Shown piece after piece: positions 1 through 64,000 of a DNA stretch of 64,000 bases; position 1 is the first letter of the stretch, and each line of letters starts with the position of its first letter. The notes under the pieces are model-generated. The model saw only the letters and a list, made by a program, of their open reading frames with translations, made no database searches and had not been told where the DNA came from. Both the position numbers and the translations under genes were made by a program. The stretch comes from Cyanophora paradoxa CCMP329. Lineage: Eukaryota; Plantae; Glaucophyta. The stretch covers positions 115,209-179,208 of the forward strand of contig QPMI01000174.1 of NCBI GenBank assembly GCA_004431415.1, written 5' to 3'.

Positions 1-6
1 GACTCA

Positions 7-1790
7 GTGTCGTGGGTCAGCATGGAGCTCTCCCTCCGCCGGATCGGGGCCCCGGAGGGGTACATTGACCTGCATCGCAATATCTTTGAGCGCCGGCGCG
101 CGCGCGCGATCACGGGGCACGGACTCTCTGACGCCTTCGAGCTTGAATGCGGCCTTCCGCAGGGCGGCATCGAGTCACCGCTCCACTGGCTCATCTTCTA
201 CGATGCCCTCCTCTGCGCTCAGCAAGAGTTGGACAGAATCGACTGCGATCAAGGCGGGGAGGGGGTCGCGTACGTTCTGGGCGATGCGGTCGCGGACGCC
301 GGGCAGCCCCGCGCGCGCGTCACGGGGTGCGCGTACGCGGACGACACCCAGTGGTGGAGCGGCACAGCGGCCGGGATTCAGAGACTGGCCGACGTGGCCT
401 CCGAGTTCTTCCGCATGCACGACATTACGGTCAACGCTTCGAAAACCGAGTTCACGTACAACAACGTCTCACCCGAGCCAAAAGCTCCACTGCTGGGCCA
501 TCCGCGCGTGCCGGTCGGCAAGAAGCTGGCGCCGGGCGCGCACTTTAAGCTGCTCGGCGTCTACTTGACCGCGAACCTGTCGTGGACCGAGCAAATCAGA
601 CAGATGGAAGCGCAAGCCCGCGAGACCGTTGCGGTCATTGCACGCAAGCAACTGACCGCGCAAGAGGCCTGCTACATCGTCGAGGCCGTCGTGCAGGCCC
701 GGATCGCGTACGGGCTCAAGGTGGTGCCGATGTCGGAAGCCCAGTGCGACCGTCTGGACGCCATCTGGCTGCGAGTAGTTAAGCACCACGGTGGACTAGC
801 GGCGTCGACATCGAACTATGCGCTCTGGAGCCACGGCACGTATCGCCTCCCGCGCACGGCGCACCTGATGGCCAAGAACCAGATCACGGATCTGCTCGCG
901 CGGCTCTGCGGCGAGCCTGACGATCTGCTCTCCCAGGTGATGGCCCACCGCGTTCGCGCCCTCCAGCGAAAACTAGGCGTGCCGTTGCTGCCGACAGAGT
1001 TCCTGAACGCGCGCGTCACGCCCCAACTCGCGAAGGCCAACACGATCGCCGCTGTGATGCCGCTGCTACAGCGCCGTCAGTACAGGATCCAATCGAACCA
1101 CGCACGCTACGTGAGCGCCCCGTACCCCCCTGGGAGTGGGGTACACTGGCCGAAGCCGGCAGAGCTCATGCGCGAGTACGTTTTGGCGACTCATATCCCC
1201 AAAGATATCTTCAACGACGCCGCTCCTGCCCTCTATGCTGCCGGCATGTACTGGATGTCCTCTGTCACAGCACGCGACGGCGAGCGCCTCTGCACCTGGC
1301 GGGACCTGCACCTCCGCGCCCCCCGCGACACACTGCCTTGGGCCGCCCCCCCCTGGTGGAAACCCCTGGCCCAGGCCCTGACGCTAGACTCCATCGGCAA
1401 GGGCGCCCTGCGGTACCCGATGCGGCAGCCCCCCGGCACCCCCCCCTCGGCCATGGCGCAGCTGCCAGGCGGAGCTAAGAAATACATTCACCGCCCGGAC
1501 GACTTCATCTGCTACTTCGACCTAGCGACCATTCACGATGCCACGATACCGCCCCACGTAGGACGCCTCCGTACGGCGGAGTCCGAGCCGGGCCGCCTCG
1601 TTGCGACGGAATGCCGGCTCGAACACTGGATCCCTGTCCCGGAAGAAGCGGACCCGGTCGCCGACGGCGCCTACTGCCGCTGCGATGGGCACTGTCAGCA
1701 CGAAATCCGGGAGCCGCCCCTTGCGCAGCGCCGCTACAATATCATACCCGGGGAGGGCCGACGGCACTGGCACGACGATCACACCTGCCC
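7..1790 (+). CDS. Reverse transcriptase (non-LTR type), 5'-partial
   Basis: GLPQGGIESP, AYADD, ITVNASKT and FKLLGVYL motifs; protein-like sequence moves to another frame near 1790. Confidence 0.9.
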
Positions 1791-4052
1791 GCGGGCCGCC
1801 GGCGCGGCCTGCCGCGCGACGAGCACCTGCGACGATGCAGGGGAGCACGGCACTTCTATCGGGGCTGGGTCGAACACGCCGCCGCGCTGGGAACCGTACC
1901 TGGCTCCATGTCAACCGCTGCGCTCAGCAACGTGCCCGTGGACGAATGCGAGGGCCAGGTCGCTACCCGTTCAGGTCGCGCCAGCCGCAAGGTCCTGCGC
2001 CAAGGCTTACTCGAATACTTTCACCCCGGGCGAACCGCGGCAGAGGCGATGGACGCGCACCGGTGGCGGATGCTGCTGCAAGCCAGGCAGGAAGGGGACG
2101 AGCGCGTTCAATGGCACCTCCTCTCACCCGAGGATGCCGCCCGCCTCGCCGAGCTGGAAGCGGACCCGCCGGATCCGTTGCACCTGCCGCAAGACGAGGC
2201 GGCCCCGATTACCGATAGGCAGGCACGGAAATACTACTGCGCACTGAGGGACGAGGACTCCTGGGCGACCTTTCTGCAGGCATGGGATGGGCTGGAGGGG
2301 GACCTCCGCCGCGAGCTGTGGGCAGCTGAAGCCGCCTCCGACGGGACCTACGAGGCGGCCGCGCCAGCCCAAGCCTGGACGGACGGGAGCCTGCTGGACG
2401 GTCAGACGAGCCTAGCGCGCGGGGCCTATGCGGTCCACTGGCCCGCGCGTCACCTACGCACGGGCGCGAACCTCCACCCGCCGGAAGTCTTTCCCAGCTT
2501 TCGCGCCCGCCTGAGTGGGACGCAGGAGATCAACAAAGCGGAATTACAGGCAGTGCTTATGGCGGACATGCTATCCCCGTTCGGAGCCGTCGTCCACATC
2601 GACAACCAGAACGCGATCCGCTGGTGTAAGGAATTCGTTCTCGACGCTGCCCAGCGTAGCTCGCGGGAGTACACCCGGCACGTCTGCTCTGCCGAACTGT
2701 ATGCGTGGCGTAAGCTCAGGACCCAACTAGATATGCGGGGGCGGCCGCTCACGCTGGTGAAAGTGAAGGCGCACGCGCAAGGCGAAGCGCGCGACCTGCA
2801 CAATGACGTTGCCGACGCTCTTGCGAATCGCACAGCCGACGAACAACTCCCTGCAGAGAGTCTTCACGAGCCCGTTTTCCTGCCACCGGAGTTCAGCATG
2901 CCAGCCGTCCTCACAGTCGGTAACGGGGACGGCACCGTGCGACGGGTGGAAGGCGACCCGAAGGAACACATGGACACCTTACATGAGCATCACACACACT
3001 TCGCTTGGGCTCAACAACCACTGGCTGGTGCGTTTCTACGCCGCGGAGACGCCGGGGCAGACATCGGCGGGCTGTACGCGGAGACAGCCGTAGGACCCCG
3101 GTTCCGCGGCGCGAGCGGAGCTCGCAACGCGCTTTTCAAGTTCAGGACCCAATTGATCTGCAGCTCGCTTCCAGCGAACGAAGTCCGGGTACGGGATAGG
3201 CCTGACCTCTACGCAGCCTATAACCCGGGCGGCCGCTGCGCGGCCTGCGCCACGAGGACACCGAGTACCCGGCGAGACCGTGCAAGCCCAGCTGAAGCGA
3301 ACGAGCAGCCAGTGCAGGCCGGCCCCAGCAGACGGCGCGAGGTACCGATAGCTCTCACGGCGGGCCCGGCGGAGACATTCACACACGTCTTCCTCTGCCC
3401 GGGGCCCCATGCAGTGGCGCACCGCGCGGAGACCGCCCGTGAACTGAATCGCTTCCTGCGGCGCGCCCACCGCGAGACTCACGGACCCCAACTCAAGAAC
3501 ATTGATCCCACGATAGCGCTCACCTCCGGCCTTGTGCCCACCTATCTGCGCGTAGCCGACGATGACGCCGAAGCGCGCAGCTCCGACGACCGCCCAACCA
3601 CGTACTCGCGGCTCTGGGTCCTCCAAGGTGTTGCCCCGCAGTCGCTCGAGCGGGACTTGATCCGCGCCCTCGACCTCGACCCGCACCGCGCGCCCCGCAC
3701 GGCCAAGCGCGTACGCCAGATGCTGATCGAACGCGCGCGTCGGCTCTGGGCCAGCCGGTGCGAGATCAACGCAGCATGGGAACGAGACTGTCGCATCTCT
3801 CAAACCTCTAAGCGTCGCCCGCGCCCGCCCCGCACAGGAGCTAGAGCTAAAGAACGCGCCCGCGGACCCCGGGTCCCGATAGAGCTCTGTCCTGCCTGCG
3901 ACGGGCCCATACACCTTCATAACGACCTTCGCGCAGCTCAGAACGCGGACTGCCCGCCGGAATACCGAGGATGGAAGGCAGCGCTTCAAGCCCAAGAGCT
4001 CTACGACAGCACCAAGGTCCGCCCCTGGAGCCTGCCCCCCCCGGACGATTAA
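1790..4052 (+). CDS. Continuation of retrotransposon polyprotein: RNase H plus zinc-finger region
   Basis: WTDGS, NKAELQAV, HIDNQ, KVKAH and NDVADALA RNase H motifs; CAAC...ETFTHVFLC finger. Confidence 0.88.
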
Positions 4053-5172
4053 CCTACCCTCGTAGGGGGGGGGGGGGGGGGGGGGGGGGCTACAACTGGA
4101 GGAGACGTGGAGACACGGAGACTCCACCACTACGCCCACTGACGACCTCACTCTCAACCTATCACCTACGGCCGCCCGCCGGGCCCTCGCGCCCGCCGCC
4201 GACCTGCCGCCGCCTGCGCGACTTGCGCCTCCACACCTCCCTCGCTACCGCCGACACGCTCGCCTCCCGCCGCCACCGCTGCTCTTGCCCCCTCTGCCCT
4301 CTCTCGCCCGTTGCCCCAGTCGCCCTCTCCCACGGCCCCACCTTTCACCCCTTCTGCCCCCGCCGTTCTGCTGATCTCCCGCTACCCCAGGGAGGGGACG
4401 GTGGTGCGGGCTGCCAGGTGGAAGGTCGTCGGTCGGCCGCTGAACCCACCGGCGCCTGCCCCGGCCACGCGCCAGGCCGGGGCGGTCGGACCGCCGCGGG
4501 GGGGGCTCGTCATTGCCCGCGGCGGGGGGGAGGCGGTCGGCAGGCGGCTGGAAGCCCGGCGGAACGCGCCACTGGAACCTCCCTCCTCCCGACCGCGGCC
4601 GCCCGACCCGGTCCTCCCCCGTCCTTTCCCGCCGCCCAATGCTGCCCCATGCCGTGCCCCCCTCCTCGCCCCCATCCCCCCTTCCCCCGACCAATCTTTC
4701 CCGATGCTCTGAGCCCGGCGGCTCCACCAGGCCTGCTCTCGCACGAGCGAGCCCCCGACCCGACCCGCCGTGCCGACGACACGGCGGGCCGTACTCTAGC
4801 GTGTACAGAGTGGTTAGATTATAGTGCGCCTTCTCGGAGGCCCTAGCCTACTAGGCATAGAGCTAGCTACAGCTGCAGCTCACTTCGCTGCCCGCCTCTG
4901 ATTTCTACTCTCGTCCCCGGGTAGCCACTCCCTCTCCCGCGTAGGATCTTTCCTGTGCTGCAGCTCTACTACTAGGCTAGACTTAGTTCCCGGGGTAGCG
5001 TCTTCAGTTACTTTCATATCCGAGCTCCACCCGGTCCGATGTCCGAAAGGCTTAGTCCCGTAGGCTCATCTCTCGACTTGACACAGATGGACACCTCAGC
5101 TATATCCCTAGCCATTTGTCTCGGTGTGTGCGAATTCATTTGCCAAGAGCTTTAATAATAATGAAGATAATT

Positions 5173-5955
5173 TTAAAGTCCTCTCTTATATCGCATCAAC
5201 TTATTAGTATGAACAGCGCTTTTAATCTCTTTCGGCGCTTCTTCTTTCTGTGGCGGTTGTAATTCATCTTCTTTCTTTTTGGGCTTCCGATGAAACCGTG
5301 GGAAATCAAAGTCACCGACCAATTCCGCTTTATCAACATAATACCCTACGTTATATTTGAATGATGTGTAAACGATGAATTGGTAAGAATGCACGTACTC
5401 TTCGAACATCTTATAGAAATCTTCTTTACGGGGAAACGTAGAAAACTCTTCGGCGAACGCTTCTAACTCTTTCTGATTACTTGCACAAACCATAATAACG
5501 ATATCACTATTACAGCGAATCACACTTGCAACCTTGCGGAGTTTTTGCGAAATTGTAATGACGGAACACGAAATATGACGGGACCTCGTGTACAGCATAC
5601 CACATATTTTATCACGTGTTAAGTCTAATTGGTCGTTTTCTATCATATCCTCTAAAATCACCAGCATATGGTTTAGTTTCTCTCCTCTTTCCCTCTTCTC
5701 TTCACGATCTTTAATAACCTTTTGTATGTATTGTGGATCCCAGGCACCCAATTGAACAGTAGCCGCTTTATCCCAGTAATGCGTGAAACTTGTAGCGGAG
5801 ATAATAAGCGTTGTATCAATCTTTTTTGCATCATGAAGCTGTTTCATATAATATTTTACCGCCTCAGTTTTCCCGCACGCCGACTTCCCAAGTATCAATA
5901 ATCGGAACGGTGGCTCAATCATTTCAGCAGCGTTAAACTCTTCTAATTCCACCAT
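5173..5955 (-). CDS. A32-like (FtsK-HerA) viral DNA packaging ATPase
   Basis: Walker A GKSACGKT, Walker B MLVILEDM, and the A32 signature YTRSRHISCSVITISQ...IRCNSD. Confidence 0.92.
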   Translation of the reverse strand: MVELEEFNAAEMIEPPFRLLILGKSACGKTEAVKYYMKQLHDAKKIDTTLIISATSFTHYWDKAATVQLGAWDPQYIQKVIKDREEKRERGEKLNHMLVILEDMIENDQLDLTRDKICGMLYTRSRHISCSVITISQKLRKVASVIRCNSDIVIMVCASNQKELEAFAEEFSTFPRKEDFYKMFEEYVHSYQFIVYTSFKYNVGYYVDKAELVGDFDFPRFHRKPKKKEDELQPPQKEEAPKEIKSAVHTNKLMRYKRGL

Positions 5956-6015
5956 GGTGTTGTAGATCTTCTTAATAAAGATAGATAAAAATAACGAATT
6001 CTTACTAATAATGGT

Positions 6016-7416
6016 TTACATATTAATTCTACGGATTCCATCGCGGTCACAAATTATGAAACTATGCATCAGAGCGCGAACGTTAACAGTAATTGTGCGA
6101 TCGGCAGGGAGATACAGAGTTAGGAACGATGACGACGAGTTCGTAAGGTCAACATATCCACTCTGTGCGATATTGCGAATCGCCTTCTCACCGTCAGCGC
6201 AGAAAGGCAGCCCTGTAAGAACGTAACGGTTTGCTTCTTTGTCCATGTTCGAGCATTTGAAAGCATCAGCGATGAGTTCCGCACCTTTGAGAAGTGGGAT
6301 TGGCTCCGTCGAATATAGACGCTGTCCGTTGATCTCACAAGTCATCGTGATATCCTTCTCATTCGCAAGCGTTTTAAGGACGCTGTGAGAACCGTTAGAA
6401 GAATCGATACCCGCATCATCACGGACAGAGACAAGAAGAGCATAAACCAGACCGGAGATTTGGCTAAGGTTAATTCGGTTGGGTTGAGTGTTACCTTTCG
6501 CAGCGAAACCGGTGACATCGACGAAACCAATGTCGAGTGATGGAATCGCCATACCGGTTGTCTTGACCTTCTCAATAACCGTAGCGAACAGTTCATCGGA
6601 AACATTGATAGCGTGCATGTAAAGGCGAGGAGACTTAATGGAGATGAAATGGGTTTGTGGTGGAACTGTGCCGGCAACTTCGAACCCAGTAATAGTACCA
6701 GTGGTGATGTTTTGACCAACATTAGCAAGAGTTACACTTACAGCGTTTCCGAGACCGTCATTTACGGTTTGATCCGCAGCAGTCACACCAACAACCGGTA
6801 GAGAGCGACCACCGTAAGAAGTTTCAAGGTATCCCTTGTTGGCTTCTTTGAACCAAACAGTAACAACCATCTCACCCGAGAGCGCACCAAGTGGTAGGTA
6901 ACTGTTTAACCATGGTACCGGGATCTCAACGAAGAAAGCGCCACCTTTACGGTTGGTTCCGTGAGCGGGAATTCCATGGAGCATCCCCATAGAACGCTTC
7001 TTTTTCGCCAGCTGATCTTCTGAATAGTAGACCAGCGGGAAAATCGCCAGGAAATCTGACGGGACGTGGAATGTGTAAGAACCGTATGAGATTTCAAGGC
7101 GTTGCACAAGCGAACCAACAGGGCGAGTGTAACCGTTTCGCACAAGGTCGGCATCACCGTCAAAAGCGGTTAGTTCGGGAAGATCAAAAGCGAGTTCGAT
7201 TTTACCGATGAAATTGTAGCGGGGAAGTTTGAAACTTACGCGCTGTCCTACGTTGTTGTCATAGGTTGTTGATGGACTAACAGTTACGAGAACGGGTTTC
7301 GTCTTCGCTTCCAGACCGAGCATAAGCGAGTTATCGAGGAAAAACGCCTTTGCCTCTTCGGGCGTGGTTAGCGCCTCTTTGAGGGAAAGACGTTGAAGAG
7401 TTGTGGTGACATCCAT
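6016..7416 (-). CDS. Double jelly-roll major capsid protein (NCLDV-like)
   Basis: 466 aa from ATG 7416 (MDVTTT); VSFKLPR..IGKIELAFDLPEL, LVQRLEISYG and FFVEIPVPWL..YLPLGAL resemble the NCLDV capsid N-terminal jelly roll; next to ATPase and pentons. Confidence 0.8.
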   Translation of the reverse strand: MDVTTTLQRLSLKEALTTPEEAKAFFLDNSLMLGLEAKTKPVLVTVSPSTTYDNNVGQRVSFKLPRYNFIGKIELAFDLPELTAFDGDADLVRNGYTRPVGSLVQRLEISYGSYTFHVPSDFLAIFPLVYYSEDQLAKKKRSMGMLHGIPAHGTNRKGGAFFVEIPVPWLNSYLPLGALSGEMVVTVWFKEANKGYLETSYGGRSLPVVGVTAADQTVNDGLGNAVSVTLANVGQNITTGTITGFEVAGTVPPQTHFISIKSPRLYMHAINVSDELFATVIEKVKTTGMAIPSLDIGFVDVTGFAAKGNTQPNRINLSQISGLVYALLVSVRDDAGIDSSNGSHSVLKTLANEKDITMTCEINGQRLYSTEPIPLLKGAELIADAFKCSNMDKEANRYVLTGLPFCADGEKAIRNIAQSGYVDLTNSSSSFLTLYLPADRTITVNVRALMHSFIICDRDGIRRINM

Positions 7417-7468
7417 GATTTCTCTTTTACAATAGAGAAATATAAAAATTCTGTGAATGATCCTTAAT

Positions 7469-8479
7469 TTACGCGAATCCGGCAATATTTGGATAGAAGG
7501 GGTGGGTTTCTCTCATTCTCATTTTGAAATATTCATAAACGGGATCACCGGCGGGTTCATCGCCATAGCGGATCTCGAATGTTAGATGCACAGGTTGCCC
7601 TTCGAAATCTATTAATTGATTCTGAACGTTTACAATGTCTACCGACAGTTGTGATAGTGACATTTTATTATTGAAGTATTTATACAGCGGGTTTGCTTCT
7701 GTTGAATTATAAATTATGTGTTCAGCAAAATTTTTATCTTGAACGGACAACTTATGAAAATATCCAGTGAGAAGACCATCGGCGCATTGGACGAGGTCAC
7801 CGAGTTCTTTTACTCTCACAAATATTACATTATCTTTGCACCCTTCAGTTGGGAAAGTTGAAATGATCCCATGTACATTTGCACCAGTAAATACGGGATC
7901 TGTTTGAGCATTGTAAATACTCGATTTGATAAATCGATTTCCTCTACGTCCGGCATCGAGACCTAAAACGCGAGCGCGACGGTTACCAGCTTCGGCACCG
8001 GAAACCTTTGGGTCTCTATCTATCACGAATGCAATATAGAATTCATGCGGAGCGTAGAATACAAACCGCTTATTTACAGGGTCCCATTTACAAATAATTC
8101 CGGGATTTGGTACCTGTCTCGTAAAAAGGTAGGTTATCCGATCCGCCAGTTCTTGGTGAGTATTGATGACATTCAAACCAAGACCTACTCCAGGTCGAAT
8201 ACTTAACCACTCGTCAAACCCAGGAGCGGGTGCCTTTGTAGAATTAACATTTGCGTTTGCTATACTGTAATTGATTGTGAAGGCATCTTCTACCGTTGCA
8301 TCGCCAGCGACCGATTCACCGCTTATGATTGGAATGGAATTATAAAACTCAGCCGAAACGAGGCGAACCGCTCTTACACTCTCAAACGTTTTTGGGAGAT
8401 CGGCAATGAATCGCGAAGTTGGAGCGTCAAGGTTATCAACCTGTTTAAAAGATGACACTTCAACATATTCCACGGGCAT
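7469..8479 (-). CDS. Minor capsid protein (penton, single jelly roll) 1
   Basis: N-terminal FIADLPKTFESVRAVRLVSAEFYNS and C-terminal LSQLSVDIVNVQNQLIDFEGQPVHLTFEI, typical of PLV/virophage pentons; start at MPVEYV. Confidence 0.8.
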   Translation of the reverse strand: MPVEYVEVSSFKQVDNLDAPTSRFIADLPKTFESVRAVRLVSAEFYNSIPIISGESVAGDATVEDAFTINYSIANANVNSTKAPAPGFDEWLSIRPGVGLGLNVINTHQELADRITYLFTRQVPNPGIICKWDPVNKRFVFYAPHEFYIAFVIDRDPKVSGAEAGNRRARVLGLDAGRRGNRFIKSSIYNAQTDPVFTGANVHGIISTFPTEGCKDNVIFVRVKELGDLVQCADGLLTGYFHKLSVQDKNFAEHIIYNSTEANPLYKYFNNKMSLSQLSVDIVNVQNQLIDFEGQPVHLTFEIRYGDEPAGDPVYEYFKMRMRETHPFYPNIAGFA

Positions 8480-8507
8480 TTTCTTTAATCTATATTCATA
8501 TAATAAA

Positions 8508-9419
8508 ATGATTCGGCTTGTCAATGTCGATAGTAGAGATCGACAGTTTGGACAAAAAGAAAACTCTTACAAGGTTGCACTTACCACACCAATAACAAGA
8601 CCGCGAGAATGTCGCGTTATATATGCAGAGATTCCCAACAGCATTTATAATTCGATTGGAACCGATTATATTGTCATAAGTTATAATGTCAATGGCGTTT
8701 ATTTAAATCAGCAACTTTTCCCATTACCGAGTGGTTATATCAATCAAGGGCATTTCGGAGTAACTCAACCATACAATTACGGTTTGAGTTTTGCCGTTAC
8801 TGATGGTGTAATGTTTAAGATATATTACAACCCTACAACATACAAATTGGAATTTTATTGTAATTACTCTTTTGAACTCATCGCAGCAAACAATAGAATC
8901 GCAAAATTACTTGGTCTAAGTACGACCCAACTATTAGTTAGCGGGCAACAAATATTGGAAGGTAACAGGTCTTTATATGCTCCGGAAAACATCTTATTTT
9001 ATGCAGGAACGCCAATAACACCCGATCATCCACAATGGGGAATTACATTTGAAGGAGCAGAATTAGTAGCAGCACCGATGGCGTTTAAAGCGGTTAGTCC
9101 AAAGATGGCGGATATGAACGCTGAACAGTATTTATACATGCATATCAAAGAACTCGCACCATTTGCTTCCAATCATAATATTGTCCCACAATCACAACCG
9201 CAGAATCAAGGCGCGATTTTGCGATTACAATTAAGTCAGGATATCGGGAAATACATCTATCACACAGGAGAAGTGAGCGAGTATGTAAAAATAAACGATC
9301 ATAATTTAGTGCTTAAAGAGTTAACGGTTGAGTTTCGTGATTATTACGGTGATCTTGTTGATATGAATGGTATAGATAATTCGTTTCAGTTGGAGATTGT
9401 CGCTATTGGAAACGATTAG
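8508..9419 (+). CDS. Minor capsid protein (penton) 2
   Basis: MIRLVNVDSRDR...YKVAL...YAEIPNSIYN and C-terminal LKELTVEFRDYYGDLVDMNGIDNSFQLEI penton signature. Confidence 0.85.
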   Translation: MIRLVNVDSRDRQFGQKENSYKVALTTPITRPRECRVIYAEIPNSIYNSIGTDYIVISYNVNGVYLNQQLFPLPSGYINQGHFGVTQPYNYGLSFAVTDGVMFKIYYNPTTYKLEFYCNYSFELIAANNRIAKLLGLSTTQLLVSGQQILEGNRSLYAPENILFYAGTPITPDHPQWGITFEGAELVAAPMAFKAVSPKMADMNAEQYLYMHIKELAPFASNHNIVPQSQPQNQGAILRLQLSQDIGKYIYHTGEVSEYVKINDHNLVLKELTVEFRDYYGDLVDMNGIDNSFQLEIVAIGND

Positions 9420-10051
9420 AAGCATTCAGGACAGAAGATAAGAGCTACTGGATTTTGATTATTAAAGTTCTTATCAGTGAGATACCAACGGCGTCCTTTA
9501 TACCATTCAGCGCCGTTTGCTTTCAAGAATTTCCGGAGAGTTGCACGCGTGGTTATCTTCAATCCATGCTCTTCAAACTTCGGGTAGTATTGCGAGAGGT
9601 CTTTTTCGACAGAAAAGAAGTATTGTCTCTCAGGAACACCATAGATATCATATTCTGTTTGCACAGCGTAAATGACATTATTAATGGTTAAGTTAGAGAA
9701 AAGAACAAGAGATCTAAAATCAATAACTTTGATAAACTTAATATCTTGTTCATAGACTTCACGTTCGACAACAACATAACCATAATATGGGTCGTATTCT
9801 TCTGAAATATGATAGAAATGGTCATATTTGCATCGAACCACCATTACTTCTGGTTTATCCTCAAAGTAGCCAACTGCTTTGAATTTGAGTCGATCGTAAT
9901 TGTAATCGTATTCTGTATTCATTCTGCTAAGGACACGATCATAGTAACGTCCGATCTCATTGAAATTATCGTGGATCTTTCCAATATCGAACTTAATGGA
10001 ATGAATAGGAACACAGAAGATCTGCTTGCCGTTGATCGTGAAATCACCCAT
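9416..10051 (-). CDS. Viral hypothetical protein (211 aa)
   Basis: Long ORF in AT-rich DNA, overlaps the penton-2 stop, AT-rich leader like the other viral genes. Confidence 0.65.
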   Translation of the reverse strand: MGDFTINGKQIFCVPIHSIKFDIGKIHDNFNEIGRYYDRVLSRMNTEYDYNYDRLKFKAVGYFEDKPEVMVVRCKYDHFYHISEEYDPYYGYVVVEREVYEQDIKFIKVIDFRSLVLFSNLTINNVIYAVQTEYDIYGVPERQYFFSVEKDLSQYYPKFEEHGLKITTRATLRKFLKANGAEWYKGRRWYLTDKNFNNQNPVALIFCPECF

Positions 10052-10290
10052 GTTACTTAATAACGTCTGAGAAAATATTTTCCTTGTTACCCATACCTAT
10101 CGCGTTCTCCTTAAATCATTTTCGGTTGCTCACGGGGCTTTTTTGAATTTCGCACGATTAACGGTAAGACAACGGAAGCGGAGCGTAAGACATCAGTAAT
10201 AAAGGAGATGATAGAAGAGAGGGTAACGTGTATGTTTAGCGGTTTGGAGAGAGCGGAGAGGCATAGAGTAGCGCGATTTCCGAGTTAATC

Positions 10291-11010
10291 TTACTGAGAA
10301 TGGTTTGGTAGGCACTTTACATTTCTCAGAAAATGAAAGTGAATATTTGGAATCAAACGTATCTCTATGATTCATAGTAATCTTACTGAATATCGTTTGG
10401 TAGGCACTTTATTTTTCTCAGATTATGAAAGTGAGTATATGATATATATGATGTATCCATCGTATATTTATGTTTTCATAAAAATGTCTTACTGAAAATG
10501 GTTTAGTAGGCACTTCATAATATAGATTAGGCACTTTTATGGTGTAGTTAGGCAGATTAGGCAGGTTAGGCACCTTTTTTAAAAACTCCCCATAGAATTT
10601 TTTTTTACGTCATTCAAAACTTAAAAATGTATTTTCAAAAAAGTTTTCCAAAATAGGCATCCAAAGTGCCTAACCGCCTAAGCCGCCTACCGCGATAAAA
10701 AAAAAGTGCCTAACTCGGAAAATCCGCTCCATTTCAGTAATAACAAATTGTACATGATGAAATCGCGATTGCTTGAATCGATCACGTAAAAAACGAAGTG
10801 CCTACCAAACCATTTTCAGTAATAACAAATTGTACATGAAGAAATAGTGATTGCTTCAATCGATCACGTAAAAAAAACGAAGTGCCTACCAAACCATTTT
10901 CAGTAATAACAAATTCTACATGATGAAATCGCGATATCTTAAATCGATCTCGTAAAAAAACGAAGTGCCTACCAAACCATTTTCAGTAATAACAAATTGT
11001 ACATGAAAAA
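10291..11010. repeat. Subterminal repeats: ~83-84 bp tandem units (10704-11010) plus three inverted copies of their 27-bp core (10291, 10383, 10489)
   Basis: AAGTGCCTACCAAACCATTTTCAGTAA at 10796, 10880 and 10963; near-exact reverse complements at 10291-10317, 10383-10409 and 10489-10515. Confidence 0.9.
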
Positions 11011-11388
11011 ATTTACGTTGTGTTTCGTAGAATGGGTGGTGGTTTTCTTCAATTCCGATCGATTCAGCATATTATAATTTGTTTTCGATACATAATATAT
11101 CGATTACATGGGTGGTGGACTACTTCAATCGAGATTATATCGCAATTCAATCGAGATTATATCGTTAAATTATGTACCTTCAATCGAGAATATATCGATT
11201 TTCATAAAATACATATTAATCGCGTTTATATCATTAATTTAATCGATAAAATATCAATTATTTAATCGAGATTATTTAAATTAATACAAAAATACATATT
11301 TTTCGATTATTTATACATATTTATTAACATGAAAATACATATTTATTTAATTTAAAATTCATATTTTTCGATTATCTTTATATAAATT

Positions 11389-11475
11389 AACACATAAAGA
11401 AAAACAAATTAAAATCCTGGAGCGGAGCGCGTAGCGCGTAGCGGAGGGATTTTAATTTGTTTTTCTTTATGTGTT
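11389..11475. repeat. Perfect 29-bp inverted repeat (hairpin) at the virus-host junction
   Basis: AACACATAAAGAAAAACAAATTAAAATCC (11389-11417) and its exact reverse complement (11447-11475) around a 29-nt GC-rich loop. Confidence 0.95.
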
Positions 11476-14400
11476 TCGGGTGGCACGTGTACGCCTCCGC
11501 CGGCGTCCTCTCCGCCCTCGTCGGCGTCTACACCGGTGCCCCGCCCCGCCCCGCCCCCGCTCCTCGCCCCTTGGAGCGCGCGCTCCTGTGGGACACTTCC
11601 CCTTACACTGCCCACACCCGCCCAGCGGCCGGAGGCCTCGCCGTCGTCATCTACACGGAGGTCCTCCAGGCGAGCAGTCGTACCCCGCTCACCCGCCCCC
11701 CCGGCCCCCGGCCCGATCTCGGCGCCAGACGACGGTGCTGTGCATCGGGGCGCTCTCGATCCTGTTCATCGGGCTCAGCCGCGTCGGGGGCATCGAGGGC
11801 CTCTTCAACTGCCCCGAGCTCGTCCCCCGTGACTTCTTCCAGCTCGTGCGCCCCCGCCCGCCCCTCCGCGGCGCCGCCTCGTCTCCCCGCCGGCACGGGC
11901 CCCGACGCGCCCGTCTGCGGCCGCGGGGCGCAGTTCAAGCCGGCGTCGGACGCGACGTTCCCGTGGACGGGCCTGCTGCTGGCGCACCCCTTCACCATCG
12001 GGCTCTGGTACTGGTGCTCCGAGCAGTTCATCGTCCAGCGCGTCCTCTCCGGTGCCCCCGCGCCCCTCCCCCGGAGCTCGAGGCTCCTCCGACAGGGAGG
12101 AGCCGAGCCCGCCTCGCCCCGCGCTCCGATCCTCCCCCCCCTCCCCCCTCCCTCCCCCCCCCCCAGCCTCTGAGCCCGGGTGGGGCAGCGCGGAACGAGG
12201 AGCACGCGAAGCGAGGGACGGTGCTCGCTGGCTTCTTCAAGATCCTGCCCCTCTGGACCATGGTCCCTCCCCGACCCGCCGGCCCCCCGGCGGCACCCGG
12301 CGAGCGCCCTCCTCTCACCGCGCGCAGGTGCTGCCCGGGCTGATGGCGCGGGCCCTCTACAACCAGCAGATGACCGAGGCGCGCCCCGCCGGGCCCCCGC
12401 CCCCTCCGCCGCCCTCTCACGGGCGCCCCGCGGCCGGCCGCAGAGCACCAACGACGCGTACGCGCTGCTGGTCATCGACATGCTCCCGCGCGGCATGCAC
12501 GGGTCCGCTTGAGCTCCACCCGCCCCGCCCCTCCGGCCCCCCCGCCCCCGACGCCGCGTGCTGCGGGGGGGCATGCGCAGGATCATGCTGGCGGCGATGC
12601 TCTCGGCGATGATGTCCTCCCTCGCCTCCGAGTTCAACTCCGTCTCCACCATCGTCGCCGTCGACATCTGGAGTGCGCTTTCTAGTTTCCACGCACTGCT
12701 TTAACTATCTATATATACTTTCCCTTGAGCTTCGCTTGTGCACGGCCGGCGCCGCCCCGCGGACTCCGGGATATGCACGGACTGCACCGCAACTCAGCGC
12801 GCGGCTAAATATCTAATCTCCAATTTCGATTACATTAAATATTCATTGTAAGAGGAGCATGGAATCGGTTTTTCGCGCCTCAGGCGGCGCGCGCGCGCGC
12901 AGGCCGGTGGCGGCCAAAGACGTCGCAGCGGTCGCTGGTGGTGATCGGGCGCTGCGCCATCGTCGTCATGGTCATCCTCTCCATGCTCTGGATCCCGTCC
13001 GCCCTTACGCTTTAATTTCGCCCAGGCCTCCATCTCCTCTCAAGCCTCTGACGCCCCCGCCCCTCCCTCCCCCCCAGGTTCATCACGCTGCTGTACATGT
13101 CGGACTCGCTGTACGTGTACATGAACAAGATCCAGTCGAACCTCTCGCCGCCCATCGCGGCGGCCTTCCTGTGGGGCATCCTGTGGAAGGGGACGACCCC
13201 GACGGCGGCCTTCGTCTCCTTCTGCGTCGGCCTCTCCATCGGCATCCTCCGCCTCTGCCTCGAGGTCTACTTCATGACCCACGTCGTCCGCCCCGCCCCG
13301 CCCCGCCCCGCCCCGATCGCGAGCGCTAGCATTCCGTTTTGTTTTGAATTTGAGAATGTTGAGCGAGCTCGCGCGCGCTCGCAGGCGTCGGGCTTCTGGG
13401 TGATCTTCGCGGCGCCGACGGAGACGACGCCCGGGGTCAACTTCCTCCACTTCGGCGTCTGCAACATGATCCTCTGCTCCGTCATCATCCTCGTCGTCTC
13501 GCAGTACACGGACCCCCCCGACCCCGAGCGCATCAAGGGTGCCCCGGCCCCGCCCGCCCCGCGCCCGAGTCGACGCGGGACGTCGAAGCCGCTTCGAACT
13601 CGTGTCCTCGCGTAATCTCTCGGCGCAGGGATGACGTTCCAGACGAAGGACCAGGCGCCCGCCCCCAAGGCGCAGGTCTGACCCGCCCCCCGCAGGTCTG
13701 AGGGAGCGCGAGTTGAAGAGCGCGCAGGGGCGGAGGCGGAAGGGCGCGAAGCCCGTCGAGGAGTTCATGACCTTCGAGCGGGTGCGCATGCGCGCGCAGC
13801 AGATCTACAGCCGGCACCCCGGCCCCGCACGCGCGCTCGCATCCGAGCCGATCGAGGGCCCCGCGAGCGCAGTTCGACAGCGACGGCTGCGCCTTCGAGG
13901 TGGACCTCGCAATCGATCGCGAGTGCGCCCTTCCCCTCCCCCCCCACCCCCCCCCCTCCCCACCCCTACCCCCCGCCCCATGGCCATCCTCGAGCTCCCG
14001 ACCCCCTCACCCTCACCCCACCCCACCTTCCTCCCCCGCCGCTCCCCCGCCCCTAAACCCACCCCACCCCGCCTCTCCCGCCTCGGCCCCCTCTCCCCTG
14101 TCCGTCTCCACGGCCGGGGCGATGCCAGCCGGGGCCTCACCCTTGCGCGCCAGGAGGAATTCGAAGCCGGCGGACGTCGCGGCTGACGGGCCCAAGGACA
14201 AGCGCAAGGGTCCGTGAGACTGCTCCGCTGCGCAGGCGAAACGTTACAATTAATTCGGATCCTGCGGCCGCGCGCGCAGACGTCGAGGGCGAGGGGGAGG
14301 GGACGATCGCGGGGACGAAGGCAGGCGGCGGGGCCGATCGGGAGGGCAAGAAGCTCAAGCCCGGCGATGAGGGTGCGCGCTTCAGCTTCGAGGATCCCGC

Positions 14401-15749
14401 CTCGGGGCGCCCCCAGGCCTTGCCTCTAGATCTTAAGCTTGCGCCCCCCGCCCGCCTTCGAATCGGAAGCTTTAGCCCGCCACCAGCGCGCCGGCGGGGC
14501 GGGGCAGGGTGCGCGTGGCCAGAGGCCCAGGGAGCACCGCCCCCCTCCCCACGCACCACTTCGCGATCGATTTCTCGATCGCCTAGGCCTACCTAGTTTC
14601 CTGCCTTTCTCGCCTTCAAGCTTTCAGCCACGCGGACCTCGGGTTGAATCGGGGGCGGGGGCAGGCTACGTGGTGCCGGTGGACGTGGAGGCGGGGGACC
14701 CCGCCGCCGTGCTCGACCTCGAGGAGGGCGGGGAGGAGGGGCGGCCGCGGGCGGAGGCCGGCTCGCACGAGCCGCGCTCCCCCGACAAGGTCCGTCCGCA
14801 CTGTAACTAGAAGGGAGCTGCCCGGTGCGAGGAGGGAGTTGGCTGCCCGGTGCGAGGAGGGCGTTTAGATCTAGATCTTCGATTCCGTTTAGATCGAGAT
14901 CTTCGATCTAGATCTGCGTGCTAGCGCTTGGAATTCGAGCGCGGCAGTGGGGGCACTCGTACGTGCACGCGCACACGCCGAGCGCGGGCGGGGGGCCGGG
15001 CAGGAGGGCGGGGGCGATGGCGAGGCGGGGGAGCGGCCCCTCGGAGAGGCAGATGACCTCCCTATGCTCGTGCGCATGCGCCCCGTCGACGTCACAGCGT
15101 CTGCCACACGGTGCCCCCCCGCCTCTGATATTATATAAACAATCGCAGGCGCCCGAGCCGGAGCGGCAGTGGCCCGAGTGGTGGCCCAAGCTCCTCCGCA
15201 GGGAGAGCAACACGGGTCCGCGCCGCCATACCGCCGCCCGCCCGCTCCTCGCGATCGCGCCCTCGGCCGCGCTGATGGCGGCCCGGGCCGGTGGGCGCGC
15301 CGCATCGCAGGGGCCGTCGTCCTCATTGTCGCCCTCCTCGTCCAGGTGCGGCGCTCTGCTTCTAGACTCGAATTCGAATCTCGAACACCTATCTCGCTAA
15401 TATATCTTCTCTCTCTTCTTTTGAAATTAAATGGCCATGCTATGATGGGAGGATAAGATAAATAGATATCGACATCAATAAATAGATCTAGATCTAGATA
15501 TAGAATGCAGCTCGTCCATGGCTATGGGCCAGGTGCGATGCTCTGAATTTAGATGGATATCTACTAGCTATAGGCTAAATCTTGCGCGCCTGGCCGCTGC
15601 CGTCGACCTTAAGCTTCGGACGTCGTTGTCGCCTCCGACGCCGCCGCCTCCCGCCCCGCCGCCGACATCCGACGCAGTTCTTCGTCGTCGCCAACTGGTC
15701 CTACTCCGAGTCGGCCCCCTTCGTGGCGCCCGGGCCCTCCGCCCCCTGA
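11475..15749 (+). CDS. Sodium:solute symporter (SLC5/SGLT-like), multi-exon; 5' part cut off by the viral insertion
   Basis: Exons FGWHVYAS..VYT, GGLAVVIYTEVLQ, WYWCSEQFIVQRVLS, AMMSSLASEFNS, LSPPIAAAFLWGILWK and VNFLHFG; C-terminal exons after ~14800 are less certain. Confidence 0.88.
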
Positions 15750-17047
15750 GGATTTCGTGTCAGCACGCGTACGGAATTTCGATCGCGACCGTCGGACTTC
15801 GAATTCGATTGCTCCATCGCTCCAGACAGTACTAGTTTGCATTTTCAATTCATTATTCATTTTCGAATTCGACGATTGGCAGGGGCCGGGTCCCGAACTT
15901 CGGAATTGGCTATAGCGTGCACGTGATCGCGCATACGTATCATAGTATACGTATATATTACGTTGTGGTATATATCCTCATTATGATCATTTGCATTAGT
16001 CATGATCGCACTCTCTCAGAGTCTCGAGCTCAGAAGTATTTGTGTTCACGTATCCTCTTGAAGCCATCGATATCTAGATCTATAGCTATCCGATGATCTT
16101 GAAAACACTTCCCAATCTGCGGGCTAGATATCGATATCGATAGTCTGTCATCTACGTATACCTCCCAGAGTTTTTCTGTTCTGGAAGGCAAGCTTTAAGC
16201 CCAGGAAGACATAATGTGATTCAAGACCACCGGACTTGTGACCGGAGGCTTGAACAAGCTTAAGGGTCTTAGCTTCAAACCCTGTCACGAGTCTCACGAC
16301 TCACGGGCCGTACGTACGCTTTCAGAGGCCTAAACGCATGTTTTGAACTGCGAACGCGAGACTTTGAACGATCGATTCAATGCAAATCTAGATCTACGCG
16401 CGCGTACGCTCGTTTTGCTGCTCGCAGCCGGGGTATCCGGCCCCAGCTGCAGGCCAGGGGGACGCGACTCATGCATATGATCACGCGAGAGATCCCATGG
16501 CCAGGCTTTCCCAGCTGCAGCCTCACCGGCCTGCAGGCCTGGCAGGCTGCGCATGCGCATATCGCGCATGCAGCCCGGCGTCCCCGGCCTGCGGCAGCTG
16601 CAGGCTCATGATCAGCGCCGCGCGCGGCGACTACGTACTGCAGCGCTAGCTGCAGGCGGAAGCGGCACTGCAGCATGCGGGCTGCAGCGTCACGGCGTGC
16701 ATGGCACTGTACATGTACCGTTTACAATATGGCCATGGTACCGGTGAGGCGGTGACCCTTCTCTTCAAGGGCCGGGGCAACTTGGCAACGTCGACGTCGA
16801 CGTAGACGTCGGACGTCGATTAATATTGCGAGGCGCGCTCCCAACGTTCCAGACAGAACCCGCGCATGTGGCGGCTGCAGCCCAGCACTGCGGCAAAGCG
16901 CTACTAGTAGTCGCTGATCAATCCGAGTCGAACCCGCGACTCTTGCAAGCAGCTGCAGCAGGGGGTACAGCCTAGAAACAGCGGGTCTTGAAGCAGCGGC
17001 GGCGAATTCGATCGAAGGCAGCGCTTTGGGTCGGCAGGGGCATCGAA

Positions 17048-17792
17048 ATGGCTTTGCAGTCGCTCAGCTGGCAGAGCTTCCTGAAGCATCACCTGGGCGA
17101 ATGGATTGGCAGGTGCACGCCCGCTAAGGCCCAGCGCCGCGTCTCTGGGTTGCTTGGAGCTTAGGCATCCGCTTCGCTAGCCTTGAATCCCGCTCCGCCC
17201 CTGGGTTCTGCCGCGCCGGTCCCGGTCCGCTTCGGCACGCTAGCTACGGCGCGGGCGCAGCTGCAGCGAGCCGTAGGATCGCCTCTCACTGTACGCAGGT
17301 GGGACGTGTACGACGCGGAGAGCGACTGGGCGTGCAGCCAGACGCAGAAAGTCATCACGCGCTTCGAGCCGACGAGCGAGGACGTCAACGCCGTCAAGCA
17401 CGACACGCTCTTCGTCATCAACGAGAAGCAGGATTACCGTGAGGCGCGTCGTGACCGCTGAGCCAAGCCGCGGGGCCCGGCTGAACGCCGCGGCGGCGCG
17501 GCGCAGGTCTCGGAAGGCGTGTGGATGCCTTGGACGCTACGGCAGACATGCGTCGACAACACGTTCAGCTGGAGCACCGAGGCGCGTTCTCATTGCTTGC
17601 TTGACCCGCCCCGCGCGCCCGCGCGGGCGCCCGCCTCTCACAGCGGCGGGGGCGCGCGCAGCACGCGGGGACGACGTCGGTTGAGGCCGGCTTCAGGGAA
17701 GGCGACTGGAGGTTGCGCGTTGTGGTGAACTACAGCACGGCGACGCGCCTGCTCACGAGCGTGGTGCCGGCCCGCGCCCCGCCCGCCCCGCG

Positions 17793-17823
<31 letters not shown>

Positions 17824-18497
17824 CCGGCCCACCGAGCTGCGGGGTCAGATCGTGGTCCGGGAGAGGCTGAAGCACTGGCTGCTTGCCGACCTGATGGAGG
17901 AGGCCGGTCCCTGGCTCGGCGGCACCGTGCGCCCGCGCCCCGCCATCTCTAGCCTTCCCACGCGCCGGCCCCGAATCCGAAGCCGTAGCCGCCCGACCGC
18001 CCCGCCTCGCCGCGCCCCGCAGGTCAGCGAGAAGGAGCTGGACGACTTCGAGAGCTGGCACAGGGGCCTCCTCACCGTCGCCGACCCTGAGCTCCAGGTT
18101 CGTACCCCCTCCCCATCGCCCTCCGGCCCTCCTGACTTCCCTCACTCCCCCAGAGCATCCGCGACGGCGGCGCGTGCACGTTCAAGGGCTTCGAGCAGTT
18201 CGGCGTGGCGAACAAGGTGCCCAGCCCGCCTGCGCTCCGATCTTTCACCCCCCCCCCCTCCTGTACCCCGGATAATTGAATGGGGGCATCCCGGCGCAGC
18301 TTCTGTTCCTGGAGGGCCGCGCGTGGGTCTCTGCGCCCGGGGCGATACCAGACGGCCCGCTGACGGAGCCGCTGACGGTGGCCGTCGGCTGGTGGCTCCA
18401 CCGCAAGACGATGGCCGCGGTCGTCCGAACCGTAACGGGCTACGAGCAGCTCGCGAACAACGCGTTCGCCTCGCTCCACGTCGAGCGGTACGGCTAG
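17048..18497 (+). CDS. DUF3598 (cyanobacterial/BFA1-like) family protein, multi-exon
   Basis: SWQSFLKHHLGEWIG; VEAGFREGDWRLRVVVNY; IVVRERL; LLFLEG..VSAP..LTVAVGWW..VRT..SLHVERY pattern. Confidence 0.72.
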
Positions 18498-18576
18498 CTG
18501 GGCGGCGAAGCGGCATGACCAGGGACTAGTAGCACTGTACAGGAAGGCACAAAACTGGAAGCCCAGCGGGGCCGGG

Positions 18577-19382
18577 CTATCGGGGCGGGGCGGGGGCGGG
18601 GGTTGAGGCCTCTAGTTCGGTGTACATGCGGGCAACAGAGCGGAAGCCACGCGTGTCGCCGCTCCGCAGCAGGTTGCCTGCGCAGGAAGAGGCGCGTTAG
18701 AGAGCTGCGCAGGAGCGGCGGCGGAGGGGCGGGGCGAGCGCGCCAGCGTCGCAGTTCAGAGGGCTGTCGGGCTCCGGGTTGGAAAGCAGGGCGATAATGG
18801 CTCGGCAGACGGACTGCAGCGTCCACGCGGGGCTCCACGCCGTCTTGAGGATGTCCAGACAGATCTGCAGGAGGCGGAGCAGCGCATCAGCGGCGCGCCG
18901 GGGCGCGGGCGGCGCGTCGGATCGGGAGGCAGAAGGAGCGCACCTCGCCGGACTTGAAGTGGATGTTTGGGTGGAAGCACTTGGTGACGCAGCGCACCTG
19001 CGGCGGCGCCAGCGGGTAGCTCTCCGGCACGTTCATATCCATGCGGAACGTCCTGCGCGGCGCAGGGAGCGCGTGAAGATCTGCTTCGCTCCGACCCCCG
19101 GCGCGAGCACGGGCGGCAGGCGAGGCGACATCGCGCACCCGCCCTCGTACGGCGTGCCCGGCGGGCCCTGCAGGTAGGCCGTCCACTTGTAGACATTCTC
19201 GCTCTCCGGAAACAGGACCTGCGGGGCGTCGGCCGCGACGGAGGCGCGCGTCGCTCTGCAGCGGCGCACGATGTCCGGCTCCTTGTTCCGCTGCAGCTCC
19301 TTGTACTCCTTGATCAACCGGCCTGACTGTGCACGTGTGAGCGGGACATAGAGGGCGAGACAGCAGGCCTGGCCCGTACCAT
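18577..19382 (-). CDS. PEX4: Peroxisomal ubiquitin-conjugating enzyme E2 (PEX4/UBC21-like)
   Basis: Spliced sequence RLIKEYKE..GPPGTPYEGG..YPLAPP..FHPNIHFKSGEICLDILKTAWSPAWTLQSVCRAIIALL..DSPLNCDAGNLLRSGD. Confidence 0.88.
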
Positions 19383-20926
19383 GCTGCTGAATTCTGTACG
19401 CCCCCCCCCCCCCCCGGGGCCCCCGGCCCTTCGAATTCGAATTCCCTTAAGCTTGATCATGAGTCCCCTCAGAATCCCCTGAGAATCCCCTCCCGCAGCT
19501 GCAGCTGCGCATGCTGGGCTGCAGATGATCATGATCATGATCATGAGCTGCACCTCAGCTGCACCTCAGCAAGCTGCAGCTAGAGCTGCAGCTAGAGCTT
19601 GAGCTCCGCGGGGCGGCCGGGCTCCGGGCCGGGATCCTGAAGCTGATCATGAGCTCGAGCGACGCACGGCCGAGCGACTGGCGCCGGCTGCGGCTTAATT
19701 ATAAGCTTGCCCTCGCGCGCGCGCGCGTCGACGTCGTCGTGCAGCGCTGCTTAAGGCGCACCGAATTCGATCGCGCGCGTTCTACCGCCACTGGCGCTGC
19801 CCCGGGACGGGCCGCTCTGGTACATGGCCATGTTTCACCTTCCACCTCCGCGGCCGGCGCACCCATGGGCCACCCTCGCGATCGCGCCCCCGCGCGAGCT
19901 CCCCCGGCGCGGCCCCGAGGGTGGCGTCGACGTACGCGTTGCTGCACGCGGCGGCTGCGCTGCGGCGCTTGAGCCTCCTCTTGCCGGGGCCTGCGTGGGC
20001 GTGCTCGTCGGGGGCATCCCGCCCGACTATGGCCAATGCGAAGCCTGTCACAGTGTGCCTATAGCTAGGCGGCCTCGGACGTCCGAGGTCGCCAGTGATC
20101 ATGAGATCTAGCTATAGATATCTCCGGCCCCGCCCTCGTTACGGCCCGGCCCCGCCCCCCCGCTCCCCTGCCCGCCCTCCGCCACTTGATGATCAGCCTC
20201 TGCGCATGCGTCTTCGAGGCCCGCCCGCCCACCAGCCCGCGCGCCCGCGCGCCCGCCCGCCCCAGCTGCACTGCGGCAGGCGAGCGGCTGATCATGAGCG
20301 GGTCGCAGGCGGGGTCGCAGGCGGGCTCAGAGGCTAGAGTTTCCCGAGCCGGCGCGCTGGCATGGCTCCGGCGCGCCCTCCGGCCCCGCCTCGCGATCGC
20401 CGGCTCCGACTCCGGGATCCAAGACCTTCGACGACGCCGGTGCGCTGTAACCCCCAACCGCTTCTGCCGCGCATCGAGCTCGAGCCGCCCGGCAGCCACG
20501 CGCCCTCCTGCGGATCCGGGCGCGCTTCGCGGGCGTCAAGTGGCGTGGCTCTCGTTGCGGGGCGAGGGCGCCAGGCGTCCTCTTCTTCTCTGCCGCCCCG
20601 CCTCACAGTCTCGATCTGCACGCCGACTTCTCGTACGCTCTGGAGGCCCACCCCCACGCCTCCTTCCAAACAGCCTTCCCCCGCGCCCTCTGCCCGCCCG
20701 CCGCGGCCGCCCCCTTTGCCCGCTCCGACACCGTCACGATCGCACTTTCCTCGCAGTTTCCGCGGCTGCAGCTGCGGTGGCTGCGCATCGGAGCGCCCCG
20801 GCGAGCGGGTGGCGCCGGCTGCGGAACGCCTCGGCGATCGCACGAAATCATGGTAAATTTAAAAGCGTTAGCCAATAGATCCGATCCGAGCCGTCCTGAA
20901 TCGGAGCTAACTAGCTGGCTGGCTGG

Positions 20927-22485
20927 CTAGGGGAGGGCGACGACGTAGGCGTTCCACATGTCGCTCTGGTCGGCGGCCCGCCGCTCCGCGTACTCCGCCT
21001 CCCGCTCCCCCGCCGGGTCGATCTCCGCGAACCTTCCGAATCGGGCACCATGAGTTCAAGAATGAGGGAAGAGGATGGCGAGTGGGTGGGTGGTGGAGGT
21101 GGTGGTGGTGGTGGGGGGGGGATGGGGCCGGGGGGGGTTGAGGGGGGGGGGGGTTGTGAGGAGAGTGGGAAGGGGGAAAGAAAAGGGGTACCAGACGCGG
21201 ACATCGGAGAATCCGACGTCGAGGAGGGCGTCCCGCAGCTCGGGGAGGGACCAGACCCGCCTGGGGTGGGGAACGCCGCGACATCAGCGGGGAGGGGTAC
21301 GCAGATTAGGACGAGAGGCCGCAGGCACCAGCCGTACGTGAAGGCATTCTTAATTCGGCTTCCGTCGGGGAACTGCGCGGGGGTTACGGGGTCAGGACGT
21401 GCTCCGTGGGGGCGGGTTCGAATCCGGAGCGGACCTTGAAGTGGATCGCCATGGCGGCCTCGTGCGTGATCGCGTCGAATCGCGACGTCTCCCACACGTA
21501 CTGCGGGGCCCGTCCTCAGAACGGGGTACAGCAATTCGCTTTGCGTCGCTTTTGCAGGGGGGATCACACCGTGAAGGTGTCGAACTTCTTCGAGTACTGG
21601 GTCTTCTTGTACCCCTCGATGCCCCCGTACAGGTCGAGGAAGAAGACGCCGCCCTCGGCGAGGCCGCTCCTCGCCGCTTTCAGGTACCCCAGCAGCGCCG
21701 CGCGCGTCTTGAAGAGGCACGCGCTGCGAAGGGGATCGGTCGCGGTGAGGGGGAGGGGGGGGGAAGGAGCTCGCGCGGGGTACGGGCGGACCTGTAGTTG
21801 AAGGCGCAGAGCAGGTCGGCCTTTGGCAGCTCGCGGAGCCGCTCTGTATCGCACACGTCGCTGCATAGGAGCGTGACGCGCTCCGCGGGGGGGCCCAGCG
21901 GTAGCAGATTGTACTCCCTGCGCGGAGCTCGGCGGGGCGGCGCGGTCGCCGGGCGCGGAGGTCAGCGAAGCGCTCGCCTGCCCCACGCGAGCGTCTCCTC
22001 GTCCAGGTCGACGCCGACCGCCACCCGCTCCACGTCGCCCCGCACCCACTCCGCGCACAGGAGTGCCTGCGGCCGCCTCGCGCCGGCGCACTGGGCGCGC
22101 TGTGAGAGCGCCGGCGGCCCGCACCGTCCCGCAGAAGTCTTCTCTCAACACCTTTGGGCTGCGCGCACGGGCCGGAGCGCGTGAGAAGCGGCGGGCCGGG
22201 GCCAAGAATTCGAAGCGGCTAGCTATAGGGTGCGGCGCGGCGCGGAGCGCACTTGCGATTCCGGAACTGGCGGAAACACTTCAGCATGAACTGCATGTCG
22301 GCCTTGGGGTTCTGCACGCTGATTTGATACAGCTGGTGCCGGTCGGCTTCGCCGCCGGCGATCAGCGCGGCGGCAACGCGCTAGCGCTCTGCGCGAAGAG
22401 TACCCTTCGCGGCGAGCGAGTCCTCTGGCCTCCTTTTGCTCTTCTTCACCTTCTCCTGCTTCGCGCCGCCGTCGCCGTCCGCCAT
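20927..22485 (-). CDS. Class I SAM-dependent methyltransferase (plant/bacterial LYQxSVQxP...EDFCGT family)
   Basis: LYQISVQNP, LREDFCGT, GVDLD, CAFNYS, GGVFFLDLYGG, RVWSLPEL, WNAYVVA. Confidence 0.85.
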
Positions 22486-22809
22486 GTTTTCGATCCTCGT
22501 GCCTCGTGTTCCGATCAGTAGAGCCTCGGAAGCGGCCTGAGCGCTGCAGCGTGGGCTGGGCTTGTGGCTGCTGTGTGTGACGCGGCTTGTGACCCGCTTG
22601 CGGCTTGTCGCGGGTCCGGGTACGGGATTGTAGAGCGCAAGGCTCGGATTCCTGTAGACCGTCCGGCCCGCCGCTCTCGCATCGGCAAGGTCTTTTAGCT
22701 CCAGCAGAGCTCCCCCGAATCGAATCTCACCAGCGAAAAGCATCGGCTAGTCGGCTGCGCCTCGTTTTCTTTTGGCCGCGGCTCCGTGGGCCGCGGCTCT
22801 CTCGCCGAC

Positions 22810-24307
22810 ATGCCGAAGCCGTACTGCAAGGAGGAAAACTACCATCTGGTGAAGCACCACACGGGCGGCCTGGTCGACCGCGCCTACCCGGTGTGCTGCC
22901 CCAAGGAGGCGACTTACAGCAAGCACCATGTGTGCATCCAGGAGTCCGGCGGGCTCTTCGGGGTCATCGGCAAGCACCACGTCGCCCACGGGCGGGCGCA
23001 CCCAGTGCAGATGGCGTATAGGTCCGAGTGTTGCGGGGCCGTCCGCGGTCGCGTCGCCGCCGACGCCGCCGCGCAGCTCGGAGGACAAGTTGAAGTGCCT
23101 AGACCCGTCGTACCGCCTCGTCTCGCACCACAAGGCCGGCGACAACACCTTCTTCAACCAGGTCCCAAGCACCCGCGCCGCGGCCTCGCGCGCCGCCGAC
23201 GCCCCCGCTCAGATGAAGGAGAAGTTTACACACCTATTCGGGCACGGAATGAGCGGCAGCGAGAAGGCACGCCCGTCCGGCCGCCGCTGCTGTGCCGCTC
23301 CGCCCGCTGACCCGACCGGCGCAGGTCTGCTGCCCGTCGCTGGCGCCGTACGCGTACGACGGGAAGTGCTTCGCCGAGAAGGCGAGCGCGCGCGCGCGCG
23401 CGCGCGAGCGAGCCCTCCCTCCGCCGGGCCGCCCCGCTGGCTGACGCGGCGAGCAGACGGGCCTCTTCGTGAAGGACTACGCGCGGCCGTGGGTGGACGT
23501 GCACGGGCGCCCGCTCGCCCCGGTGATGCCCGTGCCCAACAGCCCCGACGAGCTCAAGAAGTTCGGCATCGGCGTCAAGAAGGCCGCCCACAAACCGGCC
23601 GCCCACGCCCCGAGGCCGGGCTCCCCGACGCAGGAGAAGGCCGCCGCGCCGGCGGCCAAGCCCGCCGCCGCGCCCGCCGACAAGGCCGCGGCACCCGTAG
23701 CGAAGCCGGCCGCCGCTTCGGCGCAGCCCGAGAAGGCTGCAGCGGCGGCGTCCGCCCCCGCCATCTCCACCGCCGTCGTACCCCCCGCCGCCTCCTCCTC
23801 CTCCTCCTCCACCTCCGCCGCCGCCGCCGCCGCCCCGGCGCCGCCCTCCGCCTCCTCGGCGTCCCCCGCCGCCCCCGCGGCCTCTGCCCCCGCCCCCGCT
23901 CCCGCCCCCGCCGCGGGCTCGGGCGGCGCGCCCTCCAAGGCGCCCGCGAAGCTGGTCGACGAGGGGGAGTCCGGGGAGCCCCTCCGCTCCGCCTACCGCT
24001 TCGACGAGCCGGTCCGCGCTTCCTCTCCCCCTTCCCCCCCTTCCCCCCGAAGGGACTTGAGGAGTCGGCTGAAGGGGGCGCAGCACGCGCTGGAGGACGA
24101 CGAGGAGGTGGCGGCGGGGGGCTGGGACGCGGCCGGCCCGAGCGGCGAGGCCAACGCCGCCGAGTGCGCGCAGCCTCGCGCCTCCTCCGCCCGCGCGCCC
24201 TCCTGACGCGCGGGGGGCGCGCGCCCAGGTACGAGTCCGAGGGCGCCCCGCAGTGGTCCATGGCCTGCGAGGCCGGCTCCTGGGAGCAGGCGAGCGTCGA
24301 CATCTGA
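22810..24307 (+). CDS. Hypothetical protein: Cys/His-rich N-terminus and Ala/Pro-rich tail
   Basis: Exon-like segments joined by plausible introns; two VCCP motifs. Confidence 0.6.
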
Positions 24308-24689
24308 TCCGCTCCCGTGTACATACACACCGGGCTCGGCGCCCCCGCGCCACCCACCCACCCTTTTTCTCCGTCGAGCGCTTGTAGGGATTCCCCTCGC
24401 CGAGGCCGAGCGGGGGTTGCCTGGCCTCCTCGCCCGGACGCCCCCAATCTCGGCGCGTGTTGCTGCAGTGCAAAGTAGGCTGTGCGAGTGACCGCAATGA
24501 GACTAGAACGTGATGCTCGAGCCCATCCTGCCATCCTGTTCCCCTCGAGCCACGCCGGCGTTCGACTTTTCCGGAGCTCGTCGGCGATCGCGAGGCCGCC
24601 CAGCCAAGGCCGGGAGCCCCCCCACATTATCATTGCAACTCGGCCCCGGGACTTGAGCTTCAATGCGCAGTTGTACTTCGCAGGCTATA

Positions 24690-27600
24690 ATCAAGCGGGA
24701 CCCTCGTTGGCGGGGGGCCGGGCGGGGCCCCCGGCCGCGGAGGGGCGGGCGCGGGGCGGGCGGCGGGCGGCGGCGGGGCGCCAGCGCGCCGCCTTGATCC
24801 ACGTGGTGGTGTCCCAGTCCCAGAAGGCCGGCGCGTGCGCGCCCCTGCGCCGCCCTTCAAAAACACGGCAAGTACGAGTTTGGCTTAGGTGCGGGCGGGC
24901 GCGGCACCTCCGGGCCTTGTCCCAGGCGGCGAGCGAGGCCATCGCGGCGTCCAAGTCCCCGAGCGAGAGGCCGAAGGCGGCGCCGGGGGCGGCGGCGGCG
25001 GCGGGGGCCCCCGCCGTGGAGCAGAGCGCCAGCAGCGAGCAGGTCCCGAACTGAGCGCAGGGCGCCTCGGGGGGTGCCAGGAGCTCGAGCGCGGCGCGGA
25101 GGGGTACGGCGCACGTCGGCCCGGAAGGCCAGGGTGGGGGCGGAGCCCGCGGGGGCCACCTTGCCCCCGGCCCCGCTGCAGGGGTACGTCGGCACTGAGA
25201 TCCGTGGGCAGGCGGCGAAGGGGGGTACCTTGCGGCCCGAACGAGGGCCTCCTCGTCGTAGTTGCGGGGTAGGCGGAGCGCCAGGACGGCGGCGTACCCC
25301 CCGCGGGCCGCTATCGCCAGCTCCTCGACCGAGGTCGAGCCGAGGGGCAGGGCCCGAATCGCGTCCTTCTCCCCGTACCCGGCTCCCCCCCAGGGCGGGT
25401 CCAGGAAGATCACGTCCTGGGGTACGTCTCAGAGAAGGGGGGAGGAGGAAGGGGGTTCGCGCGAACCTGGCGGAGGTCGCGCCAGAGGGCCGAGTAGTCC
25501 CCCGCGAGAACCTGGCGCGTGGGAGGGGGGGGGGGGGGGGGGGGAGGGGACGAGAAGGACGCTCGGACGGCTCGGACGGCTGAGAGAGAAGTGACGAGCA
25601 GACCTCGAAGTCCGCGGAGGGCGGGAGGAGGAGGCGGAGGTTGTGGCGCAGGTCGGCGGCGCGCGAGGCGTCCACCTGCAACAGGCGTCTGGCTCTGGCT
25701 GTAGGCGTCCAGGGCTCAACCAAGGGGGAATACCTCGACGGCGGTGAGGCGGGCGAAGCAGCGGGCGAGGGCGGCCGCGCAGCCGCCGGCGCACGCGGCT
25801 CCGTCGGTGACGCGGAGGGGCAGGGGCAGGGGCGCGGGGCCGTCCTCGGGGCGCTGCTGGGTCCGGAGGAGGGCGGGGCGGCAGAGGGCGGCCAGGAAGG
25901 AGGCCATCGCCGCCGCCGACGGCTGCGCATGCCGCGCCGCCCAAAGTCAGCGCGGCGGACGAGGAGGAGGAGTACGCAGGCGGCTTCGAGTGCTCGCGCG
26001 CGCCTCGTCGGCCACAGAGTAGGAGGCCTCCTGGTCGATCCGCAGCCCCGCGCGCACCTGCCAGCTCGAGAGAATGAGCAAGCTAACGCTCCAAGAAAGA
26101 GAGATAGAGAGATGGAGGGAAGCGCGGCGGGGTGTCCGCGGCGGGTTGTCCGGGAACGAAAGGAAGGCGGGGAAGAAATGGAGAGACGTCAGAAGGGGCG
26201 GGTGGGGGCACCTCGAAGGGCTGCCACGGGAAGAGGGCGTCGGCGCGCCCGGCCGTGTGCGAGAGCCGTACTGCCGCTCCTCCCAGCACCTGCGCGGGGC
26301 GGGTCCGGCCCGTTGGCACCCGCAGCGGAAAGGGGCGGCGCGGGGCGGCGGGGAGGGGCCGGAGCCGAGCCGAGCCGAGCTTGCCGCCCATTAAGCGAAA
26401 TTGAAAGCTGATTGAGGTTGTGAGCTGGAGGCTTCTCGGGGGCTCACGAGCTTCCCGTCGAGGTCGGCGATGGCGCGGTCTGGGGCCGAGGGGTCCGCCG
26501 GGCGGAGCCAGACGTGCGCCCACCCGAGCAGCCTGCGCCGCACCCGCGCCCCCGCATCCTCACCCGAAGCGGGGGCGAGAGAGAGAGAGAGAGAGAGAGG
26601 GAGGCGACGCACCGGCCGGCGATGCCCACCGCGAACTTGACTACAGCCGAAAAGGGGTGAGCGTGGGGCCGGGCGGGAAGCGGCGAACTGGGGGACCGGG
26701 GAGGGGGCCGGCGCACGGCGGGCGACCTGGCCGTAGGGCGCGAGGGCCGCGCGCAGCTGCCCGTTGTAGGCCCGCTGCCGCGCCCGCAGCGCCGCGGGGG
26801 GCCCCGGCCCGGCCCCTGCCCCCGCGCCGCGGCGTCAGACGAGCGGAGTGAGTGGAGCTGGAGAATGCGCACCACCGCGGCTCCCGCCACGGCCTCGGAT
26901 CGCTGAGCCCGGGCGTCGCCGGAGCTCGAGGCGGCGGCGACGGCGCTGCCCGGCGCCGGCGGCTCGGAGTCCAGCCCGGAGACGAAGAGGACGGCCAGGC
27001 TCGCCTCCTTCTCCAGCGTCGCCATGCCCCTCCTCGCCCCGCGCCCCCGCCCCGGCTCGCCCTCGAGCCCCCGAGCCGCCTCCCCCGCCTCCTCCGCTTC
27101 CTCCGCCTCCCCGCCCGCCTCAGCCCCGTGCTTGCCCCCGGGGGCTCCTCCGCACGCCCCCTGGGCCGGCTGGGGAACCGCGGCTGCCGCGCCCGCGGCC
27201 GCCGGCCGCAACGCGCGCCGTGTGCCCCACTGCACGATCGGCTGCCCAAACGCCAGGGGGTACGCCGCCCCAACGGCCGCCCGCGCCTCCTCCGGCGTGG
27301 GGTGCCGCCGCGGGCAGCCCGGCGCGCCGCAGCCGCCCCGCGACACGCCCAGGGCCTTCCGCAGCTCCGTGCTGCACATGTCGCCCTCCACGTGCAGCTT
27401 CCCGCACGGCGCCGCCGCGCCCGCCGCCGACGCGGCGGCCGCCGCCTCGCCCGCGATCCGCCGGCAGGCCGCGGCGACCTCGGGGCCGGAGCGGAGGGTC
27501 TGGCGCTCGCGGGAGGAGACGGTGCAGTCCACGAGGGTGACGGTGCCCTCCGCGACCTCGCGCGAGCCGATCTCGACGCGGGCCGGGACGTGCCGCTCCT

Positions 27601-28076
27601 CGTGGCGGTTGAACTGCGCCGCGCGCTCTCGGGCCGGCGCGCAGTTTAGGCGGGGGACTTGAATCCTCGGACCTTGTAGCCGGGGCAGCGGCGGAGGTCC
27701 ACGTCGGCCTCGACGCGGAGCCCGGCGGCCTCGAGCAGAGCCGCCTCCCGCTCGCACGCGCCCACGATCGCCCGCGTCGCCTCGTCCGTCGCCGAGCTGT
27801 ACACGATCGGCACGATCACGATCTGCGCGTGCGCATCAGCGCGAGCAGAGCGCGCGGGTCATCGAGCGCGGGCGGGAGGGCGGGCGATCGAGCAGCACCT
27901 CCGGCCCCGCTTTTTAGATACACGCATTTGCGCACCTCGGGCCTTGCGCCGAGGGAGCGCGCGAGGCAGTCGATGCCGTCCAGCGCATCCCAGCACACGA
28001 TCGAGTTCACAGCCGCCACGCGTCCGCCTCCATCGAGCACCGCGGCCGCGTTGAGCCGCGCGGGGCCGCGAGGCAT
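24690..28076 (-). CDS. Multidomain RNA methyltransferase: ProRS-like anticodon-binding domain + RRM + TGS1-like cap guanine-N2 methyltransferase
   Basis: IVIVPIV..GLRVEAD..FNRHEERHVPARVEIGSRE; VLFVSGL..LRAALAPYGQV..GWAHVWL..RAIADLDG; LRIDQEASYSV, VTDGAACAGG, DVIFLDPPWGG. 3' end approximate. Confidence 0.7.
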
Positions 28077-28195
28077 GGGAAGTTGGGAACGACAGCGCCT
28101 GGCAGTTGCAATACCCGGTACCCGTCTCAGACTTCAGAGAAGTTCAGACTTGCAGCTCAGACTTCAAGCGCTCGCGTCGACGTCTGCCAGACCCG

Positions 28196-29948
28196 ATGAG
28201 AAAGCGCTCGCGCCTTGAGATCAGCGAGGCCGAGCCGTCTGCGTCGGAGTCGTCGGCCGCGCCGGATGCGCCGGCGGATGCAGACGAAGGAGATGAGCGC
28301 TCGCCTTTTGACGAGCTGCCCGATAATGTGCTACACACCATCTTCGAGTTCGTCGGGCCGCGCACCTTCTTCGCCGACTTCGCGCGGCTCGCCCTCGTCT
28401 GTCGGCGCTGGCGGGAAGTCAGCGCCAACTGGCTCGTGCGCCCCGCGCCCGCCGCCGTCGCCAGACGCCGCTCACGCGCGCTCTCCGCAGGGGCCGCTTT
28501 ACACTGTGGACCTAAGGCGCGGGTGGTACGGCCCGCCGCGCAGCCGCTCCTTCGAGGGCCTGCTGGGGTTCCTGCGGCGGCGGGCCGCCGGCACGGAGAA
28601 GGCGCACCTCTCGTGCTTCCCGTGCCTCCTGGCCCCGCAGATCTTCGACATTCTGGGGACGCTGCCGAACCTCCGCTACCTCTCGGTCTCCCTCTCGGGC
28701 CTCCGCAGCGCCCACCTCTGCCTCGAGCACCCGACGCTGCGGAAGCTCAAGGCCCGCCGCCCCGCGCCGGAAGCTCCCGCCGCGCCCTCGACGCCGCTCG
28801 CGCGCAGATCTTCGATGCGCCGGACTTCCTCACCTGGGTCAACGCCTTCCCCTTCAACGTCGTGCGCCGCCGGCCCCGCCGCCCGCCGCCCGCCGCCGCT
28901 TCGACGCCGGGGCAGGGCGACCTCTTCCACCTCGAGCTGCGCACGCCGTGCCTGGAGGTGCGCCGCGCGCCCGCCCGCGCGCTCGAGCTCGCATCGGGCC
29001 GGCCCGCCGACGGGCGGCGCGCGCAGACCCTCTGGCTGCCCGCGTACGTCTGCGACGCGCCGGGCTGGCCCGCCCGCGTCTTCGGCGGCTGCCCCCGCCT
29101 CCGCTGCCTCGACCTGAGGCCCGCCCCGCCCCGCGCCGGCCCGCCCCGCCCCGCCCCGCCCGGCCTCACGCGGCGGGGGGCGGGCAGCGACGTGTCGGCG
29201 TCGCGCCCGCGGCGGCGCGAGTTCACCGTCTACGACTTGGTCGACGTCGCCCGCCACTGCGGCGGTGCGACCCGCCGCCCCCGCCCCCGCCCCCGCCTCC
29301 GCCCGTGAGTGGGCCCCTCCTGCTGCGACAGGCCTCGAGGACCTGATCATGCGGCCCGAGACGGACTACCTCGCCTTCGCCTCCTCCCTGGGCCTCTTCG
29401 AGAACCTCACCAGGCGCCCGCGCCCGCGCCCACGCCGGCGCCCCTTTCCGCCCTCACGGCGCCCGGCAGCCTGGACATGAGGGACGTGGCGCCGCGGGAC
29501 GCGGAGAGGCTCCTGCGCGACTGGGTCGCCCCCCGGCTCGCCGCGAAGAAGGAGGACGCGCGGCTGCCGCCGCTCCGCCTGAAGGAGCTCGCCCTCTGCT
29601 ACGGCGCCGACGCCGCCGTGCTCCGCGCCGCCGCCGCCGCCGCCGCGCCGCACTGCCGCGTCCTCGCCATCTACCCGCTCCACCCCTCCGTCTCCAAGGA
29701 GCAGGCGGGCGCTGCGCCGGCGGCCCCCCCGCGGTCCGAGCTGAGCGGGCCGGGGCGCAGGTGTGGGAGCTGCTGGGCCAGCTCCCCGCCCTTGCGGATC
29801 TCTTCATCGTCACGGACACCTCCCCGGCCCCGGAGCCCGAGCCCGAGCCCGAGCCGGCCGCCCCCGTGCACACATCCCAGCCCGCCCCGCCCCGCCCCGC
29901 CCCGACCCCGCTTACCCTCGTCCCGCCGCAGCCAGCGCCGGCTCCGCC

Positions 29949-30016
<68 letters not shown>

Positions 30017-30918
30017 CCCTCGCCGCCCCCGCGCCGCCAACCCCGGCCCCCGCGGCCGCCCCGCCGGGCGCCCCCGCCGCGGCGCCCGACGCGCCAGCGG
30101 AGCGGCGCCTCCTCTCAGTGGAGATGGCGGAGCTCCCGCCGCTCCCCGCGCTGCGGCGGCTCTCGCTCATGGGGGCCGCCCTGGGCCCCCGCGAGGCCGC
30201 CCGCCTACCCGTCCTCTCCCGCCTCACCGCCCTCGACCTCGGCCAGTGCTTCCTCCCGGACTCCCTGTGCCCCACTCCCTCTCCCCCCCGGGCCCCCCGT
30301 ACCCTCCGCCTGACGCCCCGCAGGATGCCGGCGCTGTGCGCGGCTATCGCCCCCTCGCCCCTCGAGTCCCTCTCCGTCGCCTTCTGCACGTGCGGCCCCG
30401 GCCGCGCTGCCTCCCCGCTTCTCTGCCCGCCCCGTGACCCCGCCCCGCCCGGCGCAGGGGCCTCACGGGGGCCGGGCACGCGCCCCTCGTCGCGTGCCGC
30501 CGCCTCAAGCGGCTAGTGTACGGCTGGACCGAGAGCGATGCCACCCGCGGCTGGGCCGCCCAGGCCCGTTCCTACCCCCGTCTTTCCCACCGCGCCCCTT
30601 TGATAGATAGTGACGGGCGCGCGGGCCGGGCAGGTGGATGCGGTGCGGCGGGCGATGCCGTACACGCGCTTCGTGTCGAAGATGCGGCACGAGCAGCCGG
30701 ACTTCATGCTCGCCGGCGGGCCCGTCCCGCCCCTCCCACCCGGCCCGGAAGAAGAAGACGAGGAGGAGGATGATGAGGAGGAGGACGAGGAGGGCTCCGA
30801 GGGGGACCATCCCGGCCAGGAGGGTGACGAAGAGGACGAAGAGGGCGAGCAGGCAGAGGCAGAGGAGGAGGACGAAGAAGCGGAGGAGGGGGGCGGCGGC
30901 CCCATCGCGCCGTGGTAG
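28196..30918 (+). CDS. F-box / leucine-rich repeat protein with polyQ tract and acidic tail
   Basis: FDELPDNVLHTIFEFV..LALVCRRWREVS F-box; LRR segments LPNLRYLSVS, CPRLRCLDL, LRRLSL, LTALDLGQC. Confidence 0.85.
29950..30015 (+). repeat. (CAG)22 coding microsatellite
   Basis: Pure CAG run encoding polyQ. Confidence 0.95.
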
Positions 30919-31052
30919 CGGCGCGCCTGCATGTGTACCTCTCTCTGAATTCGATCCCTGCCTATAACATGTACGCTGTGCTACGCTAGCGTCTCCTAGC
31001 TAAGAGTGTCCGGGGCGGGCGGCCGCTGCACGCCCGGGCACCGCGGAGGAGG

Positions 31053-31517
31053 TCATTCCTGCCGCTGCTTCTTCGACTTCTGCTGCTGGGGGGCCGGCTG
31101 GCCGCCCTTCCGCCCCTTCTGCGGCTGGGGCCGCTTCTTCGTCTCGCCGTCGCTCTCCTCGTTCTCCTCGCCGAAGTTCTGCTCCAGCTTCTTGTCTGCG
31201 AAGGCAGGGCGTTCAATCTTCTTCGCGCTCCTCGCCGAACAGCTCTTCGTCGACTGCGCGGCCCGGCCTAAGCGCTGCGGCCCGGACCTAGCTCGCCCCA
31301 TGTCAATCGTACCTTCGACGCCCGCAGCGTTCGTCGCCGCCCGCTGCGAGGCGAGCATCGCCTCCAGCTTCTTCATCGTCGCGTCCCGGATCTCGGAGCA
31401 GCCTGCAACAACAGCCGCCATGGCCTCCTTGTGCGCGGCCGGCAAAGGCTCGGCGGGCGTCGAGGCAAACTCCAGCGACTCCCCGCCCGTCGAGAGAGTG
31501 CCCCGCACGACTGCCAT
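31053..31517 (-). CDS. Small hypothetical protein (possibly GON7-like)
   Basis: Coding-like ORF with one probable intron; helical segment followed by acidic and basic tail. Confidence 0.5.
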   Translation of the reverse strand: MAVVRGTLSTGGESLEFASTPAEPLPAAHKEAMAAVVAGCSEIRDATMKKLEAMLASQRAATNAAGVEGTIDMGRARSGPQRLGRAAQSTKSCSARSAKKIERPAFADKKLEQNFGEENEESDGETKKRPQPQKGRKGGQPAPQQQKSKKQRQE

Positions 31518-31688
31518 GCGCGCCCCAACACGCCGATCGCTTCTCGTGCGCTGTACCCCTCTTCAGCCCACCGACGCCACCGTCGTCGTCACACCGAGCA
31601 CTTCCCACTGCCATATCCTCTACGACACTACGGCAACGCACCTGCAGCGCACTACACACCCCACCTGAAAAAAGCCAAGGAGCCCAAC

Positions 31689-33279
31689 ATGGGGCTCGGC
31701 AGGCGAGCGTCCGTGGGCACGCTTGCGGGCTCAATTACGTCTACGCAAATTCCAAGGAGGCCAAGGCTCAACGACCTCGCTGAAGAGTTTGATCTCTCGT
31801 CGAAGTTGGTACGCAAAGCTAAGCGCTAAGAGCTAAATCACAGAGAGCTAACGCAGGAACCCACAGAAAACCCTCGAACTTCAGCGTGTGAAGCGGTGCG
31901 CCGGCTCGGTACTGCCCCTTGCACATCCCCCTTGCGCGCTGACCCGCTGGCCTTCCTGCAGCGTGCTCGTCGGCCAGTACGGTCTGCGGATGATCCGGTC
32001 GTGCTTCTCAATGCCCGCGCCGAACTTTGTCCTCGCAGACGACGCGGCGGCGCTGCGACATCAGGCGGCGGAGCTGCGGACGACGGTGAAGGTGGCCACG
32101 AAGGAGGACGGCCTCGCGCGGCAGGAGAGGGAGAAGAAGCGCGTGGAGCGCGACGAGGCGCAGCTGCGGCAGACGTTCCAGGCCGAGTGGGCCGAGAAGT
32201 TCCGGGAATTCGAGATGCAGTGCGAGCAGCGCCTGGAGGAGCTTAAGGCGCGCCGCCCGCATTCGCGCGGGGGGCTCGGCGCTTCACGCGGCGCCCCGCA
32301 GGAGTCGCAAGCGCGAGAGCGCGCGGAGGCCGAGCGGACAGTGGGGTCCCGGAGGATTGGCCCGCCCAAGTGCGCCGCCCAAGTCGCGGCCGCGCGGGCC
32401 GCCGCCGCCGCCGACGCGCGTTGCGCAGGTGGTCACCGCAGATCCTGGCGATGATCGACCTGGAGAAGAAGCTGGCGGACCAGCACTACTACGGGGAGGC
32501 CAAGGAGGTCCGCCGGCGCCTCGAGCTGGCCATGGAGGCCGAGGGCGCAAAGCACGAGGCGCGCGACAAAGGCCAGATCGAGCGCTTCTGGAGGCGCGCG
32601 CGCCTCCGCCCGCGCGCCGTCGCGCAGGCCCCTTCTCAGGCCCGGCGGCGCAGGAACCTGGACAAAAAGCACGAGGACGAGCAGAAGAACATGCTGCGGC
32701 GAAACCTCACCCTAAGGAAGAAGGTGCAGCCGCCGCCCCGCAATTCCCTTCGCTCTCTCCGACGGCCGACCCGTACCCGGCGCCCCTGCAGGTTGTCCAG
32801 GAGCGGGATTGGGCCCTGGAGCAGTGCGACCCGTCCCCGCCGGCGGCCCACCCCCCTCTCCCTCGCCCCCCCTCCCCCGCTGTCTCTTAGAACGCGGCCT
32901 GACGCCGGGGCCGCCCGCCCCGCAGGTTGGAGAAGCGCGTCGCGAGCATACGGCAGGTGGGCTCTCCACGCCTCGCCCTCGCCCTCGGAAACGCCGAGGC
33001 CGACGCCCGGGCGGGGCGGCAGGGCTTGGAGCACGTGCACAGGATCGAGGCGCAGGCGCTTGACAACGACATGCTGCGAGAGACGCTCGCCGCCGCGTGC
33101 GCCCCGCCTGAGCGCTTGAGTGTATGGGCATCGTCTGAGGCGGCCGTGCATGCAGTTCGCGGACGCGGACGCTGGCGGCGACGGCGCGCGCCGCGGGGAG
33201 CTCGAGGGGGGCCACGGGGAGCTCGAGGGGGGCCACGGGGAGCCTCTCCACGACCCTGCCCCGCCTCGGCACCCGGTAG
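31689..33279 (+). CDS. Coiled-coil protein (uncharacterised)
   Basis: E/K/R/Q-rich heptad exons, e.g. SPQILAMIDLEKKLADQHYYGEAKEV. Confidence 0.7.
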
Positions 33280-34089
33280 CGCCAGCTCCTTGTGTGCCTT
33301 CAATTCCGTTTGGCAGACTAGATTTCAAACTTCAAGCTTGTAAGTTTTCGAATGGAGCCCGGAGCGCACGTGATACGATACATCATATGCAAGAAAGCAC
33401 ACATCCGCTGTCCGGCGCATACATATGCATCCAGCAAGCATGCGCAATCAATTTGCAATATTGCATGCACGTATACGTAGTGAAGTCTGAAATAGCCGGG
33501 GGGTGAACGCCGTCAGGGTACAGGCTCACCGGAGCGCACAGCTTGAGCGCGCCTGATCTTCGGAGTCCGGCCGTTGCGCTTCAACGCCAGCGCGTCCGCC
33601 ACAACACCGGCTGTAATTTCCGGCGATACTAGCGAACACCTGTCAGGCGTTGACCGCAGGTCAGCCCCGGTCTTTTGAAACCCGCATCCCGTGGCAAGGT
33701 CCGTTGCGCCGTGCCGCTTCCACCAGCGACCCCGTCTTGTATCACTTGTTGTTTCCCTTTAGCGTTGACGGTCTCCCCTCCGCAGGTTGCCGGGCCCCCT
33801 CGGCGCGCGCCTTCACATCGGCCGGCACATCTGGCCGCCTGCCCCTCGCTCGGATTCGGATCAAGACGATGACAGAGGTTGGATTTGCCCCTGCCGCCCC
33901 CGACGCGCCATCGCCGATGCGCTCGCGTGTGCGCAGGTCGCTTCAGTGGCGCCGCTGGAGCGCTGCTTCGATCACGCAGCTCTGTCCAACCCAAACAAAC
34001 ATAAGAAGACACAGTCCTTTGAAAACCCGGCGGCGAATTGGCGGCAAGTCAGCTTAGAGACCCTTTTCGCGGCCGCTGGCAATGCAATC

Positions 34090-35845
34090 ATGGTAAGTTG
34101 TTCAATCCTTCGCGCGCAACAAGATGATCGCGCCTGACCGCCTTTGCACAGCCCGCACCGCCCCCGATCCCGGCGGCCGCCGTCCTGCACAACCTGAGCT
34201 CTTCTATTCTGGAGTGCCACGCATCTTGCGAGTTTCGCAAGGAGGTGATGTTCGGAGATCCGCAGCAGGGACCGGCCCAGGAAAATGGACCCTCGTCCTC
34301 GGCGTCCTCGGAGGCGGGAAGCGACCCGAACACGCCCCAGAAGAACCGCTTGAAGGCGCAGCACAGGCGGATCGCCAGCGAGCCGCCTCCATACTTCACG
34401 CAGAAGGTGATGGCCGCAGCTGCGTCCATCGCCGCGGCCACTGGCGGCCCGCCGGTTGCGGATTGCACGTCGAAGCCGCCGCCCTTCGCGCCGGCGATGC
34501 GCGCGGCGTTCGGTCTTCCCCCACCGATGTTCGACGGACTTCTCGGCCTTCCGCCGCCGTGGGGCATCTTCCCGCCGCAGCTCGTGCAGTGGGCGGAGAT
34601 CGCCTACTTCGCGGCCATCTCCCACCAGTTCCCCATGAAGGCCTCCGAGCAAGCGCCGCCGCCGCAGACGCCGCCGGTCGGCTGCAAGATGTCTCCCCGG
34701 CAGGCTCTCCACTCGAACCTCTCAATCGCGGATTTGATCCGCCAGGGCTTCTCCCTCGAGAGCGAGTCGGACGCCCCTCCCGTGCCGGAGCAGCCTGCTC
34801 CAGCAGCATCTGCGCCCGCCACTGCCCCGGCGGCGAATCCCGCGCCGGCCGCCTCGCCCGCCTTGGCGCCCGTCCCGGCCCCGGAGGCGCAGCCTGCCCA
34901 GACCCCCACCGAGGGTGACCGCCGAGGCTCCCTTAACCCATTCCTTTCTTCGTCCTCCGTGCAGCCTGCCGCGGCTTCGGCTCCCGGCGTCGCTGCGCGC
35001 GCCGTGCAGCCCGCGGAGCAGCAGCCGCCGCAGCCGCAGCCGCAGCCGGCCGCGACGCTGTCACCCACGCTGTCCGCCGCGCCGATGCCGACGTCGAACG
35101 CGTCCTCGCCTCTGGCGCGCAGCGGCTCCTCTTCCTCCACCGTCTCCGGCGCCTCGCTACCCTCGCTTGCCTCCGCCTCCTCTGCCTCGACCTCCACCTC
35201 GGCCGGCTCCGGTGGCGAGTCCGCCTCCCCCCTCCCCTCGCCCGCCGTGAAGCCGGCGCCGGCGCCGCCCGTGCCGGCGGCGACGGCGGCACCCGCACCC
35301 GCATCCGCGGCACTCTCGGCGCCGGCCGCGCCGGGGCAGGTGCAGATCCTGCGGCGGTCGGGCGCCCCTCCGGGGCTGTCGAGCCCCGGCATGCGGCGCG
35401 TGCAATCGGAGTGCGAGCTGTCGCGCGTGGACGAGGGCAGCGACGAGATGACCAGCTACATGTGCAAGGTGCCGGCGCCGATCTCTTTCTGACTGCCGCT
35501 GCGGCGCTGACGCGGTGCGCGCAGGTGGCTCCCGAGAAGGACCAGCTGGCGGCGATCGTGCAGCAGCAGCAGATGGAGCTCGAGCGCCGGAACAGCGAGC
35601 GCCAGCGCCGCCTGCGCGAGATCCTCGGGGCCTCCTCGCCCTCCTCGACACCCATCCCGCCTCCGTTCCTTATTCTGCCCCGTCCGACGGCCACCACGAG
35701 CCCGGCGCCCGTCTCCCCGGCGCCAGCGGCGGGCGGCGGCCTCGCCCCCCCGGCCGCGGAGGAGTCGAGCGCCAGCAGCTCGTCGAGCTCGCTGGCGGCT
35801 TCTCCAGTGAAGTCGTTCCACCGCCGCGGCTACTCCATGAGCTGA
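34090..35845 (+). CDS. Low-complexity Pro/Ser/Ala-rich hypothetical protein
   Basis: ATG followed by GTAAGT intron, long exon, RRxxS motifs (HRRIASE, RRVQSE, HRRGYS), short coiled coil. Confidence 0.65.
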
Positions 35846-36586
35846 CCAGCCGGCCCGTCCTCGCGACTGTTGCCCAACTCGAGCAACCTGTAAACTGCTG
35901 CTCGTAGGCCTCGCCAGGCGTGCCGTACCGTTTTTTTCCTTTGCTTTTCTTTTGCGAGAGGGTTTATCACCATGTGGCCAGAGCTTATCGAGATGTTGCC
36001 TGCATCCGCCTCTCCATTCCTTTTTCTTACCGTGATGATGTATTTCTTTATGCTCGTATTATGAAAACCGCACTCTTCCCAGCATGCCAGCATGCATGCG
36101 CATCCGGATCCGGCCACGGCTCGCGATCAAGCTGCACGCGTACGGTCGCGGGTTCTACTCCGGCATTGTCCTTTTTGGCGAGTCAAAGCGCCCTATAGCG
36201 CCAGCAAAGGTGCTTCGGCGTCTCAGCACTACCTCCGGTATTGCATCTATCTGCCACATCGTTTCTGCGACATCAGCTTCGCACGTGCCCGATTTGTACT
36301 GGCCGGCAACGTTCGGTCGGAGCGGCTGGTGTGCACGTGGGATCTTAGAGCCAGCTCCCGCGTAGATTCTCTCCGTTGTTCTCAAACTGCTTGATCCGCG
36401 CTGCACCTTTCCGCCTGTGCCAGCACGCCCTAGGTCGGATCGCGGCCTGGAAGTAGCTCCAGGCTCGCAACAGAGCGCATCTGCTTAGCATACCAGCCTT
36501 TACGTTACCGGCCTATCGCGGCAAGCGCGCATCAGTGGAGCAAGGAGGTCGGCGCGCCTACAGCGTCGCCGCTTACGGCCTTGCGG

Positions 36587-38827
36587 ATGGAGGCAAGGAG
36601 ATCAAGCGGAACTTGTTATCAATAGCATCTCGCCGGCCCCGAGCCGGCGAGCGAGGATCCAGCTATGTCGATAGACAACCCAAGAACCGGCCTGGAAGTC
36701 GGCCCCTTCCGCCCTGCGTCCCCGCGCGCATAGCTAATGTGCGGGCCTTCCTGCAGTGGGTCGCGTCGGTGTTCTGGTTCTTGCAAATCGCCTGCGGATG
36801 CGTCTTCCTCATCCCGCAGGGTGCGCTTTGGCCTCCTTTCGCCCCTCCTTGCCTCCTTCCTTTGCCTTCCTTGGCCTTTCGTTCCTTGGCCTTCTTTTGC
36901 CTCCTTGGCCTCCTTGTGCCCTTCCGCAGCGGCGCGGCTTACGCCGCCGGCAGCTATGCTGAACAGGAAGAGACAGACGACCAGCGGCCTGAGCATGGTT
37001 ATGATCGCCATATGGCTCACGGGCCGGTGCACGTCGATCATGCAGCTTGTACGTGCCCTTGCACGCTTGCAGGGGTCCACGGGCTCGTGCACTGACCGTT
37101 GGGGATCCCCCAACAAGATGTACATGAGGCGGTTCCCGTGGGCGAACGCCGCCGGCTTCTACGAGCTCTTCATGACGATCTTCTTCATGATCAACTGCAT
37201 CTTCATTCTCCGGCAGTACTTCATCTACGACAGGTCCCGCCCGCCGCTCCCCTGCCTTCTGGTGGGGGGCTGACGAGGGCGCGGCGCGCAGCTCGCTGTC
37301 CAAGGGCAGGATAAAGCTCGCGCCCCTGTACATCGTGCTCTCTGCCGCGTGCCTCTCCAGCGGCATTTACTGCCTGATGATCGTGCGCCCCTCCCCCCTC
37401 CCTCCTCCCGGCGCCCTTCCTTTCCCTTCCTTTCTCGGGGGCGCTGAGGGCCCTCCTCCACCGTCCCAGGGAGTCGAGTTCACGGATTACGAGTGGGTGT
37501 ACCCCTACGTGGGCCTGTACCCCACCGTGGCCGTGGCGGCGGGCTACCTCATCCAGCTCATCGTCATCATGGGTGCGGGCCCCTTCGCCCCGCCGCGCGG
37601 CCGTTCCCGAAGGGCGCCGCAGTGCTGCGGAACGGCTCGGGCGTGAGCCGGCTCGGCGTCTCTATCGACACCGTCCGGACCCTCTGCGCCGTCCCGCAGG
37701 TCCGCCGGCGCCGCCGGGGCGCCGCACTGCCCGCTCGCCCGCCCGCCCGCCCGCTCACGTCCGCCCCAGTTCACGCTGTACTACTACGCGAACATCGCCA
37801 TGCAGTACCAGGGGACCGTCACGAGGTCCGCCCTGCTTCCCGCCGGCTTCCCCCGCGAAGCGCCCCGAGCTCGCAGCGCAGCTCGTTCGTGGCGCACGCG
37901 GCGGCGCTGACCTTCCAGGTCCTCGTGCTGCTCCTCACCTTCGCGTACCGCGGGCGCGAGATCCGCCGCAAGCGGAGGAAGGACGACCGGGAGGCCGGGG
38001 CCACCCAGTGGGCCGTGCGCCCCTCCCGCCCCGCCCCTCTCTTCCCCAGGGCTCATGCGGGGACGGCGCAGGTGCGGCGGCGGCGGAGGCCCCTCGCGAC
38101 GATCGCGCCGGCCTCGTCGGTGCCGGTGGGCGGGGCGGGCCCGATCCTGCCGCTGACGGCGGCGGCGAGCCTGCGGGCGGCGAACCCGCGGGCCTTCACG
38201 GACGTGCAAGGGCCGCGGCCGCCCTCGCCCTCGCACGTCCAGCCGCTCTTCAGGCGGGTGGTCAGCATGGGCAGCGTCGCCAACGCCGTCGCCGCCGGCC
38301 GCAGCCTCGTCGCCGGCGCCCTCGCCAACGCCCGCACCCGCATCAGCCAGGTGCCCGCCCTCGCCGGCCCCGCCGCGCCCCGCGCCCCGCGCTGACGGGG
38401 GCGGGCGGGACGGCAGGTGCGGAGGCAGCCGACGATCGAGGTGGAGGAGAGCCTGCCGGGGGCGGTCCAGTCGAAGGAGAAGCAGAGCCCGCAGACGGAC
38501 GAGGAGCGGCCCGACTTCGTCGCCGGGCGCGCCGCACGGGGCCTCATCCGCGATCCGAGCCCCGCGCGCGCGCCCCACTCGCGCTCGCCCTCCCCGCCCC
38601 CGGCCGTCCGCATGACCGGCGTCGTCGTCGCCCCTCCCGAGGAGGAGGCCCCGGCCGCAGAGTCGGTCCCGGAGCCCGGGCCGTCGGCCGCAGCGGCCCG
38701 CGCCCGCCCCAGCGGCGGCCTGCGCGCCAGCGAGGCCCGGCGGCCCCCGCCGCGCGGCGGCCCGCCCGAGCCGGGCGGGGCCGAGCTCGAGGCGCTGCCG
38801 GGGTCGGTCGCCGACGCCCCGGGCTGA
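36587..38827 (+). CDS. Multi-pass membrane protein (about 7 TM) with cytoplasmic tail
   Basis: Series of hydrophobic exons (WVASVFWFLQIACGCVFL, FYELFMTIFFMINCIFIL, TVAVAAGYLIQLIVIM, LTFQVLVLLLTFAY); start uncertain. Confidence 0.65.
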
Positions 38828-39614
38828 CGCACCCTCCCTCTATCTAATACGTAACTGCCTAGCTTAATCGCCTATCGTTTAGTGCCTTCTCGTTAGTATG
38901 TTGTAATAGTTCTAGTAGTTGGTTATCTTATGGACTTCGTGGCTATTTCTTTCAATTGAACCTATCCGATAATTCTAACGTCCGACTCGGCGACCCACTG
39001 GGCCCAGCCAGTGCTCGCCGCACCATGCCCGCCGCCCGGCGCTCGTGGGCCCTTGGCCGCCCTCTTCTGCCCTGCGCCGCGGCGTGATTGGAACTTGTCA
39101 ATTGCCGCAGTGCAATTCGCAATCGCAAGTTGGGAGCACAGCGGCATGAGCATTTAGTCTCACGGCAACGCTCATCAGCATGCGCAGGGATTTGATTCGA
39201 ATTCAGACCGTCGGACGTCCGATATCGATATCCATCGCGACCGTCGGACTCGGGACGTCCGACTCGGGATCCGGAATATCACTGAGTCATGATATCGATC
39301 AATCCGATGATCCGATATCGATGCCATGATGATCCGGCCCGGAATCATTGAATCCGATGATCCGCATCCAAGCCAATGCCCGGGCCCAGGCCTCAGGCCC
39401 AGGCTCAGGGCCTCTCGCCGGCACCCGTCACGGCCTGGGCCGGCGCATGCGCAATTGGCATGCGCATGCGCTTTGATTTTCACTGATCATCCATTCAGAT
39501 AAGCGAACATCATGTGTCACGATCAAATGCACTGACTAAACGCATCAAATCGATGGGTGGATGCACACGCGGGGCACTACTTCCCCGCACTCGAATACCT
39601 GCACAACTCGGGAG

Positions 39615-41687
39615 TCATACCTGTCTAGGATTGCCCTGACAGATCCACGAAGCTTGAGCGGAAGCTAACGGTTGCGGATGCATCTGAAAACTGCACGGCC
39701 GCGGAGGCCACCCTACTGCTACTATAGCCAAGAGCGTGGCATGCGTGTCAAAAGTCGCGGCGCTTCGGGGCGCCCTTGCGGCGGGATGCGCCGCCCCCGG
39801 AGGGCGCCTCCGCCGCGCCGCCGTCGCTCGGGCTGCTGCCCTCGGCGGGCCCCGGCCCCGGCCCCTCCTCGGAGCCGCCGTCACCGCGGGCGCGCTTCGG
39901 GAGCGAGGCGGCGCGGCCGGTGAAGGCTCGCGGGGACGTGCCCCCGATAGGCCGGTGGAGGGCCGCCGCCGCGCCTCGCCAGGGTCTCCCTCGCTCAGCT
40001 CGCGGTCGGGGGATGGGACGGGCGAGCGGGCCGGGGGTGGACCGAGGAGGGGGGTGGGGGCCTGCTGGAGCTGGGGGCCGCTGGGCGGGGCGGGGGCGGA
40101 CTCGGCGAGGGGCATGGGGTAGGCGCGCGGGCTGCCGCCCTCCTCGTGGTTGCCGGGGAGGAAGGGGGAGCAGAAGACGACGGCGGCGGTGACGTCGTCG
40201 TGGATCATACGGCGGGCGGGGCCCGGGGGCAGCTGCCCGACCATGCTCAGGCTCAGCCCGATCCCGTCCGCCGCCGTCTCGATGCACTTCTCTACGAGGC
40301 GCGCCGCCGCCGCCGCCGCGCCGTGCCGCCGCCCGGCGGCTTCCTCGCCCGGGCGCTCGCGCTCGCGGCCGGCGCTGCGGGGGGGCGGGGGGGCCCAGGG
40401 GACGCAGTCGGCGACGATGCGGACGACCTCGTCGTTGGAGAGCTCCTCGTAGAGCCCGTCCGAGGCGAGCACGAAGAAGTCGCCGGGCCGCACCGTCGCG
40501 CACCGCACCTCCGGCTCGGCGCTGATGTACGAGCGCTCGGGCACGCTCCTCCGCAGCGCCTCGGGCACGAGCTCCGCCAGGCCGGCCTTGAGGTACGCGT
40601 CCCCGAAGGCGCGAGTCACGAGGAGCGTCCCCCTCACGCGCAGCGTCCCCTCCTCTGCGATGCTCGCCTCATCGGGCATCACCGGCTCGTTCGTCACTGT
40701 CGACAGCACCGCGCCCGCGTCGCCTGCGCGTGCCGACCCAATTCAGCGCCGGCGCGGCGGTAACGCGCGCCCGCGAGTGCCGGGGCGCACCGGAGCGCTT
40801 TATGACCGCGGCGATCTCCTCTCTGGAGCGGGTGTTGTGGTCGTTCGAGAGCACCTCGCACGTGTACTTGCTGCGGTCGTGGGGGTCTCTTCGCCCCAGA
40901 ACCGCCCTAGAGTCGCCCGCGTTCGCCACGTAGAGCTTGTCACCCCGTAGCAATGCCAACTGCAGAACCTATCAGAAGCGGAACCGGTGCGCGGGCAGGG
41001 CACGGCGCACGAGTCCGCATGATCCGACACCGATAACGTCCAGGATTGCTGGGCCCGGCGGCGTTCCTGCGGACTTCTCTACGAGTTCCTTGATCTACGC
41101 AGAGAGCGAGTCAGGCAATTAGACTGTATTGACCAGAGAGTTTGGTTGCTCGTGCGCTGACCTTCCTGTGGACGTGCTCCTCCAGATACAAACTGCGGCA
41201 GGGCAGTTATGTGATGGGCGAGCAGTCTTCTTGCATGCGCGCGCATCCGACAGGACGACGCACCTATCCGCTTCCAAGAAGGCCGCTGAGAGCGCGGCTT
41301 CTGGACTTTTGATCCCCTCCGGGGAATCCAGGTGCTTCCTGACAATCCCAAGGAGGTTTTTCTTCAAGAAAGAAGCCACAGAGGTGCCGCCGTGCCTGCA
41401 GGGCGGGTGTGAGAGGCACGTTGGCGCGTGATTTCGCTGACGGGCAGGGCGTCCGCCGGCTACGGAGGCGCGTCCAGGCAAGAAGCGCACCCATCGAAGA
41501 CTGCCCAGACGTGTGAGGGCCCGGCAGGGCTAGATCTCGACGCGTCCTCGTCCGCTGCGAAGGCATCCTCAATCGTCTCGTTCGCTGCAAGCTGCGCGAC
41601 GGCCCAGCGGCCGCTTCCGCACGAGTCCTCCACAATCTCCAGTGCTTCAAGAGCGCACGAATTGGCCCTCCTCTTCCTGGGCGGCAT
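39615..41687 (-). CDS. Protein phosphatase 2C (PPM family)
   Basis: IEDA, WAVFDG, LYVANAGDSRAVLG, LSNDHN, VTRAFGD, FFVLASDGL, HDDVT; 3' end approximate. Confidence 0.92.
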
Positions 41688-42306
41688 CGATATCGGCGCA
41701 AGCTGCCAGCCAGGTCAGTGTACCCCCGCACACGAGGATAAATTAAAGGATAAGTACTAGTCGAAGTCAATCGCTCATCATTACGCGTACGATTTCACCC
41801 GGCCCGGCCGTCGTCGAAATTGTACGCGCGCGCGTGTGCATATATGCATGTGCAATTGCAAGCTTTAAGGCCCTGCACATGCAGCTGCAGCTGCAGCCTG
41901 CAGGATGATGCAGCCGCTGATCAATGAGCGCCAGTGCTAGCAGCTGCAGCCGCTGATCATGCGGGCCGGCGCTGCTCAGCGCCGCGGCGGCCTCGATGGA
42001 TATCGATGGCGCCGCGGCCGGCAGGCTGAGATGCATATGGATATCGATAGCGTGGTCCGATTCTAGTGAGATCCATCTCGCTGTAGCGCTGTCTTCGAAT
42101 TCAGCCTGTATTTGCGTCCAATTGCAAGGTGATCTCAGGCAGTTTTGCACTCGCAGATCTCTCAATTTGGACGCAAGGTAGGAGAAGCAGTGCAGGCTCG
42201 CCAGCCCCCGAACACGAGCAACTAGAACACGAAATCATCGTCTTAAATTCACTGCGAGGGGCCCGGCGGCCCGCCCTGCGCCGGCTGTGGAGGCGGGGCC
42301 CGCCGC

Positions 42307-44728
42307 TCACAGCTCCTTGACGTAGTTGGACGGGAAGAGGCCGCTGCGGCCGTTCACCTCGCCCTGCCACCAGCCGCTGCGGGAAGGTCAGGGGCGGTGC
42401 GAGGCGTGCCAAGCCCAGGACGAAGCGCTCGCCTGGGGTCCTTGTTCGTCACGTTGATGATCTGGGGCGGGGCGGGGCGCGCGTGGGCGCGCTGGTCGGG
42501 AACGAGGAGGGAGGGAGGGGGACGAGGGGCGGGGCGTGGGGGGAGCACCTCGCCGGCCTCAAAGGAGAGCTCCGAGGGGTCCTGGCCTTCGTAGGGGAAC
42601 AGCGCCTCACACTTCTCCCCCTGCGCCCACCGCCCCGTCGCTCGACCGCCGCCGCCGGCCGCCGCGGCGAGCTTGAGGCGCACCTTCGCCTCCTCGGCGG
42701 CGGCTGCGGCGGCGGCGGGCGCGGCGGGGCGGCGGCGGGCGCCGGCTCGGGGCGGCCTGCGGGGTGCCTCGGTCGGTCGGGCGCCGGCGGCGAAGGCGGG
42801 CGGAAAGGGGGAGGGGGGCTGACGGCGGCGGGGCCGGGCGGGGGACTCGGCGAGAAGCTCGACGTAGTTCGAGGGGAAGAGGCCGGACTTGCCCTTGAGC
42901 TCGCCTGCCGGCCGGGGCGGGGCGGGAGGGGGCGGCTCTCAGGTTCGGGCGGCAGGTGGGGGAGAGTGGGGCGTGGGCAGGGAGGCGGGGCGCACCCTTC
43001 CACCAGCCGGAGGCGTCCTGGTCGAGGATGACGATGATGTCGCCGGCGTCGAAGCTCAGCTCAGTCTCGTCCTGCCCCGCGTACGGGTACAGGCCCTTCG
43101 CCAGCGGGCCCGCGGCGGCCGAGGCGGCCGCGGCGGGGCGGCGGCCGCGGCGGGGCGGCAGCCGCGGCGGGGCGGCGGGCGCCGGCTCCGGCTCACGGAC
43201 CGGCTCGGGCTCGGGCGCGCGGACTGGCTCCGGCTCCGGCTCACGGATCGGCTCGGGCTCGGGCTCACGGATCGGCTCGGGCTCGCGGATGGGCTCGGGC
43301 TCGCGGATGGGCTCGGGCTCGGGCTCGAACTCGGGCTGCTTGGCAGCGTACTTGGGCGAGTCGAAGGCGGGGGCCGGCTCCGCCGGGGGCGCGTACGACG
43401 CGGCCGGCGCCGCCTGCACGGGCGCCTTCGCCGCCGCAGCCGCCGCCGCGGCCACGGACTCCTCCCGCTCGCGCTGCATGTCTGTAGGCAGGCCGCGCGT
43501 GAGGCGCGCGGCGAGAGGCGTGGCACGGCAGGCGCGGCGCGGCGCACCGGCCTCCTGCTGCGCGACGAGGCTGGAGAGGGTCTCCCAGGAGAAGGGCGTG
43601 TGACCGGCGTTCTCTGCCACGTGCCGCTGGAGCGGGCCGGCGGTGGAGGCGACGCCCTGCACGAAGCGCGAGTGCGCGGAGAGCAGCTGCGCGGCGGCCG
43701 GTTCGTCAGAGGCCCCTTAAAAGGAAGGGAAAAGAGACGCGGACGTTCACGAAGGGCGCGTCGATGAGATCGGCGCGGTGGTCGTCGAGGGTCGCAAGCT
43801 GCACGGTGAGCTTCTCGTTGAACTCGGCATACCGGCTCGCGGCAGCCTCCAGCTTGCTCTCCTTCTGCTCGCGCGATCTGAGCACGCGCGCACGGGCCGC
43901 GGCGCGAAGCGCAGGTTGCGCAGGCCCGCGCGCACCTCCTTGAGCTCGGACGGATCGGCCTTGGAGTTCTCGCGGAGGGCCCGGACCTTCCGCCGGTAGC
44001 TGTCGTAGTCCAGCAGCAGCTCCTCGCGCTTCTCCACGTCTTTCTGTGGAGAATGTCAGGCCGAGCGCGCCCTGGGCCGCCGCCCCGCTCGCCTTCAGCT
44101 GCGGCAGCTTCGAGAGAAGCTCCTGGATCGGCCCCATCACAGAGTGTGAGATAGCTTGCTCCTGCGGACGACATTAAGCTCGCGGCCGCCCCAGGGGCAT
44201 GGCGCGGGAGGCGCGCGGGAGGCGCACGAAAGCGACACGCGTGTTCGAATCGACATCGCTGCTGAGCGACGCGAACTCGGTTGCCGCCCCCCGCAGCCGA
44301 GCCTGTTGGTCGTAGAAGCCCGCCATCGACTCGGAGAGCGCCGCAGAGGCGGACACGAATGCTGCCGAGCGTAAATGAGCGGGGCAGGGCAGGCCGCGTA
44401 GCGTCGGAGGCACCCTTTGCGGCCTCGGTGTACTGTTTCAAGTCGCGATAGATCTTTGTCATCGACCGCTCGATGACCGAGTACTTCTCAATGAGCTCCT
44501 GCGGCGAGGTCTCAAATGAGCAACGTTCGAGAAGGGCGGGCTAGCGCGACTATGAGCGCGCCTCGAAGACCGGGTCATGGGTCACTTCGGCACGACCGAT
44601 CTTCTGGAGCACCTGCACCCGGGGGCGTGAGCACGGCGGGTGCGCGCTCGGACAACTAGTTCGCGCGGCGGTTGTTAACCAACCTGCTGCTTTGCGCGCC
44701 GGCGCACGGAGCGCAACTTATCCAACAT
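42307..44728 (-). CDS. BAR domain protein with EPEP repeats and two SH3 domains (amphiphysin/endophilin-like)
   Basis: [28 protein letters not shown] (BAR); [28 protein letters not shown] and [23 protein letters not shown] (SH3). Confidence 0.9.
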
Positions 44729-45344
44729 GCCAGTCATTGCAGGCGCTTCGCAGCTTCGCTTGAACGACTCTGCGTCTGTACCCGGGACTCTTCACTCTCG
44801 TACCCGAAAAACGCGATCGTCTTTCACACTCGCGCGATGTTCGCGCCCGGCCGCCCGCGGCGAAGATGCTGAGCTTTTTGCATCGCTACTTGCCATCCTA
44901 CTGCGCCGATTCCGCGGTCTGCCGGTGCGCGGTCGGCTCCGAGCCCACGCGATCCCAGCTCTTCCGATCGTTCTGACATGCCTTCGAAACGCAGTTTGGG
45001 CCCAAATTTGCTCTCGCTCGCGTGCCGCTCCCTCGCCTGGCCTCGCTCGCGATCATGAGGCCCGTTCGCGGCATCTGCATCGTCTTCAACCTTGCAGCAG
45101 AGCCCGACTTCGCTGAGACATCATGCGGTGCGTTCCTCTTACATGCTAAACCGCCACTCGCGAGTGGTCTGGTGGTTCAAATAGTAATCGCTGCCGTGGC
45201 TGATCGCCGGAGTACGCAGGCATGCGACAAATGCCTGCATTGGTCGAATAAGACTCCTCCATCCATCCTGACAAGCTTCTGCCGCGCGATGGTATGTTGT
45301 GCCCATCAATTTTTCGTGAGCGGCTTTTGGTGTTAGTTTAGAGG

Positions 45345-45430
45345 AGCGCTTCGCTGTGATGGTTTTATGATTAGTCTTATGGATCGCCCTCGGGCGCTGA
45401 CACCAATTGCACCATTGCTGAGCAAGCGCT
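45345..45430 (+). ncRNA. Candidate box C/D snoRNA upstream of the array
   Basis: Terminal stem AGCGCTT/AAGCGCT, C-like GTGATGG, D box CTGA; target not identified. Confidence 0.45.
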
Positions 45431-45767
45431 TTGAATTCGCCCCTCATTCAGCGTTCTTCCCCCGTTTTCCTCTCCTCGTTTCTCTGCACACACAAATTAC
45501 CCGAGCCTGATTCTCCCTGACGGCCGGGTGCCGAAGTGTGCCACAATGAAGGGAGGCTGGGCTCATCAGGACCTTCGGCGGGGCGCCCCTCTGCTGGGCC
45601 CCTGTAGTGCCCTCTTCCCACAGACCCTTACCCGCTATCTCTCATGTCTGAAGAGCTTGCGTTGGTTGTATAACGTGACGTGTCAAGCAGGCGGCGAACA
45701 TGTCTTCGCCGTCTCCCATAAGCCATGCACACACTCATGGTGCGCGCCGCTTTGGGGGGTGGGACTA

Positions 45768-45857
45768 GCTGCCGAGGACGAAAGAATCGCTACCCGCGCT
45801 TAGGCTGAGGGTTCTTTGATCTCACTAGCGTCTCTTCCTAGAGCTCCCTGAGGCTGC
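45768..45857 (+). ncRNA. Box C/D snoRNA, LSU rRNA guide (one copy per unit)
   Basis: TACCCGCGCTT is antisense to conserved LSU AAGCGCGGGUA, shortly before a CTGA D' box; terminal CTGA. Confidence 0.7.
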
Positions 45858-46032
45858 CGCCCGCGTCCGCCCCCGACCGGCCCCGCCCCGCCCGCGAGCC
45901 TGACCGCCGCCGCCGCAGGCCACCCGACGGAACTCGCCGGCATCGTTCGGCCTCTACATCGTTCGGCCTCTACACACGTCCCTGCACGGTGCGCGGTACG
46001 AGGGTTTCGTTGCTGGGAGGCGGGCGGGCGGG

Positions 46033-46110
46033 GTGCAAGGAAGAAGTAAATAGTTATCCCTGTCTGAGAACGATAGCCGTGCGGATTTAATCACAGTTTG
46101 TCGGAGCGCC
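46033..46110 (+). ncRNA. snR38: Box C/D snoRNA, snR38/SNORD1 homologue (one copy per unit)
   Basis: AGTTATCCCTGT-CTGA, antisense to LSU ACAGGGAUAACU; the conserved snR38 guide plus D'. Confidence 0.85.
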
Positions 46111-46270
46111 CCCTCGCGCCCGCCGCGCGCCTCCAGCCCCCCCGCCCCTCGCGTCCGTTGGGCGGCCGCTGATCCGAGCGCCGACAGAGTGTGCACGGTG
46201 AGCCAAGAGCCTGCCAACGCTCGTCGCCGATCACGGTTCGCACGGGGCGCGCGGGGCCGGGGCGGGGCGG

Positions 46271-46357
46271 GTGCTGAGGATTAAACAAGTTTCATGCACC
46301 ACGCATAAATCCGTTGATGAAACCTATCACACCACACCAAACCTTGTATGAAGCATC
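46271..46357 (+). ncRNA. Box C/D snoRNA, SSU rRNA guide (one copy per unit)
   Basis: C-like TGAGGA, CATGCACCAC antisense to SSU GUGGUGCAUG, C' TGATGA, D-like ATGA, terminal stem. Confidence 0.7.
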
Positions 46358-46537
46358 GCCTAGCCCCTCGGGAGCTCGCTGCGTCGCCGGGCATTGACTG
46401 AGCGCGCACCCGCAGGCGCCGGCAACGCGCGGGGCGACGAGGCGCATCGGCAAGCGGGCGGGGGCCCTGCTCTCTTCGGCGCCCCTCTTCTGTTCCGCCG
46501 GTGCGGCCTGGGCGGGGCGTGGCGGGCGGGGCGGCGG

Positions 46538-46659
46538 GTCTCTGTGATGCTACAAGATGACGAGACATAAGGGATTGACCGCGGAGCGCTAGTTCATGTT
46601 TTATGGGCTGCGCTCCGAGGTCGCCCGCTGCTGACGTAAGGAGGCATTTGTCTGAGGCG
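46538..46659 (+). ncRNA. U15: Box C/D snoRNA, U15/SNORD15 homologue (one copy per unit)
   Basis: AGATGACGAG near box C and GAGGCATTTGT-CTGA at the 3' end, antisense to LSU CAAAUGCCUCGUCAUCU, as in U15. Confidence 0.85.
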
Positions 46660-46837
46660 ACCCTAGCCGCCAGCAGGGGGGCCCTCCGACCACGCCGCCG
46701 GCCGCCCTTTCAACTGACGACGGGACGCAGGGCCGGCGCGGCGCTGAGAGGCGATGCGAAGCCGACGCGGCGCGACCGAGCCGGCCTGCCGAGGTGCGCG
46801 GGGGCGTGTGCCGAGAGTAGAGGGGTTAGGCGGGGGC

Positions 46838-46929
46838 GTCGCGGTGATGTTCTGCTATCTGACACCTCTTGTTTGAATGGGGGCCCTCGGGCCTCCATGA
46901 ACGGAATTAGCTTTGCAGTTCTGATGCAA
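46838..46929 (+). ncRNA. Box C/D snoRNA, SNORD60/snR48-like (one copy per unit)
   Basis: GTGATGT box C, TCTGACACCTC antisense to LSU GAGGUGUCAGA, terminal CTGA. Confidence 0.75.
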
Positions 46930-47097
46930 TAGCCGGCTCGCGCCCCCTGCCCCCTCTCTCCCGGCACAGCAATCGCGTCTGACAAGGCGCCTTGCGAGCA
47001 GACGGAGCAAGGGGAGGCATCGGCAACGAGACGGGGCAACGCGCCGAGGGCGGACGGTGCGGGGCGGGCGGGGGCGGGGGCGGGGGCGGGCGCGATA

Positions 47098-47209
47098 GCC
47101 CAATGATTGCCCTCGAGGAGGTCTGCTTGAGCTGGCGCGGCCGCCGCCCCCCGGGCGCGCCCTAGCGCCGCAGCGAGCGATGGAGACCGGTTGATCTTAG
47201 TCTGAGGGC
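47098..47209 (+). ncRNA. Box C/D guide RNA, probable U2 snRNA (scaRNA-type) guide; copies in units 1-3
   Basis: GCCC/GGGC terminal stem, ATGATTG, TTGATCTTAG antisense to U2 CUAAGAUCAA before CTGA. Confidence 0.6.
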
Positions 47210-50200
47210 TCCACGCCCCCCGCGCCCCCGCCGCCCCCTCGCCCGCCCCTCACCCTCGCCCCGCAGGCCCCCGCAAGGCCGCTCTACCGCCGCGCCTCGA
47301 CCGACGCCCTCCGCTCGCGTGGTGCGCGCCGCTTCGGGGGGTGGGACTAGCTGCCGAGGACGAAAGAATCGCTACCCGCGCTTAGGCTGAGGGTTCTTTG
47401 ATCTCACAAGCGTCTCTTCCTAGAGCTCCCTGAGGCTGCCGCCCGCGCCCGCCCCCGACCGGCCCCGCCCCGCCCGCGAGCCTGACCGCCGCCGCCGCAG
47501 GCCACCCGACGCAACTCGCCGGCATCGTTCGGCCTCTACGTCGTTCGGCCTCTACACACGTCCCTGCACGGTGCGCGGTACGAGGGTTTCGTTGCTGGGA
47601 GGCGGGCGGGCGGGGTGCAAGGAAGAAGTAAATAGTTATCCCTGTCTGAGAACGATAGCCGTGCGGATTTAATCACAGTTTGTCGGAGCGCCCCCTCGCG
47701 CCCGCCGCGCGCCTCCAGCCCCCCCGCCCCTCGCGTCCGTTGGGCGGCCGCTGATCCGAGCGCCGACAGAGTGTGCACGGTGAGCCAAGAGCCTGCCAAC
47801 GCTCGTCGCCGATCACGGTTCGCACGGGGCGCGCGGGGCCGGGGCGGGGCGGGTGCTGAGGATTAAACAAGTTTCATGCACCACGCATAAATCCGTTGAT
47901 GAAACCTATCACACCACACCAAACCTTGTATGAAGCATCGCCTAGCCCCTCGGGAGCTCGCTGCGTCGCCGGGCATTGACTGAGCGCGCACCCGCAGGCG
48001 CCGGCAACGCGCGCGGCGACGAGGCGCATCGGCAAGCGGGCCGGCGACCCTGCTCTCTTCGGCGCCCCTCTTCTGTTCCGCCGGTGCGGCCTGGGCGGGG
48101 CGGGGCGGGCGGGGCGGCGGGTCTCTGTGATGCTACAAGATGACGAGACATAAGGGATTGACCGCGGAGCGCTAGTTCATGTTTTATGGGCTGCGCTCCG
48201 AGGTCGCCCGCTGCTGACGTAAGGAGGCATTTGTCTGAGGCGACCCTAGCCGCTAGCCCGGGGGCCCCCCGACCACGCCGCCGGCCGCCCTTTCAACTGA
48301 CGACGGGACGCAGGGCCGGCGCGGCGCTGAGAGGCGATGCGAAGCCGACGCGGCGCGACCGAGCCGGCCTGCCGAGGTGCGCGGGGGCGTGTGCCGAGAG
48401 TAGAGGGGTTAGGCGGGGGCGTCGCGGTGATGTTCTGCTATCTGACACCTCTTGTTTGAATGGGGGCCCTCGGGCCTCCATGAACGGAATTAGCTTTGCA
48501 GTTCTGATGCAATAGCCGGCTCGCGCCCCCTGCCCCCTCTCTCCCGGCACAACAATCGCGTCTGACAAGGCGCCTTGCGAGCAGACGGAGCAAGGGGAGG
48601 CATCGGCAACGAGACGGGGCAACGCGCGGAGGGCGGACGGTGCGGGGCGGGCGGGGGCGGGGGCGGGGGCGGGCGCGATAGCCCAATGATTGCCCTCGAG
48701 GAGGTCTGCTTGAGCTGGCGCGGCCGCCGCCCCCCGGGCGCGCCCTAGCGCCGCCGCGAGCGATGGAGACCGGTTGATCTTAGTCTGAGGGCTCCACGCC
48801 CCCCGCGCCCCCGCCGCCCCCTCGCCCGCCCCTCACCCTCGCCCCGCAGGCCCCCGCAAGGCCGCTCTACCGCCGCGCCTCGACCGACGCCCTCCGATCG
48901 CGTGGTGCGCGCCGCTTCGGGGGGTGGGACTAGCTGCCGAGGACGAAAGAATCGCTACCCGCGCTTAGGCTGAGGGTTCTTTGATCTCACAAGCGTCTCT
49001 TCCTAGAGCTCCCTGAGGCTGCCGCCCGCGCCCGCCCCCGACCGGCCCCGCCCCGCCCGCGAGCCTGACCGCCGCCGCCGCAGGCCACCCGACGGAACTC
49101 GCCGGCATCGTTCGGCCTCTACACACGTCCCTGCACGGTGCGCGGTACGAGGGTTTCGTTGCTGGGAGGCGGGCGGGCGGGGTGCAAGGAAGAAGTAAAT
49201 AGTTATCCCTGTCTGAGAACGATAGCCGTGCGGATTTAATCACAGTTTGTCGGAGCGCCCCCTCGCGCCCGCCGCGCGCCTCCAGCCCCCCGCCCTCGCG
49301 TCCGTTGGGCGGCCGCTGATCCGAGCGCCGACAGAGTGTGCACGGTGAGCCAAGAGCCTGCCAACGCTCGTCGCCGATCACGGTTCGCACGGGGCGCGCG
49401 GGGCCGGGGCGGGGCGGGTGCTGAGGATTAAACAAGTTTCATGCACCACGCATAAATCCGTTGATGAAACCTATCACACCACACCAAACCTTGTATGAAG
49501 CATCGCCTAGCCCCTCGGGAGCTCGCTGCGTCGCCGGGCATTGACTGAGCGCGCACCCGCAGGCGCCGGCAACGCGCGCGGCGACGAGGCGCATCGGCAA
49601 GCGGGCCGGCGACCCTGCTCTCTTCGGCGCCCCTCTTCTGTTCCGCCGGTGCGGCCTGGGCGGGGCGGGGCGGGCGGGGCGGCGGGTCTCTGTGATGCTA
49701 CAAGATGACGAGACATAAGGGATTGACCGCGGAGCGCTAGTTCATGTTTTATGGGCTGCGCTCCGAGGTCGCCCGCTGCTGACGTAAGGAGGCATTTGTC
49801 TGAGGCGACCCTAGCCGCTAGCCCGGGGGCCCCCCGACCACGCCGCCGGCCGCCCTTTCAACTGACGACGGGACGCAGGGCCGGCGCGGCGCTGAGAGGC
49901 GATGCGAAGCCGACGCGGCGCGACCGAGCCGGCCTGCCGAGGTGCGCGGGGGCGTGTGCCGAGAGTAGAGGGGTTAGGCGGGGGCGTCGCGGTGATGTTC
50001 TGCTATCTGACACCTCTTGTTTGAATGGGGGCCCTCGGGCCTCCATGAACGGAATTAGCTTTGCAGTTCTGATGCAATAGCCGGCTCGCGCCCCCTGCCC
50101 CCTCTCTCCCGGCACAACAATCGCGTCTGACAAGGCGCCTTGCGAGCAGACGGAGCAAGGGAGGCATCGGCAACGAGACGGGGCAACGCGCGGAGGGCGG

Positions 50201-51795
50201 ACGGTGCGGGGCGGGCGGGGCGGGGGCGGGGCGGGCGCGATAGCCCAATGATTGCCCTCGAGGAGGTCTGCTTGAGCTGGCGCGGCCGCCGCCCCCGGGC
50301 GCGCCCTAGCGCCGCCGCGAGCGATGGAGACCGGTTGATCTTAGTCTGAGGGCTCCACGCCCCCGCGCCCCGCCGCCCCTCGCCCGCCCCTCACCCTCGC
50401 CCGCAGGCCCCGCAAGGCCGCTCTACCGCCGCGCCTCGACCGACGCCCTCCGATCGCGTGGTGCGCGCCGCTTCGGGGGGTGGGACTAGCTGCCGAGGAC
50501 GAAAGAATCGCTACCCGCGCTTAGGCTGAGGGTTCTTTGATCTCACAAGCGTCTCTTCCTAGAGCTCCCTGAGGCTGCCGCCCGCGCCCGCCCCCGACCG
50601 GCCCCGCCCCGCCCGCGAGCCTGACCGCCGCCGCCGCAGGCCACCCGACGGAACTCGCCGGCATCGTTCGGCCTCTACACACGTCCCTGCACGGTGCGCG
50701 GTACGAGGGTTTCGTTGCTGGGAGGCGGGCGGGCGGGGTGCAAGGAAGAAGTAAATAGTTATCCCTGTCTGAGAACGATAGCCGTGCGGATTTAATCACA
50801 GTTTGTCGGAGCGCCCCCTCGCGCCCGCCGCGCGCCTCCAGCCCCCCCGCCCCTCGCGTCCGTTGGGCGGCCGCTGATCCGAGCGCCGACAGAGTGTGCA
50901 CGGTGAGCCAAGAGCCTGCCAACGCTCGTCGCCGATCACGGTTCGCACGGGGCGCGCGGGGCCGGGGCGGGGCGGGTGCTGAGGATTAAACAAGTTTCAT
51001 GCACCACGCATAAATCCGTTGATGAAACCTATCACACCACACCAAACCTTGTATGAAGCATCGCCTAGCCCCTCGGGAGCTCGCTGCGTCGCCGGGCATT
51101 GACTGAGCGCGCACCCGCAGGCGCCGGCAACGCGCGCGGCGGCGAGGCGCATCGGCAAGCGGGCCGGCGACCCTGCTCTCTTCGGCGCCCCTCTTCTGTT
51201 CCGCCGGTGCGGCCTGGGCGGGGCGTGGCGGGCGGGGCGGCGGGTCTCTGTGATGCTACAAGATGACGAGACATAAGGGATTGACCGCGGAGCGCTAGTT
51301 CATGTTTTATGGGCTGTGCTCCGAGGTCGCCCGCTGCTGACGTAAGGAGGCATTTGTCTGAGGCGACCCTAGCCGCTAGCAGGGGGGCCCTCCGACCACG
51401 CCGCCGGCCGCCCTTTCAACTGACGACGGGACGCAGGGCCGGCGCGGCGCTGAGAGGCGATGCGAAGCCGACACGGCGCGACCGAGCCGGCCTGCCGAGG
51501 TGCGCGGGGGCGTGTGCCGAGAGTAGAGGGGTTAGGCGGGGGCGTCGCGGTGATGTTCTGCTATCTGACACCTCTTGTTTGAATGGGGGCCCTCGGGCCT
51601 CCATGAACGGAATTAGCTTTGCAGTTCTGATGCAATAGCCCAATTCTGCACCGGGTGGGGCCGTTCATAGAAGAGAGGGCGTTCTGTCCCGCGCACCTCT
51701 GACTTGCATCGCCTCTGCAGGCCACGCACCTCAAGCACCGGTGAGCCGTCTTAGAGAGCCGGTACCCGTGTAGGACGGGGAGAGTGGAGGGGGGT

Positions 51796-51926
51796 GCCCG
51801 CTGATTGCCAACGAGGAGGTCTCCTAACGCTGGCGCCGCCGACGCCTCCTAGGCGTGCACGGCGCCCCCTGGGCCCGTGCCAGTGCCGCCGCGAGCAATG
51901 CAGACCGATTGATCTTATCTGAGGGC
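51796..51926 (+). ncRNA. Diverged paralogue of the putative U2 guide RNA
   Basis: Keeps TGATTGCC, CGAGGAGGTCT, AGACCG and TTGATCTTA-T-CTGAGGGC while the internal hairpin has diverged. Confidence 0.6.
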
Positions 51927-52151
51927 CCCCCCCCCAATCCATTCTTCGCCACAAGCATCCTTCTGCTCGCTTGCCGGCTCTTCTGACCACGCGCTGCGTA
52001 CACGTAGTGTCGGGCGGACCAGCGGGCAGCGGAACGCGTGGACTCCCTCCACCGGGCCAGTCTAGTTGATTGTAGTTAGTAAATCATCGAACAATTGAAC
52101 GACAATCAAATTACATCGGAGCAGAGGCAGAGGCGGGGCGGGTATCAGAGG

Positions 52152-55100
52152 CTAGAGGGCGCCGGGGCGGAAGGGGCCGGCGAGGAGGTCGCGGGCGGCG
52201 CTGCGGGGGATGGAGGGGTCGAGGCGGAGGCAGCCGCGGCGCCAGAGCTCCTCGCACGCCGCCCCCGCCGCCGCCTTCTCCGCCCTCTCCCGCTTGGGGC
52301 CCTCCCGCACGAACTCGAGGAGCTCGGCGCCGGCCCCCGCGGCCGCGGCCGGCAGGGCGAGGCGGACCTTGACTCGGAAGAGCGGCGCGTGGGGCGGCCC
52401 CTCCCTCTCAACGAGGGTGAAGGCTATTTAGATGCTCGCGCACGCGATAGAGGCGCCGGGACGGCCGGGGGAATCCCGCTGTTCGACCGTCACCGCCAGC
52501 CGAATTACGCGAGCCTCGTGGCGCGAGCTGCAGCCTCTGCTAGCTCTGAGTGATCCGCTCCACACTAGCGCGGCCCCTCCCTCTCGGCGCGCAGGCCCTG
52601 CAGGCTCGCGCGCAGGCAGGGCATCCCGTACTGCTCCAGCAGCTGCCGCGCCGCGCCGGCCCCCGCCTCCGCGCCCCCGGCGGCGGCGCCGGCGGCGGAG
52701 GCGGCGCCGGCCACCCGCCGGCACCAGCGGCCGCGGAAGAAGAAGCGGGTGCCGGCGGTGCTGGAGGGGTGGGCCAGGCGGCGCCGGCCGGAGCTGCGGC
52801 TGGCGGCGCGGAGGGCTGGAGGCGGAGAGGCGCGAACGGGGGCCCGTTGGGCCCCGAGCTCGGGCTCGGCCACAGCGCGCCCTGCGGAGCAATCTCAAGA
52901 GGGGAAGCGATCCGCGAAATCGGAGGGGCGGAGGGGCGGACGCGGGCGTCGAGCCACTCGCAGGCGGCCTTCGCCGCCGCGGCGCGGGCGGCGTCCTTGG
53001 AGGGGCCCCGCCCCTCGAACTCCGCCCCCTCGCCGCCCGGCGCCGGGAAGGGGAAGCGCAGGCGCGCGGCGAAGGGCGGGCCGCTCGGCGAGTACTGCTC
53101 GGCCGGCTGCCACGCCGACCTCGGCAGGCCCGGCGGCTCGGCGGCGACGTGCGGGGCCCCGGCGGCCATCCGGAGGCTGCCGGCGGCGTCAGCTCCGACA
53201 TCGACAGAAGGCGGAGCTCGCGGGGAAAGCCGCGGGCCTGGCGAGGAGGGAGGACCAGGCGTACTGGGCCAGCCAGGCCCCGCGGGCCTCCTCGGGGCCT
53301 GGGCCTACGGGCGGGCCCGAGCGCGAGGCGGCGCGGGGCCGCCAGCGGGCCTCCCTGAAGTCGGGGGGGAGGGTGAGGAGCCCGGCGTCGTCGAGCGCCG
53401 CCAGCGCCGCCGCCTCCGCCCCCCGCACCGCCCCCCGCTTCGTCTCCTCGGGCCCCCCGCGGAAGGCGCGGGGGAGCGCGGCGGGGAGGCCGGCCGCGGG
53501 GCCCGAGAGCCGCGCGGTGGCGACGAAGACGGGCTTGTGGGGCGGGCCGCTCGCCTCCGCCTCCGTCTCGATCTCCACGCCCAGCTCCGCCCGCACGTGG
53601 CTCACCAAGCTGCGCCCGAGCAAGTCTTCAAGCTCCACGAGCGGGAGCTTTTTATCGGGCTGAAGCTTCTCAGATTTTAAACCTAGGCTTGTCAGCTCAA
53701 AGACGTGCGTCGAGGAGCGGACCGGGAGGAGTACTGGCGGAGGAACTCGTCGCGGGACTCGATGCGGGCGTAGGGCGGGGCCGCCTCGTCGTCCTCGCCG
53801 TCGCTGCCGCCGCTGCTCGCGTCGTCCCCCGCGCCCCCGCCCTGGGGCTCGTCGCGGGGCTCGCTCTGGAGGGTTTCGACGGCGCGCTGCATGACCGCCT
53901 CCCGCAGCTCCGTCTGCCCGAACGCCACCTCCGCTGCCGCCGCCGCCGGCGCGGGCGCCCGTCGGGCCGACTCCGGGAGAGGAAAGCGACGGGGACGCAC
54001 CCGGGGAGCCCTCGTGGAACATGCAGACGAAGGTCGAGGCGGCGTTGCGCGCGCGCCCGCGCGACTGCACCAGCTGCCGCCACGACGTCGCCCCGTCGTA
54101 CCTGCCCGCCCCAAGGCGCCCTCGCCGGCGCCCCGTCAGTCTGATTTGTGCCGAGACTAAACTTTCTGATAGTGCTAGCTAAACCCAGGACGGCAGGCGG
54201 TCGATCTGATCGCTTGAAATCTAGACGAGGACGTGACGGACCTGACGACGAGCTGGCAGGAGGGGATGTCCAGGCCCTCCTGCATCGCGGAGGCGACCCG
54301 CGGCTGCGCGTCAGAGGGGCCGCAAGGGGAGATCTAGAGGAGGGGAGGCGAAAGACTGTAGAGAGCATGCCTCGGCGATGCTCGTCGCGACGAGCCTGCC
54401 GCGCGCGCGCGTGTCGGCGTCGTCGGCCCGAGAGTGGGGACGAGGTGTAAGGGCGGGGCCGGCCTCGTGCGCACACGTTGACTGTGCCGTCGCGGAAGCG
54501 CTGGACGGCCCCCTTCTGCTGCGCGATCGTCATCCCGCCCTCGCCCTGCCCCACCAGCCGCTGCCCCGCCCCCGTGAGCCCTCCAAGCGTCGCTCGCGGT
54601 CGCTCGGGTGGAAGCTGCGGGACCTCGGCGCGGATGGGGACGGGGCGCTGGGCGCCGGTGGCGTTGAGGGCGCGCTGGAGGGCCCCCGCCGCGCTCCGCT
54701 CCTCCACGAAGACGATGGCCCGAAAGCCCGGGCCGGCCGCCGCCTCCGCCCCGCCGGAGGGCGCCGCCGCCTCCGCGGCGTGCTCGGCGAGGATCTGCTC
54801 GAGCCGCTTGAACTTCTCGACGCTCCTCACGGACTCCTCGCGGGGCCTCGGGAGGAAGTCGGCCCAGGAACCGGCGTCCGACCCTTCGGCAGCAAGAGGA
54901 GCGAGGGCTGGCATGGCGACGTCCGAGCGCGTCAAAGCTCGAAGCAGGGGATGGAGGGGAGGTGGCGGCCCTAGGCCTCCGTTCGCGGACCGGTGCCATA
55001 GCCGGCGAGGGAGGCCTCGGCGGCGGCGAGGAGCGTCTGCATCGCCGCCGGGGGCCCCCTCACCGTCGCCCCCGCCGCGAAGACGTGCCGCATCGCCCGG

Positions 55101-58042
55101 GCGCTCCCGGCGAGGTGCCGCCGGCCCTCCTCCAGCCCGAAGTCGAACTGCGGCGCACTCGATCAAATTCAAGGAGCTCGAGCGCAAGGCGACGAAGCAA
55201 GGAGGGAGAGTATAAGAGAATAATTAAGAGAAAGCAAGTAAGACCAAGGGACACGCGAATGGGAGAGAGGGGGGCGGGGCGGGGCACCATGAGGCGCCAG
55301 GCGTCGCTGGCGACCTCGAGCCAGCGCCAGAGGCACGCCGCCTCCACCACCCCCGCCTCGGGCCCGAGCGCTAGCTCGCCGCCCCCGCCCCGCGCCCTCG
55401 CCTGCGCCCGCAAGCTTCGAATTCGCCAGGGGTGGGGCGAGGCGGCGGCGGGGGGCCGGACCGCCTCCGTGAGCTCCTGCGCCCGCTCCCGCGCCCTCTT
55501 CGAGTATTCCTCCGTCGCCCGCGGCACATCCCCCGCCGGCGGCTCCTGCCTCGCAATCGATCGCACGGGCAGCCAGCATCAGACCGGGCGCCGCGCCCGT
55601 TTCATTCTCCCGCACCTCGGAGGCGGGAAGGAGGCGCTCGGCGGCGTCTATGAGGCGGCGGCACGCCTCCTGGAAGGCCCGCTCCTCGGGGCCCAGCCGC
55701 ACCACCACCTGCAATCGCACGGCTAGGATAAGTGTACGAGTAAGCAAATTAGAACAGCAGCAAGCTTAAAATCTACGCATACCTTCTCCATGCGCGCCCG
55801 CGACACTGCCGCCCCCAGCTCCTCCTGAGTCGAGTTAGAGTGAAGCTCTAACATTGACGCGGGCGTGCCGCCCGTACCTTGAAATCATCGTGCACGGACT
55901 GGATGCGGGCGCGCATGCGGTCTGAAGAGCGCATGCGGCCTGCATGCAGGGCGCACGCGCGCTGGCTTGAGCGACGCGTCTCGGGGCGGGTCTGAGCTGC
56001 AGGCGTGAGGGCCCGCGCGCACGCATGAGCCTGCGGAGCTCGTTGATGGTGCGCTCGAGGCTCAGGTCCCCCACGACGGGCGTCGCCGTTAGGCCCAGGA
56101 TCTGGCGCGAGGCGAGCTTGATCGTGATCGCAAGCAGGAACCGTTTTCATTAACGTTTGAGGCGTCGATCGCGACGTAGGCGAGGCGGAGCGTGCGGGCG
56201 GGCGCGGGCGCGGACCGAGGGGACGGGGCGGCCGGCGCGGCGGAGCGGGTGGTAGTGCTCGCGGAGGATGCGGTGGAAGGGGTGCTGCTTCTTCACGTGG
56301 TGGCACTCGTCGATCACCTGCGGCGATAGGAATGGCAGGGTCGAACACAGAAGTCCAGCGAAGCTGGCTACACATAGCGCGCACCAAGAGGGCGAAGTGG
56401 TGCAGGGCGGGCCGGTCGGCGTCCTCGCCCGGGGCCTCGAGGGCGCTCAGCAGCAGGCCCGCCGTGCACACGAACCCGTCCTTCTCCCGCAGCTCCCGCC
56501 CCCTGCGCACGCCGCCACGGTGCACGCCGCGCATCACCCGCAGCCGCACCCGCCGGCCGCGGCCGGCCGGGCAGCCGAGCGCAGGGGCGGGGATCGGAGA
56601 CGGGGAAATAAAGGTCGAGGAGTGTGTGTGTACGGCGAACCAGTGGATGCGGGTCCCAGCGGTGTTGGTCCCGATCCGCCACGGCCGGAGCCGCTCCACC
56701 ATGCGCCCGCCCTGTAAGGCAGTCGGCTTTCTGGAGATGCCGGCGTCGAATAACAAAAACGAAATCGACGAGCCTGCTGGTCGGAGAGCGTGTTGGTCTG
56801 CACGATGAACAGAACTGCGCATCGATCGCGATCAGACGGTATCATGATCAAGGAAGGTCCTGGGGTGGCTTCGAATTCCGCGTGCGCGCCCTTCCCGCCT
56901 TGGAGGAGCGCGCGCTCGGCGACCGCCATCGCGACCTCCGTCTTGCCGGCGCCTGCCCGCTCAGATGAGCGCCGGGGAGAGGCCGCAAGGCAGATCTGGA
57001 TCCGGAGGGGAGCTCAAGGAGGTTGGGCGGGTGTGGGCGGAGGGTGGGGGGGGGGGGGGGGGTGGAGGGGGGGGTGGAGGTGGAAAGAAGAGGGGGAGAG
57101 GGGCCGGGGGGGGGAGGGAGAAGAGGGGGCGGAAGAGGATGGGGAAGGGGAAGTGGGGGAAGGGGGAAGGGGATTAAAGGGGAAGCGGGGGGGGGGGGGA
57201 AGGGGGGGAGGGGAAGGGGGCGGGGAGGGAGGACGGAGGGGGAGGGGGGGCACCGGTGGGCAGGCAGACGATGAGGTTCTCGCGGCTCGCGCCGGCCTCA
57301 TCCACGAGGGCCTGCGGCGCGGACGCGGCCGCGCGTGGTCAGCGCGGGGGTTACGCGGGGGCTCGACGCCCGGGGCTGCACCTTCTGATATTCGCGCACT
57401 GCGCAGAAGAGAGGCCAGTCAGTTGCAAGCGACCGCGACTGTAATCTAGCGAGTTCATGTACCGCGCGCGCTCACGCACGTGTGCCGTAGACATTTGGAG
57501 AGAGGTTGAGCTGGTTCAAGTGCCTTGCAAGCTCTTCAGTGCTCCGCCCGGCGTCGAGTCCTGAGCTGTTCCCGCTACCGCTCGCGCTCGAGATAGACCC
57601 CGGCGCATGGACTAAGCTTGGCGGGCCGCTGCTGACGCTACCGACGCTGAACGAGCTCGGCGCAGCTTCAGAGGCAGGCCGGGGCCCTTCGCGATCGGCT
57701 GCAAGGTCGAGGCGCAGCGCGGCGAGCCTCTCAGGGTCCTTGCTGATTGAAAACAGGTCGAGCTCAGGCGGCGCGATGACGATGCTGTAGAACTCGCGCA
57801 GAAGGTTTTTGACATGCTCGCGCGGCGGGTACTTTCGCAGCTTGAGGTCCAGAACGTCCCAGCCTGCGAGAGGATGAGAGCCGGCGGCGCGCAGCAGCGC
57901 ATACGTGCGCACCGCGCATGTCGGCGTCGACGGCGCGTGCGTTCGCCACGAACTCGGCGAACGTCCAGTCGGGCTGAGCGAAGACGACGTAATTGCTGAA
58001 GACGAGCTTCGCCTTGTCGAACACTTGCGCATGAAGCTGCAT
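52152..58042 (-). CDS. Dicer/RIG-I-type SF2 helicase with three C-terminal dsRBD-like domains; no RNase III or PAZ
   Basis: VREYQK..NLIVCLPT/GAGKT, VIDECHH, ILGLTATP, AIVFVEER, RLVGQG..FRDGTVNVLVATSIAEEGLDIP, QSRGRAR; dsRBD motifs SGPPHKPVFVATARL, GRGPSKDAARAAAAKAAC, GPPHAPLFRVKV..KAAAGAACEEL. Start at 58042 inferred. Confidence 0.85.
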
Positions 58043-58335
58043 TCCGACCGACCAGAGTGCTGCTCTCCCGCGGAGCCGAAGGCCAAGGCCTCGGCGCCGG
58101 CCACCTCGCTTGCGGCCGACGCGTACGCGCGCGCGCGCGTCGGGCCGTCGGCAGGCCGCGCGCCCTGCGCGTGTTCGCTGGCGCCCGCAATAGCGTATAG
58201 CGAGCTGCCAAGAATTCGCGTACCAGTCCGATACCGGTACCCGTCAAGCTCGAGGTCTGTTCGACCGGAAGTTCAGCCGAAAGATGCCGGCCCTGAGCTC
58301 CCCCTGCGCGCCCTGCCGCAACAAGTGGAGTAAAG
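58043..58335. promoter_or_regulatory. Putative bidirectional promoter between the helicase and RNase III genes
   Basis: Only ~290 bp between the inferred divergent ATGs; no specific elements identified. Confidence 0.4.
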
Positions 58336-61300
58336 ATGACTTCGAACACGATGGATGACGAGGCGATTCGGCGTGCGCTCCGCGCGCTGGGCGTGCAGAA
58401 GCCCGCTGCGAAGCTGGTGGAGGCGCTGCGGTCCCCGAAGGCCGAGATTTGGGACCGCATTCGGCTTTTCGATAAGGCGGTTGAGGTGAATGCGCGCCTC
58501 GCTGCGCTGCGGCTTTCTCTCATCTCGGCTCGGTGCATGCGCAGGATCTCTGCGGGCTCTACGTATACGGCGCGTTCCCCGAGGCCGATCAGGGCGCCCT
58601 TACTGACCGGTTCGTGCCGCGCCCGTGTGCTAGCGCGCTGCAGCTGACGCGGCCGCGGCCGCCACACGTGCACATGTACATGTACAGAGTCCATGGACTT
58701 GTAGCGACGAGCGTCGTCGCGCAAGTGGAGCGCCAGGCCGGCCTGAAGGAGAAGTTCGGCCCCGACCTCGCATTGCGCGACGTCATCGCAGCGATCGTGC
58801 GCATTTCCGGCCGCGCCGCCCGAGCGCCGCATGCAGAGCGCTGATCATGAGCGACGCCCTCCAGTTTACACTGCACGCCCCCACGACCGCATCAGATGTG
58901 CTGCATAAGCTGCTCCTCGAGCCGCACGCGAGCAGCGCCGGCAGAAACCCGGTGCGCATGCGGAACCCTGGCCTCGCGCGCACCATCGAGCATCGGGCCG
59001 CGCTCACGCGTCGGGCGATCCGCAGCACGCGCTGGCGCACGAGGTGTGCGGCCCCCTCTCCGTGCACATGGAAGCCACGCCCTGCGGCACCCGCCGGGCC
59101 CAAGTCAAGACTGGTGCGTGCGGTCGAGGCGCGCCGCGCCGCGCCCGCACGCGTACGAGGGACGGCGGTTGATGCCTCGCAGCGCGAGGCGGGTCGTTCA
59201 CGCGGGAGGGGCCGGACAAGCAGTCGGCGACCCACCGGGCATGCCTAGCCGCCTTGGTATGCGTCCACCTAGGCCTTGAGCTTGAGCTCGCGCCTTCAAC
59301 TGATCTTCGCGGCAGCTGCACGAGTTCCGCACGGTCGACGAGAAGAAGCACCGGCTGCGCCTGGAGGCCCGCGGCGACGGCGGCGTCGCCTGCCTGCGCC
59401 GCCGCGCCCCCGAGGGCGCCGAGAAGGAGGAGGAGGAGGAGCTTTTTGCGGTGGAGCCGGAGGCGGGAGATCTAGATGCGGACCCGGCCGGGGGCGCGGC
59501 GGCCCCCCAGGAGCGCGCGAGCGCCGAGGAGCGGGCCGCCCTCCACTACTACCGCCACCGGCGGGCGCTTCTCGCGCCCGCGGGGGCCCCCGCCGGTGCG
59601 GCCGCGAGACGAGCTGCCGTGACGCCGGCCGGCCTCTAAATGAAGGCCTCCGCAGTCCCGGACCTGGACAAGAAGCTTGTGGAGAGGGCCAAGGAGGTGC
59701 TGCGGGGCAGGGTGCAGGAGCCCGAGGCGCCGCAGCCCGGCGGGGCCGGCGCCCCGGGCTTCGTCCTCCTCTCCGACCTCGCCGCCTACATCGCCCGCAA
59801 GCTGCGCGCCGCCAACCAGGCCCCCGCCGCCGCCCAGTGCGCACGCGCGCCGCCGCGTACCCCGCGCTCCGCCCCGCCCGATGCGTCGGCCGGCGTGCGC
59901 AGGGTGACGGCGGAGCGCCTGGAGGAGGCGCTGCGGACGCGGCCGGAGGCGGCGGGGCGGTTCACGGTGGAGGGCGAGGGCGAGGCGCGGCGCGTGCGCG
60001 CCGACTTCCACTTCGAACGGGACCTCGGCGTCGTGCACCCGACGCTCGCCCCCGAGGCCCGCCCTCCCGCCCTCCCTCCTGCCTCCCCTTCGCTGCGAGA
60101 GCTTGAGTCGTCGCCTGCGCAGAGTGCGCCGGAGGAGCCGGCGGCGACGCTCGTGGCCCGCGCCGACTTCGTGAAGAGCCTGCGGAAGCAGAAGGGGCTC
60201 CTCACCTGCTACGGCCGCCTGAAGAGCATCCCCTTCTTCCCCGCCGCCTTCTTCGAGGCGAGGGACGCCCGCCCGCGGCCGGCCGACGGCGGCGTCCTCC
60301 TGAGCGCGGCCGGGCGCAGGCGAAGGAGATGCACCGGAGCATCGGCAAGCCCCGCGCCGCCCGCGCCGCCGTCGCCGTCTTCGTCGACCTCCGCGCCGCC
60401 GCCAGCGCGGGGTACCCCTTCCTTGTCACCCCGGAAGGTCCCTCCCCTTCTCTCCCCGCCTCGAGCTCGCCGCGGGCGCGCCTCACCGGCGGCGGCGGCG
60501 GGGGCGGCAGGCGTGGTGCTGACGGCGAACGGGCTGCCCATCCCCGAGCGGCACGTCACCCTCGTCCAGGAGACCGCCGCCGGGCCCCCGAAGCCCTTCA
60601 GGCGCTCCGACTTCGTCGCTGCGTCGCAGGTGCAGCCGCCCCGTCGCCCCCACGCTGTTCGCCCGTGACGGCGGCGGGCAGGCCCCCGCGGGAGGCGAGC
60701 AGGCGCCTGAGGCCTCGAGCGGAGAGCCGGAGGCGGTCGCTCCAGCGATGCCGGAGCCGGTCCCTGCACCTAAGGCGCCGGCCGCGGCGCCGGCCGCGGC
60801 GCCGGCCGCCTCCGTGGCTCCCGCCGCGGCGCCGCCCTCGCCGCCGCCCCCTTCGAAGCCCAAGGGCGTGGCCGGGGCCATCTTGGAGTACTACAGGTCG
60901 CGCCGGGCCGGGCCCGCCGGCCTCGAACTGCCGCCCTCCGCCGCCGCCGGCGACGACGACGCGCGCCTCGCCGCCGCCTGCTGCGATGCCCTCGGCCTCC
61001 TCCTCGAGACGGTGCCGCCGCTCGCGCTCGACCCGATCGCGACCCGACCCGTCCTGACGCGTACGCCGGCTCCGCTGCAGCCGGAGGGCGGCGGCGGGCC
61101 GATGCGGGTGTCGCGGCCGTCCCTCACAGACGAGCGCCTCGAGGCGGTGGCCGTCGCCTGCGGCGTGGCGCCCTTTGCCCGCCCGGCGCTCCTGCGGCGC
61201 GCCCTCACGCACTCGACCTACGCCCAAGTCTGCCCCGAGGACGAGGCGCGCGCACGCGCCGCTCTCTTCTTCTTTCTTCCCTCGCCCGCCCGCGCGCCTT

Positions 61301-64000
61301 ACTCGGTCGAGACGCGCGCAGGCGGCGGAGAGCTGCAGCTACGAGCGGCTCGAGTTCCTGGGGGACAAGGTCCTCTCCCTCGCCCTCGCCCACGCCGCCT
61401 TCCACGCCACCGCCGGCCGCCCCGGCGCCCACGCCGCCTGGCGCACCGCCCGCGGCCGCATCCAGAGCAACGCCTCCCTCGGTGGAATCGCGGGGCCGGG
61501 GCCGGGCGGCCTGGGCCTGACGCGGCACGTGCGGGCCTGGTCGGGCTTCGACTCGGAGGCGGCGGCGCGGGGGCGGGAGGCGCTGCAGCGGGCGGCGGGC
61601 GGGCGGTGGCAGCCGCCGCAGCCGCTGGCGGAGAGTAAGGTGCCGGGCGACCTGCTCGAGGCCTTCATCGGGGCCATCTACGTCGACAAGGCCCGCCCCA
61701 CCACGCCCCGCCCCGCAAAGCGTCCCCCTCGAGCTCACGATGGGGGCAGGGGCTGGAGGCGGTGGAGCGGTTCGTGCGGGGGGCGGTGCTGCGGCCCGAG
61801 GTGCTCCGGGAGGCCGGCCTCGAGCTCGAGGAGGGCCCCCTCGGTGCGTCGGACACGCGGAGTCGTACCGCAGCTTTGCCGCCCTCCGACTGACCGCCCC
61901 CGCCAGAGCGCGTGGTGCCTCTCAACGCCGGCCACTTCTTCGCCGACGCCGACGAGACCGGTGCGCGCCCCTGGCTTGCGCTCCACTCTGAACTGCAGGG
62001 TTGCAAAGCTCGCCCTTGATGCCGGATGATGCAGGAGAGCTGGCCCGCGCGGCGCCCCGCGCGGGGCGCCCCGCCGGCGAGGGCGGCTCGAGCGCCGGGG
62101 GGTCGGAGGCGGGGGTTGGGGCCGGCGCGGACCCCGTCCTGGGCGGCTTCGAGCGCGTCCGCGGCAACGACAAGCACTCCCGCGGGACGCAGTGCGTGCC
62201 GCCCGCCCGCGAAGCCAGCGCCGGCTCCAAGCCTGAGCCAAGAAGCCGCCTCGAGGAGCTTCGGCCTAACCACAGTCCCGCGCGCGCGCCGCAGCTTCCG
62301 CCTGGCGGACCAGGCCACCTCGTACCGGTGCCCCCCTTCCCTCCCGCCCTCCCTCTCTCTTCTTCGAATTCGGGCTCGAGCCTGGGGCGGGGCGGGGCGG
62401 GGCCAGGTCGGTGGGGGACATGGCCCTCCTCCACGAGCTCATCCTCCGCGCCCACCGCGCCGTCCGCCCGCCGCCTCCCGCCCCCGGCCCTCATCCCCGC
62501 CTCGAGCCGCTCGCCGCTTGCTGCGCAGGGGGAGGTGCACTACACGAACGAGATCCTCACGGGCGTCACGCGCTTCGCCCTCGACCTCGACGGCCTCGAC
62601 TTCTTCCAGGCGCCCCCGCCCCTTCAACTTTACTGATCCCTGTCTGGACCTCTATCTGGACCCTGCTTAGAAGCTGCCTGTATCTAAATTCGAACGTCTT
62701 CCCCAAATTTAAGCTTCCCAAACGCCACCCTCTTCTCATCTCCTTCTCGCGCAGGAGGTGGGGCGGGATGCCTCCGGGGGCGTGGCGAGGGTGGCGGGGC
62801 TGGTGCAGGGGGCGCTGCGGGCGCTGCTCCCCGAGGACACCGACGTCGCCTGCGTCCTCCTCGACGCCTCCAACCCCACCAAGGTCCGCGCTATCTGGGT
62901 CTATCGCCAGTGTGTAATTGGCGCTCTTTCTTAGGCTCGAGGGCCCCTTTCTTCCTGGGGCCGGCCCCGCTAGCTCCGCACCCCTGTCCCTCCTGATCGC
63001 GATCGACGGCGGCGCAGCGCTCGCAGCACGTGCACTGGCCGGGGGTGCACCTGCGGCTGGAGGACTGCCGCCGCCTCCTCGACTGGCTCGCCTGCCGCCT
63101 CGCCGCCGACTGCACCGCCCTCGAGCTGGCAGCGCCGGCGCCGGCGCCGGCGCTTGCGCCCGAGCTCGAGGCGAGGGCCGAGCCGGGAGCTGCGGCGGAG
63201 GCGGGGAGCGGGGGGCGTCTCGGCCGCAAGCCGGACGGCCGGGCGCCCCTCGAGATGCCTTCGCACGTGCCCGAGTTCCCGCCCGCCGCCCCGGGTGCGC
63301 ACGCTCCGTTCCCGCCCTCCTCTCGCCGCACGCGCCGCCCGGCGAGCCCCGCGGCAGAGAGCTCGAGCACACGAGAGCGGCCGGAGCCCGACCCGGGCCG
63401 CGAAGGCTGCCGCGGGGGCGCCTGGCCCATCTCTGCGGATCCGGAGATCGGGGGGACAGCGCCGGCGCCGGAGCCCGGCGCGGCGGCGGGGAGCGACGAG
63501 AGCGAGGAGGAGGAGGCGGCGGGGGCGGCTGCGGTCGTCGGGGACGCTTCGGCGGCGCAGGCGGCGGCGGAGGAGAAGGCGGGGAGGGAGGGGGAGGTGC
63601 GGGAGGCGGCGTACTGGCGCAAGCGACTGGACCCCGACGTCTACCTCAGCAGGAAGCTCCGCGTCTACCTCTCCGACAAGTTCGACGACAAGACCAAGTG
63701 CGCTCTTCCCGTCCCAGTGTATACTCAATTATAATAACCGCCTGTCGTTGCTTCCGTCCATCTCACTGCGTGGGGGCGCGTCCCCGCAGGCGGCCGGCGG
63801 GGCGGACGCTGGTACAGCACGCGGGCGGGCCGCTGGTCGACGAGACGGGACGGCCCGTCACGAGCGGCCCCGGCGGGGCCCCGGCCTTCCTGACCCACCG
63901 CGAGGTACGCAAGCGCGCCGCAGGGCGCTGCGGGCCGCGCCTGAGGGCGGCTGCAGGTCCTGCGCCTCACCTGCCTGCGGGACCCGGGCGGCTGGGCGCC
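58336..64000 (+). CDS. Multidomain protein: degenerate RNase III - dsRBD - degenerate Tpt1/KptA - intact RNase III - NCLDV-type AEP primase; 3' end beyond window
   Basis: RRALTHS..YERLEFLGD..GDLLEAFIGAIYVD (61190-61690); AEP motifs RFALDLD, SQHVHWP, LDPDVY..LRVYLSDK; Tpt1-like VFVDLRAAASAGYPFLVTPEGVVLT; exons can be joined in frame through GT/GC-AG introns. Confidence 0.78.

Follow-up and report, generated by a model that had tools for sequence, protein, structure and literature searches.

Organization of the Locus

The window, that is, the whole 64,000-nt stretch of Cyanophora paradoxa DNA analysed here, contains a divergent, head-to-head pair of spliced genes (Table 1). The minus-strand gene encodes a helicase, whereas the plus-strand gene encodes an RNase III fused to a likely AEP (primase-polymerase) domain. 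Each gene was modelled with 26 exons inside the window. The 50 introns of the two models are 38-301 nt long, 39 of them having GT-AG and 11 having GC-AG borders. Most splice sites were placed by reading frame and splice signals, together with the lengths of the contigs and, for the helicase, its public model. RNA contigs were taken from four sequencing runs, which were judged to be RNA from their spliced joints.

The start codons are located at 58042 (minus) and 58336 (plus), in agreement with the spacing of about 290 bp given in the first-pass annotation. RNA contig cover of the minus gene stops at 58198-58202, and that of the plus gene starts at 58249. The mean intergenic distance in C. paradoxa is 770 bp (PMC6704402), so that the short spacing by itself says little. 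The chance that the head-to-head neighbour of a given gene is an RNase III gene was estimated post hoc at about 2-4e-4 (approximately 5 RNase III genes among 25,831). No inverted repeat that would mark a past inversion was found at the locus. Argonaute-hook repeats were not found in the two proteins, the WG/GW count being only 1 and 3.

Table 1. Features of the divergent gene pair, in window coordinates
Feature	Position	Strand	Remarks
Dicer/RLR-type helicase gene	52152..58042	-	26 modelled exons, ~1168 aa, no nuclease domain
dsRBD/DUF283-like repeat 3 (candidate)	52218..52624	-	Pfam dsrm E 0.001, Dicer_dimer E 0.0012 (under cut-off)
dsRBD-like repeat 2	52867..53148	-	Pfam dsrm E 1.4e-4, 22.8 bits, just below cut-off 23
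DUF283/dsRBD-like repeat 1	53366..53593	-	z 6.1 against 14 DUF283 domains; no Pfam match
Helicase core Hel1-Hel2i-Hel2-pincer	53845..57483	-	motifs Q, I, Ia, II, III, IV, V, VI
N-terminal region, family not recognised	57724..58042	-	~90 aa; missing in public model
Divergent intergenic region	58043..58335	.	293 bp, between the start codons
RNase III-AEP fusion gene	58336..64000	+	26 modelled exons, 1277 aa within window, continues past edge
Degenerate RNase III-like domain	58396..58858	+	catalytic glutamates lost; predicted 38-nt intron inside
Weak dsRBD-like segment	58886..59321	+	z 3.1; 1/150 shuffles as high
Tpt1/KptA-like domain, probably inactive	59589..60563	+	lacks the tetrad His and the HGT motif
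RNase III domain of eukaryotic Dicer type, intact	61141..61800	+	catalytic E, D, N, K, D, E
AEP domain (likely), resembling NCLDV AEP_C962R	62145..63790	+	motifs I, II, candidate III
AEP motif I	62574-62594	+	hhhDhD/E, aligned with 38 viral AEP segments
AEP motif II	63021-63038	+	sxH, aligned with 38 viral AEP segments
AEP motif III candidate	63627-63644	+	hD/E; placed by eye, automatic alignment shifts it

The Helicase Gene

The product of the minus-strand gene corresponds to a named public C. paradoxa protein, and 913 of the 932 residues aligned with that independent model are identical. The public model lacks the first 204 residues, including Walker A. In RNA contigs, the first intron of the gene (57864-57912) is removed. 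The complete set of Dicer/RIG-I helicase motifs previously claimed was located, motif II reading DECHH, and the gene is nuclease-free as proposed: no RNase III was found in it.

The top PDB matches of the exon carrying motif II are Arabidopsis DCL1, the ancestral Dicer AncD1D2, and DCL3, with RIG-I lower. The predicted helicase structure matches MDA5, LGP2, the ancestral Dicer helicase, and DRH-1, and MDA5 and LGP2 rank above Dicer; the C-terminal repeats are left unresolved in this structure. No Pfam family of the RIG-I-like zinc-binding C-terminal domain was found at E values up to 1, and dsrm and Dicer_dimer matches are observed there instead. The z scores of repeats 1, 2, and 3 against DUF283 are 6.1, 2.6, and 4.9, respectively. 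Repeats 1 and 2 stand among the three dsRBD/DUF283-like domains originally described, but repeat 3 requires one additional nucleotide (+1) near 52700, where RNA contigs from three runs show one gap. It also requires an intron (52424-52596) that RNA contigs cross unspliced. Judging from the sequence, repeat 3 is a candidate, unproven part of the helicase protein. The assignment of the protein to the Dicer/RLR type, ending in DUF283-like repeats, is supported.

The RNase III-AEP Fusion Gene

The plus-strand gene is a single open frame up to the window edge, and one RNA contig adds approximately 1200 nt past the end. A single spliced RNA contig carries 60678-61010, 61320-61688, and 63357-63697, and the gaps of 164 and 881 nt are exactly those of the model. 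This means that the RNase III and AEP exons belong to one gene. The first-pass annotation had named several independent genes in this region as a finding that would speak against its reading; this is ruled out for the RNase III and AEP parts.

The intact RNase III domain keeps all six catalytic residues, including the eukaryotic Asn and Lys. In an alignment of 26 rows, E11, D15, and D110 are invariant, and N50, K106, and E113 are nearly so. The nearest sequences are eukaryotic Dicers: of the 38 RNase III matches, 37 contain a pair of RNase III domains, and no fewer than 19 contain DUF283. The scores against IIIa and IIIb are nearly equal (85.3 vs 83.7 bits), and a quick tree does not assign the domain to either.

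It should be mentioned that a degenerate RNase III-like domain, which had not been singled out before, is located at the N terminus. Its score of 8.2 bits was reached by none of 1104 decoys. The domain retains the helix region that forms the dimer face in RNase III. Thus, within the window, the proposed "RNase III domain(s)" include one intact copy but not an active tandem pair. The dsRBD claimed for this gene is present as a segment, but it is weak (Table 1). No PAZ or other ruler was found in the scanned exons or in the public helicase model within the window, the exon-level scans being weak.

Boundaries of the remote domains were placed by eye. With fixed windows, the true segments reached z scores of only 2.4-4.5, whereas an unrelated segment scored as high as 5.6. 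Plain shuffle z scores are too generous, and decoy tests were used in their place. The AEP and Tpt1-like parts each show collinear similarity over the whole domain, with 0 of 150 decoys reaching the same z.

The Tpt1-fold domain previously proposed is collinear with Tpt1/KptA RNA 2'-phosphotransferase over both lobes (global z 6.8), but it does not seem to be an active module. The catalytic tetrad of Tpt1/KptA is Arg-His-Arg-Arg (PMC6333775). R311 and R374 align with two of the arginines, whereas the His is gone and the fourth position is K440 or ambiguous. The NAD-binding HGT motif is also absent. Because of these losses, the domain looks catalytically dead. Its local HMM score was 1.5 bits, equalled by 5 of 337 decoys. 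The predicted fold of the read-through frame had a pLDDT of 48, and no structure matched it within limits of E 0.001 or Z 5; PDB and Atlas searches with this frame returned nothing relevant, the Atlas result being blank. A second Tpt1 RNA lobe at residues 150-290 was ruled out (z 1.6 and -0.4).

The AEP motifs were defined according to PMC5862659. A low-complexity insert of approximately 140 residues precedes the motif III candidate. The motif I-II region scored 7.0 bits, and none of 786 decoys scored as high. Independently of the alignment, an Atlas search placed AEP_C962R clusters at the top (0.85), which is a lead only. All eight viral AEP segments examined belong to PF23162, a family found in 0 of 301 bacterial genomes. 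A Pfam/PHROG scan of the exons gave no AEP or Tpt1 family match, PDB searches with the AEP exons gave nothing relevant, and the DNA pattern of motif II retrieved 22 viral loci, none of them an AEP. The AEP of the earlier claim holds in motifs I and II, with a candidate motif III, but as a remote match; the domain is likely to be a primase-polymerase.

Comparison with Known Systems

Canonical Dicers (Arabidopsis DCL1, 7eld; ancestral AncD1D2, 9mw6; Drosophila Dicer-2, 7w0e) likewise have a DECH helicase with Hel2i, a DUF283-like domain behind it, and an RNase III with E-D-N-K-D-E. In the Cyanophora pair, however, the helicase and RNase III are on opposite strands in separate transcripts, one RNase III is dead, PAZ was not seen in the window, and repeated DUF283/dsRBD, Tpt1-like, and AEP domains are present. 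RIG-I-like receptors and Dicer-related helicases (MDA5, 5jch; LGP2, 5jb2; C. elegans DRH-1, 8t5s) are also stand-alone, nuclease-free duplex-RNA helicases and are the best fold matches. DRH proteins act in trans for Dicer or RdRP. Unlike RIG-I-like receptors, the Cyanophora protein has dsRBD/DUF283-like repeats in place of the zinc-binding C-terminal domain, and it shows no CARD.

In helicase-less Dicers (budding-yeast Dcr1, trypanosome DCLs, and Dictyostelium DrnA/B), the RNase III part functions without an attached helicase; in Dcr1, a single RNase III occurs without PAZ. To our knowledge, none of them carries a polymerase domain or lies head to head with its helicase. In the KREN/KREPB pairs of the trypanosome editosome, active and degenerate RNase III domains cut one strand, where a nucleotidyl transferase then acts. 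An active RNase III is similarly found alongside a degenerate one in the Cyanophora fusion. The KREN/KREPB pairs are, however, separate, guide-RNA-directed mitochondrial proteins, and they work with a TUTase where Cyanophora has an AEP. AEPs of the NCLDV-herpesvirus clade (Pfam AEP_C962R, PrimPol kin) share the collinear N-terminal TH strand, the DxD of motif I, and the H of motif II. The Cyanophora AEP differs in being fused to RNase III instead of the D5 helicase, in its strong divergence, and in the long insert ahead of motif III.

Small RNAs and a Possible Mechanism

RNase III domains act as pairs, each of which cuts one strand to leave a 3'-OH and a 5'-phosphate, and AEPs with motifs I-III polymerise nucleotides. 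The small RNAs of C. paradoxa are mainly 21-nt, strand-biased, and unphased, and four RdRP homologues have been reported (PMC3700990). These homologues make it unlikely that the AEP replaces RdRP, as had been suggested. The published Dicer match is weak (E 4e-9), and the CDS listed for its contig is annotated as a DHX58-like helicase (PMC3700990). Among the C. paradoxa CDS rows listed, no CDS is annotated as Dicer or DCL (PMC3700990), and four further CDSs are annotated as bacterial-type RNase III. No orthologue of the fusion was found among the 38 RNase III matches or in the public protein sets searched. A further search with the plus gene gave three matches, none being an orthologue: two had Pfam sets resembling those of Dicer, and the third was named as fungal. 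A match of 16 residues was discarded as chance.

The two genes are tentatively considered to form a Dicer-derived two-part machine of the small-RNA pathway, in which a helicase is combined with a one-strand RNase III nick and AEP synthesis. The pair is probably this alga's substitute for Dicer, which has so far not been found there. The data show the structures of the two genes, the transcript shared by RNase III and AEP, and which catalytic sites are intact and which are dead, and we infer that the two proteins cooperate. The helicase would bind double-stranded RNA and travel along it. The intact RNase III and the dead domain are predicted to form a pair, so that only one strand would be nicked. 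The fused AEP would likely prime or extend RNA at the cut, and the Tpt1-like domain would grip phosphorylated RNA ends.

This model is favoured by the motif II exon, the DUF283-like repeats placed as in Dicer, the Dicer-type RNase III with its catalytic residues and shared transcript, the decoy results for the dead RNase III and AEP, the Atlas lead, and the 21-nt RNAs made alongside a weak, helicase-annotated Dicer match (PMC3700990). Both halves are Dicer-typed, as the first-pass annotation held when it proposed a rebuilt Dicer-like machine, but a normal two-site Dicer is not found: one RNase III is dead and no PAZ or ruler was seen in the window. Other points also speak against the two-part machine. 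The gene-dense genome makes proximity cheap (PMC6704402), the helicase fold ranks MDA5 and LGP2 over Dicer, and the RNase III is not placed as IIIa or IIIb. The four bacterial-type RNase III CDSs and four RdRP homologues could produce the small RNAs instead. The searches yielded no orthologue in which linkage could be compared, domain boundaries were set by eye, and the C terminus lies beyond the window. A bolder form, in which Dicer is replaced by a nick-and-synthesise enzyme whose virus-type AEP and one-sided RNase III make or extend short antisense RNAs on helicase-fed duplexes, is unlikely.

It is somewhat unlikely that the two genes are neighbours with no relation to each other, the helicase working alone as a sensor of dsRNA or as a partner of RdRP (DRH/LGP2-like) and the RNase III-AEP protein acting in other RNA processing or nucleic-acid repair. 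The mean intergenic distance (PMC6704402), the top rank of MDA5 and LGP2, and the four RdRP homologues as possible helicase partners fit this arrangement. In addition, end repair and priming are roles linked with the Tpt1 and AEP families (PMC9503650, PMC5862659). However, each half was Dicer-typed independently, and the post hoc estimate of chance adjacency also argues against it.

Cutting of both strands by a split Dicer, in which the intact RNase III would homodimerise as in budding-yeast Dcr1 and the other domains (dead RNase III, Tpt1-like, and AEP) would only bind RNA or have a minor role, seems rather improbable. The complete catalytic set with the eukaryotic Asn and Lys and the 21-nt RNAs agree with it, but the retained dimer-face helix region favours pairing within the chain, AEP motifs I and II are kept along with a candidate motif III, and duplex dicing fits the strong strand bias less well. 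That the AEP and Tpt1 likenesses are chance, or relics of a decaying RNase III gene, is very improbable: the exons without Pfam or PHROG match, the local Tpt1 score equalled by decoys, and the low-confidence, unmatched fold would suit it, but the frame stays open over 26 exons with RNA support, the whole-domain similarities exceed all decoys, and the assignment to this AEP family is the same by two independent methods.

Significance

C. paradoxa is a cultured alga, and its branch of the plant lineage has been studied less than any other. It has abundant strand-biased 21-nt RNAs and no convincing Dicer on record, and the two-part machine proposed here offers a testable candidate locus. The RNase III-AEP fusion would join RNA cutting to nucleotide synthesis within one chain; no description of such a fusion was found in the literature searched, although a prior mention may exist. 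The seeming absence of the fusion from the public protein sets searched would explain its being overlooked. Such a fusion would widen the range of enzymes known to produce silencing RNAs, and, if the nick-and-synthesise reading were true, RNA silencing in this alga would be driven by an AEP.

Gene models and transcripts

The window is eukaryotic DNA of about 70% GC with short introns. Both genes, the Dicer/RLR-type helicase gene on the minus strand and the divergent fusion gene on the plus strand, were modelled from reading frames and splice signals. Each has 26 exons inside the window, and the 50 modelled introns are GT-AG (39) or GC-AG (11). The start codons lie at 58042 (minus) and 58336 (plus), and the gap of 293 bp agrees with the head-to-head spacing of about 290 bp noted in the first-pass annotation.

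Four sequencing runs, presumed to be RNA and drawn from at most three samples, supplied contigs that were mapped to 51500-64000. They leave out modelled introns, and the three checkable exon distances were all exact (plus gene: 164 and 881 nt; minus gene: 236 nt). Among the longest aligned pieces, one RNA contig of 5096 nt carries the plus gene's exons for the linker, the RNase III and the primase-polymerase (AEP), and it reaches about 1200 nt past the window end. By length, this contig has 1650 nt upstream, compared with 1586 modelled coding bases plus a leader; therefore, the N-terminal exons are most likely on it as well. Several independent plus-strand genes, which had been named as a possible refutation, are thus refuted for RNase III and AEP.

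A helicase exon had a single EukProt match, EP00741_Cyanophora_paradoxa_P003955, identical to the minus gene model at 913 of 932 aligned residues, which assigns the window to the glaucophyte Cyanophora paradoxa. This protein begins downstream of Walker A and departs from the model in the region of the final two exons. The RNase III and AEP exons were found in none of the public proteins searched, so that the plus gene seems to be unannotated or mis-annotated in public sets.

Features of the window
Feature	Position	Strand	Remarks
Reverse transcriptase and RNase H, two overlapping frames	1-4052		adjoins AT-rich island
AT-rich island	5000-11400		GC 0.36-0.52 vs ~0.70
A32-type packaging ATPase, in AT-rich island	5173-6015		Pfam Pox_A32 E 5e-11
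F-box gene	28055-30500	+	ordinary neighbour
PP2C phosphatase gene	39615-40742	-	ordinary neighbour
Tandem array	45700-51950		about four copies, unit ~1560-1580 bp, 95-100% identical in parts
N-terminal segment of helicase, no family	57724-58042	-	~90 aa, ordered-looking; weak SAM_BAF E 0.049
Segment between dsRBD and Tpt1-like domain, no family	59322-59588	+	~90 aa, ordered-looking

The tandem array stops just beyond the helicase gene 3' end. The AT-rich island has the look of a Polinton-like virus or virophage inserted into the genome. Its four intronless ORFs had no Pfam match, capsid labels are a guess, and no relatives were found in the viral contigs searched. The adjoining element is, by its frames, a non-LTR-like retroelement.

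The helicase gene

The minus gene product has about 1168 aa. Motifs Q, I, Ia, II (DECHH), III, IV, V and VI follow the N-terminal region in order. DEAD, ResIII and Helicase_C exceed the Pfam cut-off; dsrm (E 1.4e-4) and Dicer_dimer (E 0.0012) are under it. No RNase III was found in this gene, which bears out the earlier description of a nuclease-free Dicer/RIG-I helicase. The motif II exon is closest in PDB to DCL1, AncD1D2 and DCL3, and the motif VI exon weakly matches MDA5. The predicted helicase structure matches MDA5, LGP2, the ancestral Dicer helicase, RIG-I and DRH-1.

Scored against 14 DUF283 domains, the three C-terminal repeats gave z values of 6.1, 2.6 and 4.9; the values against nine dsRBDs were 2.7, 4.3 and 3.8. 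Within 52007-52880, the RNA contigs from three runs carry a base that the window lacks, which would restore the frame of repeat 3; the frame break at about 52660-52730 would be accounted for by a one-base error of the assembly or a one-base allelic difference. The same contigs read through the last modelled intron unspliced. This means that translation would stop before repeat 3; the three dsRBD/DUF283-like domains proposed earlier thus become two or three, the third being uncertain in the protein. An intron near 51740-52006 is spliced in the RNA contigs with plus-strand GT-AG borders, and the contigs continue into the last helicase exons (51719-52880). The unspliced last intron may, we infer, be due to a natural antisense transcript across the 3' end of the helicase gene.

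The fusion gene

The RNase III domain at aa 661-835 is above the Pfam cut-off and keeps the catalytic set E, D, N, K, D and E; its IIIa or IIIb ancestry is not separable. Among 1.84 billion representatives it had 38 matches (best E 2.9e-8). Two RNase III domains are present in 37 of them and DUF283 in at least 19, a lower bound because six proteins were seen by their best five families only. In a comparison with 42 collected proteins, the whole plus model matched via RNase III alone. One of the RNase III matches, P0031 from Cavostelium, is an unusual Dicer-like fusion in which a 3'-5' exonuclease and a dsRBD are joined to a pair of RNase III domains.

Residues 21-116 are RNase III-like (8.2 bits, 0/1104 decoys as high; global z 6.4, 0/150 decoys) but without the catalytic glutamates, and in the better register basic residues occupy both acid positions of the first motif. 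Of the RNase III domain(s) proposed, one is therefore intact; the degenerate N-terminal one had not been singled out in the first-pass annotation. The dsRBD, placed after the degenerate domain, is a weak match. PAZ was not seen in the exons scanned within the window, nor were WG/GW repeats.

Residues 293-508 are collinear with 16 bacterial KptA (RNA 2'-phosphotransferase) sequences at a global z of 6.8 (0/150 decoys); the local score of 1.5 bits was reached by 5/337 decoys. In Tpt1, the Arg-His-Arg-Arg tetrad and HGT motif are essential or NAD-binding, according to PMC6333775. Since both are broken here, the Tpt1 fold proposed earlier persists as a collinear likeness, probably a binding relic.

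Residues 905-1225 are collinear with 38 giant-virus AEP segments, dereplicated from 57 usable of 66 loci, with PF23162 (AEP_C962R) in 8/8 checked. The score of 7.0 bits was reached by none of 786 decoys; the global z was 6.0, with 0/150 decoys by z and 1/150 by raw score. Independently, the Atlas placed PF23162 clusters top at 0.85 with low recognition, which is a lead only. Motifs I and II conform to the definitions in PMC5862659, and a motif III candidate was placed by eye past an insert of ~140 aa. The AEP assignment is likely, through a remote match. The boundaries of the RNase III-like, Tpt1-like and AEP segments were picked by eye; with fixed windows, z was just 2.4, 2.5 and 4.5 for these segments, and an unrelated segment gave up to 5.6.

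Discussion

Gross et al. (PMC3700990) report that the small RNAs of Cyanophora paradoxa are exonic, mainly 21-nt, often antisense-biased and unphased; they also list two contigs for Argonaute, four homologues of RdRP and a single weak Dicer match (E 4e-9). The CDS on the Dicer-match contig (1710 nt, annotated as DHX58-like helicase) may be the present minus gene. Among the CDS rows listed from its supplement (26,587 rows), at least four others are annotated as bacterial-type RNase III and none as Dicer or DCL. With four RdRP homologues reported, the AEP is unlikely to stand in for RdRP as had been suggested earlier. The passages of PMC6704402 (Price et al.) consulted give 25,831 genes and a mean intergenic distance of 770 bp, and do not mention Dicer.

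Both halves are Dicer-typed, and a Dicer-derived pair is therefore favoured; its most probable form, at slightly under even odds, combines nicking with AEP action. RNase III domains act as pairs in which one domain cuts one strand, so a chain that combines a live with a dead domain is predicted to nick one strand, and the AEP could extend the 3'-OH at the nick. Trypanosome editosomes, in which an active and a dead RNase III nick, are a precedent. The head-to-head layout is just what would result if, in an ancestral Dicer, the promoter together with the helicase half had been inverted; no breakpoint evidence for it was found in the sequence.

A strong rival, though less probable, is that the genes are independent neighbours: the 293-bp spacing is ordinary for this genome, but the identity of the neighbour is not, its chance being about 2e-4 (a post hoc figure, assuming five RNase III genes). 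The other form of the Dicer-derived pair, a split Dicer dicing through homodimers of the intact RNase III, would use the conserved catalytic set and leave the degenerate domain aside; this is less probable still. That the AEP and Tpt1-like domains are spurious or relic is improbable given the decoy comparisons, and a minor concern.

Helicases encoded apart from Dicer, such as DRH, are known, as are Dicers that lack a helicase. The present pair differs from canonical Dicer in having two genes and one active RNase III, and plausibly works like it. An RNase III-AEP fusion was found neither among the 38 RNase III matches nor in the literature searched, which covered result listings and passages of PMC9503650. 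A categorically new, AEP-driven silencing enzyme is doubtful. The locus is real and is a variant arrangement of Dicer-type parts, in which nick-and-extend would fit strand-biased small RNAs.

Follow-up and report, generated by a model that had tools for sequence, protein, structure and literature searches.

The window analysed here is a stretch of 64,000 nucleotides of DNA from the freshwater alga Cyanophora paradoxa (contig QPMI01000174.1), and all positions refer to it. Two genes stand head to head in it. One encodes an RNase III followed by a domain that is likely an archaeo-eukaryotic primase (AEP), the other a helicase of the RIG-I/Dicer type. The features of the locus are as follows.

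52155..58042, minus strand: RIG-I-like/Dicer-type DExH helicase (DECHH, QSRGRAR) with C-terminal dsRNA-binding domains (dsRBDs); protein P0004 plus a 5' extension
58225..58248, no strand: some 24 nt separating the listed contig ends of both genes
58336..64000, plus strand: RNase III-AEP gene for a protein of 1,267 aa or more, with 26 exons within the window, continuing past 64000
58423..58870, plus strand: RNase III-like domain (aa ~30-110), found by RNase III profile, signature decayed to DRIRLFD
58892..59256, plus strand: possible dsRBD
59754..60530, plus strand: possible, degenerate Tpt1/KptA (RNA 2'-phosphotransferase)-like domain, from hhalign and HMMER
60682..61011, plus strand: Pro/Ala-rich linker exon, seen in the sequence and spliced in X1 and X3
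61153..61785, plus strand: RNase III domain (Pfam PF00636 and PF14622; own-profile match 49.3 bits)
62175..62609, plus strand: N-terminal part of the AEP, with TH, E947 and motif I LD958LD960 (62583-62591)
62755..63128, plus strand: AEP motif II and the next helix, with K1009 and S1011-Q-H1013 (63021-63029)
63129..63590, plus strand: insertion of 134 aa, rich in Ala, Pro, Gly and Glu, between motifs II and III, with one intron inside
63591..63697, plus strand: AEP motif III, with LD1193 (63630-63632), R1203 and S1207-x-K1209
63790..64000, plus strand: exons downstream of the AEP core, spliced at 63697/63790 and 63902/63955 in both X1 and X3, where the protein leaves the window

A single spliced mRNA encodes RNase III and the downstream AEP in the same frame. 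In the exon model, 26 exons are separated by 20 GT-AG and 5 GC-AG introns of 52-145 nt, and the frame runs without a stop across 1,267 codons. Fifteen of its 25 joints are listed in spliced contigs and all 15 agree with the model; each occurs in two contigs, one from run X1 (study P1), the other from X3 (study P2). In contigs of two studies the RNase III exon is spliced to all three AEP-motif exons, and the distances from RNase III to motif II (606 nt, X5) and to the motif III exon (883 nt, X1) equal those of the model exactly. The placement of both domains on one mRNA, proposed in the preliminary description, is thus confirmed; a stop codon between them, which it had named as evidence to the contrary, does not occur, and the contig frame is open throughout. 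We take the contigs as mRNA because introns are absent from them; their source runs are not recorded as RNA. Junction 63294/63358 falls outside the listed joints, but the record coordinates run contiguous there, and exons 2-6 (58545-59256) are modelled, with joints outside the listed set. The start of the gene lies some 2.8 kb ahead of the originally described region (61100..64000), its end outside the window; one contig extends 1,199 nt further, and up to 400 C-terminal residues lie beyond the window. GC3 is 0.96 in the RNase III part and 0.95 in the AEP part, and eight introns are counted from the AEP start onward, in keeping with the earlier characterization as intron-rich with host-like GC. 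The motifs first quoted could all be located within 61100-64000: ERLEFLGD at 61343 and GDLLEA at 61646 for RNase III, and RGT at 62181, GEVHYTNEILTGVTRFALDLD at 62529, RSQHVHWPGV at 63018, WRKRLDPDVY at 63615, LRVYLSDK at 63657 and LTCLR at 63966 for AEP. One of them, GGPGHLVP, has to be withdrawn as out of frame, the spliced frame of exon 62295-62327 reading FRLADQATSYR.

The RNase III domain exceeds the cut-offs of PF00636 (35.7 bits against 27, E 1.6e-8) and PF14622 (37.2 bits against 35, E 3.9e-9). It keeps the four metal-binding acids, E696 (61352), D700 (61364), D795 (61649) and E798 (61658), and in addition N735 and K791; judged by these residues, it should be catalytically intact, as had been suggested. 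A candidate partner helix for dimerization straddles an exon junction. Whole-protein scores favour Dicers only because these contain two RNase III domains, and are no guide to whether its origin is Dicer-like, viral or bacterial. Among longer proteins the RNase III exon has no ortholog and just three Dicer-like matches of 28-32% identity.

Further domains precede it. The N-terminal RNase III-like domain gives 9.3 bits on the RNase III profile, a score equalled by 0 of 2000 local shuffles (best 5.3); its scanned exon pieces have no Pfam match, and the domain is probably catalytically dead. The next region, which we take to resemble a dsRBD, is matched by 185 of 2000 shuffles on a dsRBD profile, and as the same profile failed on the dsRBDs of the helicase, this test is short of power. 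The Tpt1-like stretch is colinear with its family along 138 columns in hhalign (E 0.003, probability 10%) and reaches 2.9 bits in HMMER, rank 1 of 1001 including shuffles (best shuffle 1.7). The match is weak, the two His-containing motifs of the family have been replaced and the pieces have no Pfam match; the stretch falls short of a Tpt1/KptA enzyme and may be a degenerate domain of that kind. The preliminary description had mentioned neither these N-terminal domains nor the helicase gene that faces them.

The AEP superfamily is defined by motifs I (hhhDhD/E), II (sxH) and III (hD/E) (PMC5862659), and our domain presents FALD958LD960, S1011QH1013 and LD1193 in this order, so the three catalytic motifs appear intact, as first reported. 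We compared the domain with three profiles built from different seed patterns, using as null the shuffles retaining motif II. The PrimPol-like profile scored 34.2 in hhalign (null maximum 22.0, 0 of 60 as high, z 8.5) and the A468R-type profile 40.8 (null maximum 31.8, 0 of 113 and 0 of 60 as high, z 4.5); the D5/C962R-type profile stayed within its null (z 2.4). HMMER gave 7.7 bits, a score reached by 23 of 1000 shuffles that keep motif II and, when the insertion was retained, by 168 of 1000. The viral pattern KxSxHxHWP has 13 chance matches whose A468R-profile scores go up to 8 bits, hence HMMER scores are driven by motif II alone. In ESM Atlas, the piece 63018-63695 matched PF23162 AEP_C962R at 0.85 (this is the Pfam family of A468R-type proteins, which themselves also match PPL4 and UL52 more weakly), while the motif I piece, queried with intron letters included, had no match.

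It might be argued that the C-terminal region is no AEP at all and that its motifs are chance look-alikes. Its scanned exon pieces have no Pfam AEP match, the first viral profile gave -2.0 bits in full-length HMMER (rank 3 of 502), and phmmer with 63018-63695, a short, split and low-complexity query, found 0 matches among 1.84 billion representative proteins. The single-sequence structure model of half of the domain is uninformative (pLDDT 53.8, pTM 0.23); Foldseek with this model returned no match, nor did the AEP pieces match PDB sequences. Against this, the motifs covered by the three profiles fall in the same order despite the different seeds, and the ten best Atlas family matches all belong to one AEP family or clan. 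We therefore regard a chance resemblance as highly improbable. The domain likely belongs to the NCLDV-herpesvirus/PrimPol clade of AEPs, for which profile support is modest but consistent; its assignment to AEPs by profile, the check once suggested, holds in that hhalign scores for the PrimPol-like and A468R-type profiles exceed all nulls.

The narrower assignment to a giant-virus A468R/C962R type does not follow from these comparisons. The domain shares with A468R-type AEPs of phycodnaviruses the N-terminal TH, GE..Y..E, HxHWP, W...hD..VY, the four-residue gap to LR and SxK, and its N-terminal part is colinear with them. From the E strand on, this part is colinear with PrimPol-like profiles too, and, measured against its null, the fit to the cellular PrimPol-like profile is at least equally good (z 8.5 against 4.5). 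Motif II is SxH, as in PrimPol-like rows, and neither GxH (A468R) nor DGxH (D5-type). With eukaryotic PrimPol (CCDC111) and its clade, the domain further shares motif order, spacing, the position of SxH after hLDAS..K, the D..VY...R...S.K arrangement around motif III and an insertion ahead of motif III; long insertions occur at this site in 2 of the 4 PrimPol-like rows shown in the alignment. Unlike PrimPol, it sits behind an RNase III; the UL52 zinc finger is not visible in the window, beyond which the C-terminus lies. A phylogeny with viral AEPs (22 rows, quick method) gave no placement: the fusion AEP, at most 25% identical to any reference, forms a lone long branch of 3.2 changes per column. 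A468R rows are closest by path, yet no supported set includes it, and it falls outside the six-row PrimPol-like group (support 91), with a long-branch warning.

The affinity to PrimPol invites another reading, namely that the AEP is a DNA-directed PrimPol. The protein would then cut or bind dsRNA and also prime or extend DNA, be it to make DNA from cut RNA or to restart replication at RNA-rich obstacles. The top z of the PrimPol-like profile and the common hLDAS..K.SxH pattern and insertion site agree with this reading, and so does the fact that characterized members of the clade are DNA primase-polymerases (PMC4538821). We consider it distinctly unlikely, since all other recognizable domains of the fusion and its neighbour act on RNA, and a branch of such length is unlike a conserved replication enzyme.

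We found no ortholog of the fusion in protein, viral-contig or metagenome searches, all weak negatives: the motif III piece, a short query, had 0 matches in viral and metagenome contigs, and the A468R alignment 0 among 4708 candidate proteins of 873-2490 aa. Viral A468R-type genes stand alone; an RNase III motif lies within 2.5 kb of 0 of 80 viral AEP loci, and an AEP at 0 of 118 RNase III loci in the DNA compared, which for 80 of 120 loci included flanks of up to 6 kb. That RNase III and AEP came over together from a virus in which their genes were neighbours, an idea prompted by chlorovirus gene order, was rejected for now. The fusion is not described in the literature searched, the reach of which did not extend to Burroughs and Aravind 2016. 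Such isolation would suit a lineage-specific fusion of genes that were once neighbours and whose functions are not coupled, with the AEP as a decaying or binding-only passenger. Two further domains of the chain appear dead or degenerate, and the AEP is split by the low-complexity insertion. However, the three catalytic motifs and the conserved E, K, R and SxK are kept at an identity of at most 25% to any reference and across eight introns, which suggests long selection on catalysis, and we strongly doubt the passenger explanation.

The neighbouring helicase matches C. paradoxa protein P0004, extended by 5' exons that are spliced to the helicase exons in an X5 contig. Of the proteins with solved structures, LGP2, MDA5 and Arabidopsis DCL1 are closest to it, with FANCM behind. 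It has dsrm matches and a weak Dicer_dimer match; neither RNase III (by profile) nor PAZ was found in it. The helicase contig ends at 58224 (X1), the RNase III-AEP contig starts at 58249 (X8), and the start codons are 294 nt apart. The two genes likely share a promoter, transcript starts being beyond what contigs can prove. Assuming at most 5 such helicases, 10 RNase III genes and the 31,895 CDS of Cyanophora (PMC3700990), the chance of this adjacency is about 0.3%.

Because of this head-to-head arrangement, the pair is likely one split RNA-silencing machine. We tentatively favour, at slightly less than even chances, a split non-canonical Dicer that would cut dsRNA and then extend or copy the cut RNA by its AEP. 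Observed are the single spliced frame, the presence of catalytic residues in RNase III and AEP alike, the class of helicase, its lack of an RNase III and the head-to-head layout; the coupling of polymerization to dsRNA cleavage, already put forward in the preliminary description, we infer from sequence. Like canonical Dicers and plant DCLs, the locus has a RIG-I-like helicase, dsRBDs and RNase III. Unlike them, it is divided between two divergent genes: where they combine helicase, PAZ and a pair of RNase III domains in a single chain, its helicase is separate, one active RNase III is in view but no PAZ, and an AEP is attached; Pfam scans of the fusion exon pieces found no helicase and no PAZ. 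Single-domain Dicers without PAZ or helicase occur in budding yeast, and the fusion resembles Dcr1 and Rnt1 in having one active RNase III in such a chain (PMC3579876); it differs in that a polymerase domain, rather than a confirmed dsRBD, follows RNase III.

The split Dicer might work as follows. Helicase and fusion protein would be co-expressed from the shared promoter, and helicase and dsRBDs would load long dsRNA, whether of viral or transposon origin or arising from antisense transcripts. RNase III could then pair in one of two ways. With a second copy of the protein a double cut would result, with the probably dead RNase III-like domain at the N-terminus a single-strand nick; a 3'-OH would be left in both cases. 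The AEP, tethered just downstream, would extend this 3'-OH or prime anew, so that the RNA would be tailed, filled in or copied, and small RNAs fed or marked. A free Dicer-related helicase beside a polymerase is also used in small-RNA production by the nematode DRH-3/RdRP module, where the polymerase is a double-psi-barrel RdRP; in Cyanophora an AEP attached to the nuclease would take its place. Abundant 21-nt small RNAs, exonic and antisense, are known from Cyanophora (PMC3700990), and for AEPs the use of rNTPs, terminal transferase activity and strand displacement are on record (PMC4538821). Some observations weigh against the split Dicer. Firstly, Cyanophora has four RdRP homologs (PMC3700990), and an AEP is therefore not needed as amplifier. 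Secondly, the visible fusion protein contains a single WG/GW dipeptide and thus no Argonaute hooks. Lastly, in the excerpts of PMC5862659 and PMC4538821 the sole RNA-templated AEP activity is reverse transcription by truncated PolpTN2, and no AEP figures there as RNA-templated RNA polymerase.

The same domains could also belong to an RNA end-processing or repair enzyme unconnected to silencing, in which RNase III processes structured cellular RNAs, and AEP and the Tpt1-like remnant heal or tail their ends. In AEP-bearing RNA-repair multidomain proteins, the partners are ligase, phosphoesterase or nucleotidyltransferase domains. Divergent AEPs (Prim-pol 4/5-type) are found in such predicted proteins mainly in kinetoplastids, which parallels our AEP in a eukaryotic multidomain RNA-acting protein (PMC5862659 and PMC6222260, citing Burroughs and Aravind 2016), and single-domain RNase III such as Rnt1 processes rRNA and snRNA (PMC3579876). 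The Tpt1-like stretch lies within the same chain, but it is weak, lacks the His motifs and is the only candidate repair partner in the visible part, which has no ligase or phosphoesterase. Since the adjacent dsRNA helicase is also left unexplained, we hold a repair enzyme to be rather unlikely.

Glaucophytes are one main line of the plant lineage. A BLAST search in Cyanophora had yielded one weak Dicer-like gene model only (PMC3700990). The locus, which pairs an expressed RNase III with a dsRNA helicase, is a concrete candidate source of the 21-nt exonic small RNAs of this alga, and the attached AEP raises the questions whether an AEP can act on RNA ends or templates in silencing and whether RNase III acquired a primase on more than one occasion. 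That this glaucophyte rebuilt RNA silencing from a free RIG-I/Dicer-type helicase and an RNase III whose AEP copies or primes on RNA templates seems to us doubtful. If this RNA-copying reading is true, the fusion would amplify small RNAs without being related to known RdRPs, and an enzyme of the PrimPol clade would have an RNA-templated role.

The RNase III-AEP fusion is real and expressed. Our gene model comprises 26 exons from 58336 to the window end (1,267 codons without a stop), separated by 20 GT-AG and five GC-AG introns of 52-145 nt. Seventeen public runs cover part of 57000-64000, none of them recorded as RNA. Contigs over the fusion gene were compared in four of these runs, two of which were repeated at 100% identity, and the introns are absent from them. 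All 15 exon joints listed (of 25) agree with the model, each in one contig of run X1 and one of run X3, which come from different studies. The 3,827-nt X1 contig carries the exons from 60121, RNase III, motif III and 1,199 nt past the window, and one X3 contig of 2,761 nt covers exon 7 through motif II. Because single contigs of X1 and X3 span both domains, no stop separates RNase III from AEP; the claim of one message thus withstood the search for such a stop in spliced contigs. The transcript is read from assembled contigs, and shorter polyadenylated forms may exist. Exons 2-6 come from the model, their joints being outside those listed. The 5' part is chained on by two X1 contigs with a 30-nt overlap, and the X3 contig pair overlaps by 23 nt under the exon model.

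The nuclease domain (residues ~655-820) exceeds both Pfam cut-offs and scores 49.3 bits on a profile from 73 viral and Dicer domains. It appears catalytically intact, as the preliminary description had it: E696, D700, D795 and E798 are kept, together with N735 and K791, residues whose roles in RNase III we assume here. Residues ~30-110 are RNase III-like without the catalytic residues (9.3 bits, reached by 0 of 2000 shuffles). The stretch after this dead domain we liken to a dsRBD, for which the profile test was not significant and short of power. The visible protein has one WG/GW dipeptide. Residues ~318-487 align end to end, if weakly, with Tpt1/KptA (87 sequences, E 0.003), their His motifs being lost. 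A function in RNA repair or processing could be read from this stretch and its lost motifs either way; divergent AEPs do occur in kinetoplastid RNA-repair multidomain proteins (Burroughs and Aravind 2016, as cited in the accessible parts of PMC6222260 and PMC5862659). We consider such a function unlikely.

The C-terminal domain is very probably an archaeo-eukaryotic primase. The superfamily is defined by motifs I (hhhDhD/E), II (sxH) and III (hD/E), according to the available text of PMC5862659. FALDLD, SQH and LD are present in the correct order, and an upstream E, a K ahead of motif II, and an R and SxK behind motif III are kept as well. Every motif named beforehand was found at its position; GGPGHLVP, quoted among them, is off-frame in the spliced reading. 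The AEP exon pieces had no match in Pfam, and an Atlas search gave PF23162 with high confidence for the region, which serves as a lead only.

Three reference sets were built by pattern scans seeded on motif II, and for this reason the nulls kept motif II fixed. The A468R-type set holds 106 cores from 120 loci (PF23162 in 4/4 tested), the D5/C962R-type set 79 from 120 loci (Pfam check 1/1 tested). The PrimPol-like set, named for its motifs, came from 122 loci and has 8 distinct sequences, four of which were tested; one matched UL52 and three had no Pfam match. With HH-suite, the A468R-type set scored 40.8 with the insertion left in, its highest null being 31.8 (0/113), and 38.3 against 36.9 with it cut (0/60, z 4.5). 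The PrimPol-like score was 34.2 against 22.0 (0/60, z 8.5), and the D5-type score, 19.1, fell below its null maximum of 22.4. That the domain is not an AEP seems highly improbable to us. HMMER counts in favor of that alternative, its support for the assignment being weak: the full-length A468R profile gave -2.0 bits for the whole fusion protein, and motif-kept shuffles scored as high on the core profile in 23/1000 cases (domain trimmed) or 168/1000 (untrimmed). A fold of half the domain, predicted without alignment, was uninformative.

Of the giant-virus-type AEP claimed for this domain, the AEP part is probable; a viral subtype and a separate giant-virus capture are conjectural. In a tree of 22 rows (7 of 8 A468R picks present, 8 random D5, 6 PrimPol-like and the query) the query is a lone branch of length 3.2, with a long-branch warning. 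We call the domain, on its motifs and profiles, a divergent putative member of the NCLDV-herpesvirus/PrimPol clade. A viral ancestry is assumed for cellular PrimPol as well (PMC4538821, available part), so that this AEP may fairly be called "viral in the deep past". That the AEP is an uncoupled or decaying passenger we find rather doubtful; its catalytic motifs are all present. No RNase III was found near viral AEP genes (0/80 loci) and no AEP near viral RNase III genes (0/118 loci). Protein, viral and metagenome contig searches with fusion pieces and the A468R profile found no ortholog of the fusion. The literature searched yielded no description of it, and the accessible part of PMC12655742 mentions AEP in a reference only; figures or supplements of Burroughs and Aravind 2016, Burroughs 2014 and Iyer 2005 may already list the architecture. 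Two intronless metagenomic proteins of 903 aa have a 400-residue N-terminal region followed by a PrimPol-like AEP; the first had no Pfam match:

L561, 217-2925, minus strand
L572, 100-2808, plus strand

Elsewhere in the window, a low-GC island (38-55%) at 4800-11500 probably represents what is left of an endogenous Polinton-like virus or a virophage. The three long ORFs beside its ATPase may be capsid genes, and the adjoining 857-codon frame is likely a retroelement. These features and the ordinary host genes are:

1479-4049, plus, 857-codon open frame, weak RNase H match (E 2e-4)
5176-6015, minus, A32-type packaging ATPase (E 7e-11)
6019-7512, minus, long ORF without Pfam match
7472-8566, minus, long ORF without Pfam match
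8346-9416, plus, long ORF without Pfam match
9419-10096, minus, fourth ORF of the island
10276-11038, tandem and inverted repeats of 83-92 nt
11389-11475, perfect 29-nt hairpin
26447-27835, minus, anticodon-binding domain gene
28055-29305, plus, F-box gene
39618-40742, minus, PP2C gene
42610-43716, minus, SH3 protein gene

The fusion gene's neighbor, on the minus strand, encodes a DExH helicase and is likewise spliced; the two genes start 294 nt apart, and the contigs listed for them end ~24 nt apart. A search with an exon of this neighbor had a sole match, the public C. paradoxa protein P0004, and the match between the exons of P0004 and the window reaches 100%. Among solved structures the helicase is closest to LGP2 (E 2e-37), MDA5 and Arabidopsis DCL1 (5e-28), with FANCM far behind (1e-11). 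It has a dsrm domain and a Dicer_dimer match below threshold, and an RNase III profile search of the helicase found none. A DNA-directed PrimPol, to which the PrimPol-like score would be congenial, is quite unlikely in our judgement; the domain shares its protein with an RNase III and its locus with this helicase. Some details of the helicase gene are these:

57254-58042, minus, spliced 5' extension of ~200 codons, absent from P0004, an N-terminal domain ahead of the Q motif and Walker A
52088-52760, minus, unspliced stretch in contigs of X1, X3 and a third run (X5), one base longer than the window; P0004 places short introns here
near 52566, within that stretch, a stop ahead of the last dsRBD (52158-52418)

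A 16-nt direct repeat flanks ~155 nt between this stop and the last dsRBD. Translation of that dsRBD may hinge on a single-base error in the assembly or on a small insertion.

Between them, the two genes have the Dicer components helicase, dsRBD and nuclease, and where one might look for PAZ or a second RNase III, this locus has the AEP. Budding yeast is known to have single-domain Dicers (PMC3579876, in part). The anatomy of the module is observed, and every functional step is one we infer. Firstly, the helicase would load dsRNA. Secondly, RNase III would either cut it as a homodimer or, with the presumably dead N-terminal domain as its partner, make a nick. Lastly, the AEP would extend the 3'-OH or prime anew. 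In C. paradoxa, 21-nt exonic and antisense small RNAs are abundant, and two Argonaute loci, one weak Dicer match and four RdRP homologs are reported in the available portion of PMC3700990; these four homologs speak against the AEP as a required substitute amplifier. The reading that we favor, tentatively, is a non-canonical Dicer split over two genes, its nuclease tethered to a polymerase.
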